Positions 1 to 64,000 of a stretch of DNA of 64,000 nucleotides are shown piece by piece (position 1 is the stretch's first letter; the number at the start of each line of letters is the position of its first letter). The translations under genes and the position numbers were made by a program. The notes under the pieces were generated by a model, which saw nothing but the letters and a program-made list of their open reading frames with translations, did not search any database and was not told the DNA's origin. Source of the stretch: a virus; IMG/VR virus record IMGVR_UViG_3300044971_002537, positions 75,855 through 139,854 of that record; one strand, written 5' to 3'.

Positions 1-503
1 TCAACGCCTTTATCAGAGATGACTGTACGATTGTACAGGCACCATGAATCTAGACTTGACATGATTTCATTCTCTCTCCTCAGTAGATCTTTCTCATCAC
101 AGTCCTCGATATAGGCCATATAAAAACCATACTTGCCCCAGTCATTTTGCAGGTCTGTATTTTTGTGTAGTCCTCTATCAAGCTGCGATATATGTTTTTG
201 GAATCTTGAGTATACATCAGCACTCGATCCTATGTAGACTTTTGTACAGTCAGTTCTGACTATTGCATAAACTCCGCATTTGCCCTTGAAGAAATCTAGA
301 TCCTTCTTGCCAGATATAAATTTGCCAAAATGCTTAGTCTTCAGCTTATAGTGTTTCACTATCGACTTGAACTGAGTCTTAGAAATATTGTATTTCTTTA
401 TCAAGTCGTTATTAGTCATAGTGGAATACTCAGCCACTAAAGACCTAGTCTCTGCTGCCGTCAGCGGGTTATTGTTACTCAATTTGCCAATTGGTCTAGC
501 CAT
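1..503 (-). CDS. GIY-YIG homing endonuclease (3' end runs off the window)
   Basis: Not in the ORF track; translated by hand from ATG 503: MARPIGKL...GKCGVYAIVRTDCTKVYIGSSADVYSRFQKHISQLDRGLHKNTDLQNDWGKYG...E...YN. Shows GVY-x10-YIG, the conserved Arg, H-x-N-x2-LQ-x2-W, Glu and Asn. The start overlaps the stop of the HNH gene (TAATG). Confidence 0.88.
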   Translation of the reverse strand, partial: MARPIGKLSNNNPLTAAETRSLVAEYSTMTNNDLIKKYNISKTQFKSIVKHYKLKTKHFGKFISGKKDLDFFKGKCGVYAIVRTDCTKVYIGSSADVYSRFQKHISQLDRGLHKNTDLQNDWGKYGFYMAYIEDCDEKDLLRRENEIMSSLDSWCLYNRTVISDKGV

Positions 504-928
504 TATTCTTCCTTTGCTAAGATCGCTACTTCGGCTGGATATCCACGATAGATACGCTTATGAAGCGTATCGTAAGACACCCCACATCTTGGATCTCTAG
601 CCCATTCTGCGAGAGTGAGTTCTTCGCCAAAGGCTAGAACTCTCACATTATCGACACGATTATTTGCGTTTTCGATGGGTGACATCCTACGTAAGTTGCT
701 TACGCGGTTGTCGAGCCGATCCCTATTAATATGGTCAATGACGATCCTAGGATCATCCTCGTTCATAACAACTCGGTGCATGCGGACTGTACAGCCGTCC
801 ACTACGGCCACCGCATATGTGTTCCTCAAAAACCACTTGTATCGGTTGAGCCGCACATAATCTTCAGGATCAACCTCAGCATACTTGCCAGCACCAGCAA
901 CACCAGACAACCAAAGTTTCATGGCCAC
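503..928 (-). CDS. HNH homing endonuclease (HNH_3-like) with C-terminal HTH-like segment
   Basis: MHRVVM...IDHINRDRLDNRVSNLR...N motif; C-terminal LTLAEWA...SYDTLHKRIYRG is typical of phage HNH DNA-binding tails. Confidence 0.85.
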   Translation of the reverse strand: MAMKLWLSGVAGAGKYAEVDPEDYVRLNRYKWFLRNTYAVAVVDGCTVRMHRVVMNEDDPRIVIDHINRDRLDNRVSNLRRMSPIENANNRVDNVRVLAFGEELTLAEWARDPRCGVSYDTLHKRIYRGYPAEVAILAKEE

Positions 929-951
929 GCCTTATAAGAACCACATAATAG

Positions 952-980
952 AAGAGTACGGGCACACCGCCCGTACTCTT
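952..980. promoter_or_regulatory. Perfect 12-bp inverted repeat in the divergent intergenic region
   Basis: AAGAGTACGGGC-ACACC-GCCCGTACTCTT, between the leftward nuclease genes and the rightward operon. Confidence 0.6.
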
Positions 981-1021
981 ATACGTTATTTCCACTAATG
1001 ACAGCCATATTTAGATAAAAG

Positions 1022-1032
1022 CGTATATAATA
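1022..1032 (+). promoter_or_regulatory. Putative phage promoter (CGTATWWAM motif)
   Basis: CGTATATAATA at the start of the rightward arm; the same motif recurs before portal, protease, fibre island and tail tube genes. Confidence 0.55.
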
Positions 1033-1066
1033 GGGAGACTTCTCTTTTTACTGATGACTTGAGGTC

Positions 1067-1240
1067 ATGATGAAACTCGTAATTAATGGTGATACTCGCT
1101 ATGTGGCTATGGCCACAGCAGAACTAAAGAAGCGAATTGAAGATGAGCTTCTTATGCCCGATCCCCCAAAGGAGATGGCGAAAGCTATCCTAGGTAAAAT
1201 CCGTGAAAAAGCTGACAGAGATTCCCAAGGAACACCTTGA
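1067..1240 (+). CDS. Small hypothetical protein (57 aa)
   Basis: GAGG immediately upstream of ATGATG; open frame MMKLVINGDTRYVAMATAELKKRIEDELL...; below the ORF-track cutoff. Confidence 0.55.
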   Translation: MMKLVINGDTRYVAMATAELKKRIEDELLMPDPPKEMAKAILGKIREKADRDSQGTP

Positions 1241-1652
1241 TATTATCTACTTCGTCGTAGATAAAGTCAAGAAGAAACCTTTCTCATTCATGACCGAGGA
1301 AGATATTTCCCAAGAGGCCATGATTATAGCATGCCAAGTTTATGAGAAATGGGATGGGGTGAGATCTCTAGAGTTCTTCCTCATGTACTCCGTTTCAAAG
1401 CGACTAATTTCCTTATCACGAAGTTACTACAAAAATCATGAGAAGAGGTCTGTGTTAGATTTCTCAGAGATTCTGGAACACCCAACTGAAGAATATGATC
1501 AGGTTACACCAGATCTCGTTGATTATATTCTAAACAATCTGTCGGTAAGTATGCGAGCCGACTATTTAAGATGGGCAAATGGGGTGTCTCTACCTTCGGC
1601 GAGACGAGCAGCCCTCATAAAAGTAGTTAAGGATCTAGTCGATGGCCAGTAA
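1203..1652 (+). CDS. Sigma-70 region-2-like phage transcription factor
   Basis: EEDISQEAMIIACQVYEKWDGVRSLEFFLMYSVSKRLISLSR resembles sigma region 2 (D..QE...A...(F/W)D....F......N.L.); region 4 is degenerate. Confidence 0.6.
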   Translation: MKKLTEIPKEHLDIIYFVVDKVKKKPFSFMTEEDISQEAMIIACQVYEKWDGVRSLEFFLMYSVSKRLISLSRSYYKNHEKRSVLDFSEILEHPTEEYDQVTPDLVDYILNNLSVSMRADYLRWANGVSLPSARRAALIKVVKDLVDGQ

Positions 1653-2457
1653 TATAGCTAAGGCTAAGGGTAGACTCAGTAAAGCTGAGTGGGACTATAT
1701 CGAGAAACACTGCGATAAGATGACGGCTGACCAGATGGCCAAAAATCTTGGGCGGGATATCGAGCCCGTTAGGCTCTATCTGCAAAAAATCGGCAAGACC
1801 AAGAACAAGAAAGAGGCCTTTGAGGTTCAGGCCGAATATGACATCAAGACTCGCCCATTCTGGAAAGAGCTACAAGGACAGTTCAGTAAAGAGGAACTAG
1901 AGATGTTCCTTTATCACTGGAAGCAAATTATTGCCCAGTTCCGCAGAGACGTACTCGCAACTGAGGAACTTCAGATCATTGATACGATCAAACTAGAAGT
2001 CCTAATGAATAGGGCTCTTCGTGAGCAGCAGCAGACGATCGAGACCGTCAGAGATCTAGAAGAGCAGATTGCTGTAGAAGACGCCAAAGCAGTTGCCGAT
2101 CGCGACAAGGAGCATCATTTCTCTTTACAGAGGCAGGTGGCTTCGCTGCGTTCCGCCAAAGAGGCTTTGGGTAGGGACTATAAGGAGCTACAAACTAAAA
2201 AATCGGCCATGTTCAAGGATCTTAAGGCCACTAGAGAGCAGCGAGTCCAAAAACTTGAAAGTAATAAGACTACCTTTGCTGGGTTAATGAGCAAGCTCCT
2301 ACAGGACCCAGACTTCTTTGAAGAGCAAGGTAGATTGATGGAGATGATGAGGCTTGCCGCACAGGGAGCCAAAGAAGAGCTTGGTTCTTATCACACCTTT
2401 GCTGATTCTAAGGTGGATCGTATCATTCTCTCGCATGAAACGGTTGGCGATGAATGA
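1642..2457 (+). CDS. HTH plus coiled-coil protein, possible terminase small subunit
   Basis: N-terminal HTH-like MTADQMAKNLGRDIEPVRLYL, long coiled coil, position upstream of the large terminase. Confidence 0.45.
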   Translation: MASNIAKAKGRLSKAEWDYIEKHCDKMTADQMAKNLGRDIEPVRLYLQKIGKTKNKKEAFEVQAEYDIKTRPFWKELQGQFSKEELEMFLYHWKQIIAQFRRDVLATEELQIIDTIKLEVLMNRALREQQQTIETVRDLEEQIAVEDAKAVADRDKEHHFSLQRQVASLRSAKEALGRDYKELQTKKSAMFKDLKATREQRVQKLESNKTTFAGLMSKLLQDPDFFEEQGRLMEMMRLAAQGAKEELGSYHTFADSKVDRIILSHETVGDE

Positions 2458-2717
2458 AAAGAGATTATGACTGCCCATTTTATAAGGAAGCCAGACTTGC
2501 TTGTATCAAGCGAGACAAGAAGAGATGCCAAATGCCGGGGTGTAAGGCAAAGAAGAAGTTAGTGGTCCATCACATAGAAAGGTGGAGCGATGCCCCATCT
2601 CTTCGGTTCGAACTGTTCAACTTAGTAACTTTGTGTAAAACCTGCCATGACTCCATAAAGGACAAGGAGCTTCATTATGCCCCTTTATTTAGGAGTATCA
2701 TAAATGGATACAATTAA
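2454..2717 (+). CDS. Small HNH endonuclease (possibly packaging-associated, HK97 gp74-like)
   Basis: RDKKRCQMPGC...VVHHI...NLVTLCKTCH zinc-HNH motif; near terminase genes. Confidence 0.85.
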   Translation: MKRDYDCPFYKEARLACIKRDKKRCQMPGCKAKKKLVVHHIERWSDAPSLRFELFNLVTLCKTCHDSIKDKELHYAPLFRSIINGYN

Positions 2718-3351
2718 GTCAATCATAGAAAACTACGGGACGATATCGTTTGTCGTCGTTGGAGCTTTCGCCTTTATCGCACGCTGTAGGAGGTATATCA
2801 AAAATGCAATTAGATCCTTTGTACTCGGTGACCGCTTTCATGTCGTTTTTGGTGACAGCCCCGCAGAGGCTATTAAGGCGATTTATGACGCAATTCAGAC
2901 CTCCTATGAGGTCTGTGAACTTCGGCAGCAGATTACAGAAAGGCATATCGAAATTGGAATATTCATCTGCGATACCAAAGGTAGATGCACATGGAGTAAC
3001 TCATACCTCAATGAGTTATTTTGTCTTGACTCGAAAGATATGATGGGATTTGGATGGCTGCAAGCCGTTAGGCCGGGGGACAGGAAAAGAGTAAATGATC
3101 ATTGGCTCTATTCTATACAAAACGACATCGCGTACGATTGTGACTATACTCTAGTTAACAAGAAGAACAATTTGTTAACTGATATAACATCTACAGCTAT
3201 GGCTGTAAAGGATGATACTGGCACTGTTCAGTGCTATCTAGGATACGTCAAGGTAAATGCAATAAGGGGAACAAATGGAGATCTATTACGACACGAGGGA
3301 GAAAACTCCGTGGACATTCTTCACAGAGAAAACAACAAAGAAAACTCTTAA
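2704..3351 (+). CDS. Membrane-anchored PAS-domain protein
   Basis: Hydrophobic ISFVVVGAFAFIA followed by a basic patch, then GIFICDTKGRCTWSN...MMGFGWLQAVRPGDRKRV...W...Y.L, the classic PAS/PAS_3 signature. Confidence 0.75.
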   Translation: MDTIKSIIENYGTISFVVVGAFAFIARCRRYIKNAIRSFVLGDRFHVVFGDSPAEAIKAIYDAIQTSYEVCELRQQITERHIEIGIFICDTKGRCTWSNSYLNELFCLDSKDMMGFGWLQAVRPGDRKRVNDHWLYSIQNDIAYDCDYTLVNKKNNLLTDITSTAMAVKDDTGTVQCYLGYVKVNAIRGTNGDLLRHEGENSVDILHRENNKENS

Positions 3352-3778
3352 GTGTGGAGATTACACCACATCTATCCTTATTGGCAAATATGCTGTAGAG
3401 AGAAAAGCATCTACTGGCGAAATCTATATGAATCTTGGCAGAACCAAGAATATGGAGCGATTCCATAGAGAAGTTGACAAGCTTCTTCTTTTAGAAAAGG
3501 CAGAATGCGTCTTTGAGTTTTCAGAGTCTGACATCTACTGCTTCCCTGAGAATTCTGGCATACCAAAGCTCAGAAGACCATCAGTAAAAGAGATAGCCAG
3601 TGGCAAATATTCTAGGGGAGAGAGAGTTGATGCTTGGTCGGAGCTTCGTATAAATGGGCGACATCTTAAAACCTTGATAGATAGAGTGGCGGCTAAAATG
3701 CCGGTAGTATTCTGCGGAAATCGGCGTAGTGCTGAAGATTATGTCCTTGGGCGATTTAAAGAGCTAGAGCAATGTTAG
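3275..3778 (+). CDS. ERCC4/XPF-family nuclease
   Basis: YDTREK, LKCGDY and VERKAS..E motifs of the ERCC4 domain. Confidence 0.85.
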   Translation: MEIYYDTREKTPWTFFTEKTTKKTLKCGDYTTSILIGKYAVERKASTGEIYMNLGRTKNMERFHREVDKLLLLEKAECVFEFSESDIYCFPENSGIPKLRRPSVKEIASGKYSRGERVDAWSELRINGRHLKTLIDRVAAKMPVVFCGNRRSAEDYVLGRFKELEQC

Positions 3779-4305
3779 ACCTACTAACTCAGATCATCCA
3801 GTTTATTTGGGAACTTCTTCCAAGGCCCACAATTGTTGGCCCAATGGAGGAGGCAGTTTGTTTTTGGTTTGGCCGATGGGGGCGACGAAAAGGTCCGGGC
3901 CTCTATCTGATATGGCCACTTATCCAGTACTGGCGAGTTCACACAATAGCAAGCCAAATCTGTGAGACTGCAATTATTGCTGTAACTTCCGCCGACGATA
4001 AAGACTGGCAGTGGAGGCTTGGGATCGAATATGAGATTCATGATGTCTTGAAGTATGAAACGGCACAGTTTAGCGGTCAGAACCATTTAGAAATGCTGGG
4101 TGGTGCTGCCCTAGTCCGAATTATCAGCCAATTGTCAGGTGATCAAATTAAAGAAGCTGGTGTTTGGCGGATATGCAACAAGATCAAAACTAGAATTGCT
4201 GATTCGGCAGACCAGCGTGGAATGAGAGTACTAGGAGTTAGGCCCATTATGGCGTCTCGCTGTCGGCCATTCTTTGTGTCTCAGGCAGAACGGCTAGTTG
4301 ACTAG
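3772..4305 (+). CDS. SPFH/Band-7 family membrane protein
   Basis: N-terminal hydrophobic segment, FGR...GPGLYLIWPLIQ, VTSAD, GIEYEI.D motifs typical of stomatin-like domains. Confidence 0.7.
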   Translation: MLDLLTQIIQFIWELLPRPTIVGPMEEAVCFWFGRWGRRKGPGLYLIWPLIQYWRVHTIASQICETAIIAVTSADDKDWQWRLGIEYEIHDVLKYETAQFSGQNHLEMLGGAALVRIISQLSGDQIKEAGVWRICNKIKTRIADSADQRGMRVLGVRPIMASRCRPFFVSQAERLVD

Positions 4306-4398
4306 GGCGTAACGGCATACAAGGGGTAGGTCGGCCCATTTTTTCTTTTACTGTGGGCTTCTTTCGCCCAATTCAAATTTAGTGGAACAACGTGCAGC

Positions 4399-6387
4399 TT
4401 GGAAAAATTAACCAAACAAGTCTTACGCGAACTCAACGAAGCATATTTGACCAAGTATGTAAAGGAAGAGCCAGCATATAACCCATTAGATATCTTGAGA
4501 ACAGACGATAACTTAGACTTCGAGAAAAAGGTAGCGTGGTTATTATCTCAGCCTGAGTATTTTGCTTTTCTGTGTCATCACATTCTAAACGTAGACATAC
4601 TACCATTCCAGAATGTGGTTCTTCAAGAATTGTGGGTAAGAAAATACCCTATGCTAATCGGCAGTCGAGGAAGCTCTAAGAGCTTTATGCTTGCATTGTA
4701 TTCCCTGATGCGTGCGTTGATTATGCCCAACAGGAGAATACTTGTTGCGGGAGCGGCCTTTAGACAGTCTAAGTTTATTCATGAATATATGGAAACCATA
4801 TGGAAGGGGGCTCCTCTTTTAAGGGACTTAGTAGATCAAGATAGTGGTCCTACCAGATCTCCAGACATGTGTAGGTTTGGCATTAATGGGTCTACCATAA
4901 CATGTATTCCAATTGGTACTGGTGAGAAGATAAGAGGGTATCGCTGCCAAGACCTATTGATCGAAGAATTCAGCTCTCACTCTAGGGAAATCTTTGAAAC
5001 CGTTATCGCGGGCTTCGGTAACGTATCAGCCGCTCCTGCTGATGTGGTTAGAAGACGAGCCGCTGAAGAGATGGCCGCTGAAAGAGGAATTGACCCATTG
5101 TTGCTAGGAGCCAACGACCTAGCTATGGGAAATCAAATTATTTTGTGCGGAACTGCGTTCTATGATTTTAACCATTTCGCTGATTATTGGAAGAAGTATA
5201 AGCAGATTATTGCCTCAAAGGGTGATCCAAGGAGAGTCAGAGAGCTATTTCCAGAGGGAGTCCCAGAGGGGTTCAATTGGAAAGATTATTCAGTAATTAG
5301 AATACCATACGAGGTTCTACCCAAGGGCTTTATGGATGAGGGAAACGTGGCTAGATCTAAGGCGTCTGTTCATAGTGGTATCTTCAATATGGAATGGGGA
5401 GCGGTATTTGTCACTGATAGTAATGGGTTTTTCAAACGAAGCCTGATCGAGTCTTGTGTTACTAATGAACATAATGAGGTTATTCTCCCATCTGGCCCAG
5501 TTGTATTCGATGCTGCGATAAAGGGCAACCCAGCCGCCAGATACATCATAGGGGTCGACCCGGCTTCCGAAATCGACAACTTCTCCATAGTGGTCTTGGA
5601 ACTCTATCAAGACCATAGAAGAATAGTACACTGCTGGACTACTACTCGTCAGTCTCACACGGAAAGAGTTAAGCTTGGTCTAACTACTGAGGATAACTTT
5701 TACAGTTACGCTGCTAGAAAGATTCGTGAGCTTATGCGTGTATTCCCTACTGAGCGTATCATGCTGGACTCTCAGGGGGGCGGTGTCGCGGTTAACGAAG
5801 CCCTACACGAAACCTCTAATTTGCATCCCGGCGAAGTCCCCTTCTGGCCCGTAATTGACGAAGACAAAGAGAAGCCGACAGATGATGAAGCTGGGCTCCA
5901 TATCATTGAGTTGGTCAATTTCGCCAAGGCTGAATGGACCTCTGAGGCTAATCATGGTTTAAGAAAGGACCTAGAGGATAAGACCTTGTTGTTCCCTAAG
6001 TTCGATCCTATCGTCCTCGGTCTAGCCGCTGAACAAGATAAGATCAATAATAAGCTCTATGACACACTAGAAGACTGTGTTATGGAAATTGAGGAGATGA
6101 AGAACGAGCTTGTCCTAATCGAGATAACCAAGACCCCGAATGGGCGAGATAGATGGGATACTCCGGACATCAAGGTTGGGGCTAACAAGAAAAAGAAGAT
6201 GAGGAAGGATAGGTATTCTGCTTTACTGATGGCGAATATGGGGGCTAGAAACTTCTCGTTAGTTGGTCAGGCGGCATACGAAAGCTACGGAGGGTTCTCT
6301 AGTGGAGTAGTCGGTAAAAAGGCTAAGTTGGCCTACATTGCTCCGCAGTGGTTTAAGGATGCTCAAAATGCATATGATGGATATTGA
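4399..6387 (+). CDS. Terminase large subunit
   Basis: Adenine-binding ILPFQ, Walker A-like GSRGSSKS, IRGYR...LLIEE Walker B, nuclease IIGVDPA...D and C-terminal KDRYSAL; directly upstream of the portal. Confidence 0.92.
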   Translation: MEKLTKQVLRELNEAYLTKYVKEEPAYNPLDILRTDDNLDFEKKVAWLLSQPEYFAFLCHHILNVDILPFQNVVLQELWVRKYPMLIGSRGSSKSFMLALYSLMRALIMPNRRILVAGAAFRQSKFIHEYMETIWKGAPLLRDLVDQDSGPTRSPDMCRFGINGSTITCIPIGTGEKIRGYRCQDLLIEEFSSHSREIFETVIAGFGNVSAAPADVVRRRAAEEMAAERGIDPLLLGANDLAMGNQIILCGTAFYDFNHFADYWKKYKQIIASKGDPRRVRELFPEGVPEGFNWKDYSVIRIPYEVLPKGFMDEGNVARSKASVHSGIFNMEWGAVFVTDSNGFFKRSLIESCVTNEHNEVILPSGPVVFDAAIKGNPAARYIIGVDPASEIDNFSIVVLELYQDHRRIVHCWTTTRQSHTERVKLGLTTEDNFYSYAARKIRELMRVFPTERIMLDSQGGGVAVNEALHETSNLHPGEVPFWPVIDEDKEKPTDDEAGLHIIELVNFAKAEWTSEANHGLRKDLEDKTLLFPKFDPIVLGLAAEQDKINNKLYDTLEDCVMEIEEMKNELVLIEITKTPNGRDRWDTPDIKVGANKKKKMRKDRYSALLMANMGARNFSLVGQAAYESYGGFSSGVVGKKAKLAYIAPQWFKDAQNAYDGY

Positions 6388-6407
6388 GCTTCCTACGTCA
6401 GCTCGAT

Positions 6408-6418
6408 CGTATTAAATT
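6408..6418 (+). promoter_or_regulatory. Putative phage promoter (CGTATWWAM motif)
   Basis: CGTATTAAATT in the terminase-portal gap. Confidence 0.55.
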
Positions 6419-6454
6419 GTGCAAGCACAATTCAATTACAATCGGAATAAGCAA

Positions 6455-8449
6455 ATGGCAGTAAAAAAGAGTGTTCCACAGACAACTAACGCGATTCTCC
6501 AAGATGAGGCTTTAGCCTCATACACCGGGTTGATGAGCACTTCTGCTAGTAATCGTAGATACCTATCGCTAGAGCCCAACATATCGGTTCGCGATGAGTA
6601 CAATCGGGAAGACTATTATGGGTTCCGCCCTTCAGAGTCTCCAGAGGGTGATGCTAAGGGCATCATGCGAAAGTGCGTTAAGGCTTACAATAATGTTGGC
6701 CTTATCAAGCAGGTTATTGATTTGATGGGGGATTTTGCCTCTCAAGGTATTAGGATCTCCCATACTAACAAGAACATAGAGCGATTCTATCGTAGATGGT
6801 GGCAGAAGGTCAATGGAGCTGAACGTTCTGAACGTTTCCTCAACTACCTATACAGACTTGGCAACGTCGTTGTCTATAAAGCCAACGGTAAAATTACTAA
6901 ATCTGACCAGAAGGATATGTCGAGGGCTGAAAAGAGAGTTATCCCATTCAGGTATGACTTTCTCAATCCACTAGTTGTTGAGGCAGATGGGGACTATTCT
7001 GACATCTTCGGCGGGGAGAAGAGCTACAAGATTAGGATTTCTTCCAAGACCAAGAATGCTATCGCCAATAAGAAGGCTGACCCATCTTTCCTAAAGGACG
7101 TAGACCCTAAGACTAGAAAGATGATTCTAGATGGTGCCGAGTTTATCCCCTTAGACTCAGAGCGTCTATCACTCTATCATTACAAGAAGGATGATTGGGA
7201 CGTATGGGCCAACCCAATGATTCATGCCATCTTAGATGATATTACTATGATGGAGAAGATGAAGCTGGCAGATATGTCGGCTTTAGATGGGGCCATCTCT
7301 AATATACGACTATGGCGATTGGGTAGCCTAGAGCATAAAATCGCCCCAACTAGAGCAGCCGTAGATAAGCTCAGAGATGTACTAGCTAGTAATGTTGGTG
7401 GCGGAACTATGGACCTAGTCTGGGGTCCAGAGCTTGATTTCAAAGAATCTACTAGCCAAATTTACCACTTCTTAGGTAGCGAGAAGTACGGCCCAGTACT
7501 TAACGCTGTATATGGGGGACTAGGAGTCCCACAAACCATGACCGGGACCTCCTCTGGTGGGGGTTTCACTAATAATTACCTGAGCCTTAAGACCCTCATT
7601 GAGAAGCTTGAGTATGGCCGAGGCCTCCTAGAGAACTTCTGGAGGCTAGAGTTTGAGTCTATCGCTACTGCTATGGGCTTCCCATCTCCAGCGGAACTCC
7701 GCTTTGACAATATGATCCTGTCAGATGAGGCGGCTGAAAAGAACCTCTGGATTCAATTGTCAGATCGGCACATCATCTCGGCTGAAACCCTTCGAGAGAG
7801 ATTCGGCGAGTCTAACGACATTGAAGAGTCACGAATCGCCAAAGAAGAAAAAGACAGAAAGAAGCGTAAATTGCCACCTAAATCTGATCCATTCCATAAC
7901 GGCAACGTCGAGTCTGAGTTTGTGAAATTGGCCCTCACCAAAGACACACTCAGCATTGAAGATGTGACAGATTATAAGGCAAGAAAGCCTCCTGTCCAGC
8001 CCGGAGTTGGAAATCCTGCCGGAAAGAAGCCGGTAAAAGATAATGGCCGACCTTTGTTCAAAAAGGATGCTGGTCCTAGGAAGCAGAGGAGAGTCCTCCC
8101 TAAGAGCAAGGCAGATTTGGCTAGTACTATCTTGTGGACCACAGAGGCCCAGAAGAAGATTTCGGCCATACTTAATCCAGTTATGCTTTCTCAGTATGGG
8201 TGTAGTTCTCTACGAGAACTGACAACGGCCCAGCAGGCCGAATTAGAGGAGATTAAGTTCGTGACCCTTTGTGGACTAGAACCATTCTCTCTAGTAGATA
8301 CTGAGTCCGTGGCCGAGGCCATGGAGAAAAAGAAGAAAATAGACGCCCATCCTTTTTACCGAAACTTTTTGGCGACTCATAATAGACAGCCGACTATTGA
8401 TGAGGCACGTCAAATAAACTGCTTAGCATATGCTTACGAAGAATTTTAA
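6455..8449 (+). CDS. Portal protein
   Basis: Position between terminase and protease; helical portal-like pattern (AY...GLIKQVIDLM.DF, W...V, GNVVVY, GLGVP, ISAETLRE.FG). ATG 6455 preferred over GTG 6419, which abuts the promoter motif. Confidence 0.85.
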   Translation: MAVKKSVPQTTNAILQDEALASYTGLMSTSASNRRYLSLEPNISVRDEYNREDYYGFRPSESPEGDAKGIMRKCVKAYNNVGLIKQVIDLMGDFASQGIRISHTNKNIERFYRRWWQKVNGAERSERFLNYLYRLGNVVVYKANGKITKSDQKDMSRAEKRVIPFRYDFLNPLVVEADGDYSDIFGGEKSYKIRISSKTKNAIANKKADPSFLKDVDPKTRKMILDGAEFIPLDSERLSLYHYKKDDWDVWANPMIHAILDDITMMEKMKLADMSALDGAISNIRLWRLGSLEHKIAPTRAAVDKLRDVLASNVGGGTMDLVWGPELDFKESTSQIYHFLGSEKYGPVLNAVYGGLGVPQTMTGTSSGGGFTNNYLSLKTLIEKLEYGRGLLENFWRLEFESIATAMGFPSPAELRFDNMILSDEAAEKNLWIQLSDRHIISAETLRERFGESNDIEESRIAKEEKDRKKRKLPPKSDPFHNGNVESEFVKLALTKDTLSIEDVTDYKARKPPVQPGVGNPAGKKPVKDNGRPLFKKDAGPRKQRRVLPKSKADLASTILWTTEAQKKISAILNPVMLSQYGCSSLRELTTAQQAELEEIKFVTLCGLEPFSLVDTESVAEAMEKKKKIDAHPFYRNFLATHNRQPTIDEARQINCLAYAYEEF

Positions 8450-8477
8450 GAAAAAAGCAGAAAACTTACAATAGCTG

Positions 8478-8490
8478 CGTATTTAAATTA
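8478..8490 (+). promoter_or_regulatory. Putative phage promoter (CGTATWWAM motif)
   Basis: CGTATTTAAATTA then GAGG RBS and ATG 8502. Confidence 0.6.
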
Positions 8491-8501
8491 TGAGGTAACC
8501 A

Positions 8502-9821
8502 ATGCAAGTATATGAAGCTGAAAAATTAGACAACTTATCTGACGCTCTTAAGAGCGTTAGTGTTGCTATGGTCTGCCCAATTACTAGCACGCAGTTACTT
8601 AGTGGAGATTCTGAGATAGCTGGAATAACACTAGCTTCAATTAGTGATAGACCAGTTCAAGCAGATCTTTACTATCTAAATTCCATTCTAGTATCGGCGG
8701 GATGGAATAAAAACGACGATGTCTTTGACGTAGCAGACCTATGGGCGGCACGCGAAACACCAGTCGACAAGCCATTCAATTATATGCACGATGAGACAGA
8801 CATCATTGGACATATGATTTCTTCAGCCGCAATGGGTGAGGATGGTGCCATTATTAACGAAGTTCCTCTTCCAGATAAGATGGACCTAGTTACTTCCGCC
8901 GTTATTTATAAGACTTGGGGCGACCCCGACCAGTCCATTCGAGTCAATGACTTGATTGCTAAAATCGATGAGGGTCAATTAGCTGTATCTATGGAATGCG
9001 TATTTCGAAACTTCGATTATGCAGTTGTTGAACCTGATGGTTCACAAAAAGTTATAGCTAGAGACGAAAACTCTGCGTTCCTCACCAAGCATTTGCGGGC
9101 TTATGGTGGCACTGGATCGTATGAGGGCTACAAAATTGGCCGCTTGTTGAGAGACCTATATTTTTCTGGTAAGGGTCTTGTAGATAAGCCAGCAAATCCA
9201 AGAAGTGTTATCCTCCCGAAGGAAGTTAACCCATTCAAGCCCGTAGATACTTTTTCCACATTGGCTATGGAGGTAGTGATGCCTGAAGATAATTCAGTGC
9301 AACTAGCAGAAGTCAACGCCTTGAAAGAGGCTCTCTCCACAGAGAAGGCTACTGCGAGCACTCTAGCGACAGAAGTCAGTGGTCATAAGGCCACTATCAC
9401 TTCGCTTGAGACGAAAGTAAATGAACTAGAAGCCACTATCGCGACTATTTCTCAGGAGAAACTGACCCTAAGTCAGGAGATCCAGAAGATGGTTTCTGAA
9501 GTGAAAGCTGCTGCAAGAAAGAACGCTCTTGTCACTGCTGGTGCAACCGAAGATAAAGCAACAGAGTTGCTCTCTAAATTTGCAGATGCTACTGACGAGA
9601 TGTTCGATGTAGTAGTAGCTCTAATTGTTAAGCCGACCCCTGTTACGGACACTGAGTCGGTTGAAGTCGAAGTCGAGACAGAAACTGAAGCTCTAGAAAC
9701 TGTAACCGAGGTTGATGAACCAGCAGTTGTAGTAGTTGAAGATTCTGTTGCTGACAAGATAAGCGTTGCCTCACAATGGCTGCGTGCTAGTGTCCTTCAG
9801 TCCACAAAAAATTCGAAATAA
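8502..9821 (+). CDS. Prohead protease fused to scaffold
   Basis: WNKNDDVF, KPFNYMH...IIGH, AVSMEC, FSGKGLVDKPANP protease motifs, then a coiled-coil/acidic scaffold region. Confidence 0.85.
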   Translation: MQVYEAEKLDNLSDALKSVSVAMVCPITSTQLLSGDSEIAGITLASISDRPVQADLYYLNSILVSAGWNKNDDVFDVADLWAARETPVDKPFNYMHDETDIIGHMISSAAMGEDGAIINEVPLPDKMDLVTSAVIYKTWGDPDQSIRVNDLIAKIDEGQLAVSMECVFRNFDYAVVEPDGSQKVIARDENSAFLTKHLRAYGGTGSYEGYKIGRLLRDLYFSGKGLVDKPANPRSVILPKEVNPFKPVDTFSTLAMEVVMPEDNSVQLAEVNALKEALSTEKATASTLATEVSGHKATITSLETKVNELEATIATISQEKLTLSQEIQKMVSEVKAAARKNALVTAGATEDKATELLSKFADATDEMFDVVVALIVKPTPVTDTESVEVEVETETEALETVTEVDEPAVVVVEDSVADKISVASQWLRASVLQSTKNSK

Positions 9822-9831
9822 GGGGTAAGGC

Positions 9832-10281
9832 ATGTCACTAAAGGGTGATCGTTACGAGCTAGACACAGACATTTCATTTTTCATGAATGAAACTGCTACT
9901 CGTGGTTTGGTTGTTTCTGTAAGTACGGCGGGCTCAGGTGCCGCTATGGATAGTGCTGTAGCTTTGGCGACAGTAAAAGCGAATCCATCTGGAGCATATC
10001 CTCTCGGGGTTCTGCTGAATGATATGGTCAACCTTGACCTGACTCGTCAGCACTTGAACCAGCACAAGGATGAAGTCCAGAAGGGTGGCAAGATTACTAT
10101 CTTGCGTAAGGGATTCGTCACTACTGACGCTATCTCTGGTACACCAGCCGGTGGTCAAGATGCTTATCTTGCTGGTACTGGTCTTATTAGTGCCACTCAG
10201 GCCGCTGGGGCTCTGAAGGTCGGTCAGTTCCTTAGTTCTAAGGACGCTGATGGTTTCGCCAAGGTTTCAATCAATCTATAA
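9832..10281 (+). CDS. Capsid decoration/cement protein
   Basis: 149-aa Gly/Ala-rich beta protein between scaffold and capsid genes; ends VGQFLSSKDADGFAKVSINL. Confidence 0.7.
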   Translation: MSLKGDRYELDTDISFFMNETATRGLVVSVSTAGSGAAMDSAVALATVKANPSGAYPLGVLLNDMVNLDLTRQHLNQHKDEVQKGGKITILRKGFVTTDAISGTPAGGQDAYLAGTGLISATQAAGALKVGQFLSSKDADGFAKVSINL

Positions 10282-10289
10282 GGGGTAAT

Positions 10290-11297
10290 TTGATGTCGTT
10301 CACTAAGCCGAATCCAGAGTTCATTGAAATGCTTAAGCAGTCTGGCGATACGTCGCCATCTGTAGCATATGCTGGTCAGGAGCAGATGGCGAAAGCTCTT
10401 CAGACTCCTCTCCGCGAAGCTATCTTGGTGGGAGACGTTACTGCTCCTATCTTTGAGAAGCTTACACTTGATGGCAATTCTACAGCCGAGTTCCCACTCG
10501 ACCTGTTGAATCCCGGCGACGAAGTTGACTTCGTAGCCTATACGAATCCCGGCCATGGTCGGATTCCAGAACGAGCAGTTGAAGGCGACTACATTCAGGT
10601 TCCGACCTATGGTATCGCTAACTCAATTGACTTCTTGGCACGATATGCCCGTGACGCCCGCTGGGATGTTGCTGGTCGTGCTATGAAGGTGCTGGAAGCT
10701 GGCTTCGTTAAGAAGATTAACGACGATGCTTGGCACGTTCTGCTTGCCGCTGGCGTAGACCGAAACATCATGGTATATGATGCTGACGCTGCTGCTGGTC
10801 AGTTCACTAAGAGATTGGTTTCTCTTATGAAGTCGGTTATGCGAAGAAATGCTGGGGGTAACTCTGGCTCTATCTCTCGCGGTCGATTGACCGATATCTA
10901 TCTTAGCCCAGAAGCTCTGGAAGATATTCGAAACTGGGGCGTGGACATTGTTGACGAAACGACTCGTAGAGAAATCTACGTCGCTAGCGACGATGGTGCT
11001 ATTACCCGAATTTTCGGTATCAACCTCCATGCTATGGACGAGCTTGGTGAGTCACAGGAGTATCAGTCCTACTTTACTAGTCAGCTTTCTGGTGCCCTTG
11101 GCCCATCAAGCGACGTAGAGTTGGTTGTTGGTCTTGATATGACTAGCCGAGACTCCTTCATCATGCCTGTTCGGCAGGAAGTTATGATCTACCCAGATCC
11201 TAGCTACTTCCGTCAGGGAAGAGTTTCGTTCTTCGGAAATTGCGAGCTTGGCTTCGCAGCATTAGACAACCGTCGCATTTTGCTGGGTTCTCTCTAA
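10290..11297 (+). CDS. Major capsid protein (HK97 fold)
   Basis: 335 aa, canonical position, E-loop G.IPE, IFGINL motif, C-terminal GFAALDNRRILLG; followed by a strong terminator. Confidence 0.88.
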   Translation: MMSFTKPNPEFIEMLKQSGDTSPSVAYAGQEQMAKALQTPLREAILVGDVTAPIFEKLTLDGNSTAEFPLDLLNPGDEVDFVAYTNPGHGRIPERAVEGDYIQVPTYGIANSIDFLARYARDARWDVAGRAMKVLEAGFVKKINDDAWHVLLAAGVDRNIMVYDADAAAGQFTKRLVSLMKSVMRRNAGGNSGSISRGRLTDIYLSPEALEDIRNWGVDIVDETTRREIYVASDDGAITRIFGINLHAMDELGESQEYQSYFTSQLSGALGPSSDVELVVGLDMTSRDSFIMPVRQEVMIYPDPSYFRQGRVSFFGNCELGFAALDNRRILLGSL

Positions 11298-11323
11298 GAG
11301 AATTTTGGCCTAATCAAACTAAA

Positions 11324-11357
11324 GTCGCAGAAGTTAATCGCTTCTGCGATTTTTTTT
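11324..11357 (+). terminator. Rho-independent terminator after the capsid gene
   Basis: TCGCAGAAG-TTAATCG-CTTCTGCGA stem followed by T8. Confidence 0.85.
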
Positions 11358-11410
11358 GGCTATAATGGATTTGCTGGCATCTCCGAATTTGGCGTAGAAA
11401 AAGGAAAATC

Positions 11411-13006
11411 ATGCTGCTCGATGACAAAACAATTAAAGAATTTGGCTATTCACAAACTTCACTTAGCAAGCACTCAAAAAATATGCTCTGGCTTAAGTGT
11501 GATTACTGTAGTAATGAGTATACCAATGCACACTGCCGAAGAGTAAAGTCAAATGCAATGCTGGATAAAGACGCATGTAGAAGCTGTAGGATGATAAAAA
11601 TAGGCGATATTAACTTTATCAAACTTGGGGTAAGAAATGTTTTTGAGCTAAAGTCTACCAAGGATAAATTAACTAAGACAAATCTGGATAGGTATGGAGT
11701 TGAAAGACCATCACAATCTCAGGCCATTAAGGATAAAGTTAAAGACACCATGATGGAGAGATATGGTGTCGATAAGATAATGGATATAGACGGGGTAAGA
11801 GACAAGATTAAAGAGACTAACTTAAAGAAGTATGGTGTTGAGAATGCTTCTTCGGTTGAGGAGTTCAAGGAGAAAAGGAAGAATACGTGCAAAGAGAGAT
11901 TTGGTAAAGAGACATATCTCGGGTCTGAAGATTGTATCAAGAAAACAAAGGAGGTCACTGGGGTCGACAATGTGTTCCAGCTAGAATCGGTAAAAGAGAA
12001 GTCTAGACAAACTATGCTAGAGAAGTATGGCGTAGATAATCTAATGAAGTTGCCAGAGGTGAGAAAGGATAGGATCAAGAAATGCAGACAGACCAAGATA
12101 GATAAAGGAATATTAGCTATTCATAAGGGCAGAACCAAAAGAGAATGGGCAGAAGAAACTGGCTTTTCTAGGTCCCGATTTAGCGTTCTAGTAAAAGAGA
12201 ACGGGTGGGAATTGGCTGTTAAGATGACCCCACGAATTAGTTCCCTAGAAGCAATAGTCGAGGATTGGCTGAAGCAAGCTGGGATAGAGTATAGCAAGCA
12301 GGTAAAAATTGGCAGATATTATGCCGATTTCACAATAGGTAATTTGGCCATCGAACTCAATGGTACTTATTGGCATAGTGAACTACACAAAAAGGACGAC
12401 TATCACGTTAAGAAGAGAGAGTTCTATATTGAGCAAGGATTCGTACCGCTATTCTTTGGTGAAGATGAAGTCACTCAAAAGTTCCATATAATTAAATCTA
12501 TCATCCTCAACAAACTTGGCAAGAGTACCCGCCTATTCGCTCGCAAGCTCAAAATTGGCCAAGTCGGTAAAAAAGAAGGTGCCAAATTTTTAGAGGACAA
12601 CCATCTCATGGGACAGGGGCGGGGCGAATGCATCGGCCTTTATGATGGTACTGAGTTAGTAAGCCTAATGAGGCTTCGTCGAGTCAAGGGAAACGATTGG
12701 GAGATTTCCAGATTTTGTAACAAGGTTGGCCATTCGATTGTGGGCGGTTTGAGTAAGATCCTCTCCTTTTTTACTGAGGTGTTTAAGCCCGAAGGGCTTA
12801 TTTCCTTTGTGGATTTGAGATATGGGACTGGAGACTATATGGAAGGGCTTGGCTTCGTAAGGGGCAAGGCTTTTAAGAGCTTTAAATGGACAGATGGTAA
12901 GAATTTGTTTAATCGCATGAAATTCCCATCTAATACTGGCTATGATCATAAGCTCTATAAGTTGTGGGATTGTGGTCAGCTCAAGTTTTCCAAGAAATTT
13001 ATGTAA
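11411..13006 (+). CDS. Free-standing Hef-like homing endonuclease with N-terminal zinc motif and tandem (E/K)(K/R)YG repeats
   Basis: CDYC...CRSC; about seven 23-aa T..(E/K)(K/R)YGV.N repeats; SSLE...ADF...AIELNGTYWHS...EDE nuclease core; C-terminal FARK...NH..G...EISRFC...GG.SK...WDCGQ domain. Confidence 0.8.
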   Translation: MLLDDKTIKEFGYSQTSLSKHSKNMLWLKCDYCSNEYTNAHCRRVKSNAMLDKDACRSCRMIKIGDINFIKLGVRNVFELKSTKDKLTKTNLDRYGVERPSQSQAIKDKVKDTMMERYGVDKIMDIDGVRDKIKETNLKKYGVENASSVEEFKEKRKNTCKERFGKETYLGSEDCIKKTKEVTGVDNVFQLESVKEKSRQTMLEKYGVDNLMKLPEVRKDRIKKCRQTKIDKGILAIHKGRTKREWAEETGFSRSRFSVLVKENGWELAVKMTPRISSLEAIVEDWLKQAGIEYSKQVKIGRYYADFTIGNLAIELNGTYWHSELHKKDDYHVKKREFYIEQGFVPLFFGEDEVTQKFHIIKSIILNKLGKSTRLFARKLKIGQVGKKEGAKFLEDNHLMGQGRGECIGLYDGTELVSLMRLRRVKGNDWEISRFCNKVGHSIVGGLSKILSFFTEVFKPEGLISFVDLRYGTGDYMEGLGFVRGKAFKSFKWTDGKNLFNRMKFPSNTGYDHKLYKLWDCGQLKFSKKFM

Positions 13007-13050
13007 GCAGGAGAACTGGGGTAAGTCAATCTTAAGTAATCAGGACAATG

Positions 13051-13083
13051 AAGGTCGCAGAAGTAACTCTCTGCGACCTTTTT
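13051..13083 (+). terminator. Rho-independent terminator after the homing endonuclease
   Basis: AAGGTCGCAG-AAGTAACTCT-CTGCGACCTT followed by TTT. Confidence 0.75.
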
Positions 13084-13084
13084 G

Positions 13085-13096
13085 CGTATTTACTTA
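13085..13096 (+). promoter_or_regulatory. Putative phage promoter (CGTATWWAM motif)
   Basis: CGTATTTACTTA immediately after the terminator, ahead of the fibre island. Confidence 0.55.
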
Positions 13097-13149
13097 TGGA
13101 GAACAAATACGGATCTGTTGATCCGCTGTTGGTCGAATTTGGGGGATTT

Positions 13150-13728
13150 ATGAACGGTTACGAAAAAGCTCAGTCGTTGAATTTGACCGGAACTGACGCG
13201 GAAATCGTGGCCGTTCTGCATACTTTGACTGTGTCAAACATCGCTGTAGATGCTGTTCGCGTGTGGCTCCGGGAGAATCTACTGTGGTTCCGATCGAGCC
13301 CAACAACAATGGGTGGGGCGATTCAGCAGGTGATAGAATCACCATCGACTCCGGATGAGACGAAACAGCAGCTCGGAATCTTCTGGAGTGCTGTTTTTGG
13401 TGATGGTGCTCAGAACCTGCTGACGACGGTCCCTACATGGGCTGGTCTTGTGTGGCAAATCATTCAGGGGCTTACTCAGGCCGCTCCGGATGCCGCCGCT
13501 TTGGTTGATTCGTTCTATGCTCTGGATGGTGGCAGGCCGTACAAGGAACTGACTGTTGAGCAATTTGCAGCACAAAGACAGGCTGCGGAAACCGAGGCAG
13601 CACTGACAGCAGCGCGAAACGAACGCCGGTCACTTTACGACGCATTTGAAAACGCTGTCGGCACATCAGAGCAACCTGAAAAGATCAACGAAATGCGGAC
13701 AATGCTTGATGCGTTGGAGGCTGTTTGA
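13150..13728 (+). CDS. Hypothetical protein
   Basis: Open frame; ATG 13150 follows GGGGGA. The longer ORF-track start runs through a terminator and promoter. Confidence 0.65.
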   Translation: MNGYEKAQSLNLTGTDAEIVAVLHTLTVSNIAVDAVRVWLRENLLWFRSSPTTMGGAIQQVIESPSTPDETKQQLGIFWSAVFGDGAQNLLTTVPTWAGLVWQIIQGLTQAAPDAAALVDSFYALDGGRPYKELTVEQFAAQRQAAETEAALTAARNERRSLYDAFENAVGTSEQPEKINEMRTMLDALEAV

Positions 13729-13729
13729 A

Positions 13730-14518
13730 ATGACAGTCTACTCCGAGTTAACACGATACTCCGCATCGATCTTTTTCGACTTTTCGGCGGCCGGAACAAA
13801 ATATCAGAACACCGGAAAAACTGTCAGTGTTGCTGACGGCGATCCTGTGGCGGTGCTGGTCGGGACAGGATATGGTAGCAGCACTGCAGATGCTGTGAGG
13901 TCGACTGCCGACGCTAATCGGCCAGTGTATCGGGCCAACTTCTCCGCAAGTGGTTATCCGGCTTTGCAGTTTGACGGAACTGATGACTTGATGCTGATGA
14001 GTGCGACTGGGGCACCATCTGGGACATCATCACTTCGGTTTTTGCTTGCAGCAGTACACGCTACATCAACATCAGGTGCCAGAACGATATTTTCGCGAGC
14101 GTCTGACATTCCATCACAGGTATATCTTTCAAGCGCCAATCTTGAGTGCCAGAATCCGACGTTCACTGCCACTAACGCATCAGCAACAGGAAGGTTCGTG
14201 TTAGGGTTATTGATCGACGGATCAGCTACAAAACCGACATCAATGGTAACGACGGGCTGCGGAGGCGCTGCCAGAAAGATCAGTGCAACATCAGGAGGCA
14301 GCGGGAGTTTTTCGTTTGGTGGATACGTATCAGGAGTTAACCTGTTCGCAGGCGGAATCTCGCAGGTGATATATGGCACGATGCCGTCCACGGCTACGCT
14401 GTTGGAATTCCACCAAATTGCAAATGCACTGAGTCAGGACTGGGGCATGGGTGATGTGCCATTATCCATCGGATCAAACAAGCCACAACACCCAATGAGT
14501 CAGCAGGTGATCGGATGA
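13730..14518 (+). CDS. LamG/ConA-like lectin-fold virion protein
   Basis: ADGDPV, ANRPVY, PALQFDGTDDLM, F.G.ISQVI.Y and L...WG motifs typical of phage LamG-like domains; ATG 13730 directly follows the previous stop. Confidence 0.6.
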   Translation: MTVYSELTRYSASIFFDFSAAGTKYQNTGKTVSVADGDPVAVLVGTGYGSSTADAVRSTADANRPVYRANFSASGYPALQFDGTDDLMLMSATGAPSGTSSLRFLLAAVHATSTSGARTIFSRASDIPSQVYLSSANLECQNPTFTATNASATGRFVLGLLIDGSATKPTSMVTTGCGGAARKISATSGGSGSFSFGGYVSGVNLFAGGISQVIYGTMPSTATLLEFHQIANALSQDWGMGDVPLSIGSNKPQHPMSQQVIG

Positions 14519-15375
14519 GACCAACGATTCTTCACATCGGTGGGGTTTTGTATTGGACAATTCAAACGCGAAATCCAGACACGCAAGTGCTCAAGGATGC
14601 TGATTCCACGCCGTCCGTTGCTGTGCGGAAAAACGGATCTTCAGTCGCGGATTCCGTTACGATCACAAAGCGATCAGCCACATCTGGGCTTTACGATTGC
14701 TCGTATAATCCTGCTGGTGAAGTCGAGGGGGACACATATCAGTTCGAAGAGTCTGCGGCTGTCACTGGAACGACGACAAGTTCCGCGACTTACGTCAATC
14801 AATTTTCAGTTCGTGCTGTCCATGCAGGAGCAGTGGAACTGGACTCCGCTAGTCGTCTCGCGATCTGGAATACACTGACCACAGAAACATTCACAGCAGA
14901 CTCATTCGGTGATCTGCTGATAATCAGCGATGGAACTAACGGGCGTGAGGTAAAAGTGACTGGGGCCAATCACATCGCTGCAGACGTACATGATGTGCAA
15001 CCTGATGGACTGACTGCCAGTACAGACATTATCGCGATCAAGGCAAAGACTACTAACTTGCCTACTGATCCCGCCGATCAGTCACTCGTTGAGGCAGCAA
15101 TCACAGCGGCGACTTCCCCACTGGCGACTCCTGCTCAAGTGAACGCTCAAGTTCTTGATGTCCTCTCAGTGGATACATTTGGCGAGCTTTCCTCCCCACC
15201 AGCAGCGACATCGTCACTTAAAGATAAGCTTGTTTGGTTATTTATGTGGGCACGCAATAAGGCCACAGCCACTTCATCCCAGCGTAAGCTTTACGCAGAT
15301 GATACTACGACGGTGGTTTCTACCGAAACCGTGGGAGATGACGGAGTCACCTTCACGAAGGGAGAAGCCTCGTGA
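14515..15375 (+). CDS. Putative virion structural protein
   Basis: Thr/Ser/Ala-rich; N-terminal Ig-like DADSTP...GLY; ATGA coupling to the upstream gene. Confidence 0.55.
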   Translation: MRPTILHIGGVLYWTIQTRNPDTQVLKDADSTPSVAVRKNGSSVADSVTITKRSATSGLYDCSYNPAGEVEGDTYQFEESAAVTGTTTSSATYVNQFSVRAVHAGAVELDSASRLAIWNTLTTETFTADSFGDLLIISDGTNGREVKVTGANHIAADVHDVQPDGLTASTDIIAIKAKTTNLPTDPADQSLVEAAITAATSPLATPAQVNAQVLDVLSVDTFGELSSPPAATSSLKDKLVWLFMWARNKATATSSQRKLYADDTTTVVSTETVGDDGVTFTKGEAS

Positions 15376-15581
15376 TCGACAGTAAAAGGGAGCGGTCTGC
15401 CGTTCTTTCATTCGCTAGCCCCAATGGACTCCGGGAGCCCAAAGCTAGTCCAGACATATTGGACAGGGCCACATTGCTGGGTCACTACATATTTGTGTCT
15501 GGCCAAACTGGTCAAAGCGTTGTCACGATAAGGGCCAGTTTAGTGATCAACCGTACACTAGACATAGAATTGATCAGATAA
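15372..15581 (+). CDS. Small hypothetical protein
   Basis: GTGA overlap with the upstream stop; fills the gap to the next gene. Confidence 0.5.
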   Translation: MIDSKRERSAVLSFASPNGLREPKASPDILDRATLLGHYIFVSGQTGQSVVTIRASLVINRTLDIELIR

Positions 15582-15583
15582 GC

Positions 15584-17599
15584 ATGTCACACATAATAGC
15601 AGATAGAGTAAAAGAAAGAGTCCAGAGTCCAGCAGGTACTGGTATTTTGTCTTTACTGAATACCACTTCTGGCTATCGAAGATTTTCTTCGGTCATGTCT
15701 TCTGGTGATACTTGTTATTATTGCTTAGAATGTCCATCAAATGGGGATTGGGAGTGTGGACTAGGCACATATTCTTCCAATAATGCACTATCTAGGACCA
15801 CTGTTTATAGCTCATCCAACAGCGGAGCTATTGTAAATTTTGCCAATCGTGTTTCGTATGCATTTATATCTTATGTAGCTTCTAGAGCCATATACCTCGA
15901 CCCATCCGGGGAATTGAATTTAGCTCTCAGTGCCCTAAATGATGTGAGCCTAACGGCTCCTTCCAGCGGCCAGATCTTATCTTTTACTGGATCTGAGTGG
16001 GTGAATGGCCCAGTTCCGGGCTCGTATTCTGATGAAGAGGCCCAAGATGCAGTAGGAGGAATCTTAACTGATACTTCAAGCATTAGCTTTAGCTACAACG
16101 ATGGAACCCCATCGATATCCGCTTCTGTAAAGAATAGCGGAGTGACCAACGATATGTTGGCCACTGGAATCGACGCGACCAAGCTCGGAAGTGGGAGCGT
16201 TAGCTCCACAGAGCTTGGCTACCTAGATGGGGTCACTTCTTCTTTACAGGTGCAGCTAGACTCTAAGTATGCTTCTGCGAACCCGAGTGGATATCTGACT
16301 GCGTCAGTGGCGTCAGCCACTTATCAACCTCTAGATGCAGACTTAACCTCACTGGCTTCAGCCAGCGGCTCTGGCATTTATGAGCGGTCTGGTGGTAGTT
16401 GGACCCCAGTAGTGATTGGGACTGGGTTGTCATTGGGGAGTGGCACTCTCTCTAATACGCTGGATTTATCCAGCTATCTGACTAGTTCGGTGGCGACAGC
16501 CACCTACCTGCCTTTGACTGGCGGTACGCTAACCGGCGATCTAAAATTTACTGATGCTACTTATGACATAGGCAAGAGCGGTGCGACTAGACCGAGGGAT
16601 GGGTTCTTTAGTAGGAACTTGACTGTAGGAGCGTCGATATACGTCCCAGCCTATGGATCATCGGGAACGCCTATACTCAGTTGGGGTGGAGGTGATTTCG
16701 GCTTGTATGCGGCTACTTTCGGAGTTGCATTCAAGGCATATGGTGCTGCTGCCGCTGTTGCGGCTTTGAATAGTGGATTGATTGTAACAAGCGGATCTAC
16801 TATCTGTTGGTCATCTACGTCTAGCGTAGACGGTACTAGAGATGTGTGTTTATGGCGAGGTGGAGCTGACATACTTGACCTCCAAAGAGGCACCAATGCC
16901 CAGACGTTTCGCCTCGCAGAGACATGGACTTCATCCACCTCATTCGGTGCTTTGCAAGTCAAAGCCAACACCGGAGCGGCCTATCAAATCGGTAGTGCTA
17001 TTGGAAGTGCTGGCGGAACGAATAGAGCGATTACATTTGGTCACTGGAATGCTGCTGGCACATTTACAGCATCATTATCTGCTGCAGCGGACGGTTCTTT
17101 GACTTTTCTTGGTTCGTATTCGCTGGTTTCAAATAATTATAATCTGCAGTTGACTAATTCTCCTTCAGCGGCATTTGCTGGAACAGCATTTGGATTTTCT
17201 GCTTCTGCGGGACATTCAAATACCGTAGCGATTGGCACGAACTCAACTACAACAGCCGCAGGTCAGTGCGTTATCGGTGGAAATGCTGCTGGTATTACGT
17301 CTGTGTTCATCGGTAATGGTGTCACACACGGAACGCCCAACAATATTGTTTACAATGCAACGGGCGGGTCTGGGGCGAACACAGCAGGAGCATCACTTGC
17401 CTTGGCTGGTGGAAAAAGTACAGGATCAGCAAATGGAGGGTCAGTTAAAGTACAAGTTTCTCCTGCTGGATCTAGCGGTTCTACACTAAATACGTTAGTA
17501 GATGCGGTTGTAATAGATTCTAATAAAAATTCAACATTTTATGGAACTATTTCTTCACCAAGTCTTACTCCTCTTCTACTATTGCAAATTTGGGGCTAA
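15584..17599 (+). CDS. Fibre-like virion protein 1
   Basis: Common phage fibre modules IADRVKE...WE.G.GTY...LSRTTV..SSN, LSALNDV...GQIL...WVN, EEAQDAVG, TELGYLDGVTSS.Q.QLD and YQPLDADLT; Gly/Ser/Thr-rich. Confidence 0.75.
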   Translation: MSHIIADRVKERVQSPAGTGILSLLNTTSGYRRFSSVMSSGDTCYYCLECPSNGDWECGLGTYSSNNALSRTTVYSSSNSGAIVNFANRVSYAFISYVASRAIYLDPSGELNLALSALNDVSLTAPSSGQILSFTGSEWVNGPVPGSYSDEEAQDAVGGILTDTSSISFSYNDGTPSISASVKNSGVTNDMLATGIDATKLGSGSVSSTELGYLDGVTSSLQVQLDSKYASANPSGYLTASVASATYQPLDADLTSLASASGSGIYERSGGSWTPVVIGTGLSLGSGTLSNTLDLSSYLTSSVATATYLPLTGGTLTGDLKFTDATYDIGKSGATRPRDGFFSRNLTVGASIYVPAYGSSGTPILSWGGGDFGLYAATFGVAFKAYGAAAAVAALNSGLIVTSGSTICWSSTSSVDGTRDVCLWRGGADILDLQRGTNAQTFRLAETWTSSTSFGALQVKANTGAAYQIGSAIGSAGGTNRAITFGHWNAAGTFTASLSAAADGSLTFLGSYSLVSNNYNLQLTNSPSAAFAGTAFGFSASAGHSNTVAIGTNSTTTAAGQCVIGGNAAGITSVFIGNGVTHGTPNNIVYNATGGSGANTAGASLALAGGKSTGSANGGSVKVQVSPAGSSGSTLNTLVDAVVIDSNKNSTFYGTISSPSLTPLLLLQIWG

Positions 17600-17602
17600 A
17601 TA

Positions 17603-18061
17603 ATGGCTAAAACATATACAATTCCTGTAACTCAAAACATCCAATCGGCCTTCGGCACTTTGCTGAACGCTGACTCATTCAGTGCAGCCAACGGTGGAAC
17701 CGCACCAACTAATACCAAGCTCCTATGCACAGCAGGTGCTGACGGTAGTATTTTGAAGTCTTTAGTAATTTCTTCAGACGACTCATCTTCGAGAACGATC
17801 CAGTTCTGGGTAAGTACAGACGCTGGAACTACAAAGTATTTAATTGGATCTATTACTGTTGCAGCTAGTAGCGGGACCAATGGAACAAATGCGAATGTGG
17901 ACTTTTTAGGAAGCCAAATTCTTTTAGGAATGTGTACCGATGCAAGCGGCAAGTATGTTATTCCTTTAGCAGCCAATGCTCGAGTCTACTACTGTGTGAC
18001 TACTGCCGCTGTTACAGCAGGTAGAACAGTCTACATTGCAGCAACGTTGGAGGACTTTTAA
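17603..18061 (+). CDS. Small beta-rich virion/fibre-associated protein
   Basis: Tightly coupled between fibre genes; Thr/Ala/Ser-rich. Confidence 0.55.
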   Translation: MAKTYTIPVTQNIQSAFGTLLNADSFSAANGGTAPTNTKLLCTAGADGSILKSLVISSDDSSSRTIQFWVSTDAGTTKYLIGSITVAASSGTNGTNANVDFLGSQILLGMCTDASGKYVIPLAANARVYYCVTTAAVTAGRTVYIAATLEDF

Positions 18062-20634
18062 TGCAAAGTGGTATGTCTAACGGGGGAATGAGTTCTCCCT
18101 TAAATAGCGTACTGAGAAAGACTATTAGTCCTTCGTACGATGATAATCCTAACCCTATCGCAGGAGCGAGCTGGCCACAGTATCTGAAAAATGCTATGGT
18201 TATTACCCCTCCACGTAGTCATATAACGCCCAATACTTTTGGTGGCTATCCAATTCTGATTATGCCTAAGCAGGGTGGACAGGTATTTATGCCTTCCGCC
18301 TTGATGGTTGGATCTCCATCACAGTCAGTTTCTAACCCAGCTATTAGATTAGGGTACGCTAGTAATCAGTGTTTTGAATTGAGTCAAGCTGGATCACACA
18401 TAGCCTATTTCGGGAATGGAACAGCGGCTGGTACAAAATTGGGATATGCGTGTAAATATCATATTAGGTCAGATGGATTCTATGGATTTTCATCTACTTC
18501 TAGTGGTACTACCTTAGCAGATGCTGACACCGCCTTGTTTCGCGTTGGGTCTGGCACCGTTGGCATTTATAATCCGACAACTCCAGCAACCGCCCAAACA
18601 TTTGAGTTATATAACACTTGGACTTCTACTACAAGCTTTGAAAATCTTAGATTTAGGTCTGTGGCTGGAGCGGCCTATCAAATAGGTAGTGCTATTGGGA
18701 GTGCTGGGGGTACGACACGACCAATAGAAATTGGGCACACAAATTCAGCCGGAGCATTCACTTCAAGAATTCATATCACTGCTGCTGGCAACGTCGGAAT
18801 AAGTCACGGGACTGCTGGGTATCTGAGAGATATTTTTCAGGTAAACACAACAAGCACGTCTACGTCGTTTGGTTCAGGAAGTATTGCTCCTCAAGGTATC
18901 ACGATCACAAATTCGACCAACACGGTGAACCGACCTATCGGATTGCAGTTCTCGGGGTACGAAGGCTGGGGATTCGGCGGCATTTATGGAACTATGACGA
19001 GCGGTGGTGGCAACACTTATGGCCGAATATCAATCGTACTACGATCGGCATCAGGAGGATCTTATTCCGAAGTTTGTCGCTGGGATGAAAACGCCTGTAT
19101 GTTGGTTACACCGTGGTTGAGTACGTCAGGTTCGCCATCGGCGTTTGTACTTACAGATGCTGCCCACACTACGATGACTGCTTCAACTGAGGCAACATCT
19201 GTCAACTTTAATCTATCGTCTACAAAGCAGTTCGCGACAGGAGCACTAACGACTCAGCGAGCAATGCGGATTCAGGCACCTACCTATTCGTTCGTAGGTG
19301 CGAGTACGATCACGACAGCATCTACGCTTTCTATTAGTGGGCCTCCGATTGCTGGAACAAATGCGAGTATCACGAATAAGTGGGCACTGAATGTTGAAAG
19401 TGGTCACATACGAGCAAACAATGGAATTAGCATCGGTACTAATTATACGAATTCCGCAATAAATCTTGCTTCCTTTCAATGGATTAGCTGGAATAACGTG
19501 CAGTTGATTACTGCAGGAAATACGTACGATGGAGTTGCTTCGGTATCTTTTGGTAATTGTGGGATTGATTCAATATCTCAAATTAGGCCAGTATCGAACT
19601 CGCTTACAATAAGAGCTGGAACCAACGCCCAAACTTTTAGTGTCAATGGAACGTGGACATCATCCTCCGCTTATGAACTCATTAACATAAAAGGAAAAGC
19701 TTCTGCTAACTTCGAAATCGGCCCAGAAAGTGGGAGTGCTGGAGGCACTCTGAGGGGCCTAACGATTGGGGGATACCCAGCCGGTGCGTCTACAATTGTT
19801 GGATGGGCACAATTCCGACCTAATACTTCGACGGGGGTACTAGAGGCGTTCTATCTTGGACCTATCGCTGACAGTACGGTGACTGGCGGAAATGCGAGAG
19901 GGACTAACTCGGTTGATTTGCAAACAGTCAGGACTTCAGCTTCGCAAGTGTGTGTGGCACAAAGGTCCGTGATTGGTGGTGGAGAGAGAAATACTATTGA
20001 AGTGTTTTCTTCCGTAAGCGTTATCGGAGGAGGGTATCAAAACTCAATCACAGGTTTTGGTTATTATTCCGTGATAGCTGGAGGATACCTAAACACGCTC
20101 AGTGGATCTCCGTACTCAGTGATAGGTGGAGGGCGAGAAAATACAGTCACAACTGAGATTGGTATCATTCCCGGAGGAGTCGGAGCGTCTACTACTCGTT
20201 ACTGCCAAGAGTCAACTGCGAGCGGAATGTTTGCTGCGGCTGGTGACGCTCAAACTGTGCGATTGCGTGCAAGGATAAAAACAACAGACGCCACGCCATC
20301 AACACTAATGCTGGATGGGTCTGCAAAAAGATTCACGATCCCAAGCGGAAAGATCATGTTCTGCGATATTCTTGTCAGTGGTATAAAATCAGACGGCTCA
20401 GCCGCAGCCTGCTATAAGCGGAAAGTAGCTATCAAAAATGTGGGCGGAACAACATCTTTGGTTGGTACTGTTGAAGCCATAGGCACAGACATTGAAGATG
20501 ACGTATTGACGGACGTAGTCATTACTGCGGACAATACCAATGACGCTCTAGATATTAGTGTCACTGGTATCGCTGGTGAGACGTGGAGGTGGGTTGCTGT
20601 GGTAGAAGGATTGGAAATAGCGTATGGCACCTAA
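18061..20634 (+). CDS. Fibre-like virion protein 2 with YadA-head-like SVIGGG repeats
   Basis: Shares modules with fibres 1 and 3; GNARG..SVDLQT.R followed by 15-aa SVI(G/A)GG..N repeats. Confidence 0.72.
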   Translation: MQSGMSNGGMSSPLNSVLRKTISPSYDDNPNPIAGASWPQYLKNAMVITPPRSHITPNTFGGYPILIMPKQGGQVFMPSALMVGSPSQSVSNPAIRLGYASNQCFELSQAGSHIAYFGNGTAAGTKLGYACKYHIRSDGFYGFSSTSSGTTLADADTALFRVGSGTVGIYNPTTPATAQTFELYNTWTSTTSFENLRFRSVAGAAYQIGSAIGSAGGTTRPIEIGHTNSAGAFTSRIHITAAGNVGISHGTAGYLRDIFQVNTTSTSTSFGSGSIAPQGITITNSTNTVNRPIGLQFSGYEGWGFGGIYGTMTSGGGNTYGRISIVLRSASGGSYSEVCRWDENACMLVTPWLSTSGSPSAFVLTDAAHTTMTASTEATSVNFNLSSTKQFATGALTTQRAMRIQAPTYSFVGASTITTASTLSISGPPIAGTNASITNKWALNVESGHIRANNGISIGTNYTNSAINLASFQWISWNNVQLITAGNTYDGVASVSFGNCGIDSISQIRPVSNSLTIRAGTNAQTFSVNGTWTSSSAYELINIKGKASANFEIGPESGSAGGTLRGLTIGGYPAGASTIVGWAQFRPNTSTGVLEAFYLGPIADSTVTGGNARGTNSVDLQTVRTSASQVCVAQRSVIGGGERNTIEVFSSVSVIGGGYQNSITGFGYYSVIAGGYLNTLSGSPYSVIGGGRENTVTTEIGIIPGGVGASTTRYCQESTASGMFAAAGDAQTVRLRARIKTTDATPSTLMLDGSAKRFTIPSGKIMFCDILVSGIKSDGSAAACYKRKVAIKNVGGTTSLVGTVEAIGTDIEDDVLTDVVITADNTNDALDISVTGIAGETWRWVAVVEGLEIAYGT

Positions 20635-22695
20635 TAGAACAAGCGGAGCACGATAATGGCGACAGTCCCTAATTATTCACAACCAGCAATCTTCTCTGAG
20701 GTAGCTACACCTACAGTCCCAGATTCTGGCTATCTAAAAGTCTATGCTAATAGCGGAGTTTTAGCCTCTATAGCAAATGGTGGCTCTGAAAAGAGGTACG
20801 TAGCAATTTCTGACAGTGGGCTTCCTATTGGGGCTTACACATTACCCACCACAGACGGGACTTCTTCGCAGGTCTTACAGACCAATGGGAGCGGCACGGT
20901 AACTTGGCAGACTGTCAGCGGTGGAGGCGGCATCACTTCTATCAACGGCGATACGACTGCTGCTCAACTACTCACAGTAGGTACTGCCGGTACTGACTTC
21001 GCTATTGATTCGACAACAACTCCCGGTACATCAGTCTTCAACCTCCCAGATGCGTCAGCTACTGCAAGAGGTCTAGTTACTACTGGTACTCAGACATTTG
21101 CTGGTACTAAGACCCTTGCTGGCGATCTGCTGTTTACCGATGCCACTTATGACATTGGCAAGAGCGGAGCGACTAGACCACGCGATGGATTCTTTAGTCG
21201 GAATCTGACTGTAGCGACAAGCATCTCAATCGGAGCCGCAACCGGAGGGGTATTAAACATACCCGCGTGGCAATGGGTGTCGATTGGGGGTTCGTTAGTT
21301 CGGGGAGGTGACACTGCTGATGGGGTTGGAATTTTATACATTCCGGGAGTTTCACTGAATGGTGCTATTGTTCCTTCTTCTAATATACTGAATGTGCGGA
21401 GCAGCACAAACGCCCAGACACTCAACCTATACAACACTTACACTTCAGCAACGAGTCTTGAGACGTTCAGAATCAAAGCCAACGCCGGAGCAGCCTATCA
21501 AATCGGTTCTGCTATTGGGAGTGCAGGTGGAAGTAATAGAGCGATAGAAATTGGGCACTACAGTTCTGCTGGGACGTTCACTAGTGCGCTGAGTATCGCG
21601 ACGAGTGGGACTTTATCCGCTTCTGCTCCGCTATCTTTTGCAGCGGCTGGCTACATCGACTTGAGTAGTACAACCTATTCGAGAAGTAATGTCGCCATTC
21701 GAATGAATTATGGAAGCGGGACTCCCGGAGGTATTTATGGCTCAAACGGTAACGTCGGATTTTCAGCAGCCTCATCGTTTTTCTTTGATGCTGTCCAAAC
21801 TCGCTGCTGCGTGCCAAATTCAAGTGGATACGCGATTGGGGGCACCACATCACCGTCTCATCATGTGATGTTAGCGTCTCCATCATCTGGCGTGATGGAA
21901 ATTAACTCTGGAACTCCCGGAGCATACAGAGACTTGTTAGTCAGAAACCTGACTTCAAATTCAGAAACAATAACCCAAGTTGTAGCAACTACAGGTTCCC
22001 CAACAGCCTTCACCGTCACTGGTGCAGCCCATACTACGTTGACTCTGTCCACCGAAGCCACAGACGTAAACTTCAACTTGGCCAGAACTGTCCAATTTGC
22101 CACAGGAGCTATTACTACTCAACGGGCGATGCGAATCCAAGCTCCTACGTATAGCTTCGTAGGTGCAAGCACGATCACGACAGCGAGTACGCTGTCTATC
22201 AGTGGACCTCCAGTCGCAGGCACTAATGCGACTATCACGAATGCTTATGCGTTGAATGTTGAGAGCGGGAATAGTTATTTCGCTGGGAACGTCCGAGCGG
22301 TTGGCTCGTCTGTGTATGCTCCATCCTACGGATTTGGCTCAGACAACTCAGGGTTCTTTAGATCAACTTCATCTAGGGTTTTTCTTGGCTTAAATGGGAA
22401 TGTGCAATACGATTTCAACTCAGGTAACCTGTGCATAAACAGCGGTTCGTATGGAGTGGCTGGAGGATCTGTTGACTCTAACAGTGCCGACGTTTTGTGG
22501 GTGCGAGACGCTGCCGGTATGTGGGCGACACGAAACGGCACTAACGTCCAATCACTAGGCATCTACGGCACATGGACATCAACTTCATCCTACGAACGTG
22601 TAAACGTCCGGGGCAAAGCCTCAGCCAACTTCGAAATCGGCCCAGAGAACGGGAGTGCCGGAGGCACTCTTAGAGGACTAACGATCGGCGGCTAC
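19252..22695 (+). repeat. Dispersed coding repeats C (19252-19347, 22117-22212) and D (19693-19776, 22612-22695)
   Basis: TQRAMRIQAPTYSFVGASTITTASTLSISGPP and GKASANFEIGPE(S/N)GSAGGTLRGLTIGGY shared by fibres 2 and 3. Confidence 0.9.
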
Positions 22696-23460
22696 TCTGC
22701 TGGCACTACCACTATTACCCCTTGGCTCACCTTCACAAGTTCCGGAACTCCCACATTCAACCTAGGCACCCTAGTCATCCCATCCGGTGGTACAGGTCTA
22801 CTGTGCCAACAGACTAACATCTATTTAGACAGTTACGGTACTCACTCCGGTATTAGATATAGAAGATCTGAAGGCACGCAAGGTTCCCCTACTGGAGTTG
22901 CCCTTAATAGCTTGCTGGGATTCGTAGCAACTTATGGCTATCATACTGGATCTGCTTATCACTCAACACAGGGGGCTTCTATCTCCTTCTATGCGACTGA
23001 GGCATTCACCTCGGGGGCACAAGGCTCTAAGATTGTCTTTGGAACTACCCCAAATGGTACGACCACTAATACAGTCGCCCTGACCATTGACCAGAATCAA
23101 GTGGCCACCTTCTCTAAGCTGGTCGCCCAAAGTGCGGCTGAAATAACCAGTACGCCTTCCGGCACGACTCAAACCATAACCCTGAACAACGGAAACCATC
23201 AAACTCTTACGTTGACAAGTGCTACAGGGGCGGTCACAGCCACCCTAACGGTGCCAAGCAATGTTTCGAGCGGTACGATTATTGTGAAGCAACATGCTTC
23301 TACTGTTCGCGATATCACTTGGGCAGTTTCCGCTGGAACCATAAAGTGGATGGGGACTGAACCAGACTGGGCGGCTGACGCAGCTAGCGACATAAGAATT
23401 GTCTCTTGGAGATATGATGGATCAGTTATGTATCTTATGAGTACAGATAAGGCAGCATAA
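20656..23460 (+). CDS. Fibre-like virion protein 3
   Basis: YTLPTTDG...QVLQTNGSG..TW, ITSING and ASATARGLVTTGTQTFAG.KT fibre motifs; C-terminal I.W.GT.P.W domain. Confidence 0.75.
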   Translation: MATVPNYSQPAIFSEVATPTVPDSGYLKVYANSGVLASIANGGSEKRYVAISDSGLPIGAYTLPTTDGTSSQVLQTNGSGTVTWQTVSGGGGITSINGDTTAAQLLTVGTAGTDFAIDSTTTPGTSVFNLPDASATARGLVTTGTQTFAGTKTLAGDLLFTDATYDIGKSGATRPRDGFFSRNLTVATSISIGAATGGVLNIPAWQWVSIGGSLVRGGDTADGVGILYIPGVSLNGAIVPSSNILNVRSSTNAQTLNLYNTYTSATSLETFRIKANAGAAYQIGSAIGSAGGSNRAIEIGHYSSAGTFTSALSIATSGTLSASAPLSFAAAGYIDLSSTTYSRSNVAIRMNYGSGTPGGIYGSNGNVGFSAASSFFFDAVQTRCCVPNSSGYAIGGTTSPSHHVMLASPSSGVMEINSGTPGAYRDLLVRNLTSNSETITQVVATTGSPTAFTVTGAAHTTLTLSTEATDVNFNLARTVQFATGAITTQRAMRIQAPTYSFVGASTITTASTLSISGPPVAGTNATITNAYALNVESGNSYFAGNVRAVGSSVYAPSYGFGSDNSGFFRSTSSRVFLGLNGNVQYDFNSGNLCINSGSYGVAGGSVDSNSADVLWVRDAAGMWATRNGTNVQSLGIYGTWTSTSSYERVNVRGKASANFEIGPENGSAGGTLRGLTIGGYSAGTTTITPWLTFTSSGTPTFNLGTLVIPSGGTGLLCQQTNIYLDSYGTHSGIRYRRSEGTQGSPTGVALNSLLGFVATYGYHTGSAYHSTQGASISFYATEAFTSGAQGSKIVFGTTPNGTTTNTVALTIDQNQVATFSKLVAQSAAEITSTPSGTTQTITLNNGNHQTLTLTSATGAVTATLTVPSNVSSGTIIVKQHASTVRDITWAVSAGTIKWMGTEPDWAADAASDIRIVSWRYDGSVMYLMSTDKAA

Positions 23461-23810
23461 TGGTCAGTAAAGAAGATATTTTCAAATTTTCGCCGTGTGT
23501 CGCTGCTACTCAGCAGTTAGTAGACACATGTTTTGCTGGGAGGGAATTCCTTACCGTACCAGATATATTGGCGTTAGCCCTAGAAGATGAGTACAAATTG
23601 TGGCTATTACTACGTCCAGAACTTCTTTCTGAAGACAAATTGGCAAAGATTCGGGCAGATTTTATCGGCCTAATGAATCAACAGTGGTTAATAGATTTAT
23701 CATTTTCTTGCCCAGTTTATGATATAATTGGTAAAGTGGCTAGATGTTTCGATAGGCCATACCCAGAGACATATGCAGAATTGATTAGGATAGTGGAGAG
23801 TTATGCCTAG
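23460..23810 (+). CDS. Hypothetical protein
   Basis: TAATG coupling to fibre 3; helical, no recognised motif. Confidence 0.6.
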   Translation: MVSKEDIFKFSPCVAATQQLVDTCFAGREFLTVPDILALALEDEYKLWLLLRPELLSEDKLAKIRADFIGLMNQQWLIDLSFSCPVYDIIGKVARCFDRPYPETYAELIRIVESYA

Positions 23811-24312
23811 TACATCTTTCACTTCCCCAACTACTGCAACCAATGATGCGGGCATTGGAACGACGGCTTGGACTATAACATCAGTAACAAACTGTATTTG
23901 CCCAGTCGATAAGACTACGTCAAACTACTTAGAGATGACCGGATATGGATTCGATATACCTACAGGGGCAACCATATCAGGAATAGAGGCCACAATTACT
24001 TGCTCAAGTAGCGGGAGCGATACTCTTTACGTTCAAATCATGAAATCAAATAATGTCGTGGGAACCTCAAAATCAGTTTTTCCTTTAGCGACAACCGCAT
24101 TTGGCGATAGCTCAGATTCATGGGGGACCGGATGGACCGAAGCCGACGTTGAAGCATCTGGGTTTGGTGTGGCTATTTGGGTAGTAGGAGGATCTAATGG
24201 GAATACAGTAAATGTGACTGGGGCAACTATCAGAATAACGTACACAACTGGGGGCGGTGCCGCCCCCGGAAGTTCAACAAGTGGTCATTTTCTTTTTACT
24301 TGGGTCATTTAG
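23803..24312 (+). CDS. Putative carbohydrate-binding/jelly-roll virion protein
   Basis: TGYGFDIPTGATISGIE...FG.SSD.WG..WT..DV..SGFGV...I.ITYT, a recurrent phage structural domain pattern. Confidence 0.55.
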   Translation: MPSTSFTSPTTATNDAGIGTTAWTITSVTNCICPVDKTTSNYLEMTGYGFDIPTGATISGIEATITCSSSGSDTLYVQIMKSNNVVGTSKSVFPLATTAFGDSSDSWGTGWTEADVEASGFGVAIWVVGGSNGNTVNVTGATIRITYTTGGGAAPGSSTSGHFLFTWVI

Positions 24313-24321
24313 GAGTTAATC

Positions 24322-24741
24322 ATGCCATTCGAAGTACCAACATCAACATTCAACGCCGTAGAGCATGCCACCAACAAGGTGCTACGCTCCAATCAGCTCG
24401 AAGAAAGTATTCTTCAGCAGTTTAAGTCTTCTTATGAAGATTTCTGGGGAGTTTCTGGGTCAGACGCTACAAATGAAGTAGATGGCGTACAAGTCACTAC
24501 TTTCACTGGTGGCGGAAGTCGCTATACGGTTGAAGAAATGCAGTCTATTGTCACTACTTTAGGGGCTACGGCGATAGCAATCATGACAGCCGCTGGTGGT
24601 CTGGTCCAATTTATTGACGCAGCTTATCCCGGAGTTCTAGAAGATCGTTATAAGTCTGCGGCATTCGAATATACAGTTGGGGCCGGTATTACCTTGACAA
24701 AATTGGCAGATGTGTGGGCTGTGCCAGTAGACGCCCCATAA
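24322..24741 (+). CDS. Hypothetical protein
   Basis: Strong AGGAG RBS; open frame of 139 aa. Confidence 0.65.
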   Translation: MPFEVPTSTFNAVEHATNKVLRSNQLEESILQQFKSSYEDFWGVSGSDATNEVDGVQVTTFTGGGSRYTVEEMQSIVTTLGATAIAIMTAAGGLVQFIDAAYPGVLEDRYKSAAFEYTVGAGITLTKLADVWAVPVDAP

Positions 24742-24788
24742 TCCCTCAACAATTTTTGCTAGCTTAGATATACTAGCAATGGTGTATG

Positions 24789-24800
24789 CGTATTTACTAT
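24789..24800 (+). promoter_or_regulatory. Putative phage promoter (CGTATWWAM motif)
   Basis: CGTATTTACTAT in an intergenic gap, followed by AAGGA and ATG 24820. Confidence 0.55.
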
Positions 24801-24819
24801 TGAATAAAAGGAAAATGTT

Positions 24820-24975
24820 ATGACAAAAGAAGAAATTCAGAACGTAGTAGTACTAATCGACGCCGGAGCGAGAGCCTTGGCTTCACAGAATCCCCTAGAT
24901 AAAGCCGGTTCTATTATGGCAACTGCCCATGAGTTGTCACTTAAATTGACCAAAATGGTGGAGGATGAAGGATAG
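24820..24975 (+). CDS. Small hypothetical protein (51 aa)
   Basis: MTKEEIQNVVVLIDAGARALASQNPLDKAGSIMATAHELSLKLTKMVEDEG; AAGGA upstream; not in the ORF track. Confidence 0.55.
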   Translation: MTKEEIQNVVVLIDAGARALASQNPLDKAGSIMATAHELSLKLTKMVEDEG

Positions 24976-25099
24976 TGGATTCGCCCATCTCATCTCTGCC
25001 GATATCTGGATCTGCAACACTTTCTCAAAATGGGGAAATGTTTACAGTTATTTTGTCCCTAAATAGGGTTATGACTTTCACTTTACAGATTGCCTACTA

Positions 25100-25402
25100 A
25101 TGTCAAGCGAAATACATGCCCTAGATTATGGGACCGAACTCCGGATAACGGTAAAAGATGATGATGTAGTTGTAGACATCTCGACAGCTACCGGCACGGA
25201 CTTCCTGATCAGAAAACCTGATGGGACGCTCCTGACGGTAGCTGCCGATTTTTATACAGATGGAACTGATGGTATACTAACGTATACTACAGTAGAAGGA
25301 GATACCGATATAGTTGGTCTCTATAAATTCCAAGCCAGAATAACTCTTGGTGGTGTTTTCTATACTAGTTGGGCGACCTTTAAAGCTCACTGTAATGTGT
25401 GA
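25100..25402 (+). CDS. BppU-N-like single beta-sandwich structural protein
   Basis: D.GT.L.ITV.D...VDIS.A...IRKPDG...DG...YTT..GD.D..G.Y.FQA.IT pattern. Confidence 0.6.
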   Translation: MSSEIHALDYGTELRITVKDDDVVVDISTATGTDFLIRKPDGTLLTVAADFYTDGTDGILTYTTVEGDTDIVGLYKFQARITLGGVFYTSWATFKAHCNV

Positions 25403-25436
25403 GTGTCTGGCTAATTCGCCATCCACTCGTTTCGGA

Positions 25437-25454
25437 TGTGGGCGATCGCCCACA
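25437..25454. promoter_or_regulatory. Perfect 18-bp palindrome abutting an RBS
   Basis: TGTGGGCGATCGCCCACA directly followed by GGGGAGG and ATG 25466. Confidence 0.6.
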
Positions 25455-25465
25455 GGGGAGGCATC

Positions 25466-25936
25466 ATGTGGAATACTGAAATAGGCACGATTGTCAGATA
25501 TCTAGTTAATGATACTGATATATCTGACCCATCCTACCCGGACGAAAGAATTGAGCAGACCATACTCGTTGCCGCTCAGCTCGTTTCTACTGAAATTGAT
25601 TTTGAACAAGTCTACACAATTAATGTAGAGCGGTGTTCCATCTCTCCCGACCCAACAGAGCCATCCAGTAAAGATGATGGCTTCATAAACCTTATCTCTC
25701 TGAAAGCAGCCTGCATCATAATTGGGGCAGAATATAAGACCCACAGCCTATCGGCTGTTCGAGTCAGTGATGGCCCATCCAGTATTGATATGGGTGGTGT
25801 GGCCACCAACTTTAAGAGTCTCTATGCCGATATGTGTGAGAGATACGAACGAACCAAATTGAACTTTGCTACGACCAATAATAATGTTGGTGAAGCTATC
25901 TTGTCCCCCTATGGATCTTATTGGAGTAGACACTAA
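25466..25936 (+). CDS. Head-tail adaptor (head completion) protein
   Basis: IVRYLVND.D...Y.DERI, V.DG.SSID and ILSPY pattern; position at the start of the neck module; GGAGG RBS supports ATG 25466. Confidence 0.65.
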   Translation: MWNTEIGTIVRYLVNDTDISDPSYPDERIEQTILVAAQLVSTEIDFEQVYTINVERCSISPDPTEPSSKDDGFINLISLKAACIIIGAEYKTHSLSAVRVSDGPSSIDMGGVATNFKSLYADMCERYERTKLNFATTNNNVGEAILSPYGSYWSRH

Positions 25937-26118
25937 TGCCAGATGTAGTATCATTTGCCGGTACTGGAGTCGTTTATAAGAATGGGACTGCCACAGTTTA
26001 TGCTGATAAATTGGGCAATACCAAAAAGGTGAACCCAAGAGTTGAGCACAATGTGATTGTGGCACAATCTGGCATCCTCGATAGTCGTGTAGACGACAAA
26101 ACCTACTACTCAAGTTAG
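25936..26118 (+). CDS. Small hypothetical protein
   Basis: TAATG coupling within the neck operon. Confidence 0.5.
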   Translation: MPDVVSFAGTGVVYKNGTATVYADKLGNTKKVNPRVEHNVIVAQSGILDSRVDDKTYYSS

Positions 26119-26126
26119 GCGAATCC

Positions 26127-26585
26127 ATGCAAATTCCCGCTAACGTGTACACTAAATATGCTGAGGCTATGTCATTGTTTTCCTCTCTGGATAACTTTGG
26201 TGTGCCCTGTCAGCTAGTGTATCAGAAGACATCGCTCATAGCCTCTACTCCTACAGAGATAAGGCAGAGGCTGACTATGTCGCCTCAGGTGGGTCAAGCG
26301 GGAATGATTAGGGGCGGCGAGGCAACCAAGTTAGTTGAAACTACTGAGGATGTGACACTTCGTGTCTATTCCGACAAGAAGAGTTTTGACAAGGTGGGAG
26401 CCTTTGAGTTCATCTCGGGCTCCTGCATGACGATAGGGACTCTCTCCCAGATGGATAATCTAAGGAGAGCTTCATTCCTAATAACTCATAGCGAATCTAA
26501 TGGCGAGGCCAGACTCCAAAGGAGTGGCGAAGTTCTAGTGTGGGGGCTAAACGGGGAATACTGCGTAGCTCACTGGACTAAATAA
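26127..26585 (+). CDS. Putative head-closure/neck protein
   Basis: Size, beta-rich composition and position after the adaptor. Confidence 0.5.
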   Translation: MQIPANVYTKYAEAMSLFSSLDNFGVPCQLVYQKTSLIASTPTEIRQRLTMSPQVGQAGMIRGGEATKLVETTEDVTLRVYSDKKSFDKVGAFEFISGSCMTIGTLSQMDNLRRASFLITHSESNGEARLQRSGEVLVWGLNGEYCVAHWTK

Positions 26586-27238
26586 TGGCAAAATCCCGAA
26601 TCCAAATTATTGAGTCCACCTCCTCAATATCTGCCAAGGTGCTATTTGAGGTAGTAGAGCAAGTTGACAAGAAGATGAGGAAAGCCGCCCCTCAGATTAA
26701 TTTGAGAGTGGGCGAACTTATAGAGACAAGGATTAGGGCCACTCCTCATGTGAAATCTTTGATATCTGGCCAACTTCAGGCTGATTTCGGCTTGAATATA
26801 GGAGAAGCCGAAGAAGCTATTGAGTCACTCCTGTTCGTGGTAAAGCGATCAGTAAAAGTGAATCTTGGCATCAAGAATAGGGGCTCTTTGGGGAATTCGG
26901 CATGGTCTATGTCGGTCTCAATACTCCCAGATGGCTTCAGTGACATCCTAAAAGGCATAGGAACATACCAAAGCCCCAGAAGCGGCGAATTTATTCCTTG
27001 GATGGAGTGGCTATTAACTAAGGGGACTACGATCATCTATGATGACTTTTTCGTGGCCAAAGGGGAATTCAGGACAAGTAGGTCTGGTTTCGCCCTGATG
27101 TTCCCCTCTGGTGAAAGTGGCAAGATCTTCCGAGTTGACCCAAACTTCGCCGGAACGGCAGATGATAACTTTGTTGTTAACACCATTGCTTCTCTTTTAC
27201 CGGAAATTGGCAACATAATGTTCAGTTACCTACAGTGA
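26585..27238 (+). CDS. Putative neck/tail-completion protein
   Basis: Position; PWMEWLL..G and SRSGFALM motifs. Confidence 0.5.
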   Translation: MAKSRIQIIESTSSISAKVLFEVVEQVDKKMRKAAPQINLRVGELIETRIRATPHVKSLISGQLQADFGLNIGEAEEAIESLLFVVKRSVKVNLGIKNRGSLGNSAWSMSVSILPDGFSDILKGIGTYQSPRSGEFIPWMEWLLTKGTTIIYDDFFVAKGEFRTSRSGFALMFPSGESGKIFRVDPNFAGTADDNFVVNTIASLLPEIGNIMFSYLQ

Positions 27239-27245
27239 GGCTTGT

Positions 27246-28187
27246 ATGTCATTAAAAGGTTTTGTTAGGTTGGGGGATTCTACTCTCACCAATGATATAC
27301 AAGAGAATCTGGTCTCATATTTAGACTACAACCTTCTCCAGATGGGGAATTTTGTTGATGTTCCCGTTCCATCTACGGGACTTTATGGGGGAGTTGATAG
27401 TAGGCTTCGCTTGGTAGATGATCCTCGGTATACATCTGGACAGGTCTGGGCCACCTTCAGGCCAAATCTAGTTTGGGAATCTGGAGTCGGAGCCCTAACT
27501 TCTACTAATCCAGCCTATCCGGGGGTTTCTGGGGTTCGTGTTAATTCAACTCTATATCCACCCTCTACTACTGGTACTTATGCCTATCATGTTGACCACA
27601 TAAATGGGGCAGTAAGGTTTGATACAGCTATAGCCGCAAGCTCTGTAGTAGAAATGGCCTACTCCTATAAGTATGTGAGTGTTACACGCTCAGATGGGCT
27701 GGGCTGGTTTAAGCAGCTACAGGAGAGATCTGAGAGATCCAATGGGGACTTCGCCTCACAAAGTGGGATCTATGAACTCCTGCCCGAAAACCGCCAAGCT
27801 CTCCCGGTAATAGGCGTTGAATTGGCGGGGCGTAGGTTGGCCCCATATCAGTTGGGAGGTGGCCAATTGGTCGAAACAGATTTCTACTGCCATTGTGTGG
27901 CGGAAGACTCCTACACGCGGGATTCCCTTGTGGATGCCCTTACATACCAATCTAAAGCCTCCATGAAGATGTATGATCTTAACGAAATCGCAGACGCTGA
28001 TGATTTCCCCCTAGATTACCGGGGAGTCCCAAATTCTGGGGCAAAAACCTACCCCGATTTGTGTAGCACATATTCTGGCAGAACCATGTATATCAAAGAT
28101 GCGAAGCTGGATTCTGTATACTCGTTGGGCACCCTAAAAATTGGCACAGTTAAAATTACCACTGAGGTAATTCATTTTGGCGTATAA
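27246..28187 (+). CDS. Putative tail terminator protein
   Basis: Immediately upstream of the tail tube; LPVIGVE...PYQLGGG...AED...RD.L.D pattern. Confidence 0.55.
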   Translation: MSLKGFVRLGDSTLTNDIQENLVSYLDYNLLQMGNFVDVPVPSTGLYGGVDSRLRLVDDPRYTSGQVWATFRPNLVWESGVGALTSTNPAYPGVSGVRVNSTLYPPSTTGTYAYHVDHINGAVRFDTAIAASSVVEMAYSYKYVSVTRSDGLGWFKQLQERSERSNGDFASQSGIYELLPENRQALPVIGVELAGRRLAPYQLGGGQLVETDFYCHCVAEDSYTRDSLVDALTYQSKASMKMYDLNEIADADDFPLDYRGVPNSGAKTYPDLCSTYSGRTMYIKDAKLDSVYSLGTLKIGTVKITTEVIHFGV

Positions 28188-28192
28188 ATAGT
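28181..28192 (+). promoter_or_regulatory. Putative phage promoter (CGTATAAATA)
   Basis: CGTATAAATAGT overlapping the upstream stop; contains the exact T4 late-promoter string TATAAATA. Confidence 0.6.
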
Positions 28193-28221
28193 TAGAAGTT
28201 CCTTTTTACTGGAGAAAATAA

Positions 28222-29430
28222 ATGGCGTTTAATACAAGTTCAAATAAGCGTGTTTTTTACGCCACTCAAGGTGTTGCTATCGGCGACATGGGGGCTACTG
28301 GCGTAAAAGATGCATGGGGCACCAGCAATGCTGGAACCGATTTTAATGGTTCCGGCAATATGATCATCATGCATGGTCTTCAGAGCCTTGGGGTTAATAC
28401 CAACTTCAGTCTTGAAGCCGTGCAGGAATTGGGTCAGCTTTCGATCTATGAGAACGTGGAAGAAGTTCCGGATGTCGAGGCGACTATGGAGCGTCTGCTG
28501 GATGGCTACACGATGGCCTATCATGCTGCCACTATTACTGCTAGCGATCCTACCCTTTCTGGCAGAGCCAACGCGAGAGCCGACCTCAGAATGATTATCG
28601 GTCTCGATACTGACTCTGCTGTAACTAGTGGTGATAGTTTGGCCGCTGAGTTGTATTGTTCAGGTATGTATTGGTCTTCAGTTAGTATCAATCTTCCGAC
28701 AGATGGAAATTTCACTGAGAGCCTGACTCTTGTTGGGAACAACAAGAAGTGGATCTCCACAACTGGAACCGCCGGTATTCTACTTGGTGCTGGTGGAGTT
28801 GTCAACTCTGTCTTCGCATTCGGGGATGACTCACCTGATTCGCCAGATAGTGGTGTCCTGCGAAGAAACAACTTCCTGACCGGATCAGACTTAGTGACTC
28901 GCGGTGGCAATAGTTTCGTTACCGTCCTTCCGAGTTTTATCACTGGTATTTCTAATAACGGACCATCCACCGGAGCTAACGGAGCATCGACCTTCAAGAA
29001 TTGTGGGACAATCAATACTGCCGACGTTCACGTTCAGTCTATCAGTTTCTCAGTTGATGCTGGCCGCGAAGCGATCAACCAGCTTGGTACTTATGCCCCA
29101 TACTACAGATACGTTAACTTCCCAGTCAACGTAACAACTGAGATTGAGGTGATTGCAGTTGGTGGGGACAATATCAACGCTGTCGAAGACGTACCTAGCG
29201 GTGGTAACTTGTCAAACCATACCATTCAGGTATGTCTTGATGACTCAACCGTGATTCAGGTTGGCAACAAGAACAAGCTAACTAGCGTAAGCTATGGTGG
29301 TGGGGACGCTGGTGGGGGCAACGCCTCTATCACATACTCAATGCAGAACAACAACGACTTCGTAGTTCTACACTCTGGAGACCCAATGGGGCTTGAGGCT
29401 GGTAGCTACTTTAAGTACTGGTTTACGTAG
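28222..29430 (+). CDS. Major tail tube protein
   Basis: HGLQS.G.NTNF.LE.V.ELGQL, with an internal echo HVQSISFS....RE.I.QLG; own promoter motif and downstream hairpin; precedes chaperones and tape measure. Confidence 0.8.
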   Translation: MAFNTSSNKRVFYATQGVAIGDMGATGVKDAWGTSNAGTDFNGSGNMIIMHGLQSLGVNTNFSLEAVQELGQLSIYENVEEVPDVEATMERLLDGYTMAYHAATITASDPTLSGRANARADLRMIIGLDTDSAVTSGDSLAAELYCSGMYWSSVSINLPTDGNFTESLTLVGNNKKWISTTGTAGILLGAGGVVNSVFAFGDDSPDSPDSGVLRRNNFLTGSDLVTRGGNSFVTVLPSFITGISNNGPSTGANGASTFKNCGTINTADVHVQSISFSVDAGREAINQLGTYAPYYRYVNFPVNVTTEIEVIAVGGDNINAVEDVPSGGNLSNHTIQVCLDDSTVIQVGNKNKLTSVSYGGGDAGGGNASITYSMQNNNDFVVLHSGDPMGLEAGSYFKYWFT

Positions 29431-29458
29431 GCCTTAGCTGCGTGAACCTTCGGACTTG

Positions 29459-29485
29459 ATGGGGGCGAAAGCCCCCATTCTCGTA
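29459..29485 (+). terminator. GAAA-tetraloop hairpin after the tail tube gene (terminator-like, weak U tract)
   Basis: ATGGGGGC-GAAA-GCCCCCAT then TCTCGT. Confidence 0.6.
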
Positions 29486-29543
29486 TAAGGACTTTAGGAG
29501 GGCGAAGCCCATCATACAGGAACTGCTGTCTAACACGACGCTA

Positions 29544-30458
29544 TTGGCTTTTAAAAAGCCGATCAGGATCGCCAATTTCTCCCCTATAGAGAAGGCTGAA
29601 GCTTCGGCTTATGCCGAAGCGGTCTACGACGAATGCTTTGAGTCTGGGTCTTTCAGTAAAGAAGAATTGGCCGATTATTTGATGGAGATTGGCCTATGGA
29701 CTCAGCAGCAAGAGGAAGACTACCTTAAAGGGTTTGAAGATTTGCAGCAAATGAAAATGGATTATTTTGAAGCGTTCGCTCTGGAAACCAAACGCACGAA
29801 GATCAAGAAGGCGATCGACGCCAAAATGTATCAATTGAACATCGCATTTCAGAAGAAAATCTACCTAAGCGAATACACTTGCGAATATGCTAGGGATGAG
29901 GCTTATGCATATTATTTATTCAGAGATAAAGACGCCCCGTTTGCGTTTTCTAGGAAATTTTTAAGTTCTAGGATGTCAGAGGAAGATATCAGGGCTTTGT
30001 ATTTTGACAGTACTTGGAGAATGATATGGGGAGTTTCTAAAGACGCCAAATCTATTTTTGGGGTAAGTTCAAACCAGCTCAACGACAATCAGCTTAGTCT
30101 ACTTTACTGGAGTAAGCTATACGACAATATTGGTGAATCTATGGATGCCCCAAGTAATGCAGTCATGAAAGACCCACTAGCTGTTGATGGTTGGTTTATT
30201 AAACAGGCCAAAAAGAGAGAGACCGAAGACAAGAAAAATGCCCTTCCGGATCAGAACGCTGGGGAGGTCTTCGTTATGGCTTCTAGCCAGAAGGAGATTA
30301 AAGAGATTAATAGTCTAAATAGCGCAGAAGGTAAGCAGATTCTAAAGTCTAGGGCTAAAGATTTAGTCGCTAAAGGTGAGCTTGATGAGCGTCAGTTCTC
30401 GCACGTAAAACAAGAGATAGGCATCAAAAAGAACGAATTAAGTTTCAGAGGCAAATAA
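29544..30458 (+). CDS. Putative tail assembly chaperone (start uncertain)
   Basis: Helical protein between tail tube and tape measure; the frame is open back to 29460. Confidence 0.55.
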   Translation: MAFKKPIRIANFSPIEKAEASAYAEAVYDECFESGSFSKEELADYLMEIGLWTQQQEEDYLKGFEDLQQMKMDYFEAFALETKRTKIKKAIDAKMYQLNIAFQKKIYLSEYTCEYARDEAYAYYLFRDKDAPFAFSRKFLSSRMSEEDIRALYFDSTWRMIWGVSKDAKSIFGVSSNQLNDNQLSLLYWSKLYDNIGESMDAPSNAVMKDPLAVDGWFIKQAKKRETEDKKNALPDQNAGEVFVMASSQKEIKEINSLNSAEGKQILKSRAKDLVAKGELDERQFSHVKQEIGIKKNELSFRGK

Positions 30459-30489
30459 ATTTGCCTCAACAAGGATTGAGAGGTTAAAA

Positions 30490-30738
30490 ATGGGAAACGG
30501 GGCAGTACAACTTTATCAGGCGGTGCGGAAACGCATCATGACAACAATGATTGGGGCTCTTGCAAGTTTGGAAGAGTTCAAAGAAATTTTTGAGGAGGAT
30601 GAATATGAAGGACTAAGAAAAGACATTTTGGACAAGGGCCATTTTCAGATCAGGGAATTGGAACGGGATTTAGACGGGTACGATATCAAATACAAGACAG
30701 TTTACTTTATGCCACTTAGGAGAGATCATGGAAAATAG
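30490..30738 (+). CDS. Small hypothetical protein in the chaperone region
   Basis: GAGG RBS; 82 aa, helical. Confidence 0.6.
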   Translation: MGNGAVQLYQAVRKRIMTTMIGALASLEEFKEIFEEDEYEGLRKDILDKGHFQIRELERDLDGYDIKYKTVYFMPLRRDHGK

Positions 30739-31510
30739 ATTCACAGTTGGGGAAAAAGATTATTTTATCAAGCTTACCCCACAAGCCGTTGCAGAAGGAA
30801 AAAAGGCCCATAATAGAGCCTTTAGGGAAGCTATTGATGATGGGGCACTTCTTAAGAAGAGCCTCATGAACCATATGCGAGAACAGGGCGTATGGAATGA
30901 CAGCAAAGAGGAAAACTATAAACAATTCATCAAAGAAATTGGTGAACTTGAATATAAGTTGTCTTCTGGAAAAATGAAAGTTAGTGAGGGTAAAACTCTT
31001 GCAATTCAACTTTCTAAAAAGCGTGCAGAATTTAGATCTCTTATTTCTGAGCGTAATCAGATGGAGGCAAATTCTGTCGAGGCCCAAGCAGATAACGCTA
31101 GATTCAATGCCCTTTTGGCAAAATCTATCTTTGATTATGACACTCAGAAATTAGTCTATGATTCTGTAGAGTCTTATGTCGAAAAGGGCTCTGACGAGCT
31201 AGGCATTGCACTCGCAGAAAAGTTTGCGAATTTTATCTACGGTGTAGACGAGAAATATGAAGATTCATTGGTAGAAAACAAGTTTTTGAAGCGATTCAAG
31301 CTTGTCAATGAATCTGGCCATTTCATCGATAAAGCTGGTCGCCTAGTCGATATCGATGGGCGTCAAGTCGACGAAGATGGATATAGGCTCGACAAGGACG
31401 GAAAGAGGATTGACCTAAATGGTAATCCGATAGGACTAAATATAGAAGATGCCGAGTTTGAGGATGATTTTAACTGTGATCCTGCACCTACGGAACCTGT
31501 AGAAGCTTAG
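30728..31510 (+). CDS. Putative tail assembly chaperone
   Basis: Directly upstream of the tape measure; coiled coil plus C-terminal (D/N)xxG-xx-(V/I/L) turn repeats. Confidence 0.55.
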   Translation: MENRFTVGEKDYFIKLTPQAVAEGKKAHNRAFREAIDDGALLKKSLMNHMREQGVWNDSKEENYKQFIKEIGELEYKLSSGKMKVSEGKTLAIQLSKKRAEFRSLISERNQMEANSVEAQADNARFNALLAKSIFDYDTQKLVYDSVESYVEKGSDELGIALAEKFANFIYGVDEKYEDSLVENKFLKRFKLVNESGHFIDKAGRLVDIDGRQVDEDGYRLDKDGKRIDLNGNPIGLNIEDAEFEDDFNCDPAPTEPVEA

Positions 31511-31531
31511 TAACTTTTATGTGGAGTAGTC

Positions 31532-34500
31532 ATGGCCCTTTACGACATATCTGCTAGGTTAGTACTAGAAAATGTAGATAGCTCTTCTGTCGACAGGGCC
31601 ATTTCTAATATAAACTCACGCCTAGAAAAAGGCACTAGGACAGCTAAAACCTTTTCTGAGACTATAACCCTTAAAGGAATAAATTTAGCTGCTTACACTG
31701 CACTCAGCGGGGTAATGGTTAGACTTGCTTCTTTTGTATCTAGTGCTACAAATGATGCTATTAAGTTTGATAAAGAATTAGCTAAATTAGCTCAAACAGT
31801 AGGAGTTAGTAATCAGGACATAAAACAACATTCTGAGTCTATTAGAAATATGTCTGTTGCTTATGGTCTATCCGCCCCAAAAATCGCAGAGACTATAAGA
31901 GTTCTGGCCCAAGCCGGTTATTCTCTAAGAGAAGCTAAAGCTGCTGCTGATGAATTAGCCAAAACAACATTGTTAGCCTCATTTGAGAGCATAGCAAACA
32001 CTACAGAAGGTTTGATTGCTATCAACAAGCAGTTCACTGAGACTGTTGGGCAGTCTGCGAGAGTTCTTTCTTTACTGAATGTGGTTGCTAAGAAGTACGC
32101 TGTTGAATCTGATGACTTGGTCGATGCGGCCAAGCGGGCGGGCGGTGTTTTTGCGGCAACTGGTGGGTCTTTAGAAGAACTTGTGACTATTTACACAACA
32201 GTCAGAGATACTACCAGAGAAAGCTCTGAGACTATCGCGACGGGTCTTAGAACAATCTTCTCTCGTCTGCAGCGGCCTAAAACGATTGACTACCTACGCC
32301 AATTTGGCATAGAGCTTACAGACCTTAAAGGGAACTTCATTGGTAACTATGAAGCCATTCTTGAAATTCAGAAGGGGATACAAAGAGCCAATATTCAGCC
32401 CGGATCTATCCAGTTCGCTGAAATAGTTGAACAGCTTGGTGGTGTTTTGCAGCAGTCGAGAGTCATTCCTCTTTTGACTCAAGGTGCCAAGATGCAGAGG
32501 ATTTATGCAGATGCTCAGAATGCTGCCTCTGAGACTGCTGCCGACTTGGCCAAGGCTCAAGAGACATTAGCTTTTAAGATAACTCAAACTCAGCAGAACT
32601 TTTCAAAGCTGATTGGGGATATCATGGATACTGCCTCCTTTAAAGCTATGGTCTCTGTGGTTTTGTCTTTGACTAATGCATTCATCGGGTTCGCTGATTC
32701 TATCAAGGAGCTTATTCCACTTATAGCTACTTTGGGGGCAATTAAGTTAGCAAGATCAGCTTTTCAGGTGTTGCCGGGTTCTAGTTTTGGTAGTATGAGG
32801 ACTCCTATCAAGAGAGCAAGAGGTGGGTTTGTTCCCGGTAGCGGGAGTGGGGACACTGTACCGGCTATGTTGGAGCCCGGCGAATTCGTTATCAGGAAGA
32901 GTGCGGCTCAGGCGATGGGGGCTGACGCTTTGCATGGGATCAATAAATATGGCTTTGGGGGCACAGTAGAGAAATTAAGCGATTCTTATAAGAGCATTAA
33001 AACCCTTAAAGGCTTTAAAGATTCTTCAGGTAATATTAGTGCTCTAGCTAAAAGAAAAATGAATTATACGGCTAATTTTAAAAACGTAATACCAAATCAG
33101 AAAGATATTGAGCTATTCCATAAATTGAGTGGCCCGTATGGAAAAAGATTTGAGCAGGTTCTATCTAAGAGTAGAAGATTTAAAACTGGTCGGCCATCTA
33201 CTAATCCATATGCATATGTAGATTTTCCATATTCTCCCGGAGGTGCTTCTGAAGCTAAATTCATGAAGGAGGGAACCACGTATAGTGATGATGATAATAT
33301 AAAGGGGGCAACACATGCAGGTATTGCTGCGAAGGCCCTATTATTATCTGCTTCTAATAACGCGAACAGAAGAATACGAGGAATGGAGATTAGGCAGAAG
33401 GATCTTAGTCCAAAATCTGTTACTACGTATGTAACCGATCCAGATTTATGGACGATGAAGCGGAAAAAGAAAGTGGGTATAAGAAGGGCTACTGGTGGTG
33501 GAATTTCTGGTACAGATACAGTGCCAGCACTGCTTACTCCCGGCGAGTTTGTCGTTAACAAGAAGTCCGCACAAGCATTTGGTTATGGAAATCTCCATAA
33601 GGTCAATAAATATGCTAAGGGAGGAACTGTTTCTGGTATACAGAGATTTTTTGAAGGTGGCGTTGCTGAAAAAGATGTTGTTAGAGCGCAAGGAAATGTG
33701 ATAAAAGACCTTGAGCATGCTAGTAGGGTCTTTACAGGTGTGCTAGAGTTGATGCCCGAAACTCTCCAAAACAGTATATTGAGCACATTCAAAGGCATTG
33801 AGAATGTTCAAGCTGGTGCATCGCCCCAACTTGGAAGCTCAAAAGCTTTTGGAGAAGGCACTCGGGGTAGAGCTACAGTTGGAGATAGTGCATCTTCTAT
33901 AGGCTTACAGATTCAGGGAGCAAAAACAAGTGCTACTGAAGAGACTGTTGTGCATGAGGCTACGCACCTAGGTGATGCAGCACTTGGAGCAGCTAGGGCC
34001 AACAAGGAGGGCTATGCAGGACCCAAATTAGCTAGTCAGCAAGAAGGAACATTTCAATTTGATGTGGTGGAAAAGGTAAAGCCAATAATGCAGGCCGCTA
34101 TGGAAGCTGCTGGACATTCTGCTGAAAATATTGAAAAATACTTAGCCAAAAATGAAGAACTATTTGCTGAATTTGCTGCGAAGGCCACTCCAGAAGTAAG
34201 AAAAATTTTATTTAGCACTACAGATGCCGCCATCGGTATGGCCGAGTTAAGAAGCCACCTAGAAAAAGCTGGAAGCACTTATGCTGGTCTTGAGGCTTCA
34301 GATATAGATCTAAGGCCATATAAATCGCAAGAAGTAAGACAAGATGAAAATTTAGCTATTACAGCATTAAATTCCCCTGTTAATAAAACTTCATCTGTCA
34401 GCAGCAGACCTTTGGCTAAAGAATTTGGACCTGAGATAGGACGGCTTGGTAAATCTGTTTCAGAGGAACAGACTAAGCTAAAGGCTATACAGGAACAAAA

Positions 34501-37500
34501 GGCACAAGTTTCAACTAGGCCGGGAGAATCTTCCAAGGAATTAGGTAAGCTTAATGAGGCAGAAGCAAAATCAATTGAGACAATTGATAAACTTAATAAA
34601 GAAAGAGATGCATTACGTTCTGTAATCATTGAAGAGAAAAATAATCTAACTAAGGGACTAAAGTCCGGAACAGCTTCTACTTTTAGGGAATCTGTTCCAT
34701 TAGCACCTGCTGTTAATAAGCCAGTCGTGCCCCCTAATCCAGCTATGGCTGCGTTTGCTAAAATGGCTCAGTCCGGTCCGAATGGCCCTAACGGTCCGAA
34801 TGGCCCAAATGGCCCGAAAGATAATAGTACAGTTGAAAAAGAAATAGAAGAAAGGGGTAAGAATTTAACTGGAACATTCTCTACATTGGCTTTGGTTGTA
34901 TCTGGAGTCGCTTCTCAATATGTAGATCAAGAAACAGCAACTGGTAGAGCAATTGGAGGAATATTAGATTTTGTGTCTGTTCTTTCTGCTGCTCAGCTTA
35001 CTTTGTCTCAATTCGGCATAGATCTTGACCCAAAAAAGATTTTTGATATTGGAAAAGACCTATTTACCGGAAAAGGTGCTAAATTAGCTGAACAAGTAAC
35101 TGGTGGGGCGAGACAAGTTGGGAAAAGCGTGTTTGGAGCTGGTAAATATGTACAGGGGATTGGTGGCAAACTTGGCCAAGGGGTAGTTGGAAAGGCCGTC
35201 ACTGGATTAGGATCACAACTTCAAACAGTAGGTGTTGGAGTTGGATCTAAAACTGCTTCTGCTGCTATTGGTACTAAGGTTGCATCTGCCGCTACTGCAG
35301 CAGCTCCATTTGTAATCGCAGGAGCATCTGTTCTAGCATTCGGGAAAGGCTTAGATTATCTACTTGGCAGAGAGCAAGAGGCTGCTAAAGCTATTGAAGA
35401 AGGCAATATAGCAAAAGCTGGAGAGACGGCAGTATCTGTTCAGGCTCAAAATGATCTTACGGCTCTGGCTACTGGGGCCGCAGTAGTGGCGACAGCATTT
35501 GGAGGCCCGTTAGTGGGTGCTGCTGTTGGCGTAGCTGTAAAACTTGCTGGGTTTATACCGGGTGTAGAATATGCTATTGGGGGCCTTAGAAATTTAGGAG
35601 CTGAGCTTGGACTACTAGAATCAACGACATCTATAGCTGCTAAGGCTCAATTTGAAGCTGCAAAAAAGAACGCCGAGAAAACAAGAGAAAAGGGACAAGA
35701 GCGACTTACAAAGCTTTCCTCAAAAGTAAAAGACAAAGAATCGGCAGATAAGGTTTTAAATAGTTCTGAGACTAAAGCAAATGTAGCTGCCGCTATCAAG
35801 GTTGCAAATGAAGCAAAAGCAGTAATTGCAGAAAACGATAAAGCGAATGTAAAAGATGCTTCAAATCTATCATATATAAAATCGTCTTCTAGAGCGGCCA
35901 GTGGTGCCGGTGGGCCGCTTGCTGGAAGTCTTGTAAAATTTTTAGGTAGCTTTGTTGCTTCAGAAGAAGAGACTAAAGCGAGAGATGAAGATAGTACAAA
36001 AAGGAAACAGGAAAGCCAAGCTGAGGCTAAAAAAAGTTTAGAACTTATTATGCCCGCTATTGATTTCAAGATGGGTGAATCTGCTGATGCTGGTAAGGGT
36101 TGGACAGAATTTTTAGATAGCTTAGGAGAAAATAAAGCACTTGTTTTAGCTTCTGGAGAAGCTACTAATTTACAAGAAAAATTTGATGAGTTAGCAATTG
36201 CTGCAAAAACCGAAGCCGCTATAAGGGCTGTACTAAATGCACAGATGCAAAAACAACTTATTACTACTACCGGGATTGCTGAAGCTAATAAAAAAGCAAT
36301 TGCCGCATCTGAACTTGGAAACGTAGTCTCTGGTTTAGCTTCTGATAGCTTTAGGGGCTCTTCTCTTTCTTCAGCCGCTTCTAGTGAAGACATAGATAAG
36401 CAATCTAGGGCTGCTGAGGCACTAGGAATAAAGGGCTATAAAGAAAATGTTTCTGCGGTCACAAAAGGCAAGTCAGAGATGACTAAGCTAGAAACCGCTT
36501 TTGCTACTGCAACTCCCGAGAAAAGACAGGCAGCTCAAGACGCTATAACAGCTAAAAAGAAAGAAATAATTAATGCGACTGGTGGAGATGCTACTGGACT
36601 AGAAGGTGAAGCTCTTGATAAGGCCTATGAATCTACCATTGAAGGTTCAGATAAGCTTAAAAACAGTCTAATAGAAGCCGCTAAGAACACAGAAACTGCA
36701 ATTAATTCATACATAGATAGTGTATCGCGAGCTTCTCAAGCTCAGACAGCATACAATGAGGCAGTATTTAATAATGCTCAAGCTGCTCAGAATAGACAGA
36801 AAGATTTACAATCATTCAAGGTTGGTGGATCTACTATATCTGAAATTAGAGATAGAAAATCGGCTATAAGCACTAATGACGCTAGGGCGAATGCTTCTAG
36901 ATTAAATTTTGTAGGAACATCAAGCAGGCTTGCTTCTACAGGAATTAAAATAGCACAAACGCAAGCTCAAGGAAATATAGTCAGTCCAGAGCTTGCTAAC
37001 ACGTTTGCTGCCCTACAAATAAAAGCTAAGGAACAGGCAGATGCTATAGGGCTAGAAACTAAAAATAGGCAAGCTCTTATAGAGGCAATAAAAGAAGAGA
37101 TGGAGATTGAAAAGAATCGCGGTCAAACATTTGAGGATTTGAATCTTGCTCTCAGCGGAGGACTTGGAAAGCAAGCGAAGAAGGAGGCAGAAAAACAGGT
37201 TAAGGCAATCAGCAGGGTTGAAGAAATTAGAAAGACCCAAGGAGACGAAGCTGCAAATGCCCAACTCGGTAAAGAAATAGACCGGGGTACTCTAAATAGA
37301 CAGATGTACACTAGCGTAATCCAAACAGAAGAAAGCCAAAGATTTAATCAGAGTGCTTCTATGATGGGAGCTAATCGTTTTGAGAGTATAGCTGGTCCCG
37401 GAGCGATTACACAAGACTCAAGATCTATAGCTACTGGAAGAATGACAGAAAGACAAAAGCAGCTCCAAGGAGAAGCCACATCTCAAACTTCTCAAATAGA

Positions 37501-37804
37501 TAAAAATGAGAAGGCCCTTTTACAGGGGCAAGACGCCAGTCTCCAGTTATTAAAAGCGTCTGCTGATATATTTGGGAATTCTATAAAAGACATGAATACT
37601 GGATTAACTGGATTTAATAATGAGCTGAAAAATATTGTAACCTCTCTACAGAGTGGCTCTATAAGTATGAAATTAGATACCACTAATGTGGTAGTAGATA
37701 TTAGCTCTCCTGAAGGACTAGAGGCATTGTCAAAGCAGATGAGGCAAGAAATGAAGACATTGATAGCTGATCAACTATTAGCGCAGAAAACAGGAAGAGT
37801 ATAA
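31532..37804 (+). CDS. Tape measure protein with inserted accessory domains
   Basis: N-terminal TP901-type TMP core (FDKELAKLAQTVG, LAQAG, IATGLRTIFSRL); Ala/Gly-rich hydrophobic segments; long coiled coils; two GG..G.DTVPA.L.PGEFV motifs. Confidence 0.92.
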   Translation: MALYDISARLVLENVDSSSVDRAISNINSRLEKGTRTAKTFSETITLKGINLAAYTALSGVMVRLASFVSSATNDAIKFDKELAKLAQTVGVSNQDIKQHSESIRNMSVAYGLSAPKIAETIRVLAQAGYSLREAKAAADELAKTTLLASFESIANTTEGLIAINKQFTETVGQSARVLSLLNVVAKKYAVESDDLVDAAKRAGGVFAATGGSLEELVTIYTTVRDTTRESSETIATGLRTIFSRLQRPKTIDYLRQFGIELTDLKGNFIGNYEAILEIQKGIQRANIQPGSIQFAEIVEQLGGVLQQSRVIPLLTQGAKMQRIYADAQNAASETAADLAKAQETLAFKITQTQQNFSKLIGDIMDTASFKAMVSVVLSLTNAFIGFADSIKELIPLIATLGAIKLARSAFQVLPGSSFGSMRTPIKRARGGFVPGSGSGDTVPAMLEPGEFVIRKSAAQAMGADALHGINKYGFGGTVEKLSDSYKSIKTLKGFKDSSGNISALAKRKMNYTANFKNVIPNQKDIELFHKLSGPYGKRFEQVLSKSRRFKTGRPSTNPYAYVDFPYSPGGASEAKFMKEGTTYSDDDNIKGATHAGIAAKALLLSASNNANRRIRGMEIRQKDLSPKSVTTYVTDPDLWTMKRKKKVGIRRATGGGISGTDTVPALLTPGEFVVNKKSAQAFGYGNLHKVNKYAKGGTVSGIQRFFEGGVAEKDVVRAQGNVIKDLEHASRVFTGVLELMPETLQNSILSTFKGIENVQAGASPQLGSSKAFGEGTRGRATVGDSASSIGLQIQGAKTSATEETVVHEATHLGDAALGAARANKEGYAGPKLASQQEGTFQFDVVEKVKPIMQAAMEAAGHSAENIEKYLAKNEELFAEFAAKATPEVRKILFSTTDAAIGMAELRSHLEKAGSTYAGLEASDIDLRPYKSQEVRQDENLAITALNSPVNKTSSVSSRPLAKEFGPEIGRLGKSVSEEQTKLKAIQEQKAQVSTRPGESSKELGKLNEAEAKSIETIDKLNKERDALRSVIIEEKNNLTKGLKSGTASTFRESVPLAPAVNKPVVPPNPAMAAFAKMAQSGPNGPNGPNGPNGPKDNSTVEKEIEERGKNLTGTFSTLALVVSGVASQYVDQETATGRAIGGILDFVSVLSAAQLTLSQFGIDLDPKKIFDIGKDLFTGKGAKLAEQVTGGARQVGKSVFGAGKYVQGIGGKLGQGVVGKAVTGLGSQLQTVGVGVGSKTASAAIGTKVASAATAAAPFVIAGASVLAFGKGLDYLLGREQEAAKAIEEGNIAKAGETAVSVQAQNDLTALATGAAVVATAFGGPLVGAAVGVAVKLAGFIPGVEYAIGGLRNLGAELGLLESTTSIAAKAQFEAAKKNAEKTREKGQERLTKLSSKVKDKESADKVLNSSETKANVAAAIKVANEAKAVIAENDKANVKDASNLSYIKSSSRAASGAGGPLAGSLVKFLGSFVASEEETKARDEDSTKRKQESQAEAKKSLELIMPAIDFKMGESADAGKGWTEFLDSLGENKALVLASGEATNLQEKFDELAIAAKTEAAIRAVLNAQMQKQLITTTGIAEANKKAIAASELGNVVSGLASDSFRGSSLSSAASSEDIDKQSRAAEALGIKGYKENVSAVTKGKSEMTKLETAFATATPEKRQAAQDAITAKKKEIINATGGDATGLEGEALDKAYESTIEGSDKLKNSLIEAAKNTETAINSYIDSVSRASQAQTAYNEAVFNNAQAAQNRQKDLQSFKVGGSTISEIRDRKSAISTNDARANASRLNFVGTSSRLASTGIKIAQTQAQGNIVSPELANTFAALQIKAKEQADAIGLETKNRQALIEAIKEEMEIEKNRGQTFEDLNLALSGGLGKQAKKEAEKQVKAISRVEEIRKTQGDEAANAQLGKEIDRGTLNRQMYTSVIQTEESQRFNQSASMMGANRFESIAGPGAITQDSRSIATGRMTERQKQLQGEATSQTSQIDKNEKALLQGQDASLQLLKASADIFGNSIKDMNTGLTGFNNELKNIVTSLQSGSISMKLDTTNVVVDISSPEGLEALSKQMRQEMKTLIADQLLAQKTGRV
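34775..34819 (+). repeat. 9-nt tandem repeat encoding (GPN)4-GPK
   Basis: GGTCCGAAT GGCCCTAAC GGTCCGAAT GGCCCAAAT GGCCCGAAA. Confidence 0.85.
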
Positions 37805-39417
37805 TGCCAGTCATAGTAAACAATAAAAAAATTCTACCTGCCCCACTCGTTACATTTGAGAAGAATATAGAACTTTCAGATGACGGTATGCTCTTGGGGT
37901 CTTCATACAGTGTCAATTTTGACGGCACAATTTTGCAGAATAAAGGCAATCCAGTCGCTGTTACTGGAACAAACTTTAGCTCTAGTTTTTCGTCAGATCC
38001 TTGGACATCTACTCAAGACCCAAGCGATGACCCAACTCATGGAGTTTCAGAGTCAGACCTGTTAATATCTACAATCACAAAGATAGAAAGACTTAGAGAA
38101 GCTCTTACCCCAGCGACAGGCATAAAAGTAGAAATTGTAGGATTTTCTAATGACAAAGGCCTAAAGTTTTATGGGGACCTAAAAAATTTCACAGTAAATA
38201 ATGACAAGAATTGGTCTAATCCAACTAGCTATAGTTTTAGTGTAGGCTTCAATAATTTTATTGAACCCGCTAATAGCGGCCTATTCCCCAATGGTAGTTC
38301 TGAAGATAATTTTTCTTATTATGTTCAGTCAGCTTCAGATAGGTGGTCAATACAGGAATCTGATCAGGTAGTAGTAAATACTGGCAATTTTACTCAAATA
38401 TCTAAAGTCTATAATGTAACTAGGAATCTTGAGGCCAAAGGCAAAAAGGTATATAATCAGAGTGGAGTAGTTTTATTACAACCATGGCAGCAAGCGAGTG
38501 GATATGTAATATCTGTTCTTGATACTTCGGCTTCATCTTTACCAGATAGTATTCTTGGAGTGACTTCTGGGTACTCTCTAACTGGAAGAAAGATAGTAGA
38601 GAATGTAGATAAATTAGGAGGAAGCTATTCCATAGAAGAGTCTTTCATATATTTACCATCTGGCTTAATGCCATCTGGACAGTATGCCATAGAAGAGACA
38701 TCTTTATCAATTGAAAAAAGCGAATCATCAATTACTACAGTAAATTTACAAGGCACAATTGCAGGAATAGAAACTAATAATCCGTATACCGTATCTGGTA
38801 CTGGGGTATCTAAATATACTAATGCCATTAACTATTATAATAGCGTCAAGGCTAGTTTCTATAATAGAGCCAGATTAAATTCTGGGCTAAATTGGCTTCA
38901 TCCAAAAGTCAAGAGCTTTACAGAGGGCAGAAACCCATACACTGGTCAAGTAACTTACTCCTATAATTATGACGATAGACCGCCAAATTTAGTGCCGGGG
39001 AGTATTAGTGAAGACATATCTGTAAATGATACTTATCCGGGCCAATTATTTTCGGCAACACCAGTAATAGGCAGAAATCAGCCCATCTTACAATATCTTG
39101 GATCAAGAAGCGAATATAGAAGATCGTTATCTATTAGCGTTCTTATGGAAAGAGATTGGCAAAATTGGTCTTCTAGTGATGTTGATGCTTATGGTAGATG
39201 GACTACTGCTGATGTTGCTGGAGTTAGGTCTTGGTTTTCTCAAAAGCCTAGTATAACACAAACATCTTATTTTCAAGGCATATTTGATGCAATCAATCCG
39301 GCTAATGAGGTAGGGGTAGTTGCTTCTAAATGTTTTTATTCTGCTCCACAAGAATCTTGGAATCCTAAAACAGGAAACTATTCATATAATATTGAATGGA
39401 CTTACGAAAGATCATAG
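37804..39417 (+). CDS. Tail protein (distal tail/hub region)
   Basis: First gene after the TMP; beta-rich; internal repeats G.YS...(W/Y).Y. Confidence 0.65.
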   Translation: MPVIVNNKKILPAPLVTFEKNIELSDDGMLLGSSYSVNFDGTILQNKGNPVAVTGTNFSSSFSSDPWTSTQDPSDDPTHGVSESDLLISTITKIERLREALTPATGIKVEIVGFSNDKGLKFYGDLKNFTVNNDKNWSNPTSYSFSVGFNNFIEPANSGLFPNGSSEDNFSYYVQSASDRWSIQESDQVVVNTGNFTQISKVYNVTRNLEAKGKKVYNQSGVVLLQPWQQASGYVISVLDTSASSLPDSILGVTSGYSLTGRKIVENVDKLGGSYSIEESFIYLPSGLMPSGQYAIEETSLSIEKSESSITTVNLQGTIAGIETNNPYTVSGTGVSKYTNAINYYNSVKASFYNRARLNSGLNWLHPKVKSFTEGRNPYTGQVTYSYNYDDRPPNLVPGSISEDISVNDTYPGQLFSATPVIGRNQPILQYLGSRSEYRRSLSISVLMERDWQNWSSSDVDAYGRWTTADVAGVRSWFSQKPSITQTSYFQGIFDAINPANEVGVVASKCFYSAPQESWNPKTGNYSYNIEWTYERS

Positions 39418-39426
39418 GAAAGACGT

Positions 39427-42400
39427 ATGGAAAATATTTTACCATTTGGTTCTGGAATTGAATCTAGTATCCCAGTTCAAAAATTTATGGGATGTACTGT
39501 AGCTAGCTTCAATTGTTCGGCAGATTTCTCGTCTCAACCCGGATCATGCTCTATAGATCTAATAGTTGACGATACAGATGGCGATGTATTCTCTCCCGGA
39601 GTAATTGGATCTCCATATTTTTTTAAGATCGTAGATTATAATTCTGCGACTATATTTGGATTCAATGGAATTCTTGAGTCTGTCACTAGAGATTCAAGTC
39701 CAGAGGGCAAATTTTACAGAGTGGAGCTACTAAGCCCGCTTAAGATATTGGAAGCAGTTACGCTAATTATTGATGGGTACACAGGATATGGGTCTGCTCT
39801 AGAAGGGCTTCCTAGATACTTCTCTGATGACGGATATTATCAGATTGAAGACTCAGATAAACAACCGGGATATATTCCAGATGGAGTTAGTATGACTCCA
39901 ACAGTAAGCTATTTTGAAACTGCTCAATTCTCATTCGCAACCAATAACGCTAATCTGTCTTTTACTGGAATGTGGAATAGGTTATATAATCTAATAAATG
40001 TTTTTGCTGCATATGAAAACGAGTGGGTAGATTCAAATGGTAATTCTCTTGCGATAGTGCCTTTTGCTGGATTTGGAGCTTCAAGTGTAACTTCTGGAAT
40101 GAGGGTAGACAAAATAGCTTATGCTATTGATGAGATAGTTAATAGGACCGAATCTTCCTCGCCAAGAAGATATATAGGTGGTAATTTAATGTATGGAGCC
40201 AACACATACAATATATGTGGTACGGCCAATGGATACGTTCCCCCATATCCATTTTACTATGGATTTGATATCATAGGATTTACTTCTCAGGCATTGAATT
40301 ATCTTCCTGAAGATTTTGTAATTCCCGGTCCATCTATTTCAATTGCTGAATTTATTTCCATAATATGCGATACCATAAGTGCTGATTTCATAGTAGAACT
40401 AAATGATTATAGCTATAAGGATGGTGCATTTGCAGCATCTATGAGTCAGACGTATCCAAATTCAGTTTTCGGTGGTATAATTTCCATTCTGCTTATTCCA
40501 AGAAGTCAATATGTAACATGCAATAAGCCATTTAGTCAATTCACTTATGACTTATTGAATCTTGAAAAACCAGACACTGGAGACTATGGAACTCTTGGCA
40601 GCATAAATCCCGGTATAGCTCCGCAAAATGATGGGAGATTTATAAATCCATTAGATCTAGATTATAGTAGAAGAGGAGCAGAAGGATCTTCTCCATATGG
40701 AGGGAGTTTTCCAGTAACTCCAACCCCATATCAAATACTTAATAATATAACAAATAGGCCAATAAATTTAAGCCTATCACTAAAGTCAACCAATCCAACT
40801 GTGGGCAAAATGGTTGTTGGTGGATTTCAGACTAGAATGAATGTTGTACCAAGAGATTTCATATATCAATATTGGGGAGAAATAACTCTAGTTACATCGT
40901 CTGGTGATGCGTGCGGTATAACCTCAAGCTCACAAAAATCAATCCCAATAATAACTCAGACACTCCCCCCCAATGACATATGGGATTGGGTGGCTATAGA
41001 TATGCAGCATATTTTTTCCAGCAAAACTATTACAGGTGTCTGCTATGATGGTATTTATTTTGCCAGTATGTTAGAGATAAGAGCTGCTATGTGCTCCTAT
41101 GAATCTTGGGAAGAGTTCATGTCTTCCATAAAGCCTCATAAGTGGATGGTATTGAGTGGTGGTGGACTTAATCAAATTAACAATGAGACTTTTAAATCCG
41201 CCGTCGCGACTGTTGCTAAATATATGGCGTTTAGAGGCTTGAGAAGTGCTAATACTTCTCAGGTGGATTTTTCATTTCCAGAAGATGACGATACGATAAA
41301 AAAGATCTGGGAAAAAGTGAAAGACATTGGGGACACGCACTATGGAAAAAGTTGGGTAGCTCCAATTCCTGTCTTTAAGACAAAATTGACCCAAGACAAT
41401 CAGAGCTTAGTTGGTAACTTTGTCAGGTCTTGGGACGTAAGCTCTTCTGCATATGTAGAACCATATGCTTTTGACGAAATAGAGGCTCCAAAAGACTCAA
41501 AGTTTATAGAAGATGGTAAACTGAAACCATTTGCTAGTTTTGAGCATTCTTTTACTGCTGGTGGAAGCGATGATCTTGTTTATGGATTATTAACTGGAGA
41601 CATATCCGGATTCGCGTCTGGTGTAAAGTATAAATTTGACTTTTCTGAACATGGCGATAATACAGTTTTTGATCTTGATCCATCTGCATCTGGAGCATGC
41701 GCAAAAGTAGGAATGGCGTATACCTCGCCTGAGATATCTGAAAAATATCTATTTATTCCATCTCAATATTTCAGCTATTACAACAGGGGGCATTGTCCGT
41801 TTTTTGAAGCCGAAAGTAATGGGTTAGGATCTGCTGTTGAAGGAAATCTTGGAAGCTATTATATGTATACATATAATTTTTCAGGAAAAACTGTCAGCAG
41901 GCAAGATGAAAGTTTATTACCTAATAATGTTATGAGTAATGCAGGAGCAAAAGATTTTGCTTCAGCGAATAATACACAATCAGCTATTTCTATAGAAAAG
42001 GCTAATCAATCTCAGTATAGTTATACGACCGTATATACACCGCCATCTGGAATATTCAGCCATAATGTGCATTCTTCTGGATATTATACTCAAGTACTGC
42101 AAAGTTTTGATCAAAATAATAAAGTAGTATATTTAAATCTTGTAGAACCAGCAGATATTAATTATACTGCGCATTTTTCTTTTCATTATTCAGGGACTGC
42201 CCTAAAAGATATTTTGTATGGAATTAAAAATAACCCAGCTAATGACACTGGCTCTGGATTACCTTTTATAAAATTTACGACTGAACCAGTATATTATCCG
42301 TCTAGTTTTCAGCATTCTGGAGTTAATCCACTATCTGGACAATATGTTGACGACATTTCTGATCTGATTAAGGAAAAATCATTATCGCTAATACCAGAAT

Positions 42401-42987
42401 CTAGATTTAAGGAATTTGGAGACAACTTTGGTAGTAATTGTGTTTCTAGACCAGCAGTATCTCCAAGATCTATTGGTATACCACAAAAATCTAATAGGTA
42501 CGTATATGGGCCTTGGATAACAAATTTTTCTGAAACTATATATTGTGGAAAATTTGAGTATGAACAAGATGAAGAATTAGTTCCTGAAAACTTTATGATA
42601 CCTGTATATGGAACAATAAATACAAATTGGCAAATAGTAGATTCTGATGGGAGTGTAAGTAGAAATATAGAATCAGTTAAGGGCACATCATTATCTGGTT
42701 TTGCTGGAATGAATCTAGCTGGACAAGCTATTGCAAATAGTATTGATGATTTTTCTTTGTTCGCTCAAGAAGAAGGTAATTTAACCTTAAAAGGTTTGCC
42801 TATAATACAGCGTGTTGGTCAAACTTTGTTAAATGGTCCGAGAATAACAGATATAAGTATAAGCTTTAATAACAGTGAAGTTAGTACTACATATAATTTT
42901 AGGACTTTGTCCCCAAGAGTTGGTAAAAGTAGTAAAGAACTACTAAAGCAATTAAGAAAAATATCTAACACATTAAGGAATAAATAA
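39427..42987 (+). CDS. Large tail-tip/hub protein
   Basis: 1186 aa; F.G..V..F....F....S...DL.D N-terminus and GP.ITDISISF....V.TTY.F.T C-terminus; position. Confidence 0.6.
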   Translation: MENILPFGSGIESSIPVQKFMGCTVASFNCSADFSSQPGSCSIDLIVDDTDGDVFSPGVIGSPYFFKIVDYNSATIFGFNGILESVTRDSSPEGKFYRVELLSPLKILEAVTLIIDGYTGYGSALEGLPRYFSDDGYYQIEDSDKQPGYIPDGVSMTPTVSYFETAQFSFATNNANLSFTGMWNRLYNLINVFAAYENEWVDSNGNSLAIVPFAGFGASSVTSGMRVDKIAYAIDEIVNRTESSSPRRYIGGNLMYGANTYNICGTANGYVPPYPFYYGFDIIGFTSQALNYLPEDFVIPGPSISIAEFISIICDTISADFIVELNDYSYKDGAFAASMSQTYPNSVFGGIISILLIPRSQYVTCNKPFSQFTYDLLNLEKPDTGDYGTLGSINPGIAPQNDGRFINPLDLDYSRRGAEGSSPYGGSFPVTPTPYQILNNITNRPINLSLSLKSTNPTVGKMVVGGFQTRMNVVPRDFIYQYWGEITLVTSSGDACGITSSSQKSIPIITQTLPPNDIWDWVAIDMQHIFSSKTITGVCYDGIYFASMLEIRAAMCSYESWEEFMSSIKPHKWMVLSGGGLNQINNETFKSAVATVAKYMAFRGLRSANTSQVDFSFPEDDDTIKKIWEKVKDIGDTHYGKSWVAPIPVFKTKLTQDNQSLVGNFVRSWDVSSSAYVEPYAFDEIEAPKDSKFIEDGKLKPFASFEHSFTAGGSDDLVYGLLTGDISGFASGVKYKFDFSEHGDNTVFDLDPSASGACAKVGMAYTSPEISEKYLFIPSQYFSYYNRGHCPFFEAESNGLGSAVEGNLGSYYMYTYNFSGKTVSRQDESLLPNNVMSNAGAKDFASANNTQSAISIEKANQSQYSYTTVYTPPSGIFSHNVHSSGYYTQVLQSFDQNNKVVYLNLVEPADINYTAHFSFHYSGTALKDILYGIKNNPANDTGSGLPFIKFTTEPVYYPSSFQHSGVNPLSGQYVDDISDLIKEKSLSLIPESRFKEFGDNFGSNCVSRPAVSPRSIGIPQKSNRYVYGPWITNFSETIYCGKFEYEQDEELVPENFMIPVYGTINTNWQIVDSDGSVSRNIESVKGTSLSGFAGMNLAGQAIANSIDDFSLFAQEEGNLTLKGLPIIQRVGQTLLNGPRITDISISFNNSEVSTTYNFRTLSPRVGKSSKELLKQLRKISNTLRNK

Positions 42988-44651
42988 TGGAAAGGGACTT
43001 AATAGGTAGGCCACAGTTTATAGTATCTACGGCTGTAGACTTTGTTAGATCTAGTGGAGACGCATTAGCCAGTGGAACAGATAGACAAAACTTTTTTAAT
43101 TTTTATACGTCGTTTGTAGACTCTAACTATTTCGATCAGTATACAAGATTGATAAATTCTTCTGGCAATAAAGATATGCTAGATAGAGTTGGAGCTATAA
43201 GTTTAGATGGTTTATTTGTACCATATTCTACTCACATTGAGCATACTGGATCGTTGCCACATTTTGAAAGTCCTACAGAGAGCGGGGAAGGAGTAGTTAA
43301 TGTAAATTCTTTAAATCCATTTAACCCGTCGAATATGTTTGGTACTGGAATATTATCGACTGGAATTACTGATAGCGGAACTTACAATCAGGATGTGTGG
43401 GCTTCTGGAGGTCACAACATACTTGCAGCAATTACTTCAAGTAAATATAGCACAGACAACTCTATAGAGTCTGGAGTACATCCATCAGATCATTATTTTG
43501 ATGCTGATTTCTACTATAGAAAGAAGACAGAACTACTTGATATTAGGAGCATAGCCCACAGAGCCCCACTTATCCTTAGTGGCCCCGGCTACGATATTGA
43601 CGGGAATCCGGTCCCCACGGGGGCTGATGGTGCGATGCATCCTCAGGCTTACTCGAATCCTTCCCTCTGGAAAACTGGCCCTCTGGACGTTCGCTGGGAC
43701 CAATCCAGAGCCGTCTGGAGTGCTGGGACTTCTACCAAGGTCTTCTTATCAAAAGTTACGAATACCTACAATCCGCCAAACTTTTCTTATGAGGTTGAAC
43801 GAAGTAATTCGAGGGACCAGTTCACCAGATCAGGTCCAGAGATGATGAGGCAATTCTCATCTACTGGAGTAATTTATGATCCAGAATATGTTGCGTATAC
43901 TGGTAATCCTAATAACGTTGGCACCTATGAACAATTAGACTATACTGGGCTTGAGTTCCCGCACTACGAGGCCTTTATCATCAGAGAAACTATTGATGAT
44001 GTCGGTCAGGCCTACTATAATATTTGGAATGAAGATTGTCAAGATTGTGGACATGTGTCCAACCCATGCCCATCTGGTGATCGAATAGGGGGACACGGAA
44101 CTGCATCAGTAAATAAGAAGATTTTGATTGAGAACCCTCTTAAGCAAAACTTGGATACTGGAGATCTTTGTTTCACTATGAAAACTGGCCGATCCAAGAA
44201 TGTGAATACTGGGAGTTTTGTTGGGGGCTCCGGCGTTGGGGCCTCGGGGAATGTGGTGACCAACTCCTCTGGTATTGCAGTCTTTCAGGTGGCTAATGGT
44301 GGAAGTGGATATACCTATGGGGGATTTGGTATAATTAATTCAGGTATATGTGCCTCGGTTTCTTTATCATTTACTGACGGAGTTATGACTACAGGGACTG
44401 TGAGTCCAAATAGTGGGTTTCCACGTAGCAAGACTTACTCGGTGTCTATTTATCCTACCAATGCGACTGTAGAGACTGAGAGCCTCGATATTCACTGGAT
44501 CATGAATTCTGAATATAAAACGCAACAAGTTGTTACCCATGTGGCTTGTGATGGAGGACTGCTGCAGACTTGTAGCGTAAAGATTCAGAGCCAAGGCTTT
44601 AAATCTTGTGAGTGGTGTGGCGAGGACACAGCCCTATCGAACGCCTTTTGA
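42987..44651 (+). CDS. Tail-tip protein
   Basis: TAATG coupling; RAPLIL.G.GYD.DG.PVP and W.TGPLD.RWD motifs; V.NGGSGYT fibre motif; Cys-containing C-terminus. Confidence 0.55.
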   Translation: MERDLIGRPQFIVSTAVDFVRSSGDALASGTDRQNFFNFYTSFVDSNYFDQYTRLINSSGNKDMLDRVGAISLDGLFVPYSTHIEHTGSLPHFESPTESGEGVVNVNSLNPFNPSNMFGTGILSTGITDSGTYNQDVWASGGHNILAAITSSKYSTDNSIESGVHPSDHYFDADFYYRKKTELLDIRSIAHRAPLILSGPGYDIDGNPVPTGADGAMHPQAYSNPSLWKTGPLDVRWDQSRAVWSAGTSTKVFLSKVTNTYNPPNFSYEVERSNSRDQFTRSGPEMMRQFSSTGVIYDPEYVAYTGNPNNVGTYEQLDYTGLEFPHYEAFIIRETIDDVGQAYYNIWNEDCQDCGHVSNPCPSGDRIGGHGTASVNKKILIENPLKQNLDTGDLCFTMKTGRSKNVNTGSFVGGSGVGASGNVVTNSSGIAVFQVANGGSGYTYGGFGIINSGICASVSLSFTDGVMTTGTVSPNSGFPRSKTYSVSIYPTNATVETESLDIHWIMNSEYKTQQVVTHVACDGGLLQTCSVKIQSQGFKSCEWCGEDTALSNAF

Positions 44652-44652
44652 T

Positions 44653-44680
44653 TTATTACTTATTACTTATTACTTATTTC
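44653..44680 (+). repeat. 7-nt tandem repeat (TTATTAC)x3 plus TTATTTC
   Basis: Directly after the stop of the 554-aa tail gene, in an AT-rich gap. Confidence 0.8.
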
Positions 44681-44788
44681 AAATGAACGTGATAAATTAA
44701 AAGAATCTTCACCGCAATTAGCATATGAAAAATTCATAAATAAACTTAGGAACATAGCCAGCAATCTTCTGGCTGATTAGGACATACA

Positions 44789-47700
44789 ATGGCCGATATG
44801 CTATCTGGGTGCTACGAATGTAGCAGAAACTGCATCAATGACCAGTTCTGTGGTCAGGACGGCACTATCTCTTTACCGAAGCAGCTCAAGATCAGAGTTA
44901 TTGCCAATCCTACCTTCTGGGGCTTCAATGATGGAAGTGGCAACGTATTAACAAGTGGCACAGCCATCTTCTCAAATGGCCACTACGACTTCTTCGATGG
45001 GTATGATGAGCTACACTTCGCCACCAAGCAATGCGGTACTCTAGGGCCAGTTCAGGGTCCATTTAGAGACGAACAACGACCAGACGTACTATATAGGTCC
45101 GTTTACGACCCAGACGATCCTACTGCCGATGAATTTTCTGGGCTGAAACACTATAACGGTGCCACTAGGGATGACATAGAGCGTGGTGGGGCTGAGGTTT
45201 ACCTGATTGATAGGGCCGGTACGGCCACTTCAGATCTTGAATCATGCGACCAATCAGATCCTACCAAGGTATACAAGAAGTTCCCAGAAAATTTCGGCTA
45301 TGGGACCAAAATCTCAACTACGGACACCATCTTTAAGAACAAGACTGGGGCTTGGAGATACATATCACAAGACGTATGCTATGACAATATCTATATGGAC
45401 TCTAGCGTAGTTTCGGAGTGTGATGGTTCTCCGAAACAAGAGATTCTGAGAGGTGATAATTTTGGCCTAGAATATGACCCATTCCAGATCCGTGTATCGG
45501 GAGAGCGGGGCTGCGTCCAAGATGGATCAATTCCGTCTTTATATAAAGGAGAAGCTTATGTTTACCGAAGTGGTGGGATCGAAGACTTCCTTCATTTAGG
45601 TTTAATCTATAATAGTGGAGTGGCTTCGGGCATAGCCGATGGTATGGCTCTTGGTGTATATGGCTCATATCTAGATGGGGGATACAGAGTCTTTGGAGTG
45701 ACTCACTCAAGTGGGGTAACCGACTGTAAGGTTGTTGGCACGTTGGGTAGTGGCGAGGTATTAGAAACTGGGCACCGCTGGTCGGCCCTTGGAACGTCAG
45801 ACCCGAATACGTGTTGCGGTGGAGCAGCCCACAACATATCGAATGACACCAAAAGGCCCAATAGTGTCAAAAACTATCACTCAGATCTTGGCCGAATTTT
45901 CAATAATAATAAAAACAAGCTTCAGGCCAATAGGTTCCCAGAAAATAGATATACATACGGGTTGGGGACCACTAGCCAGATCAATCCCGCCAACTCGTTT
46001 AGGGTCAACAAAACCATTCCAGATGTGACTGAGACTGGTGTACTTCTTGAGAGTGGTTATCCGGTATTCTCACAAGAGCACCCATACTATGGGGCATTCT
46101 TTGACATAGACAAATATGATACGTCCGTTCGGGTAGATGGAAAATATAACAAAACCCAAGGAAATAATGGGACTTGCTACAGTAAGAAGGCCTCATTATC
46201 GGTATACCCAGATTGTATTACTCAGTATTCCGAAAGATTTCAAGAATGTGATGGGCCATACAAACAAATTACTAATATGATTAGTAGATTAGCCATTGTT
46301 TATCGTGGCTGTAATTTCGATGATGGTTGCACATATAGTGAATCAGGACACCCATATTTTGCCCCTACGGGGGTAGAAGACTTAAGAAAGGGGTTGTCTG
46401 GTCAAGAGATTTATATGTACATCAATCTCTCAAACGTGTGGGGGCCTAAGACCAAACCACAAGACGTCTGCGGCTGTGGAGACGATGTTCCACCGGGTCT
46501 CAGAGATCCTATTTTTGTCGAAGTTCCATCTCCTGTTACCTTTCCAACATTCCCAAAGTTTGACCTGTATCCCGAGGATTACGGATGTAATGACATATTG
46601 TGGCAATATAAATGGGCGTCAGAATGTGAAGGGGGAAGCTTAAGTGAGTGCCCTATCCCGTCATCAGATTATGCTTGTCTTCCCAAGCAGCCATATACTA
46701 CCTATGGTTTCATTCGTAATCTTTGCGGAAATGAATATCATGATCGTAGAGAGGTAATCACCTCTGCATTTGCGAACTTAGTACAAGCCGGGGATTATAG
46801 GAATACTGGAGTAGCTCCCACAGATCCTCAACCCATGTATTGGCAATTCAATAATCCATATACACTAGAAAGTGGACAGGTAGGAGGGTTCTCTGCATCA
46901 GGAAATTATCCATTCTGGGGAGTTTCTGATAGTCAGGGAAGAGTAGTATCGCCGTACTTCCGACCCAAGCCAGCTATTGCTTATGGACTGGCGTGTGATG
47001 GACCCCCTCCTGAGTATCCATACTTAGATTTTGATCTTTGCTCAACCAGAGCCAGTGGATGGCCGACAGACAAAGTTCCATTCTTGGTGGAGATTGATCA
47101 TACAGATGATTGTGTCGGATGCGGAAGCATTGAGGCTGCACAAACTGACCTAATATTAGAAACCGCTGGGCTAAATACCAGTTTCTCTCATGCTAGAGGA
47201 GAAAAGTATGGATGGAATCATTGCACTTATAAGGGGACCAACTTTGATCCAACATACTCATGTGAGACTGGATTTGGTGTACCATGTGACGGACTAGTTA
47301 GTGGAATAGATTTGACAAGCTCGTACGTTGGCAATACGTGTTCGTGCATAGCAAATCAATTTGATCTTATGAATATAAAGCTCAGAGGAAGCAATATCTC
47401 TGCAGGATGGACAACTTGGAATATAAATAACTCATACATCAATGTGCCAGATTGTGCTCAGGATAGACTGAATGATTATTTCACGCCTGCTCCAACGGTT
47501 AGGTCTCCCGGATTTTCTGTCTATGCATCATTTAAGTTAGCATGCGAGGGGGCTCACGATCATTTAATACCTCCAGACGCTACTGGGATTATAAGGAATT
47601 ACTTAACCCTATCTCAAATTACTGGGGCTAGTAATGTTTTAGATGTAATGTATGAAAATGCTGGCTGCGGCCATCATTTCCCTTCGGCTGCGTCTGATCT

Positions 47701-50377
47701 ACAACTGAAAGCAAGCTTTGTTTTGGTCCCGAGTGGAAATGAGCAAATTTTTGAAATCATTCCTGAGCCCCTTATTGATAGCTTAAAGTCGTTAGGAGTT
47801 TTAAATTCTCCAGCAGATGTTTTGTCAAGTCTCGCCTCTAATAAGGTTTTTGGGTGTAATACATATTTTAGCGAATATGGATGTGCCGGTACAAATAGTT
47901 ATGGCCAGCAAGCATTTTTTCCGTGTGCAGCATGCTCTAATCCCACAGTAGAAACCTGTGATTGTCCAACTGTGGTATGTGATGAGTGTGACACAATTAC
48001 GTTTATACCGCCGGAATATCAAAATCCATGTGTTTGCAATTGTAATTTACAGTTAATGAGAAAAACCCTTATAGATATATCTGGTGCAAAAACTTTAGTA
48101 TATGGAACTGGCACAGTCTGTGATTTTTACGGGATAGAGACAACTGGACTGGTGGTAGCCGTAAGTTATTCCGGAGAATATGGATCAATTGGCCCAGTCT
48201 ATATAAATTCGAATACTGAAATTGATTTTGCGTCTACTCCAGTAGATCTGATTGCTGATTCGGCTTGTTCATGGCATACTGGCCCCAACATGCTAGCGAC
48301 TGGCGTTTACTATGAGTTTGAAGAACCACATCGCGAACGTCAGGGCGATTTAGTATGCACAACACTAATACCATCTACTTGTGATGGAGATTGTAGTCAT
48401 GATCAGTCAGCTCAAGCTGGATCGTGCGGAGACCCAATCCCTTGGTCTGGTGATGTGAATAGTGGAGTATCGGTTAATCTAAGATCCTGTTTTCCAGAAG
48501 TTATGGTGGTTAACAAGATAGAGTGTACAGGAGATGTCTTTAACCTATACGTGGCCAGAGAGTACCATACCAGACCTAGAAATTGGCAACATATAGTAGG
48601 TGGTACGCCCGCATCATCCTGTAAACCTAAACAGATAGGATCATATCGATACCCAGTTGGGACTGGGACTGTTTGCGTAGAGATCCCATTCTGTACCCCA
48701 TCTGACTCTGTTACTCCTGCATATTATTCTGAGCCAGAAATGTCTGGAACTGGCATTGTGTCATATAGGGGAGTCTGCAATGCTCATTATTCAGAAGGTC
48801 TCCATTCAAATCAAGATTTTATTTTAGGAGAACCCCCAGCATCTGGCGAAGACAGACTGTGGAATTATTTTAATCTATTCTATGAGTCAGGTGTGCCTAG
48901 TAACAAATATTTTCCAGCCATTGATCTAGGAGATCAAACAGACAACAGTCCACCTCCTAATCCTTGCGGGACCGGAGTAGTCTATAGTAGTACTGCTATT
49001 TTTGATACTGGCTTATATTTCACACCAGCAAATAGACTCGGGGTAGACTGGACTAATAAATTCCATAGTTGCTTACAAGATCATGCAGAGTGTGGAAGTG
49101 ACTTTTATTGTAATAAAATGTTCTTTCCAAGAAGGAAATATGTTGTAGGTACTAAAGTATCTAGATTTGGGGCTCTACAACTTTGTACATCTAATTCATC
49201 ATTGGTTTTAGGAGACTGGTACACTGGATATCAAGATTTTGAAACTAACGAAATGCCAGACATAATACTAGAAGCAGAAAATACGAGATTTATCAATGCT
49301 TGTGACGAAACAGCTAAAACTTCTATAACTGAAAATGTTGGATTAGATGACGTAATAATCACTGTTGAAGATTATCTTCCGTTAATAGGTGTGAATACAT
49401 CATTATTTAGATATACATCAGATACTAAAAGTTGTTCTATAGTTTCCGATGCTTGTCATATTATGAGTCTACATTCTCAGTCTTCTATCGATGCTAGTGT
49501 CGGAAGCCCAAAGACCTTTTTGGCTAACAACTTTAGCAGTATGGGATATTATCTTGATAAATCTGCCTATTCAGAACAAGATAATTGCTTATTTAATCCC
49601 TTCAAAATATTGGTGGACGTAGAATGTTGCGAGTCGGTTTTGAGGAGGAGAGACCTATTACAAGATCCGCCAACTTTACTTGAATATGTTCTAGATGGAG
49701 TGCCAAGTGTTGCTTGCGGGGGCTTTATAAAACCTCCTCCCTGTACCTGCAATGATAGCACTTGTGGAGGGATTCTTGGATATTACGAACTAGCTCCACA
49801 GTCGGTCTGTGTAACGCTAGCAAAATCCAGAGGTATATATGCTGAAGTCGTTGGGACAGGAATAGTGGATTATTGCACTACACCATGTGACACATGTTGT
49901 GCTGGCCCAGCTAGTGGATCTGCAAATACTGCAACGGTAAGAGATTCAGCTCCATATTACGGATATATGACATCGTCAGGAGGGGTCGCTTACGAAATAG
50001 GAGAGACTATCGAGCCAGTTGGATGCTCCGCATGCGATAGGGCACAACCAATAGCTGGAGCATATACTTACTGTGAATCTGGTGGTCAGCCGTTCATCAG
50101 TGATGGGAATATAAGCGTAGCAGCGTATAAGTGCGGTGATTATTTATACATTCCATATCCTATCGAGACAGGATGTTGTCCAAGTCGAACCCTATGTAGC
50201 GTACTTGGAAACTCATGGAAGCTTAATATTGACGAATGCATGATATTCAACTCGGCATCAGACAGCAGGGGAGACCACACCGAAGATTATCTCAATAATT
50301 GTGGATGCCTAGATGCAACTAGATATGTTCAGTGTGATTCTTCAGTAATTCATGTGACAATTACAGAGGCAATGTAA
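44789..50377 (+). CDS. Giant cysteine-rich putative tail-tip/adhesin protein (1862 aa)
   Basis: Uninterrupted ORF after AGGA; Cys throughout (CC, CxC, CxxC clusters), Gly/Pro/Tyr-rich; last large gene of the tail operon. Confidence 0.65.
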   Translation: MADMLSGCYECSRNCINDQFCGQDGTISLPKQLKIRVIANPTFWGFNDGSGNVLTSGTAIFSNGHYDFFDGYDELHFATKQCGTLGPVQGPFRDEQRPDVLYRSVYDPDDPTADEFSGLKHYNGATRDDIERGGAEVYLIDRAGTATSDLESCDQSDPTKVYKKFPENFGYGTKISTTDTIFKNKTGAWRYISQDVCYDNIYMDSSVVSECDGSPKQEILRGDNFGLEYDPFQIRVSGERGCVQDGSIPSLYKGEAYVYRSGGIEDFLHLGLIYNSGVASGIADGMALGVYGSYLDGGYRVFGVTHSSGVTDCKVVGTLGSGEVLETGHRWSALGTSDPNTCCGGAAHNISNDTKRPNSVKNYHSDLGRIFNNNKNKLQANRFPENRYTYGLGTTSQINPANSFRVNKTIPDVTETGVLLESGYPVFSQEHPYYGAFFDIDKYDTSVRVDGKYNKTQGNNGTCYSKKASLSVYPDCITQYSERFQECDGPYKQITNMISRLAIVYRGCNFDDGCTYSESGHPYFAPTGVEDLRKGLSGQEIYMYINLSNVWGPKTKPQDVCGCGDDVPPGLRDPIFVEVPSPVTFPTFPKFDLYPEDYGCNDILWQYKWASECEGGSLSECPIPSSDYACLPKQPYTTYGFIRNLCGNEYHDRREVITSAFANLVQAGDYRNTGVAPTDPQPMYWQFNNPYTLESGQVGGFSASGNYPFWGVSDSQGRVVSPYFRPKPAIAYGLACDGPPPEYPYLDFDLCSTRASGWPTDKVPFLVEIDHTDDCVGCGSIEAAQTDLILETAGLNTSFSHARGEKYGWNHCTYKGTNFDPTYSCETGFGVPCDGLVSGIDLTSSYVGNTCSCIANQFDLMNIKLRGSNISAGWTTWNINNSYINVPDCAQDRLNDYFTPAPTVRSPGFSVYASFKLACEGAHDHLIPPDATGIIRNYLTLSQITGASNVLDVMYENAGCGHHFPSAASDLQLKASFVLVPSGNEQIFEIIPEPLIDSLKSLGVLNSPADVLSSLASNKVFGCNTYFSEYGCAGTNSYGQQAFFPCAACSNPTVETCDCPTVVCDECDTITFIPPEYQNPCVCNCNLQLMRKTLIDISGAKTLVYGTGTVCDFYGIETTGLVVAVSYSGEYGSIGPVYINSNTEIDFASTPVDLIADSACSWHTGPNMLATGVYYEFEEPHRERQGDLVCTTLIPSTCDGDCSHDQSAQAGSCGDPIPWSGDVNSGVSVNLRSCFPEVMVVNKIECTGDVFNLYVAREYHTRPRNWQHIVGGTPASSCKPKQIGSYRYPVGTGTVCVEIPFCTPSDSVTPAYYSEPEMSGTGIVSYRGVCNAHYSEGLHSNQDFILGEPPASGEDRLWNYFNLFYESGVPSNKYFPAIDLGDQTDNSPPPNPCGTGVVYSSTAIFDTGLYFTPANRLGVDWTNKFHSCLQDHAECGSDFYCNKMFFPRRKYVVGTKVSRFGALQLCTSNSSLVLGDWYTGYQDFETNEMPDIILEAENTRFINACDETAKTSITENVGLDDVIITVEDYLPLIGVNTSLFRYTSDTKSCSIVSDACHIMSLHSQSSIDASVGSPKTFLANNFSSMGYYLDKSAYSEQDNCLFNPFKILVDVECCESVLRRRDLLQDPPTLLEYVLDGVPSVACGGFIKPPPCTCNDSTCGGILGYYELAPQSVCVTLAKSRGIYAEVVGTGIVDYCTTPCDTCCAGPASGSANTATVRDSAPYYGYMTSSGGVAYEIGETIEPVGCSACDRAQPIAGAYTYCESGGQPFISDGNISVAAYKCGDYLYIPYPIETGCCPSRTLCSVLGNSWKLNIDECMIFNSASDSRGDHTEDYLNNCGCLDATRYVQCDSSVIHVTITEAM

Positions 50378-50394
50378 TCCAGAGGATTTAGGAT

Positions 50395-50862
50395 ATGGAA
50401 GAAAACAAAAAGACCGATTGCTCGTGTCCACTTGCCGGTTTTTGCAATAGGCACGGGATCGAAAAATCTCCACATCAGCACAAGCTATGCCAAAATAGTC
50501 CAGCCTATTTCAACAGATGGGAAGAGTGTCGTGGTCCGGGCCAGAGATTTGTTGAGTGCAATAAAAAAGAATCGCCTACTACGATTCCAGCGATTGAGTC
50601 TCCGCAAGTCGCACCGACATTGGAGAAGCCCCATAGTATGCCGTCACTGTGGCAGCAAGCTAAAAACCTAGGATCGGCGATAAAACAACATGCTAAAAGC
50701 GGCTTTAGCCATGTATCAGAAGAAACGAAGCAGGAGAGGCTGAAGGTTTGCAGTACGTGCCCTTTTCTGTCTGGAGACAGATGTACGAAATGTGGATGTC
50801 ATACTCCCACTAAAGCTAGTTGGGCCGCTAATTCATGTCCTGCTGGCTACTGGAAGGACTAA
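50395..50862 (+). CDS. Small two-module Cys-rich protein (C-terminus DUF6171-like)
   Basis: N-terminal CSCPLAGFCNRH...K...LC; C-terminal RL.VC..CP.....RC..CGC....K.......CP.G.W. Confidence 0.7.
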   Translation: MEENKKTDCSCPLAGFCNRHGIEKSPHQHKLCQNSPAYFNRWEECRGPGQRFVECNKKESPTTIPAIESPQVAPTLEKPHSMPSLWQQAKNLGSAIKQHAKSGFSHVSEETKQERLKVCSTCPFLSGDRCTKCGCHTPTKASWAANSCPAGYWKD

Positions 50863-50880
50863 TGGAAGGACTAATGGAAG
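50851..50880. repeat. 12-nt tandem repeat at the convergence of the two genome arms
   Basis: TGGAAGGACTAA TGGAAGGACTAA TGGAAG. Confidence 0.85.
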
Positions 50881-51812
50881 TACCAATCAGTATTGCAGAC
50901 CGCATTAGGTAGAATCATCAGATCCTTCTGAGATGCGAACCATAGATTGGTTAGAAATTCAAAGAAAAGTCCTTCTTTTCTATTATTGAAACCCACTTCG
51001 GGGCCAGAGTAGATCAGGTTCTGGTCACTGTGCATACCACTACATTTTACAGATCGTAAGTTGTACGAGAATATTTTTTGGACCACCAGCGGGAATACCC
51101 TCCTATAGAATTCTTGCAATCTGAGATACACACTCCTGTGACAAATTATCTGATTGGACCAAAGACCAAAATTGCATACTTCACCGGTAAGAGAGATAGC
51201 GAATTTCTCAAAGTCTCTTATGCAGCCCTTGTTGAATAGCAGAAAAATGTCGTTATGTTTAAATAACGATCTTTCTGCCGTCAAAACTATGTTTTTGTCT
51301 CCACTATTGAACAAGATTTTGGTGTTATCCCAGTTATGAAAATTATCGATTTTATTGGGTCCAAATTTTCTATTCCAAGAAGCTGTAACAACTCCGACAT
51401 ACTCTGCTTCTGGCATATCTGCTAAAAAAGCTCTAGATTCTGCAAAACAATTGTTTTGATATTGTCTATAGGTCCCTAGGTCCATGTCCTGCAGTAAAGT
51501 AAGATACAGATAATTTCTATCTTCCCCGTCATATTGATCGGGGCGATGTCCGAGAAGTAGGATCTTACATTCGTCTAAGATCCGCTCGTCATAATCATGA
51601 ATGAATTTACGAAGATGCTTTTCTTCTTCTACGTACCTGTGTACACAAGAGATTTGATCTTGGGTCATCATGTGATATGGTGTACCAAATTTAAGATCTA
51701 GGCTATGCCTATGTCCTTCATTCTTTAGGCACATTAGCCATTTTTTCCTATCTTTAGTTTCAAAATGGCGACTACACCATCCGGGCTGTGAGCATATGCA
51801 TTCTTGCATCAC
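50871..51812 (-). CDS. DUF4422/GT111-like glycosyltransferase with N-terminal Cys/His module
   Basis: KILLLGH, NNCFAESRAF, EYVGV, SNQIICHRSVY and RKEGLFFEFL..LW match in order my recollection of DUF4422 motifs (KI.V..HK, N..YCEL, DY.G, CNMFI, R..G..SERL..W). Confidence 0.55.
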   Translation of the reverse strand: MMQECICSQPGWCSRHFETKDRKKWLMCLKNEGHRHSLDLKFGTPYHMMTQDQISCVHRYVEEEKHLRKFIHDYDERILDECKILLLGHRPDQYDGEDRNYLYLTLLQDMDLGTYRQYQNNCFAESRAFLADMPEAEYVGVVTASWNRKFGPNKIDNFHNWDNTKILFNSGDKNIVLTAERSLFKHNDIFLLFNKGCIRDFEKFAISLTGEVCNFGLWSNQIICHRSVYLRLQEFYRRVFPLVVQKIFSYNLRSVKCSGMHSDQNLIYSGPEVGFNNRKEGLFFEFLTNLWFASQKDLMILPNAVCNTDWYFH

Positions 51813-52321
51813 ACTATCTCCAGCGGAATAGTTTTTCTACAAATACTTAGCCCCTTTTCTGTCGGGACATGTAAGCAACTGTAGCCAGAAGATATCAAGT
51901 CATTAACCATCAATTTTTCAGATATCTGATGGTGTCCTGCCGTATCGTGAAATACCAACATCGTGCTATCTGTAATAACTGACTCTCTTTTTAGAAGCTC
52001 AAGACATTTAGTCTGCTCTTCGTAGCAGTGAGCATCAAAGAATATCATCTCAATGGATGACCCTATATCCTCAATTCTTATATCAGATATATTTTTGGAA
52101 ATCATAATATGGTCTGGATGGTTGATTGAAAATGAGTTCACATCAACGCTCCAAACTTTTGCTCCTGCCCAACAAAAGCATCTAGCAGAAAAGCCATCCA
52201 GACCGCCAAGTTCTAGAACTGTCTTTATCTTAAATGCCCTTATAAGGGCATATAGGAATAGGACATCATCTGCCTGTATTTCAAATCCCACTTGACAACT
52301 CCTGATACACGCCGACTCCAA
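51809..52321 (-). CDS. Class I SAM-dependent methyltransferase (Methyltransf_24-like)
   Basis: TVLELGGLDGFSA, VWSVD, MIFFDAH.YE and LVFHDT motifs. Confidence 0.85.
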   Translation of the reverse strand: MESACIRSCQVGFEIQADDVLFLYALIRAFKIKTVLELGGLDGFSARCFCWAGAKVWSVDVNSFSINHPDHIMISKNISDIRIEDIGSSIEMIFFDAHCYEEQTKCLELLKRESVITDSTMLVFHDTAGHHQISEKLMVNDLISSGYSCLHVPTEKGLSICRKTIPLEIV

Positions 52322-52508
52322 GTAAAATGCACTCTAAATAATCTCTATGCAAGGAGATAAAGTGGTGATATCTGCCATCAAATTGTCTGATAATCGGCTT
52401 ATCCCAATTCATTTTAGAAAAAGTGGCATCATCTATCGTCTGCTCTGAAATTTCAGAAAACGATACTCCTAAATTGTCTTTTTTAAACACTAGTCTATAA
52501 TACTTCAT
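52281..52508 (-). CDS. Small hypothetical protein
   Basis: Overlaps both neighbours in the operon; no motif recognised. Confidence 0.5.
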   Translation of the reverse strand: MKYYRLVFKKDNLGVSFSEISEQTIDDATFSKMNWDKPIIRQFDGRYHHFISLHRDYLECILLGVGVYQELSSGI

Positions 52509-53577
52509 ACGCCGCCTTTAAAGCTGCACCAATCGCTTGATGCATGTCTATGTATTTGTAGTGGCCTAATCGGCCACCGAATATGGTACTTCCCAAAGAA
52601 GTAAGTGCCTTGTACCTATTATAGGTGATTATGTCATGCTTGGTTCGAATCGGGTAGAATTCGTCTCCAGAATCTGACGGAAATTCTCTTGTTATCACTG
52701 TCGTATCTGTAAGCACTCCTGTGAAATGCTTGTGCTCACATATCCGCGTAAATGGAGTTCTATCAGTATAGTTCATCACACTACACCCCTGATAGTCTGG
52801 CTTTCTTACGAGTTCAGTCTCAAATCGTAGACTCCTCCAGCCTAGTCTGCCAAAATCATAGTCAAAATATTGATCAATTGGCCCAGTATAAACAACCCTC
52901 TTTGCTAATCGATCTAGTCGGCCCTTATTGGCGAAGTAATCGACCCCAGTCTCGACCCGAATTCCAGAAAGCATTTCAGTAAAAAGAGATGTGTAGCCGT
53001 CAACAGGGATGCCCTGATATGTATCCAAGAAATACCTGTCATCAAATGATAGTCTTATTGGAAGACGCTTGATGATGGATTTTGGCAAATTTTTAGGATC
53101 GGTTCCCCATTGTTTCAACGTGTAATCTCGTACGAATGTTTCATAGAGTTCAGATCCTATTTGAGATAGGATATAGGATTCCAGATCATCTTCCACGGAT
53201 GGAATTTGTCTTTGCTGAAGAGCATGGTGGGCCGACTCGGGAGTTTGGACTCCCCACATCTGATATAGCGTCATTAAGTTTATGGGAAATGAGTAGATCT
53301 TGCCAAAATTTGAAACTTTAACTGTGTGCCTGTAATTATTAAATTTGCTGAAGCGATTAACAAAGTTCCATACTTCTTCGTTCGAGGTATGAAATATATG
53401 GGCACCATATTCATGGACATCAATCCCGTTCTGCTTAGTGGTGAAACAATTTCCTGCTATATGCTCCCGCTTATCGATGACCAAACAACTTTTGCCATGG
53501 TCTTTCACAACTCTAGCAAACGTCGCCCCGAAACATCCTGCCCCGACTATAAGGAAATCTAGCATAGGCTCATCCAA
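52495..53577 (-). CDS. glf: UDP-galactopyranose mutase
   Basis: FAD-binding IVGAGCFG; IAGNC; HEYGAHIFHT; YT.KQWG; RLPIR...DDRYF.D.YQGIP..GYT; RSLRFE; TRI.EHKHF; YP; GRLG.YKY.DMHQ.I. Confidence 0.96.
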   Translation of the reverse strand: MDEPMLDFLIVGAGCFGATFARVVKDHGKSCLVIDKREHIAGNCFTTKQNGIDVHEYGAHIFHTSNEEVWNFVNRFSKFNNYRHTVKVSNFGKIYSFPINLMTLYQMWGVQTPESAHHALQQRQIPSVEDDLESYILSQIGSELYETFVRDYTLKQWGTDPKNLPKSIIKRLPIRLSFDDRYFLDTYQGIPVDGYTSLFTEMLSGIRVETGVDYFANKGRLDRLAKRVVYTGPIDQYFDYDFGRLGWRSLRFETELVRKPDYQGCSVMNYTDRTPFTRICEHKHFTGVLTDTTVITREFPSDSGDEFYPIRTKHDIITYNRYKALTSLGSTIFGGRLGHYKYIDMHQAIGAALKAAYEVL

Positions 53578-53605
53578 CGAGAAGGGGTGGCTTTCGCCAC
53601 CCTTC
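53574..53605 (-). terminator. GAAA-tetraloop hairpin after the SSB gene (terminator-like, weak U tract)
   Basis: Minus strand GAAGGGTGGC-GAAA-GCCACCCCTTCTCGT. Confidence 0.6.
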
Positions 53606-53639
53606 AGTGTGATCTGATCGTTAATTAGACCATTCTATT

Positions 53640-54242
53640 TTACTGGTTCAGATAAGGAATCAGCTTATCTCTACAGAATTCATCTGCTGCTGCGGCCACT
53701 TCGGCGTCCAATTCTCCAGCAGTAAAAGTAGGAGTGAAGTACTTAACCGCCCCCTTCTTCTGGGCTTCGCCACGAGTCGCAGAAACGACCATCTCGTATA
53801 CCTTGAAGATGCTTCCACTCGCCTCGACGAAGGCTGACCAGTCTCGCAGGCACGCCCCAGACAACTGAATATCGACCGGGGTCCAAGCTTCATCAATCTT
53901 AGCCATTGCGAAGATGTTAGTGACGAACTTACCTCCTGCCGCTACTACGTCATTCTTGATGTCAGCGTAAAGTCCCTCAGCGAGGACCACCTTGCCAGCC
54001 CTGACAGTCAGTGGATTCTTTACGGTAGACTTAACAATGTTGGAGTTGATGCGACAATTGTTAGAATCGCTCCAACCACCGATTGACGATCGAATATCCA
54101 TTACCACGAATTCGAGGGTATCAAACCTCACATTCTTTTCACCGTCCCAATAGGCCCAAATCCCTTCGGCACCACCGAATTCGATGTAGTACTTAACAGG
54201 GGACTTGATCTTGTTGGATGTTTGTGTATCAGTTCTGCTCAT
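53640..54242 (-). CDS. Putative phage single-stranded DNA-binding protein
   Basis: F.V.D...I.GWSD....I.SN.V, G.Y.DIK...GGKF and KKGAV.YF.P.F pattern of a phage SSB-like family; adjacent to the SSAP. Start at MSRTD (54242) preferred. Confidence 0.6.
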   Translation of the reverse strand: MSRTDTQTSNKIKSPVKYYIEFGGAEGIWAYWDGEKNVRFDTLEFVVMDIRSSIGGWSDSNNCRINSNIVKSTVKNPLTVRAGKVVLAEGLYADIKNDVVAAGGKFVTNIFAMAKIDEAWTPVDIQLSGACLRDWSAFVEASGSIFKVYEMVVSATRGEAQKKGAVKYFTPTFTAGELDAEVAAAADEFCRDKLIPYLNQ

Positions 54243-54283
54243 TGCTTCGCTTTCTAAAAAATTCACTGGGAAGGGCGACAGCC

Positions 54284-54946
54284 CTATCTCCATTCGGTAT
54301 AAACTTTGATTGGTTCGCCGATCAAAGTTTTGTCATTCGTTAACTCTGTTAACTTCTTGATCATCTTTGCTGCTGTATCTCTCGTCACGTCGTAAATGCT
54401 GCGATATTGCTTCTCCCCAGAGTTAATAAAGGCGATCACATTGATATCAAGCTTCTTACACTTGCTATCAATGAAACTAATTTGCTCGTTCGAGATCTTC
54501 TCAACTGTTTCTTCAGCCACAATTTTGGCCACATCATTTTTGCTCAACTCTTCTGCGGAACACTTCTTAAGCTTTAAAGCCTTGCGGAGGGCTCTTCCCT
54601 CTGCTCGGGTGGAGGCGGTCGCTACAGCGTATCCGCAGAAGAGTGCGTCAGTGTTCCCGTGCCAAACGTCAGCCACTTCAGAGTATTCTCTGATAGTACC
54701 GTCCGCTTTCCACGAGAATGTGACAGAATAAACGACAGTAGCTCTAGTGGGGCCATTCCCCTCAGATGGAAATACCTGAGTTGGGCCACTCTTGAGAATT
54801 GGTCCTAGGAGTAGTTCTGCTACCCTACGAAGTCCAGCAGCGTTAGGATGCCCTTCCTGAAGTTCATTTGGGGCAAACTGAGACATCGCATAAGTGTCCC
54901 ACTCTGGAGATAAATAATCCGGAACTGTCTTTTCTTCAGTGCTCAT
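54284..54946 (-). CDS. Single-strand annealing protein (Rad52/Sak-like)
   Basis: P..AGLRRVA, RATVVY.V, ATASTRAEGRALRKAL...AEEL; C-terminal IS.EQI.FI helical domain. Confidence 0.7.
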   Translation of the reverse strand: MSTEEKTVPDYLSPEWDTYAMSQFAPNELQEGHPNAAGLRRVAELLLGPILKSGPTQVFPSEGNGPTRATVVYSVTFSWKADGTIREYSEVADVWHGNTDALFCGYAVATASTRAEGRALRKALKLKKCSAEELSKNDVAKIVAEETVEKISNEQISFIDSKCKKLDINVIAFINSGEKQYRSIYDVTRDTAAKMIKKLTELTNDKTLIGEPIKVYTEWR

Positions 54947-54969
54947 TCGTTTCCTCGATCTATTATAGC

Positions 54970-55776
54970 CTAAATCTTCCTAGTAACACCATCTTTAATT
55001 TCCAACTCGATCATCCTTTTGCCGAGTGGAGGAAATTCAACTTCAATCTTCCTAAGTTCAGACAGGATTAACTCATAAACATCCTTCATTCTTTTAACAC
55101 TCATCGACCTATCCAATTGTTTTACCCTTATCAGGGCGTACCCATTATTCATCAACAATCCCTGCTTAGCAGTGTCAGCAGACTGTTGCTTTCTCAGCCG
55201 ATCAGGTCCCCAAACCGGCTCGAAATGTGACGGGCCGTCAATCTCTACAGCAGTTTTAAGGTCAGGGATGAACATGTCAACCTCAAGAGCCTGACTTTGT
55301 ATGAGATTTCTGGCATGAATGATTACGCCATAGCCCTCTTCTTCAAGAGCGGCAGATACATACCTCTCAGTTTTAGACCCAATTTCGGCTGATTCTCGGA
55401 TCGCTGCGTAGGCTGCTGATCTCAGATTCTCTTTAGCTGACTCGGTCATATTATTCCACTGTTCCTTTTTGAGGTCGCGGAATTTCTGCTTTTCATCTTC
55501 CGGCAAATCAAGCCAAGCTTTTGATCTTTGGGCTGAAATGTTATTGATTGTTTCCTTGGAGAGCTTTTTCCCCTTGGTGGGATGCTTAGCGATCCCCTGA
55601 GAAATGGCTACACTCTGAGCTTCCGCATAAGAGCGGATTGGAACCCCCAAGAACTTTAGGGCTCGCCTAATCTTGGTTTCATTAGTGCCCATTTCGACAG
55701 CGATGGTGGGAACAGACTTCTTTTCATCCAAATAGGAGAAACGGAGTTTCGCAGAATTAACTATAGCGTATTGCAT
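54970..55776 (-). CDS. Free-standing endonuclease, Vsr/DUF559-like PD-(D/E)XK with HTH/NUMOD-like N-terminus
   Basis: SKTE, LEVDMFIP...AVEIDGPSHF, D..K..LL...GY.LIRV; N-terminal S...IA.E.G and KGKKLSKET. Confidence 0.8.
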   Translation of the reverse strand: MQYAIVNSAKLRFSYLDEKKSVPTIAVEMGTNETKIRRALKFLGVPIRSYAEAQSVAISQGIAKHPTKGKKLSKETINNISAQRSKAWLDLPEDEKQKFRDLKKEQWNNMTESAKENLRSAAYAAIRESAEIGSKTERYVSAALEEEGYGVIIHARNLIQSQALEVDMFIPDLKTAVEIDGPSHFEPVWGPDRLRKQQSADTAKQGLLMNNGYALIRVKQLDRSMSVKRMKDVYELILSELRKIEVEFPPLGKRMIELEIKDGVTRKI

Positions 55777-56198
55777 ATCTTATCCAACTCAAACGGTAAA
55801 ACAATAGAGTCAAGATTGAATAGGTTCTTGATGAACCTTTGGTGATGTTCTGACCTTACGATGAGCTTCAGCTTAGACAAGGTCTCATATGTCTTCACAA
55901 AGTCATACGGTTTCATTAAAAAGGCCAGATCCATCATATAATACGCTTTTTTGGCCCTTATTGTCGCCATTTTGAGTATATCGGCTGACATTAGGCAAGT
56001 CGCTACTAGAGTCCAATCATATGCATTGGCGATCTCTGTGATATTCATGATGGAGAAGTCGGCTGGCAGAACCTGAGAGCTTAGGTTCACGTAGAACAAA
56101 GAAGCCTCATCTAGCCCCCTAGCCTTCTTGTTAAGTTCCTCAAACGCCATTATTGATCGTTCTGAAAAGTTAGTATCGGCCACTATTAAACCAAGCAT
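55761..56198 (-). CDS. Hypothetical protein, possibly a divergent glycosyltransferase-fold fragment
   Basis: LVAT...SA, KAYY.MDL and LIVRS..H resemble the N-terminal half of GT-B enzymes; sits in the glyco cluster. Confidence 0.4.
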   Translation of the reverse strand: MLGLIVADTNFSERSIMAFEELNKKARGLDEASLFYVNLSSQVLPADFSIMNITEIANAYDWTLVATCLMSADILKMATIRAKKAYYMMDLAFLMKPYDFVKTYETLSKLKLIVRSEHHQRFIKNLFNLDSIVLPFELDKICNTL

Positions 56199-56875
56199 TT
56201 TTTGTCCTCTAGTATCTTCTTGGCCACTGCAGAAAACCCTAGATCATGAACGATCTGAGAAAGTCTGTCAAAATTTGTATGACCAGCAAAAATGCTGGTC
56301 TTGGACATAGTATGCTTAAATTTTTTGCCCTTAATCCCCTTGATCGCTTCAGATATGAACTCTTCTTTTGTCGAAAACTTCAGGGGGTTCCCATCTCCGG
56401 CGATTATGTCCAGCTCTCTATATCCAATATCTGATCTAGGAATCGGCGAGACTTTAGCCGTCTTATAGATGGACCAACACTCGCCAATCTGGATAGAGCC
56501 AGAATAGCACGGTAAAAGAGAAGCTGACCCAAAGAAGTTCCTCACATTGTATCCGAGTCGATATAGGTCCAACAATGAAGAGTCCATATCGGATATTGGA
56601 CCGATGTATGAGATATCAGACTCATATTTTGGCGTATTGTGTGGCTCAGTATATGATATTAGATTGATGAACGGGCGGATAGAGCCAATTTTGCTGAGGT
56701 CATATGCTCCGGGCGTCTTTTCTGGCTCATCAGTGAATACCAAGTCTGCACCGAAATCAGAAACTGATTGGCCATCGTACTTGGCCATGAATCCGACTTC
56801 CATAAGACTCTTTAGTGGAGCCATCAGGGTATGAATTCTAAAGTCATTTTTAGATGTTATCACTAGCGTTTTCAT
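56186..56875 (-). CDS. Hypothetical protein, possibly divergent CgeB-like GT-B C-terminal domain
   Basis: YESDISYIG, IY..AKV, R.LDIIA.DG and I...HT.FDRL..I resemble Glyco_trans_1_2/CgeB motifs. Confidence 0.45.
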   Translation of the reverse strand: MKTLVITSKNDFRIHTLMAPLKSLMEVGFMAKYDGQSVSDFGADLVFTDEPEKTPGAYDLSKIGSIRPFINLISYTEPHNTPKYESDISYIGPISDMDSSLLDLYRLGYNVRNFFGSASLLPCYSGSIQIGECWSIYKTAKVSPIPRSDIGYRELDIIAGDGNPLKFSTKEEFISEAIKGIKGKKFKHTMSKTSIFAGHTNFDRLSQIVHDLGFSAVAKKILEDKKCLV

Positions 56876-57497
56876 AGTCTTTATTTATCTCCAATGTTTT
56901 AACACCATCATAGACAATAGACATCGTAATCTCTTTTAAGAGCATATTGATGTACTCAAAAGTCATCTTGTTGTTTCTGAACGAGTTTATCGTCCTCTTA
57001 GCGATCTGAAAGTCCTTTTTGCAGATATAGGCTATTTGGCCCCACTTCTCTGGAAGGCCATAGGACAAATGGATAACCATTCCATCTGAATATGCGACTC
57101 CGACACTTTTCTTGTCATCATTTGACGACAGCACCAGAGATGACCTATTCGAGCAACACAGACTCGCCTCATTGAAAATCATGTCTCCATGAATGATATA
57201 GACTGCGTCATGCCTTATTGCATTTAGGGCTAGCCTGAGACTCTCGGTCTGGCTAGTTAGCTTGTAGTTATAGTTGAATAGAACACGAATGTCATACTCT
57301 CTTTTACTGATGTGTTTGACGATCCTGTCATGACCAACCCCAGTTACGACAAGAATGTCTGCCTTCTTGTCAAACCTCTGTATAGTTTTGACCTGATGGT
57401 CTAGCACAGTAAGTCCATTATACTCTAATAGGGCTTTAGCCCCTCTAGTCTGCATAGACCTTCCTGCCCCAGCAGAAAGCAATATATAGGTGCTCAT
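56850..57497 (-). CDS. Nucleotidyltransferase (LicC/MobA-like NTP transferase fold)
   Basis: ILLSAGAGRSM...GAKALL...TVLDHQ, VVTG, N..Y..T....SL.LA, IIHGD and EIN motifs. Confidence 0.8.
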   Translation of the reverse strand: MSTYILLSAGAGRSMQTRGAKALLEYNGLTVLDHQVKTIQRFDKKADILVVTGVGHDRIVKHISKREYDIRVLFNYNYKLTSQTESLRLALNAIRHDAVYIIHGDMIFNEASLCCSNRSSLVLSSNDDKKSVGVAYSDGMVIHLSYGLPEKWGQIAYICKKDFQIAKRTINSFRNNKMTFEYINMLLKEITMSIVYDGVKTLEINKDYENASDNI

Positions 57498-57862
57498 ATT
57501 ACAATCTTAAACATTGGGCGAGGAATATAGGAAATGGTATTATTCTTACAGATCTCCTCTAGCGGGTTTTTGGTTTTACATTCCACCAGCAGAGATGTCT
57601 TATAAATCATTCCGGGATAAGTTGTCCTTATTGACGGGAACATGCTGTGCAGAGAGTAAGTACCATACTGGTCGAAATAGTCGCCATAATAGGCGGCTGC
57701 ATCTTTGAGCCAAGGTCTTGGGTCTTCTGCTAATTCTCCCAGAGTTATGTCTATCGCATAGTCGCCCTGTAGCTCGCTATACTCTTTGAGAATAACGACC
57801 TCGTCGACAAATGGACTAGTCTTAGGAGCTTTGTCCCGAAATGTATAGCCGATAATCTTCAT
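57494..57862 (-). CDS. Hypothetical protein, possibly a degenerate GT-A fragment
   Basis: YYGDY and YIPRP.F resemble GT2 strands; start at MKIIG (57862) preferred. Confidence 0.4.
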   Translation of the reverse strand: MKIIGYTFRDKAPKTSPFVDEVVILKEYSELQGDYAIDITLGELAEDPRPWLKDAAAYYGDYFDQYGTYSLHSMFPSIRTTYPGMIYKTSLLVECKTKNPLEEICKNNTISYIPRPMFKIVI

Positions 57863-58535
57863 AGATTTCTTTCCAGTCTTTTGTAGCCCCATTTATTTCG
57901 AGCAATGTCTCGTGGATATTTCCCATTTGTCCTTTGAGTAATTTATAGGCAACGGCCATATAACTAATAATTCCGGTAGTCGCTAAATGCTTACTCATTT
58001 TGTAGTTCACAGAGTAGTTTAGAGCATTCAGCATATCTTTATCTACTCTATCGCCAGATTTGATGAAAAAGATCCAGCCATTTTTCGATCTCTTAAACGC
58101 TTCATCGCATCCAGAGCCGCTATATAGAGATTCAACCAACATGATACAGGAGAATCTTTGTGGGCCAAATTTCTTAGACCATTTGTCGTAACCCTCAAGC
58201 AAATTTTTGGTTGTATGACATACTATAACCCTCGGAGGCTTGGGAGTGTCAAGATTATAGATATCTTCTAGGGTTTGGTCCAGATCGTCACCTTCATCAT
58301 GCATTACCACAATGTTAGATTTGATATAGACATCTTTTTCGATATCCTCGGTTGGCTCAGACCTTCGCCACATACAGATGCGATCCACCTTGTAGAAGGT
58401 AGACTCTTCGTCTTGGTATCTAGATAGTTCTTCTCCGGCATCTCTGAATCTCTCAAGAATAAGTAGTTTGCATCCAGTCTGAACCTTACCATGCATTTCT
58501 TTAAAGACACAATCTTTACAAGTTGTACTAATCAT
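57822..58535 (-). CDS. Hypothetical protein with N-terminal four-Cys motif and GT-A-like C-terminus
   Basis: TTCKDCVF...QTGC...RIC; later LDQTL..I, VIV and NGWIFFIKSGD resemble a GT2 core. Confidence 0.45.
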   Translation of the reverse strand: MISTTCKDCVFKEMHGKVQTGCKLLILERFRDAGEELSRYQDEESTFYKVDRICMWRRSEPTEDIEKDVYIKSNIVVMHDEGDDLDQTLEDIYNLDTPKPPRVIVCHTTKNLLEGYDKWSKKFGPQRFSCIMLVESLYSGSGCDEAFKRSKNGWIFFIKSGDRVDKDMLNALNYSVNYKMSKHLATTGIISYMAVAYKLLKGQMGNIHETLLEINGATKDWKEIYEDYRLYISGQSS

Positions 58536-60180
58536 TGAGCCAGTCCTCCGATTGTAGTTTCCTCTTGCCACATCTCACGCTTTCCCAGAAATTGAATGTC
58601 TCAGCCTTGCCCTTGAACATTTTGATAACGTGGTCTCTGCTGAAATCTACAAAAGGAACCCTATTAAAGTAAGAGTTCTCCGAATAGAAGAAACCACATG
58701 GGTTGGGTTTATAGGATTTGAAGTTCAGATCCCTAAGTAGGCAGTTAGCCTCATATGAGTTAATCAGATTAGAATGGGGCAAATAGGAAGAAATAGCCCA
58801 GTCAAGAAAATCCTTATTGTTGGTGAAATTCGGGATTTTGTCATCCGGGATCTTGATTTGTCTAAATGGTTTATCCCAAGCCCCCTTTGGAGACTGGTCG
58901 AGTGAAACCATCCACTTTCCGACTACTTCGTCCCAATTGAAGTTGCGAGAGTACTCAGACAAAGTCTTCTCAGATATCGCCGCCCTATCACTCTCCGGTA
59001 AAGAGAAAAACATCTTCCAATAGGAGACAACCTCGTCTATCTCTGGAATTGCTCGATAGCACCCAGTTTCAAGCTCTAGGACTTTTGCCCTGAGTGGAAT
59101 TGGGAATCCGCCAATTTTACGGACGATGGATTCCATTGCGGAATAGTCAGTAGACATAACTGGTACTCCACAAGCAGCCGCCTCAAGCTGGCCTATGCCC
59201 ATTCCCTCTGAGTTTGAATATTGGATGTATAAGTCAAACAGGTTATAGATTTTGGCCAACTCAGCGGTCGTAGCACCATTACTTACACTAGATAGCTTTG
59301 CTGCATACTTTTTGCAGCCCTTGCATTGCTTGATCGTATCGCTAAATTTGCTGATTGATAATTTGCCGCATTCTTCGCAGGCATAGCTGAATAGGACCCG
59401 AGATGATATACCGTACTTCATCATCAATTGTGGAAGGTCCCAACCATTGTCTGGGTATGACGTATGGCAATAGAGATAAGTCTTTTCATCTCCGGTAGTG
59501 GCTAGATAAAGAGCGAAGGCCTCTAGGAGTTCGGGGAAGAGCTTTCTTCGCTGATTCCTCATGACGGTCCCAATAATTTTCCAATCGGGATCTAGACCCA
59601 TAGAGAGCCTATGTGCCGCCTTGTTAGGGACTGGCTTGAACTCGTCAGCAGCACACATCGTCACAGAACCAACTAGGTTTACTGAATCGCCAGCCTGCTC
59701 CTTGATGACCCCCTCGGCCCACTCTGAGAGAGTGTAGAAGTAGTCAGCATCGGCAAATTGATTAATCCATTCTGGATTCTGCGGGGCTGAGTCCACCGTA
59801 CTGGCCCAAGACCAAGAGAAGAATGGTCTAAATGGCGAATGCTTCACCCAAGAATCCATCCATGGATCTTTCTGCATAATTAGGCAGTCTGGCTTAAAAT
59901 CTAGGCAGGCCCTCTCGAATCTCCATGCCCCAAATTGGTTGGCCGGATTAGAGGCATATATCTGCTTTACCTCGTCAGAATCGCCCTTAGAGGGAGCCAT
60001 TGGGTAGTTCTTCCAAGGAATTTCCCTACGTCTTTCGTCATCGGCAGATCCGTAGCAGGAGATCTCGGCTACTTCATACTTGCCGGTAGCGATAAGCCGC
60101 CTAATAAGCTCACGACCGTAAGAAGCGTACCCAGTATTCAGATAAGAAGCTTCAGATCCAACTAGCACTCTTTTGAGCAT
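58528..60180 (-). CDS. GT-B (GT4-like) glycosyltransferase with zinc-ribbon insertion
   Basis: TGYA, IIGTVMRNQRRK, LAKIYNLFD.YIQ.S.SEGMGIGQLEAAACGVPV..TDYSAM.(E-x7-E), FNWD; insertion CEEC-x14-CKGC. Confidence 0.9.
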   Translation of the reverse strand: MLKRVLVGSEASYLNTGYASYGRELIRRLIATGKYEVAEISCYGSADDERRREIPWKNYPMAPSKGDSDEVKQIYASNPANQFGAWRFERACLDFKPDCLIMQKDPWMDSWVKHSPFRPFFSWSWASTVDSAPQNPEWINQFADADYFYTLSEWAEGVIKEQAGDSVNLVGSVTMCAADEFKPVPNKAAHRLSMGLDPDWKIIGTVMRNQRRKLFPELLEAFALYLATTGDEKTYLYCHTSYPDNGWDLPQLMMKYGISSRVLFSYACEECGKLSISKFSDTIKQCKGCKKYAAKLSSVSNGATTAELAKIYNLFDLYIQYSNSEGMGIGQLEAAACGVPVMSTDYSAMESIVRKIGGFPIPLRAKVLELETGCYRAIPEIDEVVSYWKMFFSLPESDRAAISEKTLSEYSRNFNWDEVVGKWMVSLDQSPKGAWDKPFRQIKIPDDKIPNFTNNKDFLDWAISSYLPHSNLINSYEANCLLRDLNFKSYKPNPCGFFYSENSYFNRVPFVDFSRDHVIKMFKGKAETFNFWESVRCGKRKLQSEDWLND

Positions 60181-60602
60181 ATTAACTCCCCAACCTTGAT
60201 TAGCCGATTTTTTACTTCTTTCAGTGGTAGCTGTAGTCGTCTAGCCACTTCTCTTTTACTGTGGCCTTCTGAGAGCATCCTGACCATCTCTGCATCTTCG
60301 GGGCAGAGATCAGGTAGAGATTCCCAGAGCTGAAGCTCATCGCTTGAGCCAATCCCACTTGGGAGGATTGTATTGGTAAAAGCTTTGTTATGCTTTTTGA
60401 TAAATTTGACCATATCTCTTCGAACGCAGAGAGTAAAGAATGTACTCCTCTGCGACCTGACTGGGTCAAACTTTTTTTCAAGCCTTATAGCCGATTGCAG
60501 ACCTATCTGGAAGAGGTCTTTAAAGTCATATAGGTGGGTCTTCCTATAGAGAGAGTGTGCAAGATCGGCTATAAGGGCTTCATATTTTTCGAGGATATCC
60601 AT
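60162..60602 (-). CDS. Phage sigma-70 family (ECF-like) sigma factor
   Basis: Region 2 DLFQIG....I....KFDP.R...STF...VR; region 4 L......V.M..EG.S.REVA.RL......VKNRL. Start at MDILE (60602) preferred. Confidence 0.85.
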   Translation of the reverse strand: MDILEKYEALIADLAHSLYRKTHLYDFKDLFQIGLQSAIRLEKKFDPVRSQRSTFFTLCVRRDMVKFIKKHNKAFTNTILPSGIGSSDELQLWESLPDLCPEDAEMVRMLSEGHSKREVARRLQLPLKEVKNRLIKVGELICSKEC

Positions 60603-60619
60603 AGAGACTCCGTCTGGTA

Positions 60620-61273
60620 CTAGAGGGCGAAACAATTTTCGAACTTGACAGTACCTACGGCTTTGCGGATTAGTCGCATTGATTTAATGAGGACTTCCGC
60701 TGTCATGATTACGTCCCCGAGAGCGTCGTGGGATTCTCCCTTGTCTTTCCATCCCATGTGCTTTCTAATGAGTGAGTCGGCGGATAGGCGGGTTACGTTC
60801 TTATCATTTTCGAAGAACATCCACATTAATTGGAGTACGTCGATTGAGATAGATGGGTGGAATGGGCTAGATAGTCCAGTTCTTGCCAAATCTCTTTTCA
60901 GGATTGGGGTATCATACCCATTGATATTGTAGCCAGCGGGGATTGGACTTTTCCACTTAGTCTTCCCGTAGTTATGAGTGTTCACATAGGAAACAAAGTT
61001 AGATAGCCCAGTTTCTAGGGTTACGCCCTTCTCTGCTAATAAAGCGTGGCCCTTTTTGTGGATATTAATAGCTCCGTCAGTCAATTCTTGCAGACCTGCT
61101 TTAGCACACTCTTCTCCATACAAAGGCTTAATAAGGACGTCAAATTCGCTGCCTTCAATAATCTCAAGTCTTCTGGCGTCGACGCAGATAGCACCGATCT
61201 GTACAATTTGTGCCGTGCTGGTGTCCACACCAGTCGTTTCAAGGTCATGGACGATTATATTCTCGTAGTTCAT
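60620..61273 (-). CDS. DEDDh 3'-5' exonuclease (DnaQ-like)
   Basis: HDLETTG, AGYNI.GYD..IL, ID and HDALGD motifs. Confidence 0.92.
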   Translation of the reverse strand: MNYENIIVHDLETTGVDTSTAQIVQIGAICVDARRLEIIEGSEFDVLIKPLYGEECAKAGLQELTDGAINIHKKGHALLAEKGVTLETGLSNFVSYVNTHNYGKTKWKSPIPAGYNINGYDTPILKRDLARTGLSSPFHPSISIDVLQLMWMFFENDKNVTRLSADSLIRKHMGWKDKGESHDALGDVIMTAEVLIKSMRLIRKAVGTVKFENCFAL

Positions 61274-61614
61274 TTGAATCCTTTATTGAAATTTGGTCCG
61301 TATACCTTATGATCTTGCGAAGGATCGAATGCTGATGTCAGAATATGAAGCTGTTCGCTATTTATTACCCCGTCTCCATATGCTCGACAAAGTATTCTAG
61401 AAATTCTTTTATTCCAAATCTTATGGCTTTCTTCGAGGACTTTTTCTTCATTGAGCGTGGGGTCGCGATCCTCGCAAGGTTCCAAAATAGAATTCCATGC
61501 TTCATCATTGCATTTTTTAATGTATATGTCGGCGAAATACTCCGAACATCTTTTGATCCCACATTGATCGTCGTTAATCTTTTGGCTCAAGTTGTACCTC
61601 GTTTCTTCCGCCAC
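61270..61614 (-). CDS. Hypothetical protein
   Basis: Fills the gap in the operon; ATGA overlap with the exonuclease. Confidence 0.5.
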   Translation of the reverse strand: MAEETRYNLSQKINDDQCGIKRCSEYFADIYIKKCNDEAWNSILEPCEDRDPTLNEEKVLEESHKIWNKRISRILCRAYGDGVINSEQLHILTSAFDPSQDHKVYGPNFNKGFK

Positions 61615-62617
61615 CAGAGTATACCTTCATCCTATTCAAGTCGGCATACTTCTCTGTGACTGCATCTATACCAATTCTCTCAATCTCGCTACGGATAAAG
61701 ATACAGGCTGGCACGTCTGGGGAAATTTCTGGAATGATCTGGGAAAAAGCACACAGTCTTTGGCACTTGAAATGGTTGCAGGTTTTACTGATCACTCTGG
61801 GAAATTTATCGTCCCTGATCGTCTCAAACTGCTCCTTAATCATGCTTTCAGCCTTTTTAAAATCGCTATCATCGAACGCGAAAGTAAAAATACCTCCGGG
61901 TACATCTACTTTATCAATCTTGTAGTCGTTGATGTAATAGATTGAGATGTAGAAGTGTTTGTCCGGATACTTAAGTCGCAAAGCATAGTAATACAGTAAG
62001 AGCTGTTTATCTTCCGCTAGGCAGTCATAGGTCTTAACCTTGTCTGTGGCCCAGTTGTACCTGCGGCCAGTCTTATAGTCCATGATATGGAAGAAGACAT
62101 CATCTTCTTTCACAATCAGGTCAACCGTGCCCTTGAGTCCCAATCGACCCTCAATGACTTCGTCGCCAACCTTGTATGAGTAATTCGCCCACTCGTGAGG
62201 AACCTCTACCTCGAAGAACTCTTCTACAGCGTGGATGTTTTGATTCCTCGGGTCCATTTCCCCATCGAGTCGAGTAACAGCTAGATGAGACCACTCAAGA
62301 GTTAGCTTCTTAGAATTATGTGGCATAATCCCCGGATAAATCTTCTCATAGTAAGCGTGAGAGATCTCGTTGAAATATTCAATATTCCACTTAGAGTGGC
62401 CAATTTTGCCAAACTCTTCATCCTCGAAACTTCGCTTCTTATTCTGCGTAGCTATCCTCTGCTTCCCTAGTAGTTCGAGCACCTTGTGAGTGGTCGAACC
62501 CATAATGGCCTTACCATTGTCCTTATCCTTCATACCTAGAACGTATGTGAATAAGTACTTCTGGGGGCACATAGCATAAGTGCCGATAGAACTAGAGCGT
62601 AGGTAGGTCAAAATCAT
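61574..62617 (-). CDS. PD-(D/E)XK nuclease, Cas4/RecB-like
   Basis: SSI..Y..CP.KY, G...H..LE, KG.VDL, DYKTG, QL.LY and C-terminal C...C...C. Confidence 0.88.
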   Translation of the reverse strand: MILTYLRSSSIGTYAMCPQKYLFTYVLGMKDKDNGKAIMGSTTHKVLELLGKQRIATQNKKRSFEDEEFGKIGHSKWNIEYFNEISHAYYEKIYPGIMPHNSKKLTLEWSHLAVTRLDGEMDPRNQNIHAVEEFFEVEVPHEWANYSYKVGDEVIEGRLGLKGTVDLIVKEDDVFFHIMDYKTGRRYNWATDKVKTYDCLAEDKQLLLYYYALRLKYPDKHFYISIYYINDYKIDKVDVPGGIFTFAFDDSDFKKAESMIKEQFETIRDDKFPRVISKTCNHFKCQRLCAFSQIIPEISPDVPACIFIRSEIERIGIDAVTEKYADLNRMKVYSGGGRNEVQLEPKD

Positions 62618-63441
62618 TATTCAGCCTTTGCTACGAACTCGTTAAGGCCCTTTTGAACCAAGAAGTCTAGCAGTTGCTGATTTGCATCTTTGATGCCAAG
62701 AATCTCGTTATCCAAAACCAAGTCGAAATCTGAGAATTCTTTGAACCCATCTTCAGATGCATGGTTGTCTCTTGTGGGTCGTCGTGTAAGTCGCACAATA
62801 GTGCCGCCCTCATCTTTTACTGCCTGTGCTTCATTATCAAAGCGGCAATCAGCAATAACGGCGACAAGTGGAGAATCCGCTTTGATTTTGTTCATGAGGA
62901 GCTTGACCCAGACTGGCTCGTACATGCGGCGGAAGATGTCGGTGCCGACGAATTGGAGGACTTCACGAGCGGTCATGAAGCCGGGCTTATGTGACTGAAT
63001 ACCTAGCTTCTCTAGGTCCTCAGTCGATAAGGACAAATCTTCGATTTGGGTGGAGCTTGCGACACCCGGCATATTCTCCCACTTCAGCTTAGTCAAGCTA
63101 TTCTTGTAGCTGCCGTAAGCCTGCTCATGGGAAATATCGAACATTGTGATGCAAAGCTCCTTCAACGCATCAGCGAAGTTATACATCTTCACATATGGCC
63201 AAATCCTCTGATCGGCGTACTGAACGTACAAATCGTCCTTTCTGGAAAGGTCTAAGACCCCCATATCCTCCTTGACTTCCCCATCTTTCATGTAATGAGT
63301 ATTAACCTTAAGCTCACCAGCTTTGGTGATCTCATATTCCTTTATGACCTCATTGAGCTTCAAGAGATGCCCATGGAGGAAGTTCGCCGCTGTCGTTTTA
63401 CCAGACTCTTTGCTTCCGGCCATACAAACAATTTGTGTCAT
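62617..63441 (-). CDS. Deoxynucleoside monophosphate kinase
   Basis: AGSKESGKTT P-loop, FADALKE, TAREVLQFVGTD.FR, W and IADCRF.NE motifs. Confidence 0.92.
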   Translation of the reverse strand: MTQIVCMAGSKESGKTTAANFLHGHLLKLNEVIKEYEITKAGELKVNTHYMKDGEVKEDMGVLDLSRKDDLYVQYADQRIWPYVKMYNFADALKELCITMFDISHEQAYGSYKNSLTKLKWENMPGVASSTQIEDLSLSTEDLEKLGIQSHKPGFMTAREVLQFVGTDIFRRMYEPVWVKLLMNKIKADSPLVAVIADCRFDNEAQAVKDEGGTIVRLTRRPTRDNHASEDGFKEFSDFDLVLDNEILGIKDANQQLLDFLVQKGLNEFVAKAE

Positions 63442-63998
63442 AATTTCAACCTTTGAACTTCTTCTACTGACATTTCTCCAACATCGTCGATGTCGGGCAC
63501 AACATGTTTCACGTTGAATAGGCGACTGAGCTTGTTACAATCTTCCCTGCACTTATCTCCAGCTTCATCCCGATCAAAGACAGTGGTCACATTTGTAACC
63601 CCAGTTTTCTGCAGTAGAAGCTCCTGATGATCTGATAGGCGTGACCCGAAAATCCCAACAGCGTTCTTTATCCCGGCCTGATGGAATCTAATCACGTCAC
63701 CTTGGCCCTCTACTAGTATAATCCGGCCCGCTTGGCAAATGGCCTGAAAAGCTAACCATAAACCATATAGGTGGTGAGATTTCTTAAATCCCTTTTGGTT
63801 CTTCCACTTATCTGGAGCACTTATGAGGGTTCGCCCAACACATCCGATAAAGACTTTTCCAGTTGGATCGTAAACTGGAAATACTACTCTACCATGCATC
63901 TCTTTCGTAGGATCATTACATATCCCAACGTCGAAGATGTCAAGAATCTCAGAGGAGAAACCTCTTTTTATGTAGAAGTCTACTGGTCTTATTAGCTT
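63438..63998 (-). CDS. DNA primase, Toprim domain (5' end outside the window)
   Basis: R.VFP.YD..G..IG..GR, KW.N, LYG, ILVEGQGDV and FD.DEAG motifs; frame stays open to the window edge (..FYIKRGFSSEILDIFDVG..). Confidence 0.93.
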   Translation of the reverse strand, partial: KLIRPVDFYIKRGFSSEILDIFDVGICNDPTKEMHGRVVFPVYDPTGKVFIGCVGRTLISAPDKWKNQKGFKKSHHLYGLWLAFQAICQAGRIILVEGQGDVIRFHQAGIKNAVGIFGSRLSDHQELLLQKTGVTNVTTVFDRDEAGDKCREDCNKLSRLFNVKHVVPDIDDVGEMSVEEVQRLKL

Positions 63999-64000
63999 AC

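Follow-up and report, generated by a model that had tools for sequence, protein, structure and literature searches.

The ORF at 31532..37804 of the window, a 64,000-nucleotide stretch of the IMG/VR virus record IMGVR_UViG_3300044971_002537, encodes a genuine TP901-type tape measure protein (TMP) of 2090 amino acids, P0001. Two enzyme-like domains of this protein, one resembling a nuclease and the other a zincin metallopeptidase, are each positioned behind a copy of a short Gly-flanked module, referred to below as the motif. We favour, as a fairly probable explanation, a modular TMP whose two enzyme-like domains would be delivered to the host and are exchanged between phages at the motif.

The tape measure protein and its repeated module

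The assignment as a TMP is based on PF10145 (aa 102-286, E 6e-26, 92 bits vs a cut-off of 33.2) and TIGR01760 (aa 66-403, E 6.5e-32, 110.9 bits vs a cut-off of 28.8); PHROG TMP families also match the protein. Small ORFs are located upstream and large ORFs downstream of the gene in the virus record. The ORFs neighbouring the TMP gene had no PHROG and no significant Pfam match, and megablast against cultured phages returned no match. From its N-terminus P0001 carries, in this order, a TP901-type core (aa 1-430), motif copy 1, domain A, motif copy 2 and domain B. The relevant elements of the region are the following:

30490..31510, + strand: two overlapping small ORFs in the position of tail assembly chaperone genes (placed by position only)
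31532..37804, + strand: TMP gene P0001, 2090 aa (PF10145, TIGR01760, PHROG TMP families)
32822..32968, + strand: motif copy 1 (aa 431-479), GGFVPGSGSG-DTVPAMLEPGEFV...NKYGFGG
32969..33484, + strand: domain A (aa 480-651), PD-(D/E)xK nuclease-like cassette (model, fold search, conserved residues)
33152-33154, 33221-33223, 33251-33253 and 33257-33259, + strand: candidate catalytic residues E541, D564, E574 and K576 of domain A
33485..33640, + strand: motif copy 2 (aa 652-703), GGGISGT-DTVPALLTPGEFV...NKYAKGG (matches lambda gpH 754-784)
33659..34321, + strand: domain B (aa 710-930), zincin metallopeptidase-like cassette (model, fold search, conserved residues)
33953-33976, + strand: HExxHxxD of domain B (H808, E809, H812, D815)
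34139-34141 and 34157-34159, + strand: Y870 and E876 of domain B
34730..34818, + strand: Pro-rich linker including a Pro-Pro (aa 1067-1068), then a PNG tandem repeat (34774-34818)

The positions given in the initial annotation were all correct: copy 1 starts at 32822 (G431), copy 2 spans 33494-33625, HEATH is encoded by 33953-33967 (H808-H812) and EELFAE by 34154-34171 (E875-E880).

The motif is a DTVPA(M/L)LxPGEFV module of ~50 aa with the core DTVPAMLTPGEFV. The two DTVP..PGEFV copies that had been noticed in the sequence are real: the 54-aa blocks are 57% identical as protein (E 2e-19 in a single comparison). As DNA the two copies agree at just 59% of positions and share no exact stretch longer than 12 nt; the DNA-level repeat search found no direct repeat and nothing relevant to them. 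Such a low DNA identity next to 57% protein identity indicates that the copies are old and have been preserved by selection acting on the protein.

Among 121 related giant TMPs the motif was found in 118 (363 instances, one to six copies each). It also occurs in 250 cultured-phage records, nearly always in annotated TMPs and with Nodularia, Gordonia and Mycobacterium phages among the carriers, and relatives are encoded by at least 510 IMG/VR loci. The core is near-invariant between TMPs that are otherwise 35-40% identical, which argues for a function of the motif itself in the protein. Of the earlier description of the motif as a conserved linker or recombination point, the second part is supported by the exchange data given below, whereas a passive linker does not agree with the near-invariant core. 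In the monomer models of both domains the motif has low pLDDT.

The C-terminal half of the motif matches residues 754-784 of lambda gpH (BLASTP, E 4e-5), and the motif HMM scores 18.5 bits on gpH, compared with at most 5.4 bits for 2000 shuffles. The match has the form GEFV..K.A....G...L......GG, and only this GEFV...GG half is significant; judged by eye the similarity extends, less clearly, back to residue 733, and the DTVPAML half has diverged in gpH. Residues 754-784 directly follow the Gly-rich region in which gpH is cleaved, and they fall within gpHC, the ~14-kDa piece that this cleavage removes (PMC12617516). No Pfam model covers this part of gpH, PF09718 corresponding to residues 627-701. 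In gpH, as in P0001, the motif is preceded by a Gly-rich stretch, but the lambda protein has a single copy and no embedded enzyme domain, and its N-terminal part belongs to PF06791 instead of PF10145. The gpH copy lies near the C-terminus, where P0001 has none. A C-terminal copy is present in about half of the relatives, many of which keep one, like lambda, 100-200 aa from the C-terminus. We infer that the motif is retained for a role within the protein, most likely, as in lambda, that of a flexible joint involved in the processing or assembly of the TMP.

Two enzyme-like cassettes

Both segments that follow the motif copies are predicted to fold separately into globular domains (core pLDDT > 90 in each monomer model), and neither resembles plain helical TMP or disordered sequence.

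In the model of domain A, E541 is on helix 106-116, D564 precedes strand 135-138 and E574-x-K576 is on strand 141-146. The same layout, with Glu on a helix, Asp at a strand start and ExK on the next strand, is characteristic of VRR-NUC/FAN1, Hjc and the type II restriction endonucleases. The E...D...ExK pattern reported for the inter-motif segment is genuine, since each of the four residues occurs in all rows of the homologue alignments or in no fewer than 90% of them. Structure matches with Z of at least 2 are almost all PD-(D/E)xK nucleases, although weak ones; the best, which bears on the alpha-beta-beta-beta-alpha-beta core fold of that superfamily, is FAN1 (Z 4.0, rmsd 3.9 over 87 residues). 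Foldseek against the PDB gave only E values above 1, and a search of BFVD with the model gave motif-level TMP matches only. There was no relevant Pfam or NCBIfam match at E ≤ 10, VRR_NUC type families included, no PDB sequence match and no ESM Atlas match. The likeness to a restriction-endonuclease fold that had been proposed is supported by the compact domain and the conserved E/D/ExK set, although the fold matches are weak (Z ≤ 4.0, none with Foldseek). The model and the conserved residues support domain A as a compact domain of restriction-endonuclease (PD-(D/E)xK) type, with weak fold scores. A search of 1.84 billion proteins with domain A gave only 12 representative matches, almost all of TMP length.

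The turn to more AT-rich DNA right after motif copy 1 was confirmed, GC content falling from 0.571 in the motif to 0.368 in the inter-motif domain (TMP gene, 0.418; window, 0.437). The domain is the GC minimum within the TMP gene, yet no extreme outlier, and its low GC may be due in part to a lysine-rich composition.

Domain B contains the HExxHxxD sequence, which is present in 50 of 50 homologues. In 47 sequences HExxHxxD and E876 are invariant, and Y870 is found in at least 90%. The best structure matches are MEROPS M34 peptidases (anthrax lethal factor, Pro-Pro endopeptidases) and PDB entry 3dl1, with VIA Z scores of 8.3, 7.2, 6.1 and 5.2. The highest of these belongs to the catalytic domain of lethal factor, which superposes with an rmsd of 3.8 over 149 residues, the second to PPEP-2 and the last to 3dl1, an entry that is titled 'putative metal-dependent hydrolase' and that we take to be the MtfA peptidase (M90). 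Most of the top 50 structure matches are zincins. Domain B resembles M34 in having HExxHxxD, followed 60-70 residues downstream by an invariant Glu, and in a conserved Tyr, but there is no match at the sequence level: Pfam gave no family at E ≤ 10, Foldseek against the PDB gave weak rows (E ≥ 0.14, mainly zincins), and NCBIfam and PDB sequence searches gave nothing. The Tyr-to-Glu spacing is five residues in domain B (Y870, E876) and six in M34. ESM Atlas returned weak leads only (ATLF, 0.87; LPD1 and LPD23, at most 0.90).

By conserved residues and predicted structure, domain B is a zincin (gluzincin) with lethal factor and the Pro-Pro endopeptidases as its nearest structural matches, and E876 would be its third zinc ligand. 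The reading of HEATH with the downstream EELFAE as a zincin signature is thereby strengthened, HExxH and a Glu in the ELFA stretch being invariant and the fold being that of a zincin. The suggested kinship with the metallopeptidases of phage polyvalent proteins (MPTase-PolyVal, PF18818) found no backing in the Pfam search at E ≤ 10 or in the weak LPD1/LPD23 leads. A length-restricted search for domain B outside TMPs gave one 156-aa fragment and no separate protein.

Taken over both domains, the candidate catalytic residues are either invariant or kept in no fewer than 90% of the rows in alignments of 25 to 47 homologues, built from full-length rows, and they hold in sequences just 37-70% identical to the segment of the window. 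The 121 related TMPs divide into 5 with both domains, 12 with A only, 45 with B only and 59 with neither; in 41 of 50 cases the zincin is directly behind a motif copy. Searching cultured phages with tblastn gave matches to the motif and none to domains A and B, and a whole-alignment profile run against the PDB returned coiled-coil noise only.

Exchange of cassettes at the motif

Single-sequence locus searches identified one close relative only, L001/L006 (IMGVR_UViG_3300042556_001858), whose TMP is identical to P0002 and lacks domain B. Nucleotide identity between the window and this locus is 79-82% upstream, 93.9% in motif copy 1, 99.4% in domain A and 90% in motif copy 2. Two features of the comparison are positioned as follows:

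32822..33549, + strand: tract near-identical to L001/L006 (12 mismatches in 728 nt), with flanks of ~80% identity
33615, + strand: end of DNA homology with L001/L006 (codon ~695), in the last residues of motif copy 2

Judged by the difference in nucleotide identity inside and outside the cassette, the exchange of domain A is recent. A second recent junction was seen directly between L033 and L041/L042, which are 95.5% identical until 93 nt past the Asp codon of the motif and then unrelated for ~1.9 kb; these are the two such junctions found. P0004 and P0047, 65-68% identical to P0001 in the N-terminal part, show between their own first two motif copies no alignment to the cassette of the window.

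The slot after motif copy 1 is occupied by at least 19 unrelated cassette families in 112 TMPs. Over 81 loci, DNA homology most often reaches its 3′ end 75-125 nt past the Asp codon, and 13% of these ends fall inside the motif block, compared with 4.7% at random; the peak at the motif partly reflects the motif being a conserved island. The claim that the segments between motif copies are interchangeable was thus substantiated, with homology breaking in the module or at its C-terminal edge. The inter-motif content is not identical across relatives: their corresponding slots contain different domains or no domain. These comparisons support the motif as the boundary of exchangeable modules at which recombination junctions fall. 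Since unrelated cassettes have no conserved DNA in common other than the module, the module would serve as the crossover point for homologous recombination.

Proposed delivery to the host, processing and alternatives

Swappable nuclease-like and protease-like domains set behind motif copies suggest that interchangeable enzymes are probably carried into the host by the tail. TMPs leave the tail ahead of the DNA. Both domains would be active enzymes that are kept extended or metastable inside the tail lumen and exit together with the TMP, before the DNA. Unfolding and refolding are assumed because three or six folded domains of 20-25 kDa would hardly fit side by side in the lumen. After refolding, domain A would act on host nucleic acid and domain B on the host envelope or on other host proteins.

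TMPs with enzyme-like segments have precedents. Cleavage of T5 pb2 takes place between a hydrophobic stretch and a muralytic metallopeptidase motif; the enzyme segment, thereby split from the ruler, is proposed to act after ejection and a step of refolding (bioRxiv 10.1101/2022.09.20.507954). The TMP of mycobacteriophage TM4 also has a muralytic motif (PMC1796659). The enzymes of these two TMPs are of the cell-wall hydrolase type, whereas those of P0001 are a nuclease-like domain and a zincin resembling lethal factor and PPEP. The motif HMM found no copy of the motif in pb2.

The cassettes could instead serve DNA entry, the zincin opening the envelope by attacking peptidoglycan or envelope proteins, a role already proposed for T5 pb2C and the motif of the TM4 TMP, and the nuclease-like domain binding the leading DNA end or nicking it in a regulated manner. 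Both are located in the N-terminal half of the TMP, the half nearest to the head and to the leading DNA end. Muralytic TMP domains are moreover established (PMC1796659; bioRxiv 10.1101/2022.09.20.507954), but the closest folds to domain B are protein endopeptidases (lethal factor, PPEP) and not known cell-wall peptidases, and domain A conserves E/D/ExK in full, more than mere binding would call for. The cassettes also assort independently and are often absent, as expected of accessory rather than core parts of injection, and we regard a role in DNA entry as unlikely. Far less credence is due to the idea that the inserts are decayed passengers which add ruler length and resemble enzymes only residually. 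TMP length sets tail length, and neither domain matches a sequence family; such passengers would, however, hardly be predicted as confidently globular instead of helical ruler, or keep their catalytic-type residues in homologues as divergent as those aligned here.

The initial annotation had suggested that the cargo might be released by the peptidase. Taken to its full extent, P0001 would be a polyprotein in which each motif copy is a proteolytic cut made by the embedded zincin, the pieces being the N-terminal core, the nuclease, and the zincin with the remaining ruler. Cleavage of gpH in a Gly-rich region just upstream of its motif copy would fit this, as would the pb2 cleavage that frees an enzyme-bearing fragment, the Gly-flanked, low-pLDDT nature of the motif and the usual position of the zincin directly behind a copy. 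The distribution of the motif points the other way: TMPs without the zincin carry more copies (mean 3.58 in 71 TMPs) than those with it (2.18 in 50), so release by the peptidase is not supported. Moreover, gpH is cut without having any peptidase domain, the lambda cut is placed no more closely than the Gly-rich region, which makes a fixed relation to the motif conjectural, and pb2 is cleaved yet lacks the motif. The zincin is an unlikely protease for the motif, and we consider the polyprotein it would process quite improbable. A proposal that does not name the protease, namely that every module copy is cut in tail maturation, as gpH is next to its copy, the giant TMPs being polyproteins that free enzymes into the host (for P0001 a nuclease and a lethal-factor-like protease) while the same conserved codons let phages shuffle the payloads, appears to us doubtful. 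If it were true, a joint for both cutting and recombination would locate and explain the long-unsolved gpH -> gpH* cleavage.

Cell-wall hydrolase motifs in TMPs, and an RNA polymerase in one of them, were already known. New are the nuclease-like and lethal-factor-like protease cassettes in a TMP, the direct evidence that phages exchange such cassettes at a conserved joint of defined position, and the connection between this joint and the part of gpH in which lambda makes its cut; residues 754-784 of gpH offer a concrete handle on the site and mechanism of its processing. Returning to delivery by a modular TMP, if the enzymes do reach the host, large aquatic phages would have in the TMP a general platform for injecting proteins, one that can be reconfigured and exists in thousands of variants. 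Such a platform would bear on host takeover, on defence and counter-defence and on engineered protein delivery by phage tails.

The known RNA polymerase case is gp96 of Thermus phage P23-45 (PMC10770324), a TMP of 5002 aa that has a virion RNA polymerase at its N-terminus. It is a giant TMP as P0001 is, and the enzyme in its N-terminal part acts in the cytoplasm and is delivered with the DNA (PMC10770324). The enzyme is a different one, and PMC10770324 describes no cassette swapping or bounding motif. TMP-related modular effectors are also reported for actinobacterial contractile injection systems (Sle1; PMC13277306). They share with P0001 a TMP-derived scaffold with exchangeable functional domains, but these effectors are cargo of tail-like particles, whereas P0001 is the phage's own ruler.

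The repeated joint of the tape measure protein

The IMG/VR virus record that contains the open reading frame (ORF) under study measures 74.6 kb and is about 48% complete (CheckV). In the product of the ORF, residues 102-286 match PF10145 (92 bits) and residues 66-403 match TIGR01760 (111 bits); several tape-measure families of PHROG also match. The gene encodes a genuine tape measure protein (TMP), and its phage lineage is poorly known. The TMP gene and the two copies of its Gly-flanked DTVPA(M/L)LxPGEFV motif (the joint) lie as follows; on re-reading of the sequence all coordinates of the initial annotation were correct.

31532-37804, + strand: TMP gene, 2090 aa
32822-32968: motif copy 1
33485-33640: motif copy 2

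As protein the two motif blocks are 57% identical over 54 residues (E 2e-19), as DNA only 59%, and the longest exact match spans 12 nt. Because most third codon positions differ, the copies are judged to be old and retained by selection on the protein. The DNA was said to become more AT-rich after motif 1, and the GC content indeed falls from 0.571 in this motif to 0.368 in the inter-motif segment (0.418 for the gene).

Residues 420-930 used as query returned 2049 proteins. The best 120 were giant TMPs of 1570-3651 aa, which together with the window's TMP form a set of 121 proteins. The motif occurs 363 times in 118 of these, with one to six instances per protein spaced 59 to 2418 residues apart and a nearly invariant core, DTVPAMLTPGEFV. 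The first copy is usually found at residues 400-500, immediately behind the TP901 core, and in 57 proteins the last copy lies 100-200 aa before the C-terminus. Selection on the joint is strong at the protein level. In both monomer models it is of low confidence, with short helices in its second half only.

Among cultured phages 250 records carry the motif, nearly all in annotated TMPs of Gordonia, Mycobacterium, Streptomyces, Nodularia, Burkholderia and Vibrio phages. It is also present in a few uncharacterised cyanomyovirus proteins (near 7.7 kb) and in two annotated lysins, and is thus not strictly confined to annotated TMPs:

MK867354.2, 164172-164402: motif in annotated lysozyme/endolysin, Synechococcus phage S-SCSM1
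NC_005345.2, 35787-35951: motif in annotated lysozyme/endolysin, Streptomyces phage VWB

Lambda gpH matches the motif at residues 754-784 (E 4e-5), and the motif HMM scores 18.5 bits on gpH versus at most 5.4 bits on 2000 shuffles. By eye the correspondence starts at gpH 733 (GGF.G.G....PA). The motif is not covered by any Pfam model (PF09718 lies at gpH 627-701), and it was not found in T5 pb2. Lambda gpH is cut within a Gly-rich region into gpH* and the ~14-kDa gpHC; residues 754-784 lie downstream of this region, in gpHC, within the portion unresolved in the virion (PMC12617516). This location beside the region where lambda gpH is cut suggests that the joint takes part in processing or assembly.

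Exchange of cassettes at the joint

The segments behind the joints differ among relatives, as the initial annotation had proposed. At least 19 unrelated families occupy the slot behind motif 1 across 112 proteins. In P0004 and P0047, two giant TMPs whose N-terminal part is 65-68% identical to that of the window's TMP, the segment between the first two motif copies cannot be aligned with the window's cassette. P0014 has a single motif with domain B (the zincin-like cassette, residues ~710-930) directly behind it. Domain A (the nuclease-like cassette, residues ~480-651) and domain B assort independently: 5 of the 121 proteins have both, 12 only A, 45 only B and 59 neither. Two further giant TMPs (P0019, P0096) contain the ADP-ribosyltransferase exoenzyme domain PF03496, and another, P0110, is named 'glutaredoxin 2' by one source, so other enzyme classes also seem to occupy cassette slots.

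At the sequence level, the decisive comparison for the behaviour of the cassettes is that with the DNA of the nearest relative, IMGVR_UViG_3300042556_001858. Its TMP (P0002) is 88% identical to the window's over residues 1-709, lacks residues 710-1062 and is then only ~37% identical. At the DNA level the upstream genes are 81.7% identical and TMP residues 1-430 79.1%, then motif 1 93.9%, domain A (516 nt) 99.4% and motif 2 90.1%; homology ceases altogether at 33615, within the final codons of motif 2. The near-identical tract, 32822-33549, has 12 mismatches in 728 nt. Its identity extends to synonymous sites, which points to recent transfer and not to purifying selection. Both its ends fall inside motif copies, in line with the earlier suggestion that the motif is a recombination point. 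A second junction agrees: locus L033 is 95.5% identical to L041/L042 until 93 nt past the motif Asp codon, and the next ~1.9 kb are unrelated. Over 81 loci the points where DNA homology ends on the 3′ side are most frequent 75-125 nt past this codon, and 13% lie within the motif block versus 4.7% at random; some of this peak is to be expected from the motif being a conserved island. The window's protein is a TMP scaffold whose globular, enzyme-like inserts are conserved and exchangeable, and the exchange junctions fall at a conserved joint of lambda type.

Domains A and B

Domain A is common to 17 proteins, the window's TMP and 16 relatives in the 121-protein set; a full HMMER scan of 1.84 billion representatives gave 12 matches, almost all TMP-length proteins. 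Glu541, Asp564, Glu574 and Lys576 are each found in all rows or in at least 90% of them. AlphaFold2 (25 rows) predicted a compact alpha/beta fold (core pLDDT >90) with Glu541 on a helix, Asp564 at the beginning of a strand and ExK on the strand that follows. Of the proposed restriction-endonuclease likeness, the compact fold and the conserved E, D and ExK residues stood, but the fold scores are weak: Foldseek gave no match, and the best row of an exhaustive aligner was FAN1 (Z 4.0, weak; rmsd 3.9 over 87 residues). Almost all rows with Z ≥2 are PD-(D/E)xK nucleases (FAN1/VRR-NUC, Hjc, NucS, CdiA-CT and many type II restriction enzymes). We consider it likely that domain A is a divergent PD-(D/E)xK domain and a putative nuclease.

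Domain B is present in 50 of the 121 proteins, and HExxHxxD in all 50; HETGH is the commonest form, the window's HEATH a rare variant. In a 47-row alignment His808, Glu809, His812, Asp815, Ser835, Gln842, Glu876 and Asp924 are invariant, and Tyr870, Phe878 and Ala879 reach at least 90%. No Pfam or NCBIfam family matched, and the domain was not found as a stand-alone protein. Foldseek with the model (core pLDDT >90) gave weak matches, mainly zincins. In the exhaustive aligner the catalytic domain of lethal factor reached Z 8.3 (149 residues, rmsd 3.8), PPEP-2 Z 7.2, PPEP-3 Z 6.1 and entry 3dl1 Z 5.2, the top 50 rows being mostly zincins. The zincin signature noted earlier is borne out by these data, and domain B is a conserved zincin that is probably active. 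The model is nearest in shape to M34 peptidases, a likeness of shape and not a family assignment.

In the relatives a Pro-rich linker often comes behind domain B; in this TMP it lies about 140 aa past the zincin, at 34730-34818, and includes a PNG tandem repeat as well as Pro-Pro (residues 1067-1068). In 35 of 50 cases a Pro-Pro is found no more than 260 aa behind domain B, versus 20% of background windows; since these sequences are related to each other, a tie to the Pro-Pro-endopeptidase likeness is a lead and no proof.

Proposed delivery, and surroundings

TMPs exit the tail before the DNA. Enzymes embedded in TMPs are already known from TM4 (PMC1796659), T5, whose pb2C is thought to refold and then act after ejection (bioRxiv 10.1101/2022.09.20.507954), and P23-45, whose TMP carries a working RNA polymerase (PMC10770324). 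For contractile injection systems, modular effectors that derive from TMPs have been described (PMC13277306). A full-text search, which was not exhaustive, found no literature on the motif as a cassette boundary or on nuclease or lethal-factor-like cassettes in TMPs. By analogy with TMP exit, T5 pb2C and the P23-45 TMP, the inserts would ride in the tail unfolded or metastable and then act in the host, domain A perhaps on nucleic acid and domain B on the envelope or other proteins. The cassette-bearing architecture is real and well supported; its function we infer. Release by the embedded peptidase, also proposed initially, is disfavoured, as is the zincin as protease for the joint: TMPs without the zincin have more joints (mean 3.58) than those with it (mean 2.18), and lambda gpH has the joint but no peptidase domain.

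The TMP gene is directly preceded by two small overlapping ORFs and followed by very large ones. Ten neighbouring ORFs were tested in window 1-64000 (including ORFs of 934, 1186 and 1862 aa), and none had a PHROG or significant Pfam match; the lineage is very poorly annotated. The upstream pair (30490-31510) consists of an 82-aa ORF and a 260-aa ORF overlapping it by 11 nt, neither with a significant family match. This place immediately before the TMP gene is where tail assembly chaperones are usually encoded, with a -1 frameshift. Here, compared with the 82-aa ORF, the 260-aa ORF is read in the +1 frame, not the -1 frame usual for chaperones, and has its own ATG. For lambda gpH and T5 pb2 a membrane-inserting part has been proposed, and in this TMP the Gly/Ala-rich hydrophobic stretches behind the cassettes (34850-35620, about residues 1105-1365) may correspond to it.

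Follow-up and report, generated by a model that had tools for sequence, protein, structure and literature searches.

Glycosylation of phage virions has been described in mycobacteriophages of cluster O and of the Che8 type, in which, as summarised in PMC11600133 from Freeman et al. (2023), tandem glycosyltransferases and an O-methyltransferase modify the phage's own structural proteins. The locus studied here, which lies in a 64,000-nucleotide stretch of viral DNA that was analysed as a whole (the window), resembles this system in combining phage glycosyltransferases with a methyltransferase; the mycobacteriophage targets named in the summary are capsid and tail-tube subunits, whereas the acceptor in the window is a candidate only. 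To our knowledge the mycobacteriophage system has no shared N-terminal tag, UDP-galactopyranose mutase (Glf) or cysteine-rich partner, whereas the window enzyme carries a Cys/His module that is common to it and a neighbouring small protein. A parallel from a eukaryotic virus is the chlorovirus PBCV-1 protein A064R, a GT-GT-methyltransferase that acts on the major capsid protein by rhamnose-based chemistry. One of its domains (2P72) was returned with a Z of 8.1 in the structure comparison of the 313-aa window enzyme, and A064R as a whole is analogous to a module-GT2-methyltransferase fusion (P0173) discussed below, but it lacks the Cys/His tag. Large DNA viruses also possess cytoplasmic disulfide pathways (vaccinia E10R-A2.5L-G4L, ASFV pB119L), in which an Erv-type oxidase serves cysteine-rich virion proteins. 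As in these pathways, many module proteins carry Erv/ALR and follow a Cys-rich gene; unlike them, the window and its relatives (up to 86% complete) yielded no Erv gene, and an N-terminal module on glycosyltransferases is absent from the vaccinia and ASFV systems.

The galactofuranose chemistry itself has bacterial precedents. GT111 is a family of UDP-galactofuranose (UDP-Galf) transferases, and Kingella PamA, one of its members, is encoded beside the Glf PamB (PMC12269835). The window enzyme shares a GT111-type fold with WbbM (6U4B) and a Glf neighbour with PamA, the latter in three contexts; in comparison to WbbM, however, it has an extra N-terminal module, no second GT domain and no Pfam DUF4422 match, and what the known GT111 members assemble is lipid-linked O-antigen or LPS galactan. 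Rhizobium phage RL38J1, with glycosylated 5-hydroxycytosine in its DNA, encodes Glf, several glycosyltransferases and a nucleotide kinase (PMC13326640), all of which are also found in the window, but its pathway centres on a thymidylate-synthase-like enzyme and none was found in the window's contig or in four relatives, all of them incomplete. As a phage Glf had already been proposed to serve DNA glycosylation (PMC13326640), the statement in the initial annotation that no phage Galf system with such a tag was known needs to be qualified.

A Cys/His module shared by two window proteins and by uncultured phages

Two convergent genes of the window had been noticed to begin with identically spaced Cys and His residues, and this observation was confirmed. 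A regular expression search of all six frames with C-x-C-x3-G-[FWY]-C-x-R-H yielded two matches only, at 50419-50454 (+) and 51800-51765 (-), each with K and the final C spaced as stated; no third copy occurs across the entire 74,611-base contig. Both copies are N-terminal in genuine ORFs, encoding proteins of 155 and 313 aa (Table 1), and the motif is kept among the homologues of either protein (alignments A1 and A2). An independent HMM, for which 148 unrelated module sequences were the sole input and members of the GT family were left out, matched residues 2-39 of the 313-aa protein over model positions 2-39 (E 1.5e-8) and the 155-aa ORF with an E of 6e-25, and returned nothing beyond these two from the six-frame background of the window. 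The similarity of the two motifs is therefore due to homology and not to chance.

Table 1. Features of the locus, in window coordinates.
Feature	Position	Strand	Evidence and remarks
1862-aa cysteine-rich protein, 90 Cys (4.8%)	44789..50377	+	ORF; last large structural-operon gene
155-aa two-domain protein, module + DUF6171	50395..50862	+	ORF, Pfam, homologues
Cys/His module of 155-aa protein (residues 7-52)	50413..50550	+	profile and HMM matches; ends W-E-x-C-R-G-P-G-Q
DUF6171-type Cys-rich C-terminal domain (residues 107-153)	50713..50853	+	PF19668 E 7.4e-7; phrog_13558 E 1.7e-10
313-aa glycosyltransferase	50871..51812	-	last gene of minus-strand block; start GTG 51812 or ATG 51809
GT-A catalytic domain (residues 78-305), nearest GT111	50898..51581	-	structure comparison with 6u4b
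Shortened, divergent Cys/His module of glycosyltransferase (residues 2-39)	51696..51809	-	independent HMM E 1.5e-8; alignments A1, A3
Probable class I SAM methyltransferase, Methyltransf_24 / CmcI type	51809..52321	-	sub-threshold Pfam; likely start GTG 52291 (160 aa)
Conserved 75-aa ORF between Glf and methyltransferase	52281..52508	-	same length and position in L003-L009
UDP-galactopyranose mutase (Glf)	52495..53577	-	PF03275, NAD_binding_8, phrog_9677; probable start ATG 53565
G+C-rich hairpin between conserved middle-gene block and Glf cassette	53585..53602	-	terminator-like scan
Lineage-wide sugar-gene block	56850..60180	-	Pfam and PHROG matches
Sugar block, MobA-like nucleotidyltransferase	56850-57497	-	Pfam/PHROG
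Sugar block, GT2-like protein with N-terminal Cys motif	57822-58571	-	Pfam/PHROG
Sugar block, GT4	58528-60180	-	Pfam/PHROG
Sugar block, 132-aa ORF	within 56850..60180	-	

The 24-residue motif proved to be the central part of a larger N-terminal domain that has no name, C-x-C-x5-C-x2-H-x3-K-x7-C, which has ~47 residues and usually ends in W-E-x-G-x-G-P-G-Q. This end is present in the 155-aa protein as the variant W-E-E-C-R-G-P-G-Q, with Cys replacing the first Gly, and is missing from the glycosyltransferase copy, which is a shortened variant (alignment A3, independent HMM). In the AF2 model of the 155-aa protein (pLDDT 84.6) the two domains are folded separately, and the module, with a pLDDT of about 90, comprises a beta-hairpin (15-24) and two helices (26-34 and 36-43), which is the fold we predict for the family. 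Without exception, 148 representatives share the residues C, C, C, H, K and C, and the module most likely binds metal. With profile A3, 727 clusters had a representative that matched at E<=1e-3; at the stricter E<=1e-10 the number was 218.

What follows the module varies. Among the 148 representatives, Pfam assigned DUF6171 to 20, Erv1/Alr to 16, GT2 to four, GT4 to one or two, and GT8 and Methyltransf_24 to one each; by a local iterated HMM, Erv-like passengers were detected in 25 of these representatives and in 12 of 48 viral genes (17-25%). Most module proteins are small (100-200 aa) with Cys-rich, non-enzymatic C-termini, and a low-complexity linker follows the module. Larger architectures include the fusion P0173 (module-GT2-methyltransferase) and P0044 (module-GT2-(module+DUF6171)), in which a glycosyltransferase is joined to a complete protein of the 155-aa type; L015 has the module as a gene by itself, and the gene after it encodes a homologue of the P0173 GT portion (E 1.5e-23). 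The question raised in the initial annotation, whether the motif is fused to glycosyltransferases or methyltransferases in other phages, was thus answered positively for GT2, GT4, GT8 and methyltransferase domains, but the module is not glycosylation-specific, since the partners seen most often are Erv/ALR thiol oxidases and DUF6171. It is a transferable and widespread domain among uncultured tailed phages.

An association of the motif with Cys-rich tail-region genes, a test set beforehand, was borne out in 31 module genes of a non-redundant IMG/VR set, 27 of which have an abutting upstream ORF on the same strand. At 25 of these 27 non-redundant viral loci the upstream ORF contains at least 3.4% Cys, the median being 5.5% vs 1.6% in 82 other neighbours (Mann-Whitney p = 2e-10), and at 15 of the 27 the two genes overlap by ATGA. 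One BLAST-linked family unites 38 of the upstream Cys-rich proteins; L036 and L015 have tape-measure genes further up, on the upstream side, and tail-fibre PHROGs are among the neighbours of module genes. Gene neighbourhood is thus the basis on which a tie between the tag and cysteine-rich tail-region genes is supported. As the module is carried by glycosyltransferases, methyltransferases and disulfide enzymes directly after a Cys-rich tail-region gene, it is probably a tag linking enzymes to the product of that gene.

In the window, the Cys-rich gene encodes the 1862-aa protein, which is presumed from its position to be a distal tail or fibre protein and whose Cys content of 4.8% compares with 0-1.6% in the remaining structural ORFs. 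Many of its Cys are invariant in 12 homologues (alignment A6); no relative was found in PHROG, Pfam or PDB, and homology to the cysteine-rich family upstream of module genes elsewhere was not detectable. The gene of the 155-aa protein starts 17 nt past the stop of this giant gene, and a gene of its type adjoins the giant gene's 3' end in all relatives examined, usually a few bases downstream and on the same strand; in some relatives, which form a sub-lineage, it is flipped to the sugar-gene, non-structural strand, yet still lies at that 3' end. The C-terminal domain of the 155-aa protein passes the gathering score of PF19668, with 29.9 bits vs a cut-off of 27 over model positions 34-80 of 80. 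The glycosyltransferase gene is convergent with this pair and is not coupled to a Cys-rich gene.

The GT111-like enzyme and the Glf cassette

The proposal that the 313-aa protein has a glycosyltransferase fold was upheld by structure comparison. Its AF2 model, with a pLDDT of only 60, was aligned by VIA-align to residues 7-262 of 6u4b (WbbM GT111) with a Z of 12.6 and an rmsd of 3.3 over 195 aligned residues, the next family reaching a Z of 8.9; the fold is GT-A, with WbbM GT111 closest. The same structure was the best Foldseek match (E 6.5e-3), the Atlas neighbours of the protein are DUF4422 clusters, and a conserved D109-x-D111 follows strand 102-106. The DUF4422 identity given to it in the initial annotation was, in contrast, not reproduced by Pfam, the gathering score of PF14393 not being reached: no match to the 313-aa protein was found at E<=1, nor one in six frames across the whole genome, and four of 12 members of the GT family are weakly matched (best E 0.0026, below cut-off). 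The source gene call begins the glycosyltransferase at residue 48, but five homologues show conservation of the 47 residues before it.

As annotated initially, the gene belongs to an overlapping minus-strand run, in the order Glf, 75-aa ORF, methyltransferase and glycosyltransferase, and its start overlaps the methyltransferase stop. Glf was rightly called unambiguous: PF03275 matches with an E of 1.4e-70 (2-203 of 203 positions) and phrog_9677 with an E of 1.8e-125, while the N-terminus contains NAD_binding_8 (PF13450, E 1.2e-19) and the FAD-binding G-x-G-x-x-G at residues 12-17. The place of the SAM methyltransferase in the run also stood, but its identity is weaker than had been claimed, as its Pfam matches are sub-threshold (Methyltransf_3 E 0.0053, Methyltransf_24 E 0.052). 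Its Atlas feature neighbours carry Methyltransf_24, Methyltransf_3 or RMNT_CmcI, its sequence has LELGGLDG as a candidate for motif I (G-x-G), and the gene calls of its relatives have 160-162 aa; in a pairwise comparison with the P0173 methyltransferase domain, no similarity was seen. The 75-aa ORF has no Pfam or PHROG family match.

Homologues of the glycosyltransferase lie adjacent to Glf or two genes off in the window, L003-L009, L010 and G002, and the pair of Glf and a GT111-like gene occurs in three distinct contexts (window, L010 and G002). Together with the GT111-like fold, this linkage makes the combination of donor synthesis by Glf and a galactofuranosyl-type transferase well supported. 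The GT111-like homologues of L010 and G002 are without the module and lie among replication genes, distant from tail genes; in L010, Glf and the glycosyltransferase are located between DNA polymerase III genes. The Galf pair therefore needs neither tag nor tail context.

In the window, the cassette shares its strand with the replication and middle genes rather than with the late operon, and it terminates a block in which primase, a DnaB-type helicase, a dNMP kinase (PF21448) and nucleases are encoded. The hairpin that separates it from the middle genes has a 7-bp stem with six G-C pairs and a weak T tail, and is a possible boundary mark of the cassette or else a possible attenuator; terminator-like sites in the region are no more numerous than in shuffles. 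The second sugar-gene block of the window is conserved in L012, L014, L017 and L022-L032, even without Glf, methyltransferase and GT111. No evident Ser/Thr-rich acceptor tract was found in the window's structural proteins.

Possible roles of the module and the cassette

The reading that we favour, and to which we give slightly less than an even chance, is that the module is an adaptor linking maturation enzymes and helpers to a cysteine-rich tail protein. The partner would be encoded by the Cys-rich distal tail-region gene that almost always stands straight before the module gene, usually ATGA-coupled to it, and the passenger behind the module would vary, being an Erv/ALR thiol oxidase, a member of one of several GT families, a methyltransferase or a small Cys-rich domain such as DUF6171. 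The 155-aa protein would then be a helper coupled to the 1862-aa, 90-Cys protein. Glf would produce UDP-galactofuranose, the module-tagged GT111-like GT-A enzyme would pass the galactofuranose on, and the small methyltransferase would probably O-methylate it; as acceptor we prefer the cysteine-rich tail protein, or a glycan made on it by the GT4, GT2-like and nucleotidyltransferase block.

A different explanation, which we consider rather unlikely, is that the module is not a docking tag but a cofactor or redox domain, its C-x-C acting as a shuttle disulfide, or its residues forming a Zn/Fe-S site, in a phage disulfide relay for Cys-rich tail proteins. On the glycosyltransferase, the module would in that case have a structural or regulatory part, and the Glf, methyltransferase and glycosyltransferase cassette would modify a different acceptor, of which a host envelope glycan or lipid-linked intermediate is the most likely (receptor masking, superinfection exclusion). 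The shuttle disulfides of Erv enzymes, C-x-x-C or C-x-C, sit on flexible arms, and the module, which precedes a low-complexity linker, has Erv/ALR oxidases as its commonest enzymatic passenger; its strong conservation next to diverse Cys-rich proteins fits a cofactor or redox role as well as docking. A redox shuttle, however, leaves unexplained the fusions to four GT families and a methyltransferase, as well as the glycosyltransferase fused to a complete module+DUF6171 unit, and an Erv gene was not found in the contig or its relatives (up to 86% complete). A host glycan as acceptor is in line with the module-free GT111-like homologues away from tail genes and with the action of WbbM and PamA, the known GT111 examples, on lipid-linked surface glycans (PMC12269835), but it is temperate phages that typically convert surface glycans, and the contig showed no integrase.

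A use of the sugar genes, those of Glf and the GT111-like enzyme among them, in DNA hypermodification to glycosylated pyrimidines appears very improbable, even though the cassette ends a block of primase, dNMP kinase, nucleases and helicase, the pair in L010 sits between DNA polymerase III genes, and a phage Glf has been proposed to make UDP-Galf for DNA glycosylation (PMC13326640). A thymidylate-synthase-like hydroxymethylase/hydroxylase (PF00303) was not found in contig G000 or in four relatives (36-86% complete, so that none is whole), and the neighbourhood rule of the tag favours a protein partner. The window enzyme is also a GT-A, whereas the structural matches of the DNA glycosyltransferases tabulated in PMC13326640 are what we take to be GT-B enzymes. 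A role of the module in virion incorporation or oligomerisation, with module proteins as minor tail components anchored to the Cys-rich protein and enzyme fusions carried in the particle, is distinctly unlikely, too. The tight translational coupling to a structural-region gene suggests a stoichiometric complex, and the small size and non-enzymatic Cys-rich C-termini of most module proteins agree with such a role; on the other hand, the module gene is on the non-structural strand in one sub-lineage, and we know of no obvious role outside the cell for nucleotide-sugar and FAD/O2-dependent enzymes.

The adaptor reading may be extended to a general 'maturase tag', a metal-binding module that would recruit interchangeable enzymes to Cys-rich distal tail proteins in hundreds of lineages and here would bring methylated galactofuranose to the 90-cysteine tail protein; we put this forward tentatively, as possible but not probable. 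Phage tail tips decide host range, and little is known of their chemical maturation. The module family provides one sequence handle on cysteine-rich tail-region genes, Erv-type oxidases and glycosyltransferases in hundreds of uncultured phage lineages. Such maturation systems could be located with an HMM of about 47 residues, and from the abutting gene pairs a candidate substrate can be read off for each enzyme. If the module is a docking tag, it could direct enzymes to engineered phage fibres; if it is a maturase tag, hundreds of uncultured phage lineages would share a plug-in post-translational tailoring of their host-binding organelle.

A Cys/His module shared by two convergent genes

The initial annotation had proposed that the 155-aa protein closing the structural operon and the convergent 313-aa protein open with the same identically spaced Cys/His motif. 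The motif is indeed present at both sites, with two copies in total in the window and in the entire contig, and it is kept in the homologues of both ORFs. The gene call in the source starts the 313-aa protein at residue 48; because the first 47 residues are conserved in five homologues (60-68% identity) and the stop of the preceding gene overlaps the start of this one, we regard this N-terminal extension as coding. An HMM built from 148 other module sequences only matched residues 2-39 of the 313-aa protein (E 1.5e-8), and in a six-frame translation of the window it matched nothing beyond this protein and the 155-aa ORF. Since an independent HMM recovers the 313-aa copy, the two motifs are considered homologous, and chance similarity is ruled out. 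The transferase copy is a shortened, divergent version of the module.

Profile A3, made from ten N-termini, was searched against 1.84 billion representative proteins and matched 727 clusters at E<=1e-3, 218 of them at E<=1e-10. The pattern C-x-C-x5-C-x2-H-x3-K-x7-C is invariant across 148 representatives, with G, R, L, W and G-P-x-Q near-invariant, and the module rarely begins later than the tenth residue of the protein. Neither Pfam nor PHROG has a model that covers it. The AlphaFold2 model of the module in the 155-aa protein (123-sequence alignment) is confident, with pLDDT ~90, and predicts a beta-hairpin followed by two helices, then a disordered linker to a separately folded DUF6171 domain. 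With four Cys and one His, so small a domain is suggestive of a metal site. In structure searches the 155-aa model matched no solved neighbour (Foldseek E>4; best VIA Z 2.6), in rows spanning residues 76-155 only, so that the module itself (residues 7-52) was barely probed; the lack of a solved neighbour is no proof of a new fold. Its Atlas neighbours are unnamed or DUF6171 clusters, and a literature search returned no paper mentioning DUF6171.

Genomic neighbours and fusion partners of the module

In unrelated phages the module gene closes the tail-gene run: in L036 a tape-measure gene and then three others precede it, in L038 the integrase gene comes directly after it, and in L015 it lies downstream of a TMP_3 tape-measure gene. 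The product of the gene immediately upstream contains 10.3% Cys in L036 and 5.7% in L038, as compared to 0-2% for other structural genes. For a wider sample, IMG/VR was scanned for the codon pattern of W-E-x-G-x-G-P-G-Q, yielding 48 module genes that form 31 clusters at >=70% identity. An abutting, same-strand upstream ORF of at least 150 aa was present in 27 of the 31 clusters, and in 25 of these 27 its Cys content was at least 3.4%; median Cys was 5.5% in the upstream ORFs and 1.6% in 82 other neighbours (Mann-Whitney p = 2e-10). A 4-base ATGA overlap was observed at 15 of the 27 junctions. One BLAST-linked family, with an N-terminal C-C-C-x3-C cluster plus further conserved Cys, takes in 38 upstream proteins, among them the L036 and L038 ones. 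No PHROG and no PDB relative was found for this family, and its HMM matched neither the 1862-aa nor the 554-aa protein of the window. A few of the other neighbours match PHROGs for tail fibres or tails, two encode glycosyltransferases and two galactose-3-O-sulfotransferase-like proteins; most are without known family. Very long Cys-free ORFs were also seen just 3' of the module gene in several IMG/VR loci (e.g. L051, L068, L094).

The 1862-aa protein of the window, which directly precedes the 155-aa gene, contains 90 Cys (4.8%), many of which are invariant across 12 homologues; no PDB relative was found for it or for the 1186-aa protein. A gene of the 155-aa type always lies at the 3' end of this giant gene, in most cases on its strand and after a gap of a few bases. 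In one sub-lineage it is flipped and has become the last gene of the sugar-gene block, convergent with a giant gene whose product is 2003-2075 aa where complete (4.0-4.8% Cys). The GT4, GT2-like and nucleotidyltransferase genes of this block are kept throughout the lineage, while the genes at the convergent junction differ among relatives: Glf, a 75-aa ORF, a methyltransferase and the 313-aa transferase in the window, other genes in L014, and in L012 an extra GT4 without module after the 155-aa homologue. The GT2-like protein opens with a Cys motif of its own that is unrelated to the module. A direct repeat at the window's junction, TGGAAGGACTAA, contains the stop of the plus-strand module gene; the stop of the minus-strand gene starts within the second copy, and the partial third copy reaches into that gene's final codons. 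The repeat may be a recombination scar. A promoter and terminator scan gave results no better for the real sequence than for shuffles.

Coordinates of the features discussed (window positions unless a locus is named)
Feature	Position	Strand	Description
Window	bases 3570-67569 of contig	minus strand of contig	74,611-base linear viral contig; completeness ~48% (CheckV)
Structural operon, start	4399-6387 (terminase)	+	then very large proteins without known family
HNH/homing-endonuclease-like gene	11411-13006		531 aa, within structural operon; phrog_3339, E 1.9e-68
Cys-free structural-operon protein	31532-37804		2090 aa, zero cysteine; few genes upstream of 90-Cys protein
Structural operon, 3' end		+	554-aa, 1862-aa and 155-aa proteins
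Repeat TGGAAGGACTAA	50848-50885		12 bases, two copies plus partial third, where 3' ends of convergent module genes meet
Convergent block, first part		-	DnaB-type helicase, primase, dNMP kinase, PD-(D/E)XK nuclease, RNase T-like exonuclease, sigma-70-like factor
Convergent block, next		-	GT4, GT2-like protein, MobA-like nucleotidyltransferase, several genes without assigned function
Convergent block, end		-	Glf, 75-aa ORF, small methyltransferase-like protein, 313-aa protein
Conserved 268-aa protein	54970-55776		Cys-free; mid sugar-gene block in all relatives; by eye, N-terminal helix-turn-helix-like region and C-terminal E-I-D-G-x-x-H resembling Vsr/DUF559-type endonucleases
GT2-like protein	57822-58571		~245 aa; N-terminal C-x2-C-x11-C (F-C-x2-C-C-F-Y...C-x-H in relatives)
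Inverted module+DUF6171 gene	near 10001 in L022, L029-L031; 8583 in L032		ends GT4/GT2-like/nucleotidyltransferase block
Upstream Cys-rich family, examples	L046:3768-4970; L055:5034-6125; L088:714-1622		~200-440 aa, 4-11% Cys; C-C-C-x3-C, then D-x-F-N-R segment (L043-L101)
Serine-tract protein	L015:6500-7165		221-aa tail-region protein, two genes upstream of module gene; N-terminal C-S-C-C cluster, ~90-residue serine tract
GT111-like paralogues	L010:4444-8004		two GT111-like genes, GT29 (sialyltransferase-family), cytidylyltransferase-like gene, Glf; between dNMP kinase and split DNA polymerase III alpha genes
550-aa protein and Glf	L042:8482-11226 (G002)		550-aa protein directly precedes Glf; far from tail genes

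The initial annotation had further suggested that the module docks enzymes on a Cys-rich tail tip. In other phages the module is fused to glycosyltransferases or methyltransferases, and module genes abut Cys-rich tail-region genes. Pfam partners among the 148 representatives were DUF6171 (20), Erv1/Alr (16), GT2 (4), GT4 (1-2), GT8 (1) and Methyltransf_24 (1); by local iterated HMM, Erv-like domains were found in 25 of the 148 and in 12 of the 48 viral genes. The other module proteins are mostly of 100-200 residues with short, recurring Cys-containing C-termini. Among the cluster representatives, P0173 has the architecture module-GT2-methyltransferase, and in P0044 a complete module+DUF6171 unit, alignable with the entire 155-aa protein (E 1.6e-21), comes after module-GT2. 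The methyltransferase domain of P0173 has no pairwise similarity to the window methyltransferase. L015 encodes the module on its own, and the gene that comes next is a separate homologue of the GT part of P0173 (E 1.5e-23); pyruvyl-transferase-like and Erv1-like genes lie just further downstream. The serine tract of the L015 221-aa protein is an obvious candidate O-glycosylation substrate.

These partners also bear on a different role, in which the module could act in a disulfide relay, as a redox or cofactor domain, rather than as a docking tag. Its frequent fusion to Erv agrees with such a role, but its fusion to four GT families does not. No Erv1/Alr gene was found in the contig of the window or in its relatives, and a literature search by title or abstract opening returned no paper on a phage-encoded Erv oxidase. 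For docking on the giant protein, modelling the 155-aa protein in complex with residues 1300-1862 of the 1862-aa protein gave a score of 0.00, which weighs neither for nor against binding.

The Glf-transferase pair and its possible acceptors

The identity of Glf is certain from its sequence. The 313-aa protein had no match in direct Pfam and PHROG scans, nor did a profile of its family match any PDB sequence. Its AlphaFold2 model is mediocre (pLDDT 60); the closest structural match of its core is the GT111 domain of WbbM, the comparison that the initial annotation had called for. In this model a GT fold is predicted by both Foldseek (top match 6u4b, E 6.5e-3) and VIA-align (Z 12.6, rmsd 3.3, 195 residues aligned; next family Z 8.9). 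The Atlas neighbours are viral DUF4422 clusters, and PF14393 is weakly touched by four of the 12 family members. The proposed DUF4422/GT111 assignment thus holds for the nearest fold, but as no Pfam DUF4422 score was reached we describe the protein as GT111-like without counting it in the family.

The only transferases known in GT111 use UDP-Galf, and its Kingella member PamA adjoins a Glf (PMC12269835); the cassette of the window likewise pairs Glf with a GT111-like enzyme. Homologues of the 313-aa protein lacking the module abut Glf in L010, from a TARA phage belonging to the same broad group, and in G002, a 130-kb relative. This recurring pairing is good evidence, at the level of gene order, that the enzyme would use the Glf product, and the module-less homologues show that the tag is an add-on. 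Part of the G002 550-aa protein is homologous to the window transferase; its extra region is not the module, its first residues lacking the C-x-C motif. The putative SAM methyltransferase assignment draws on sub-threshold Pfam hits together with language-model neighbours of the Methyltransf_24/CmcI type; a capping role for it is conjecture.

As to the acceptor, a scan of the window structural proteins for Ser/Thr-rich tracts was uninformative. A 2026 paper (PMC13326640) on Rhizobium phage RL38J1 proposes that glycosylation of its DNA draws on UDP-Galf from a phage Glf, and the cassette of the window is indeed the end of a block of replication genes that includes a dNMP kinase. We nevertheless consider DNA a very improbable acceptor: a thymidylate-synthase-like enzyme was found neither in the contig nor in four relatives, the most complete of them at 86%, and the modelled transferase is of the GT-A type. 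Host envelope glycans are a possible acceptor, as known GT111 enzymes act on lipid-linked glycans (PMC12269835).

Taken together, the results bear out the initial interpretation in part. Donor synthesis and a galactofuranosyl-type transferase are well supported by Glf, the GT111-like fold and their recurrent pairing. The idea of a tag is supported, from gene and domain arrangement, by the strong neighbourhood rule and the domain fusions. This tag is not confined to sugar enzymes, being found also with Erv oxidases and DUF6171, and oxidases carry it no less often than sugar enzymes do.
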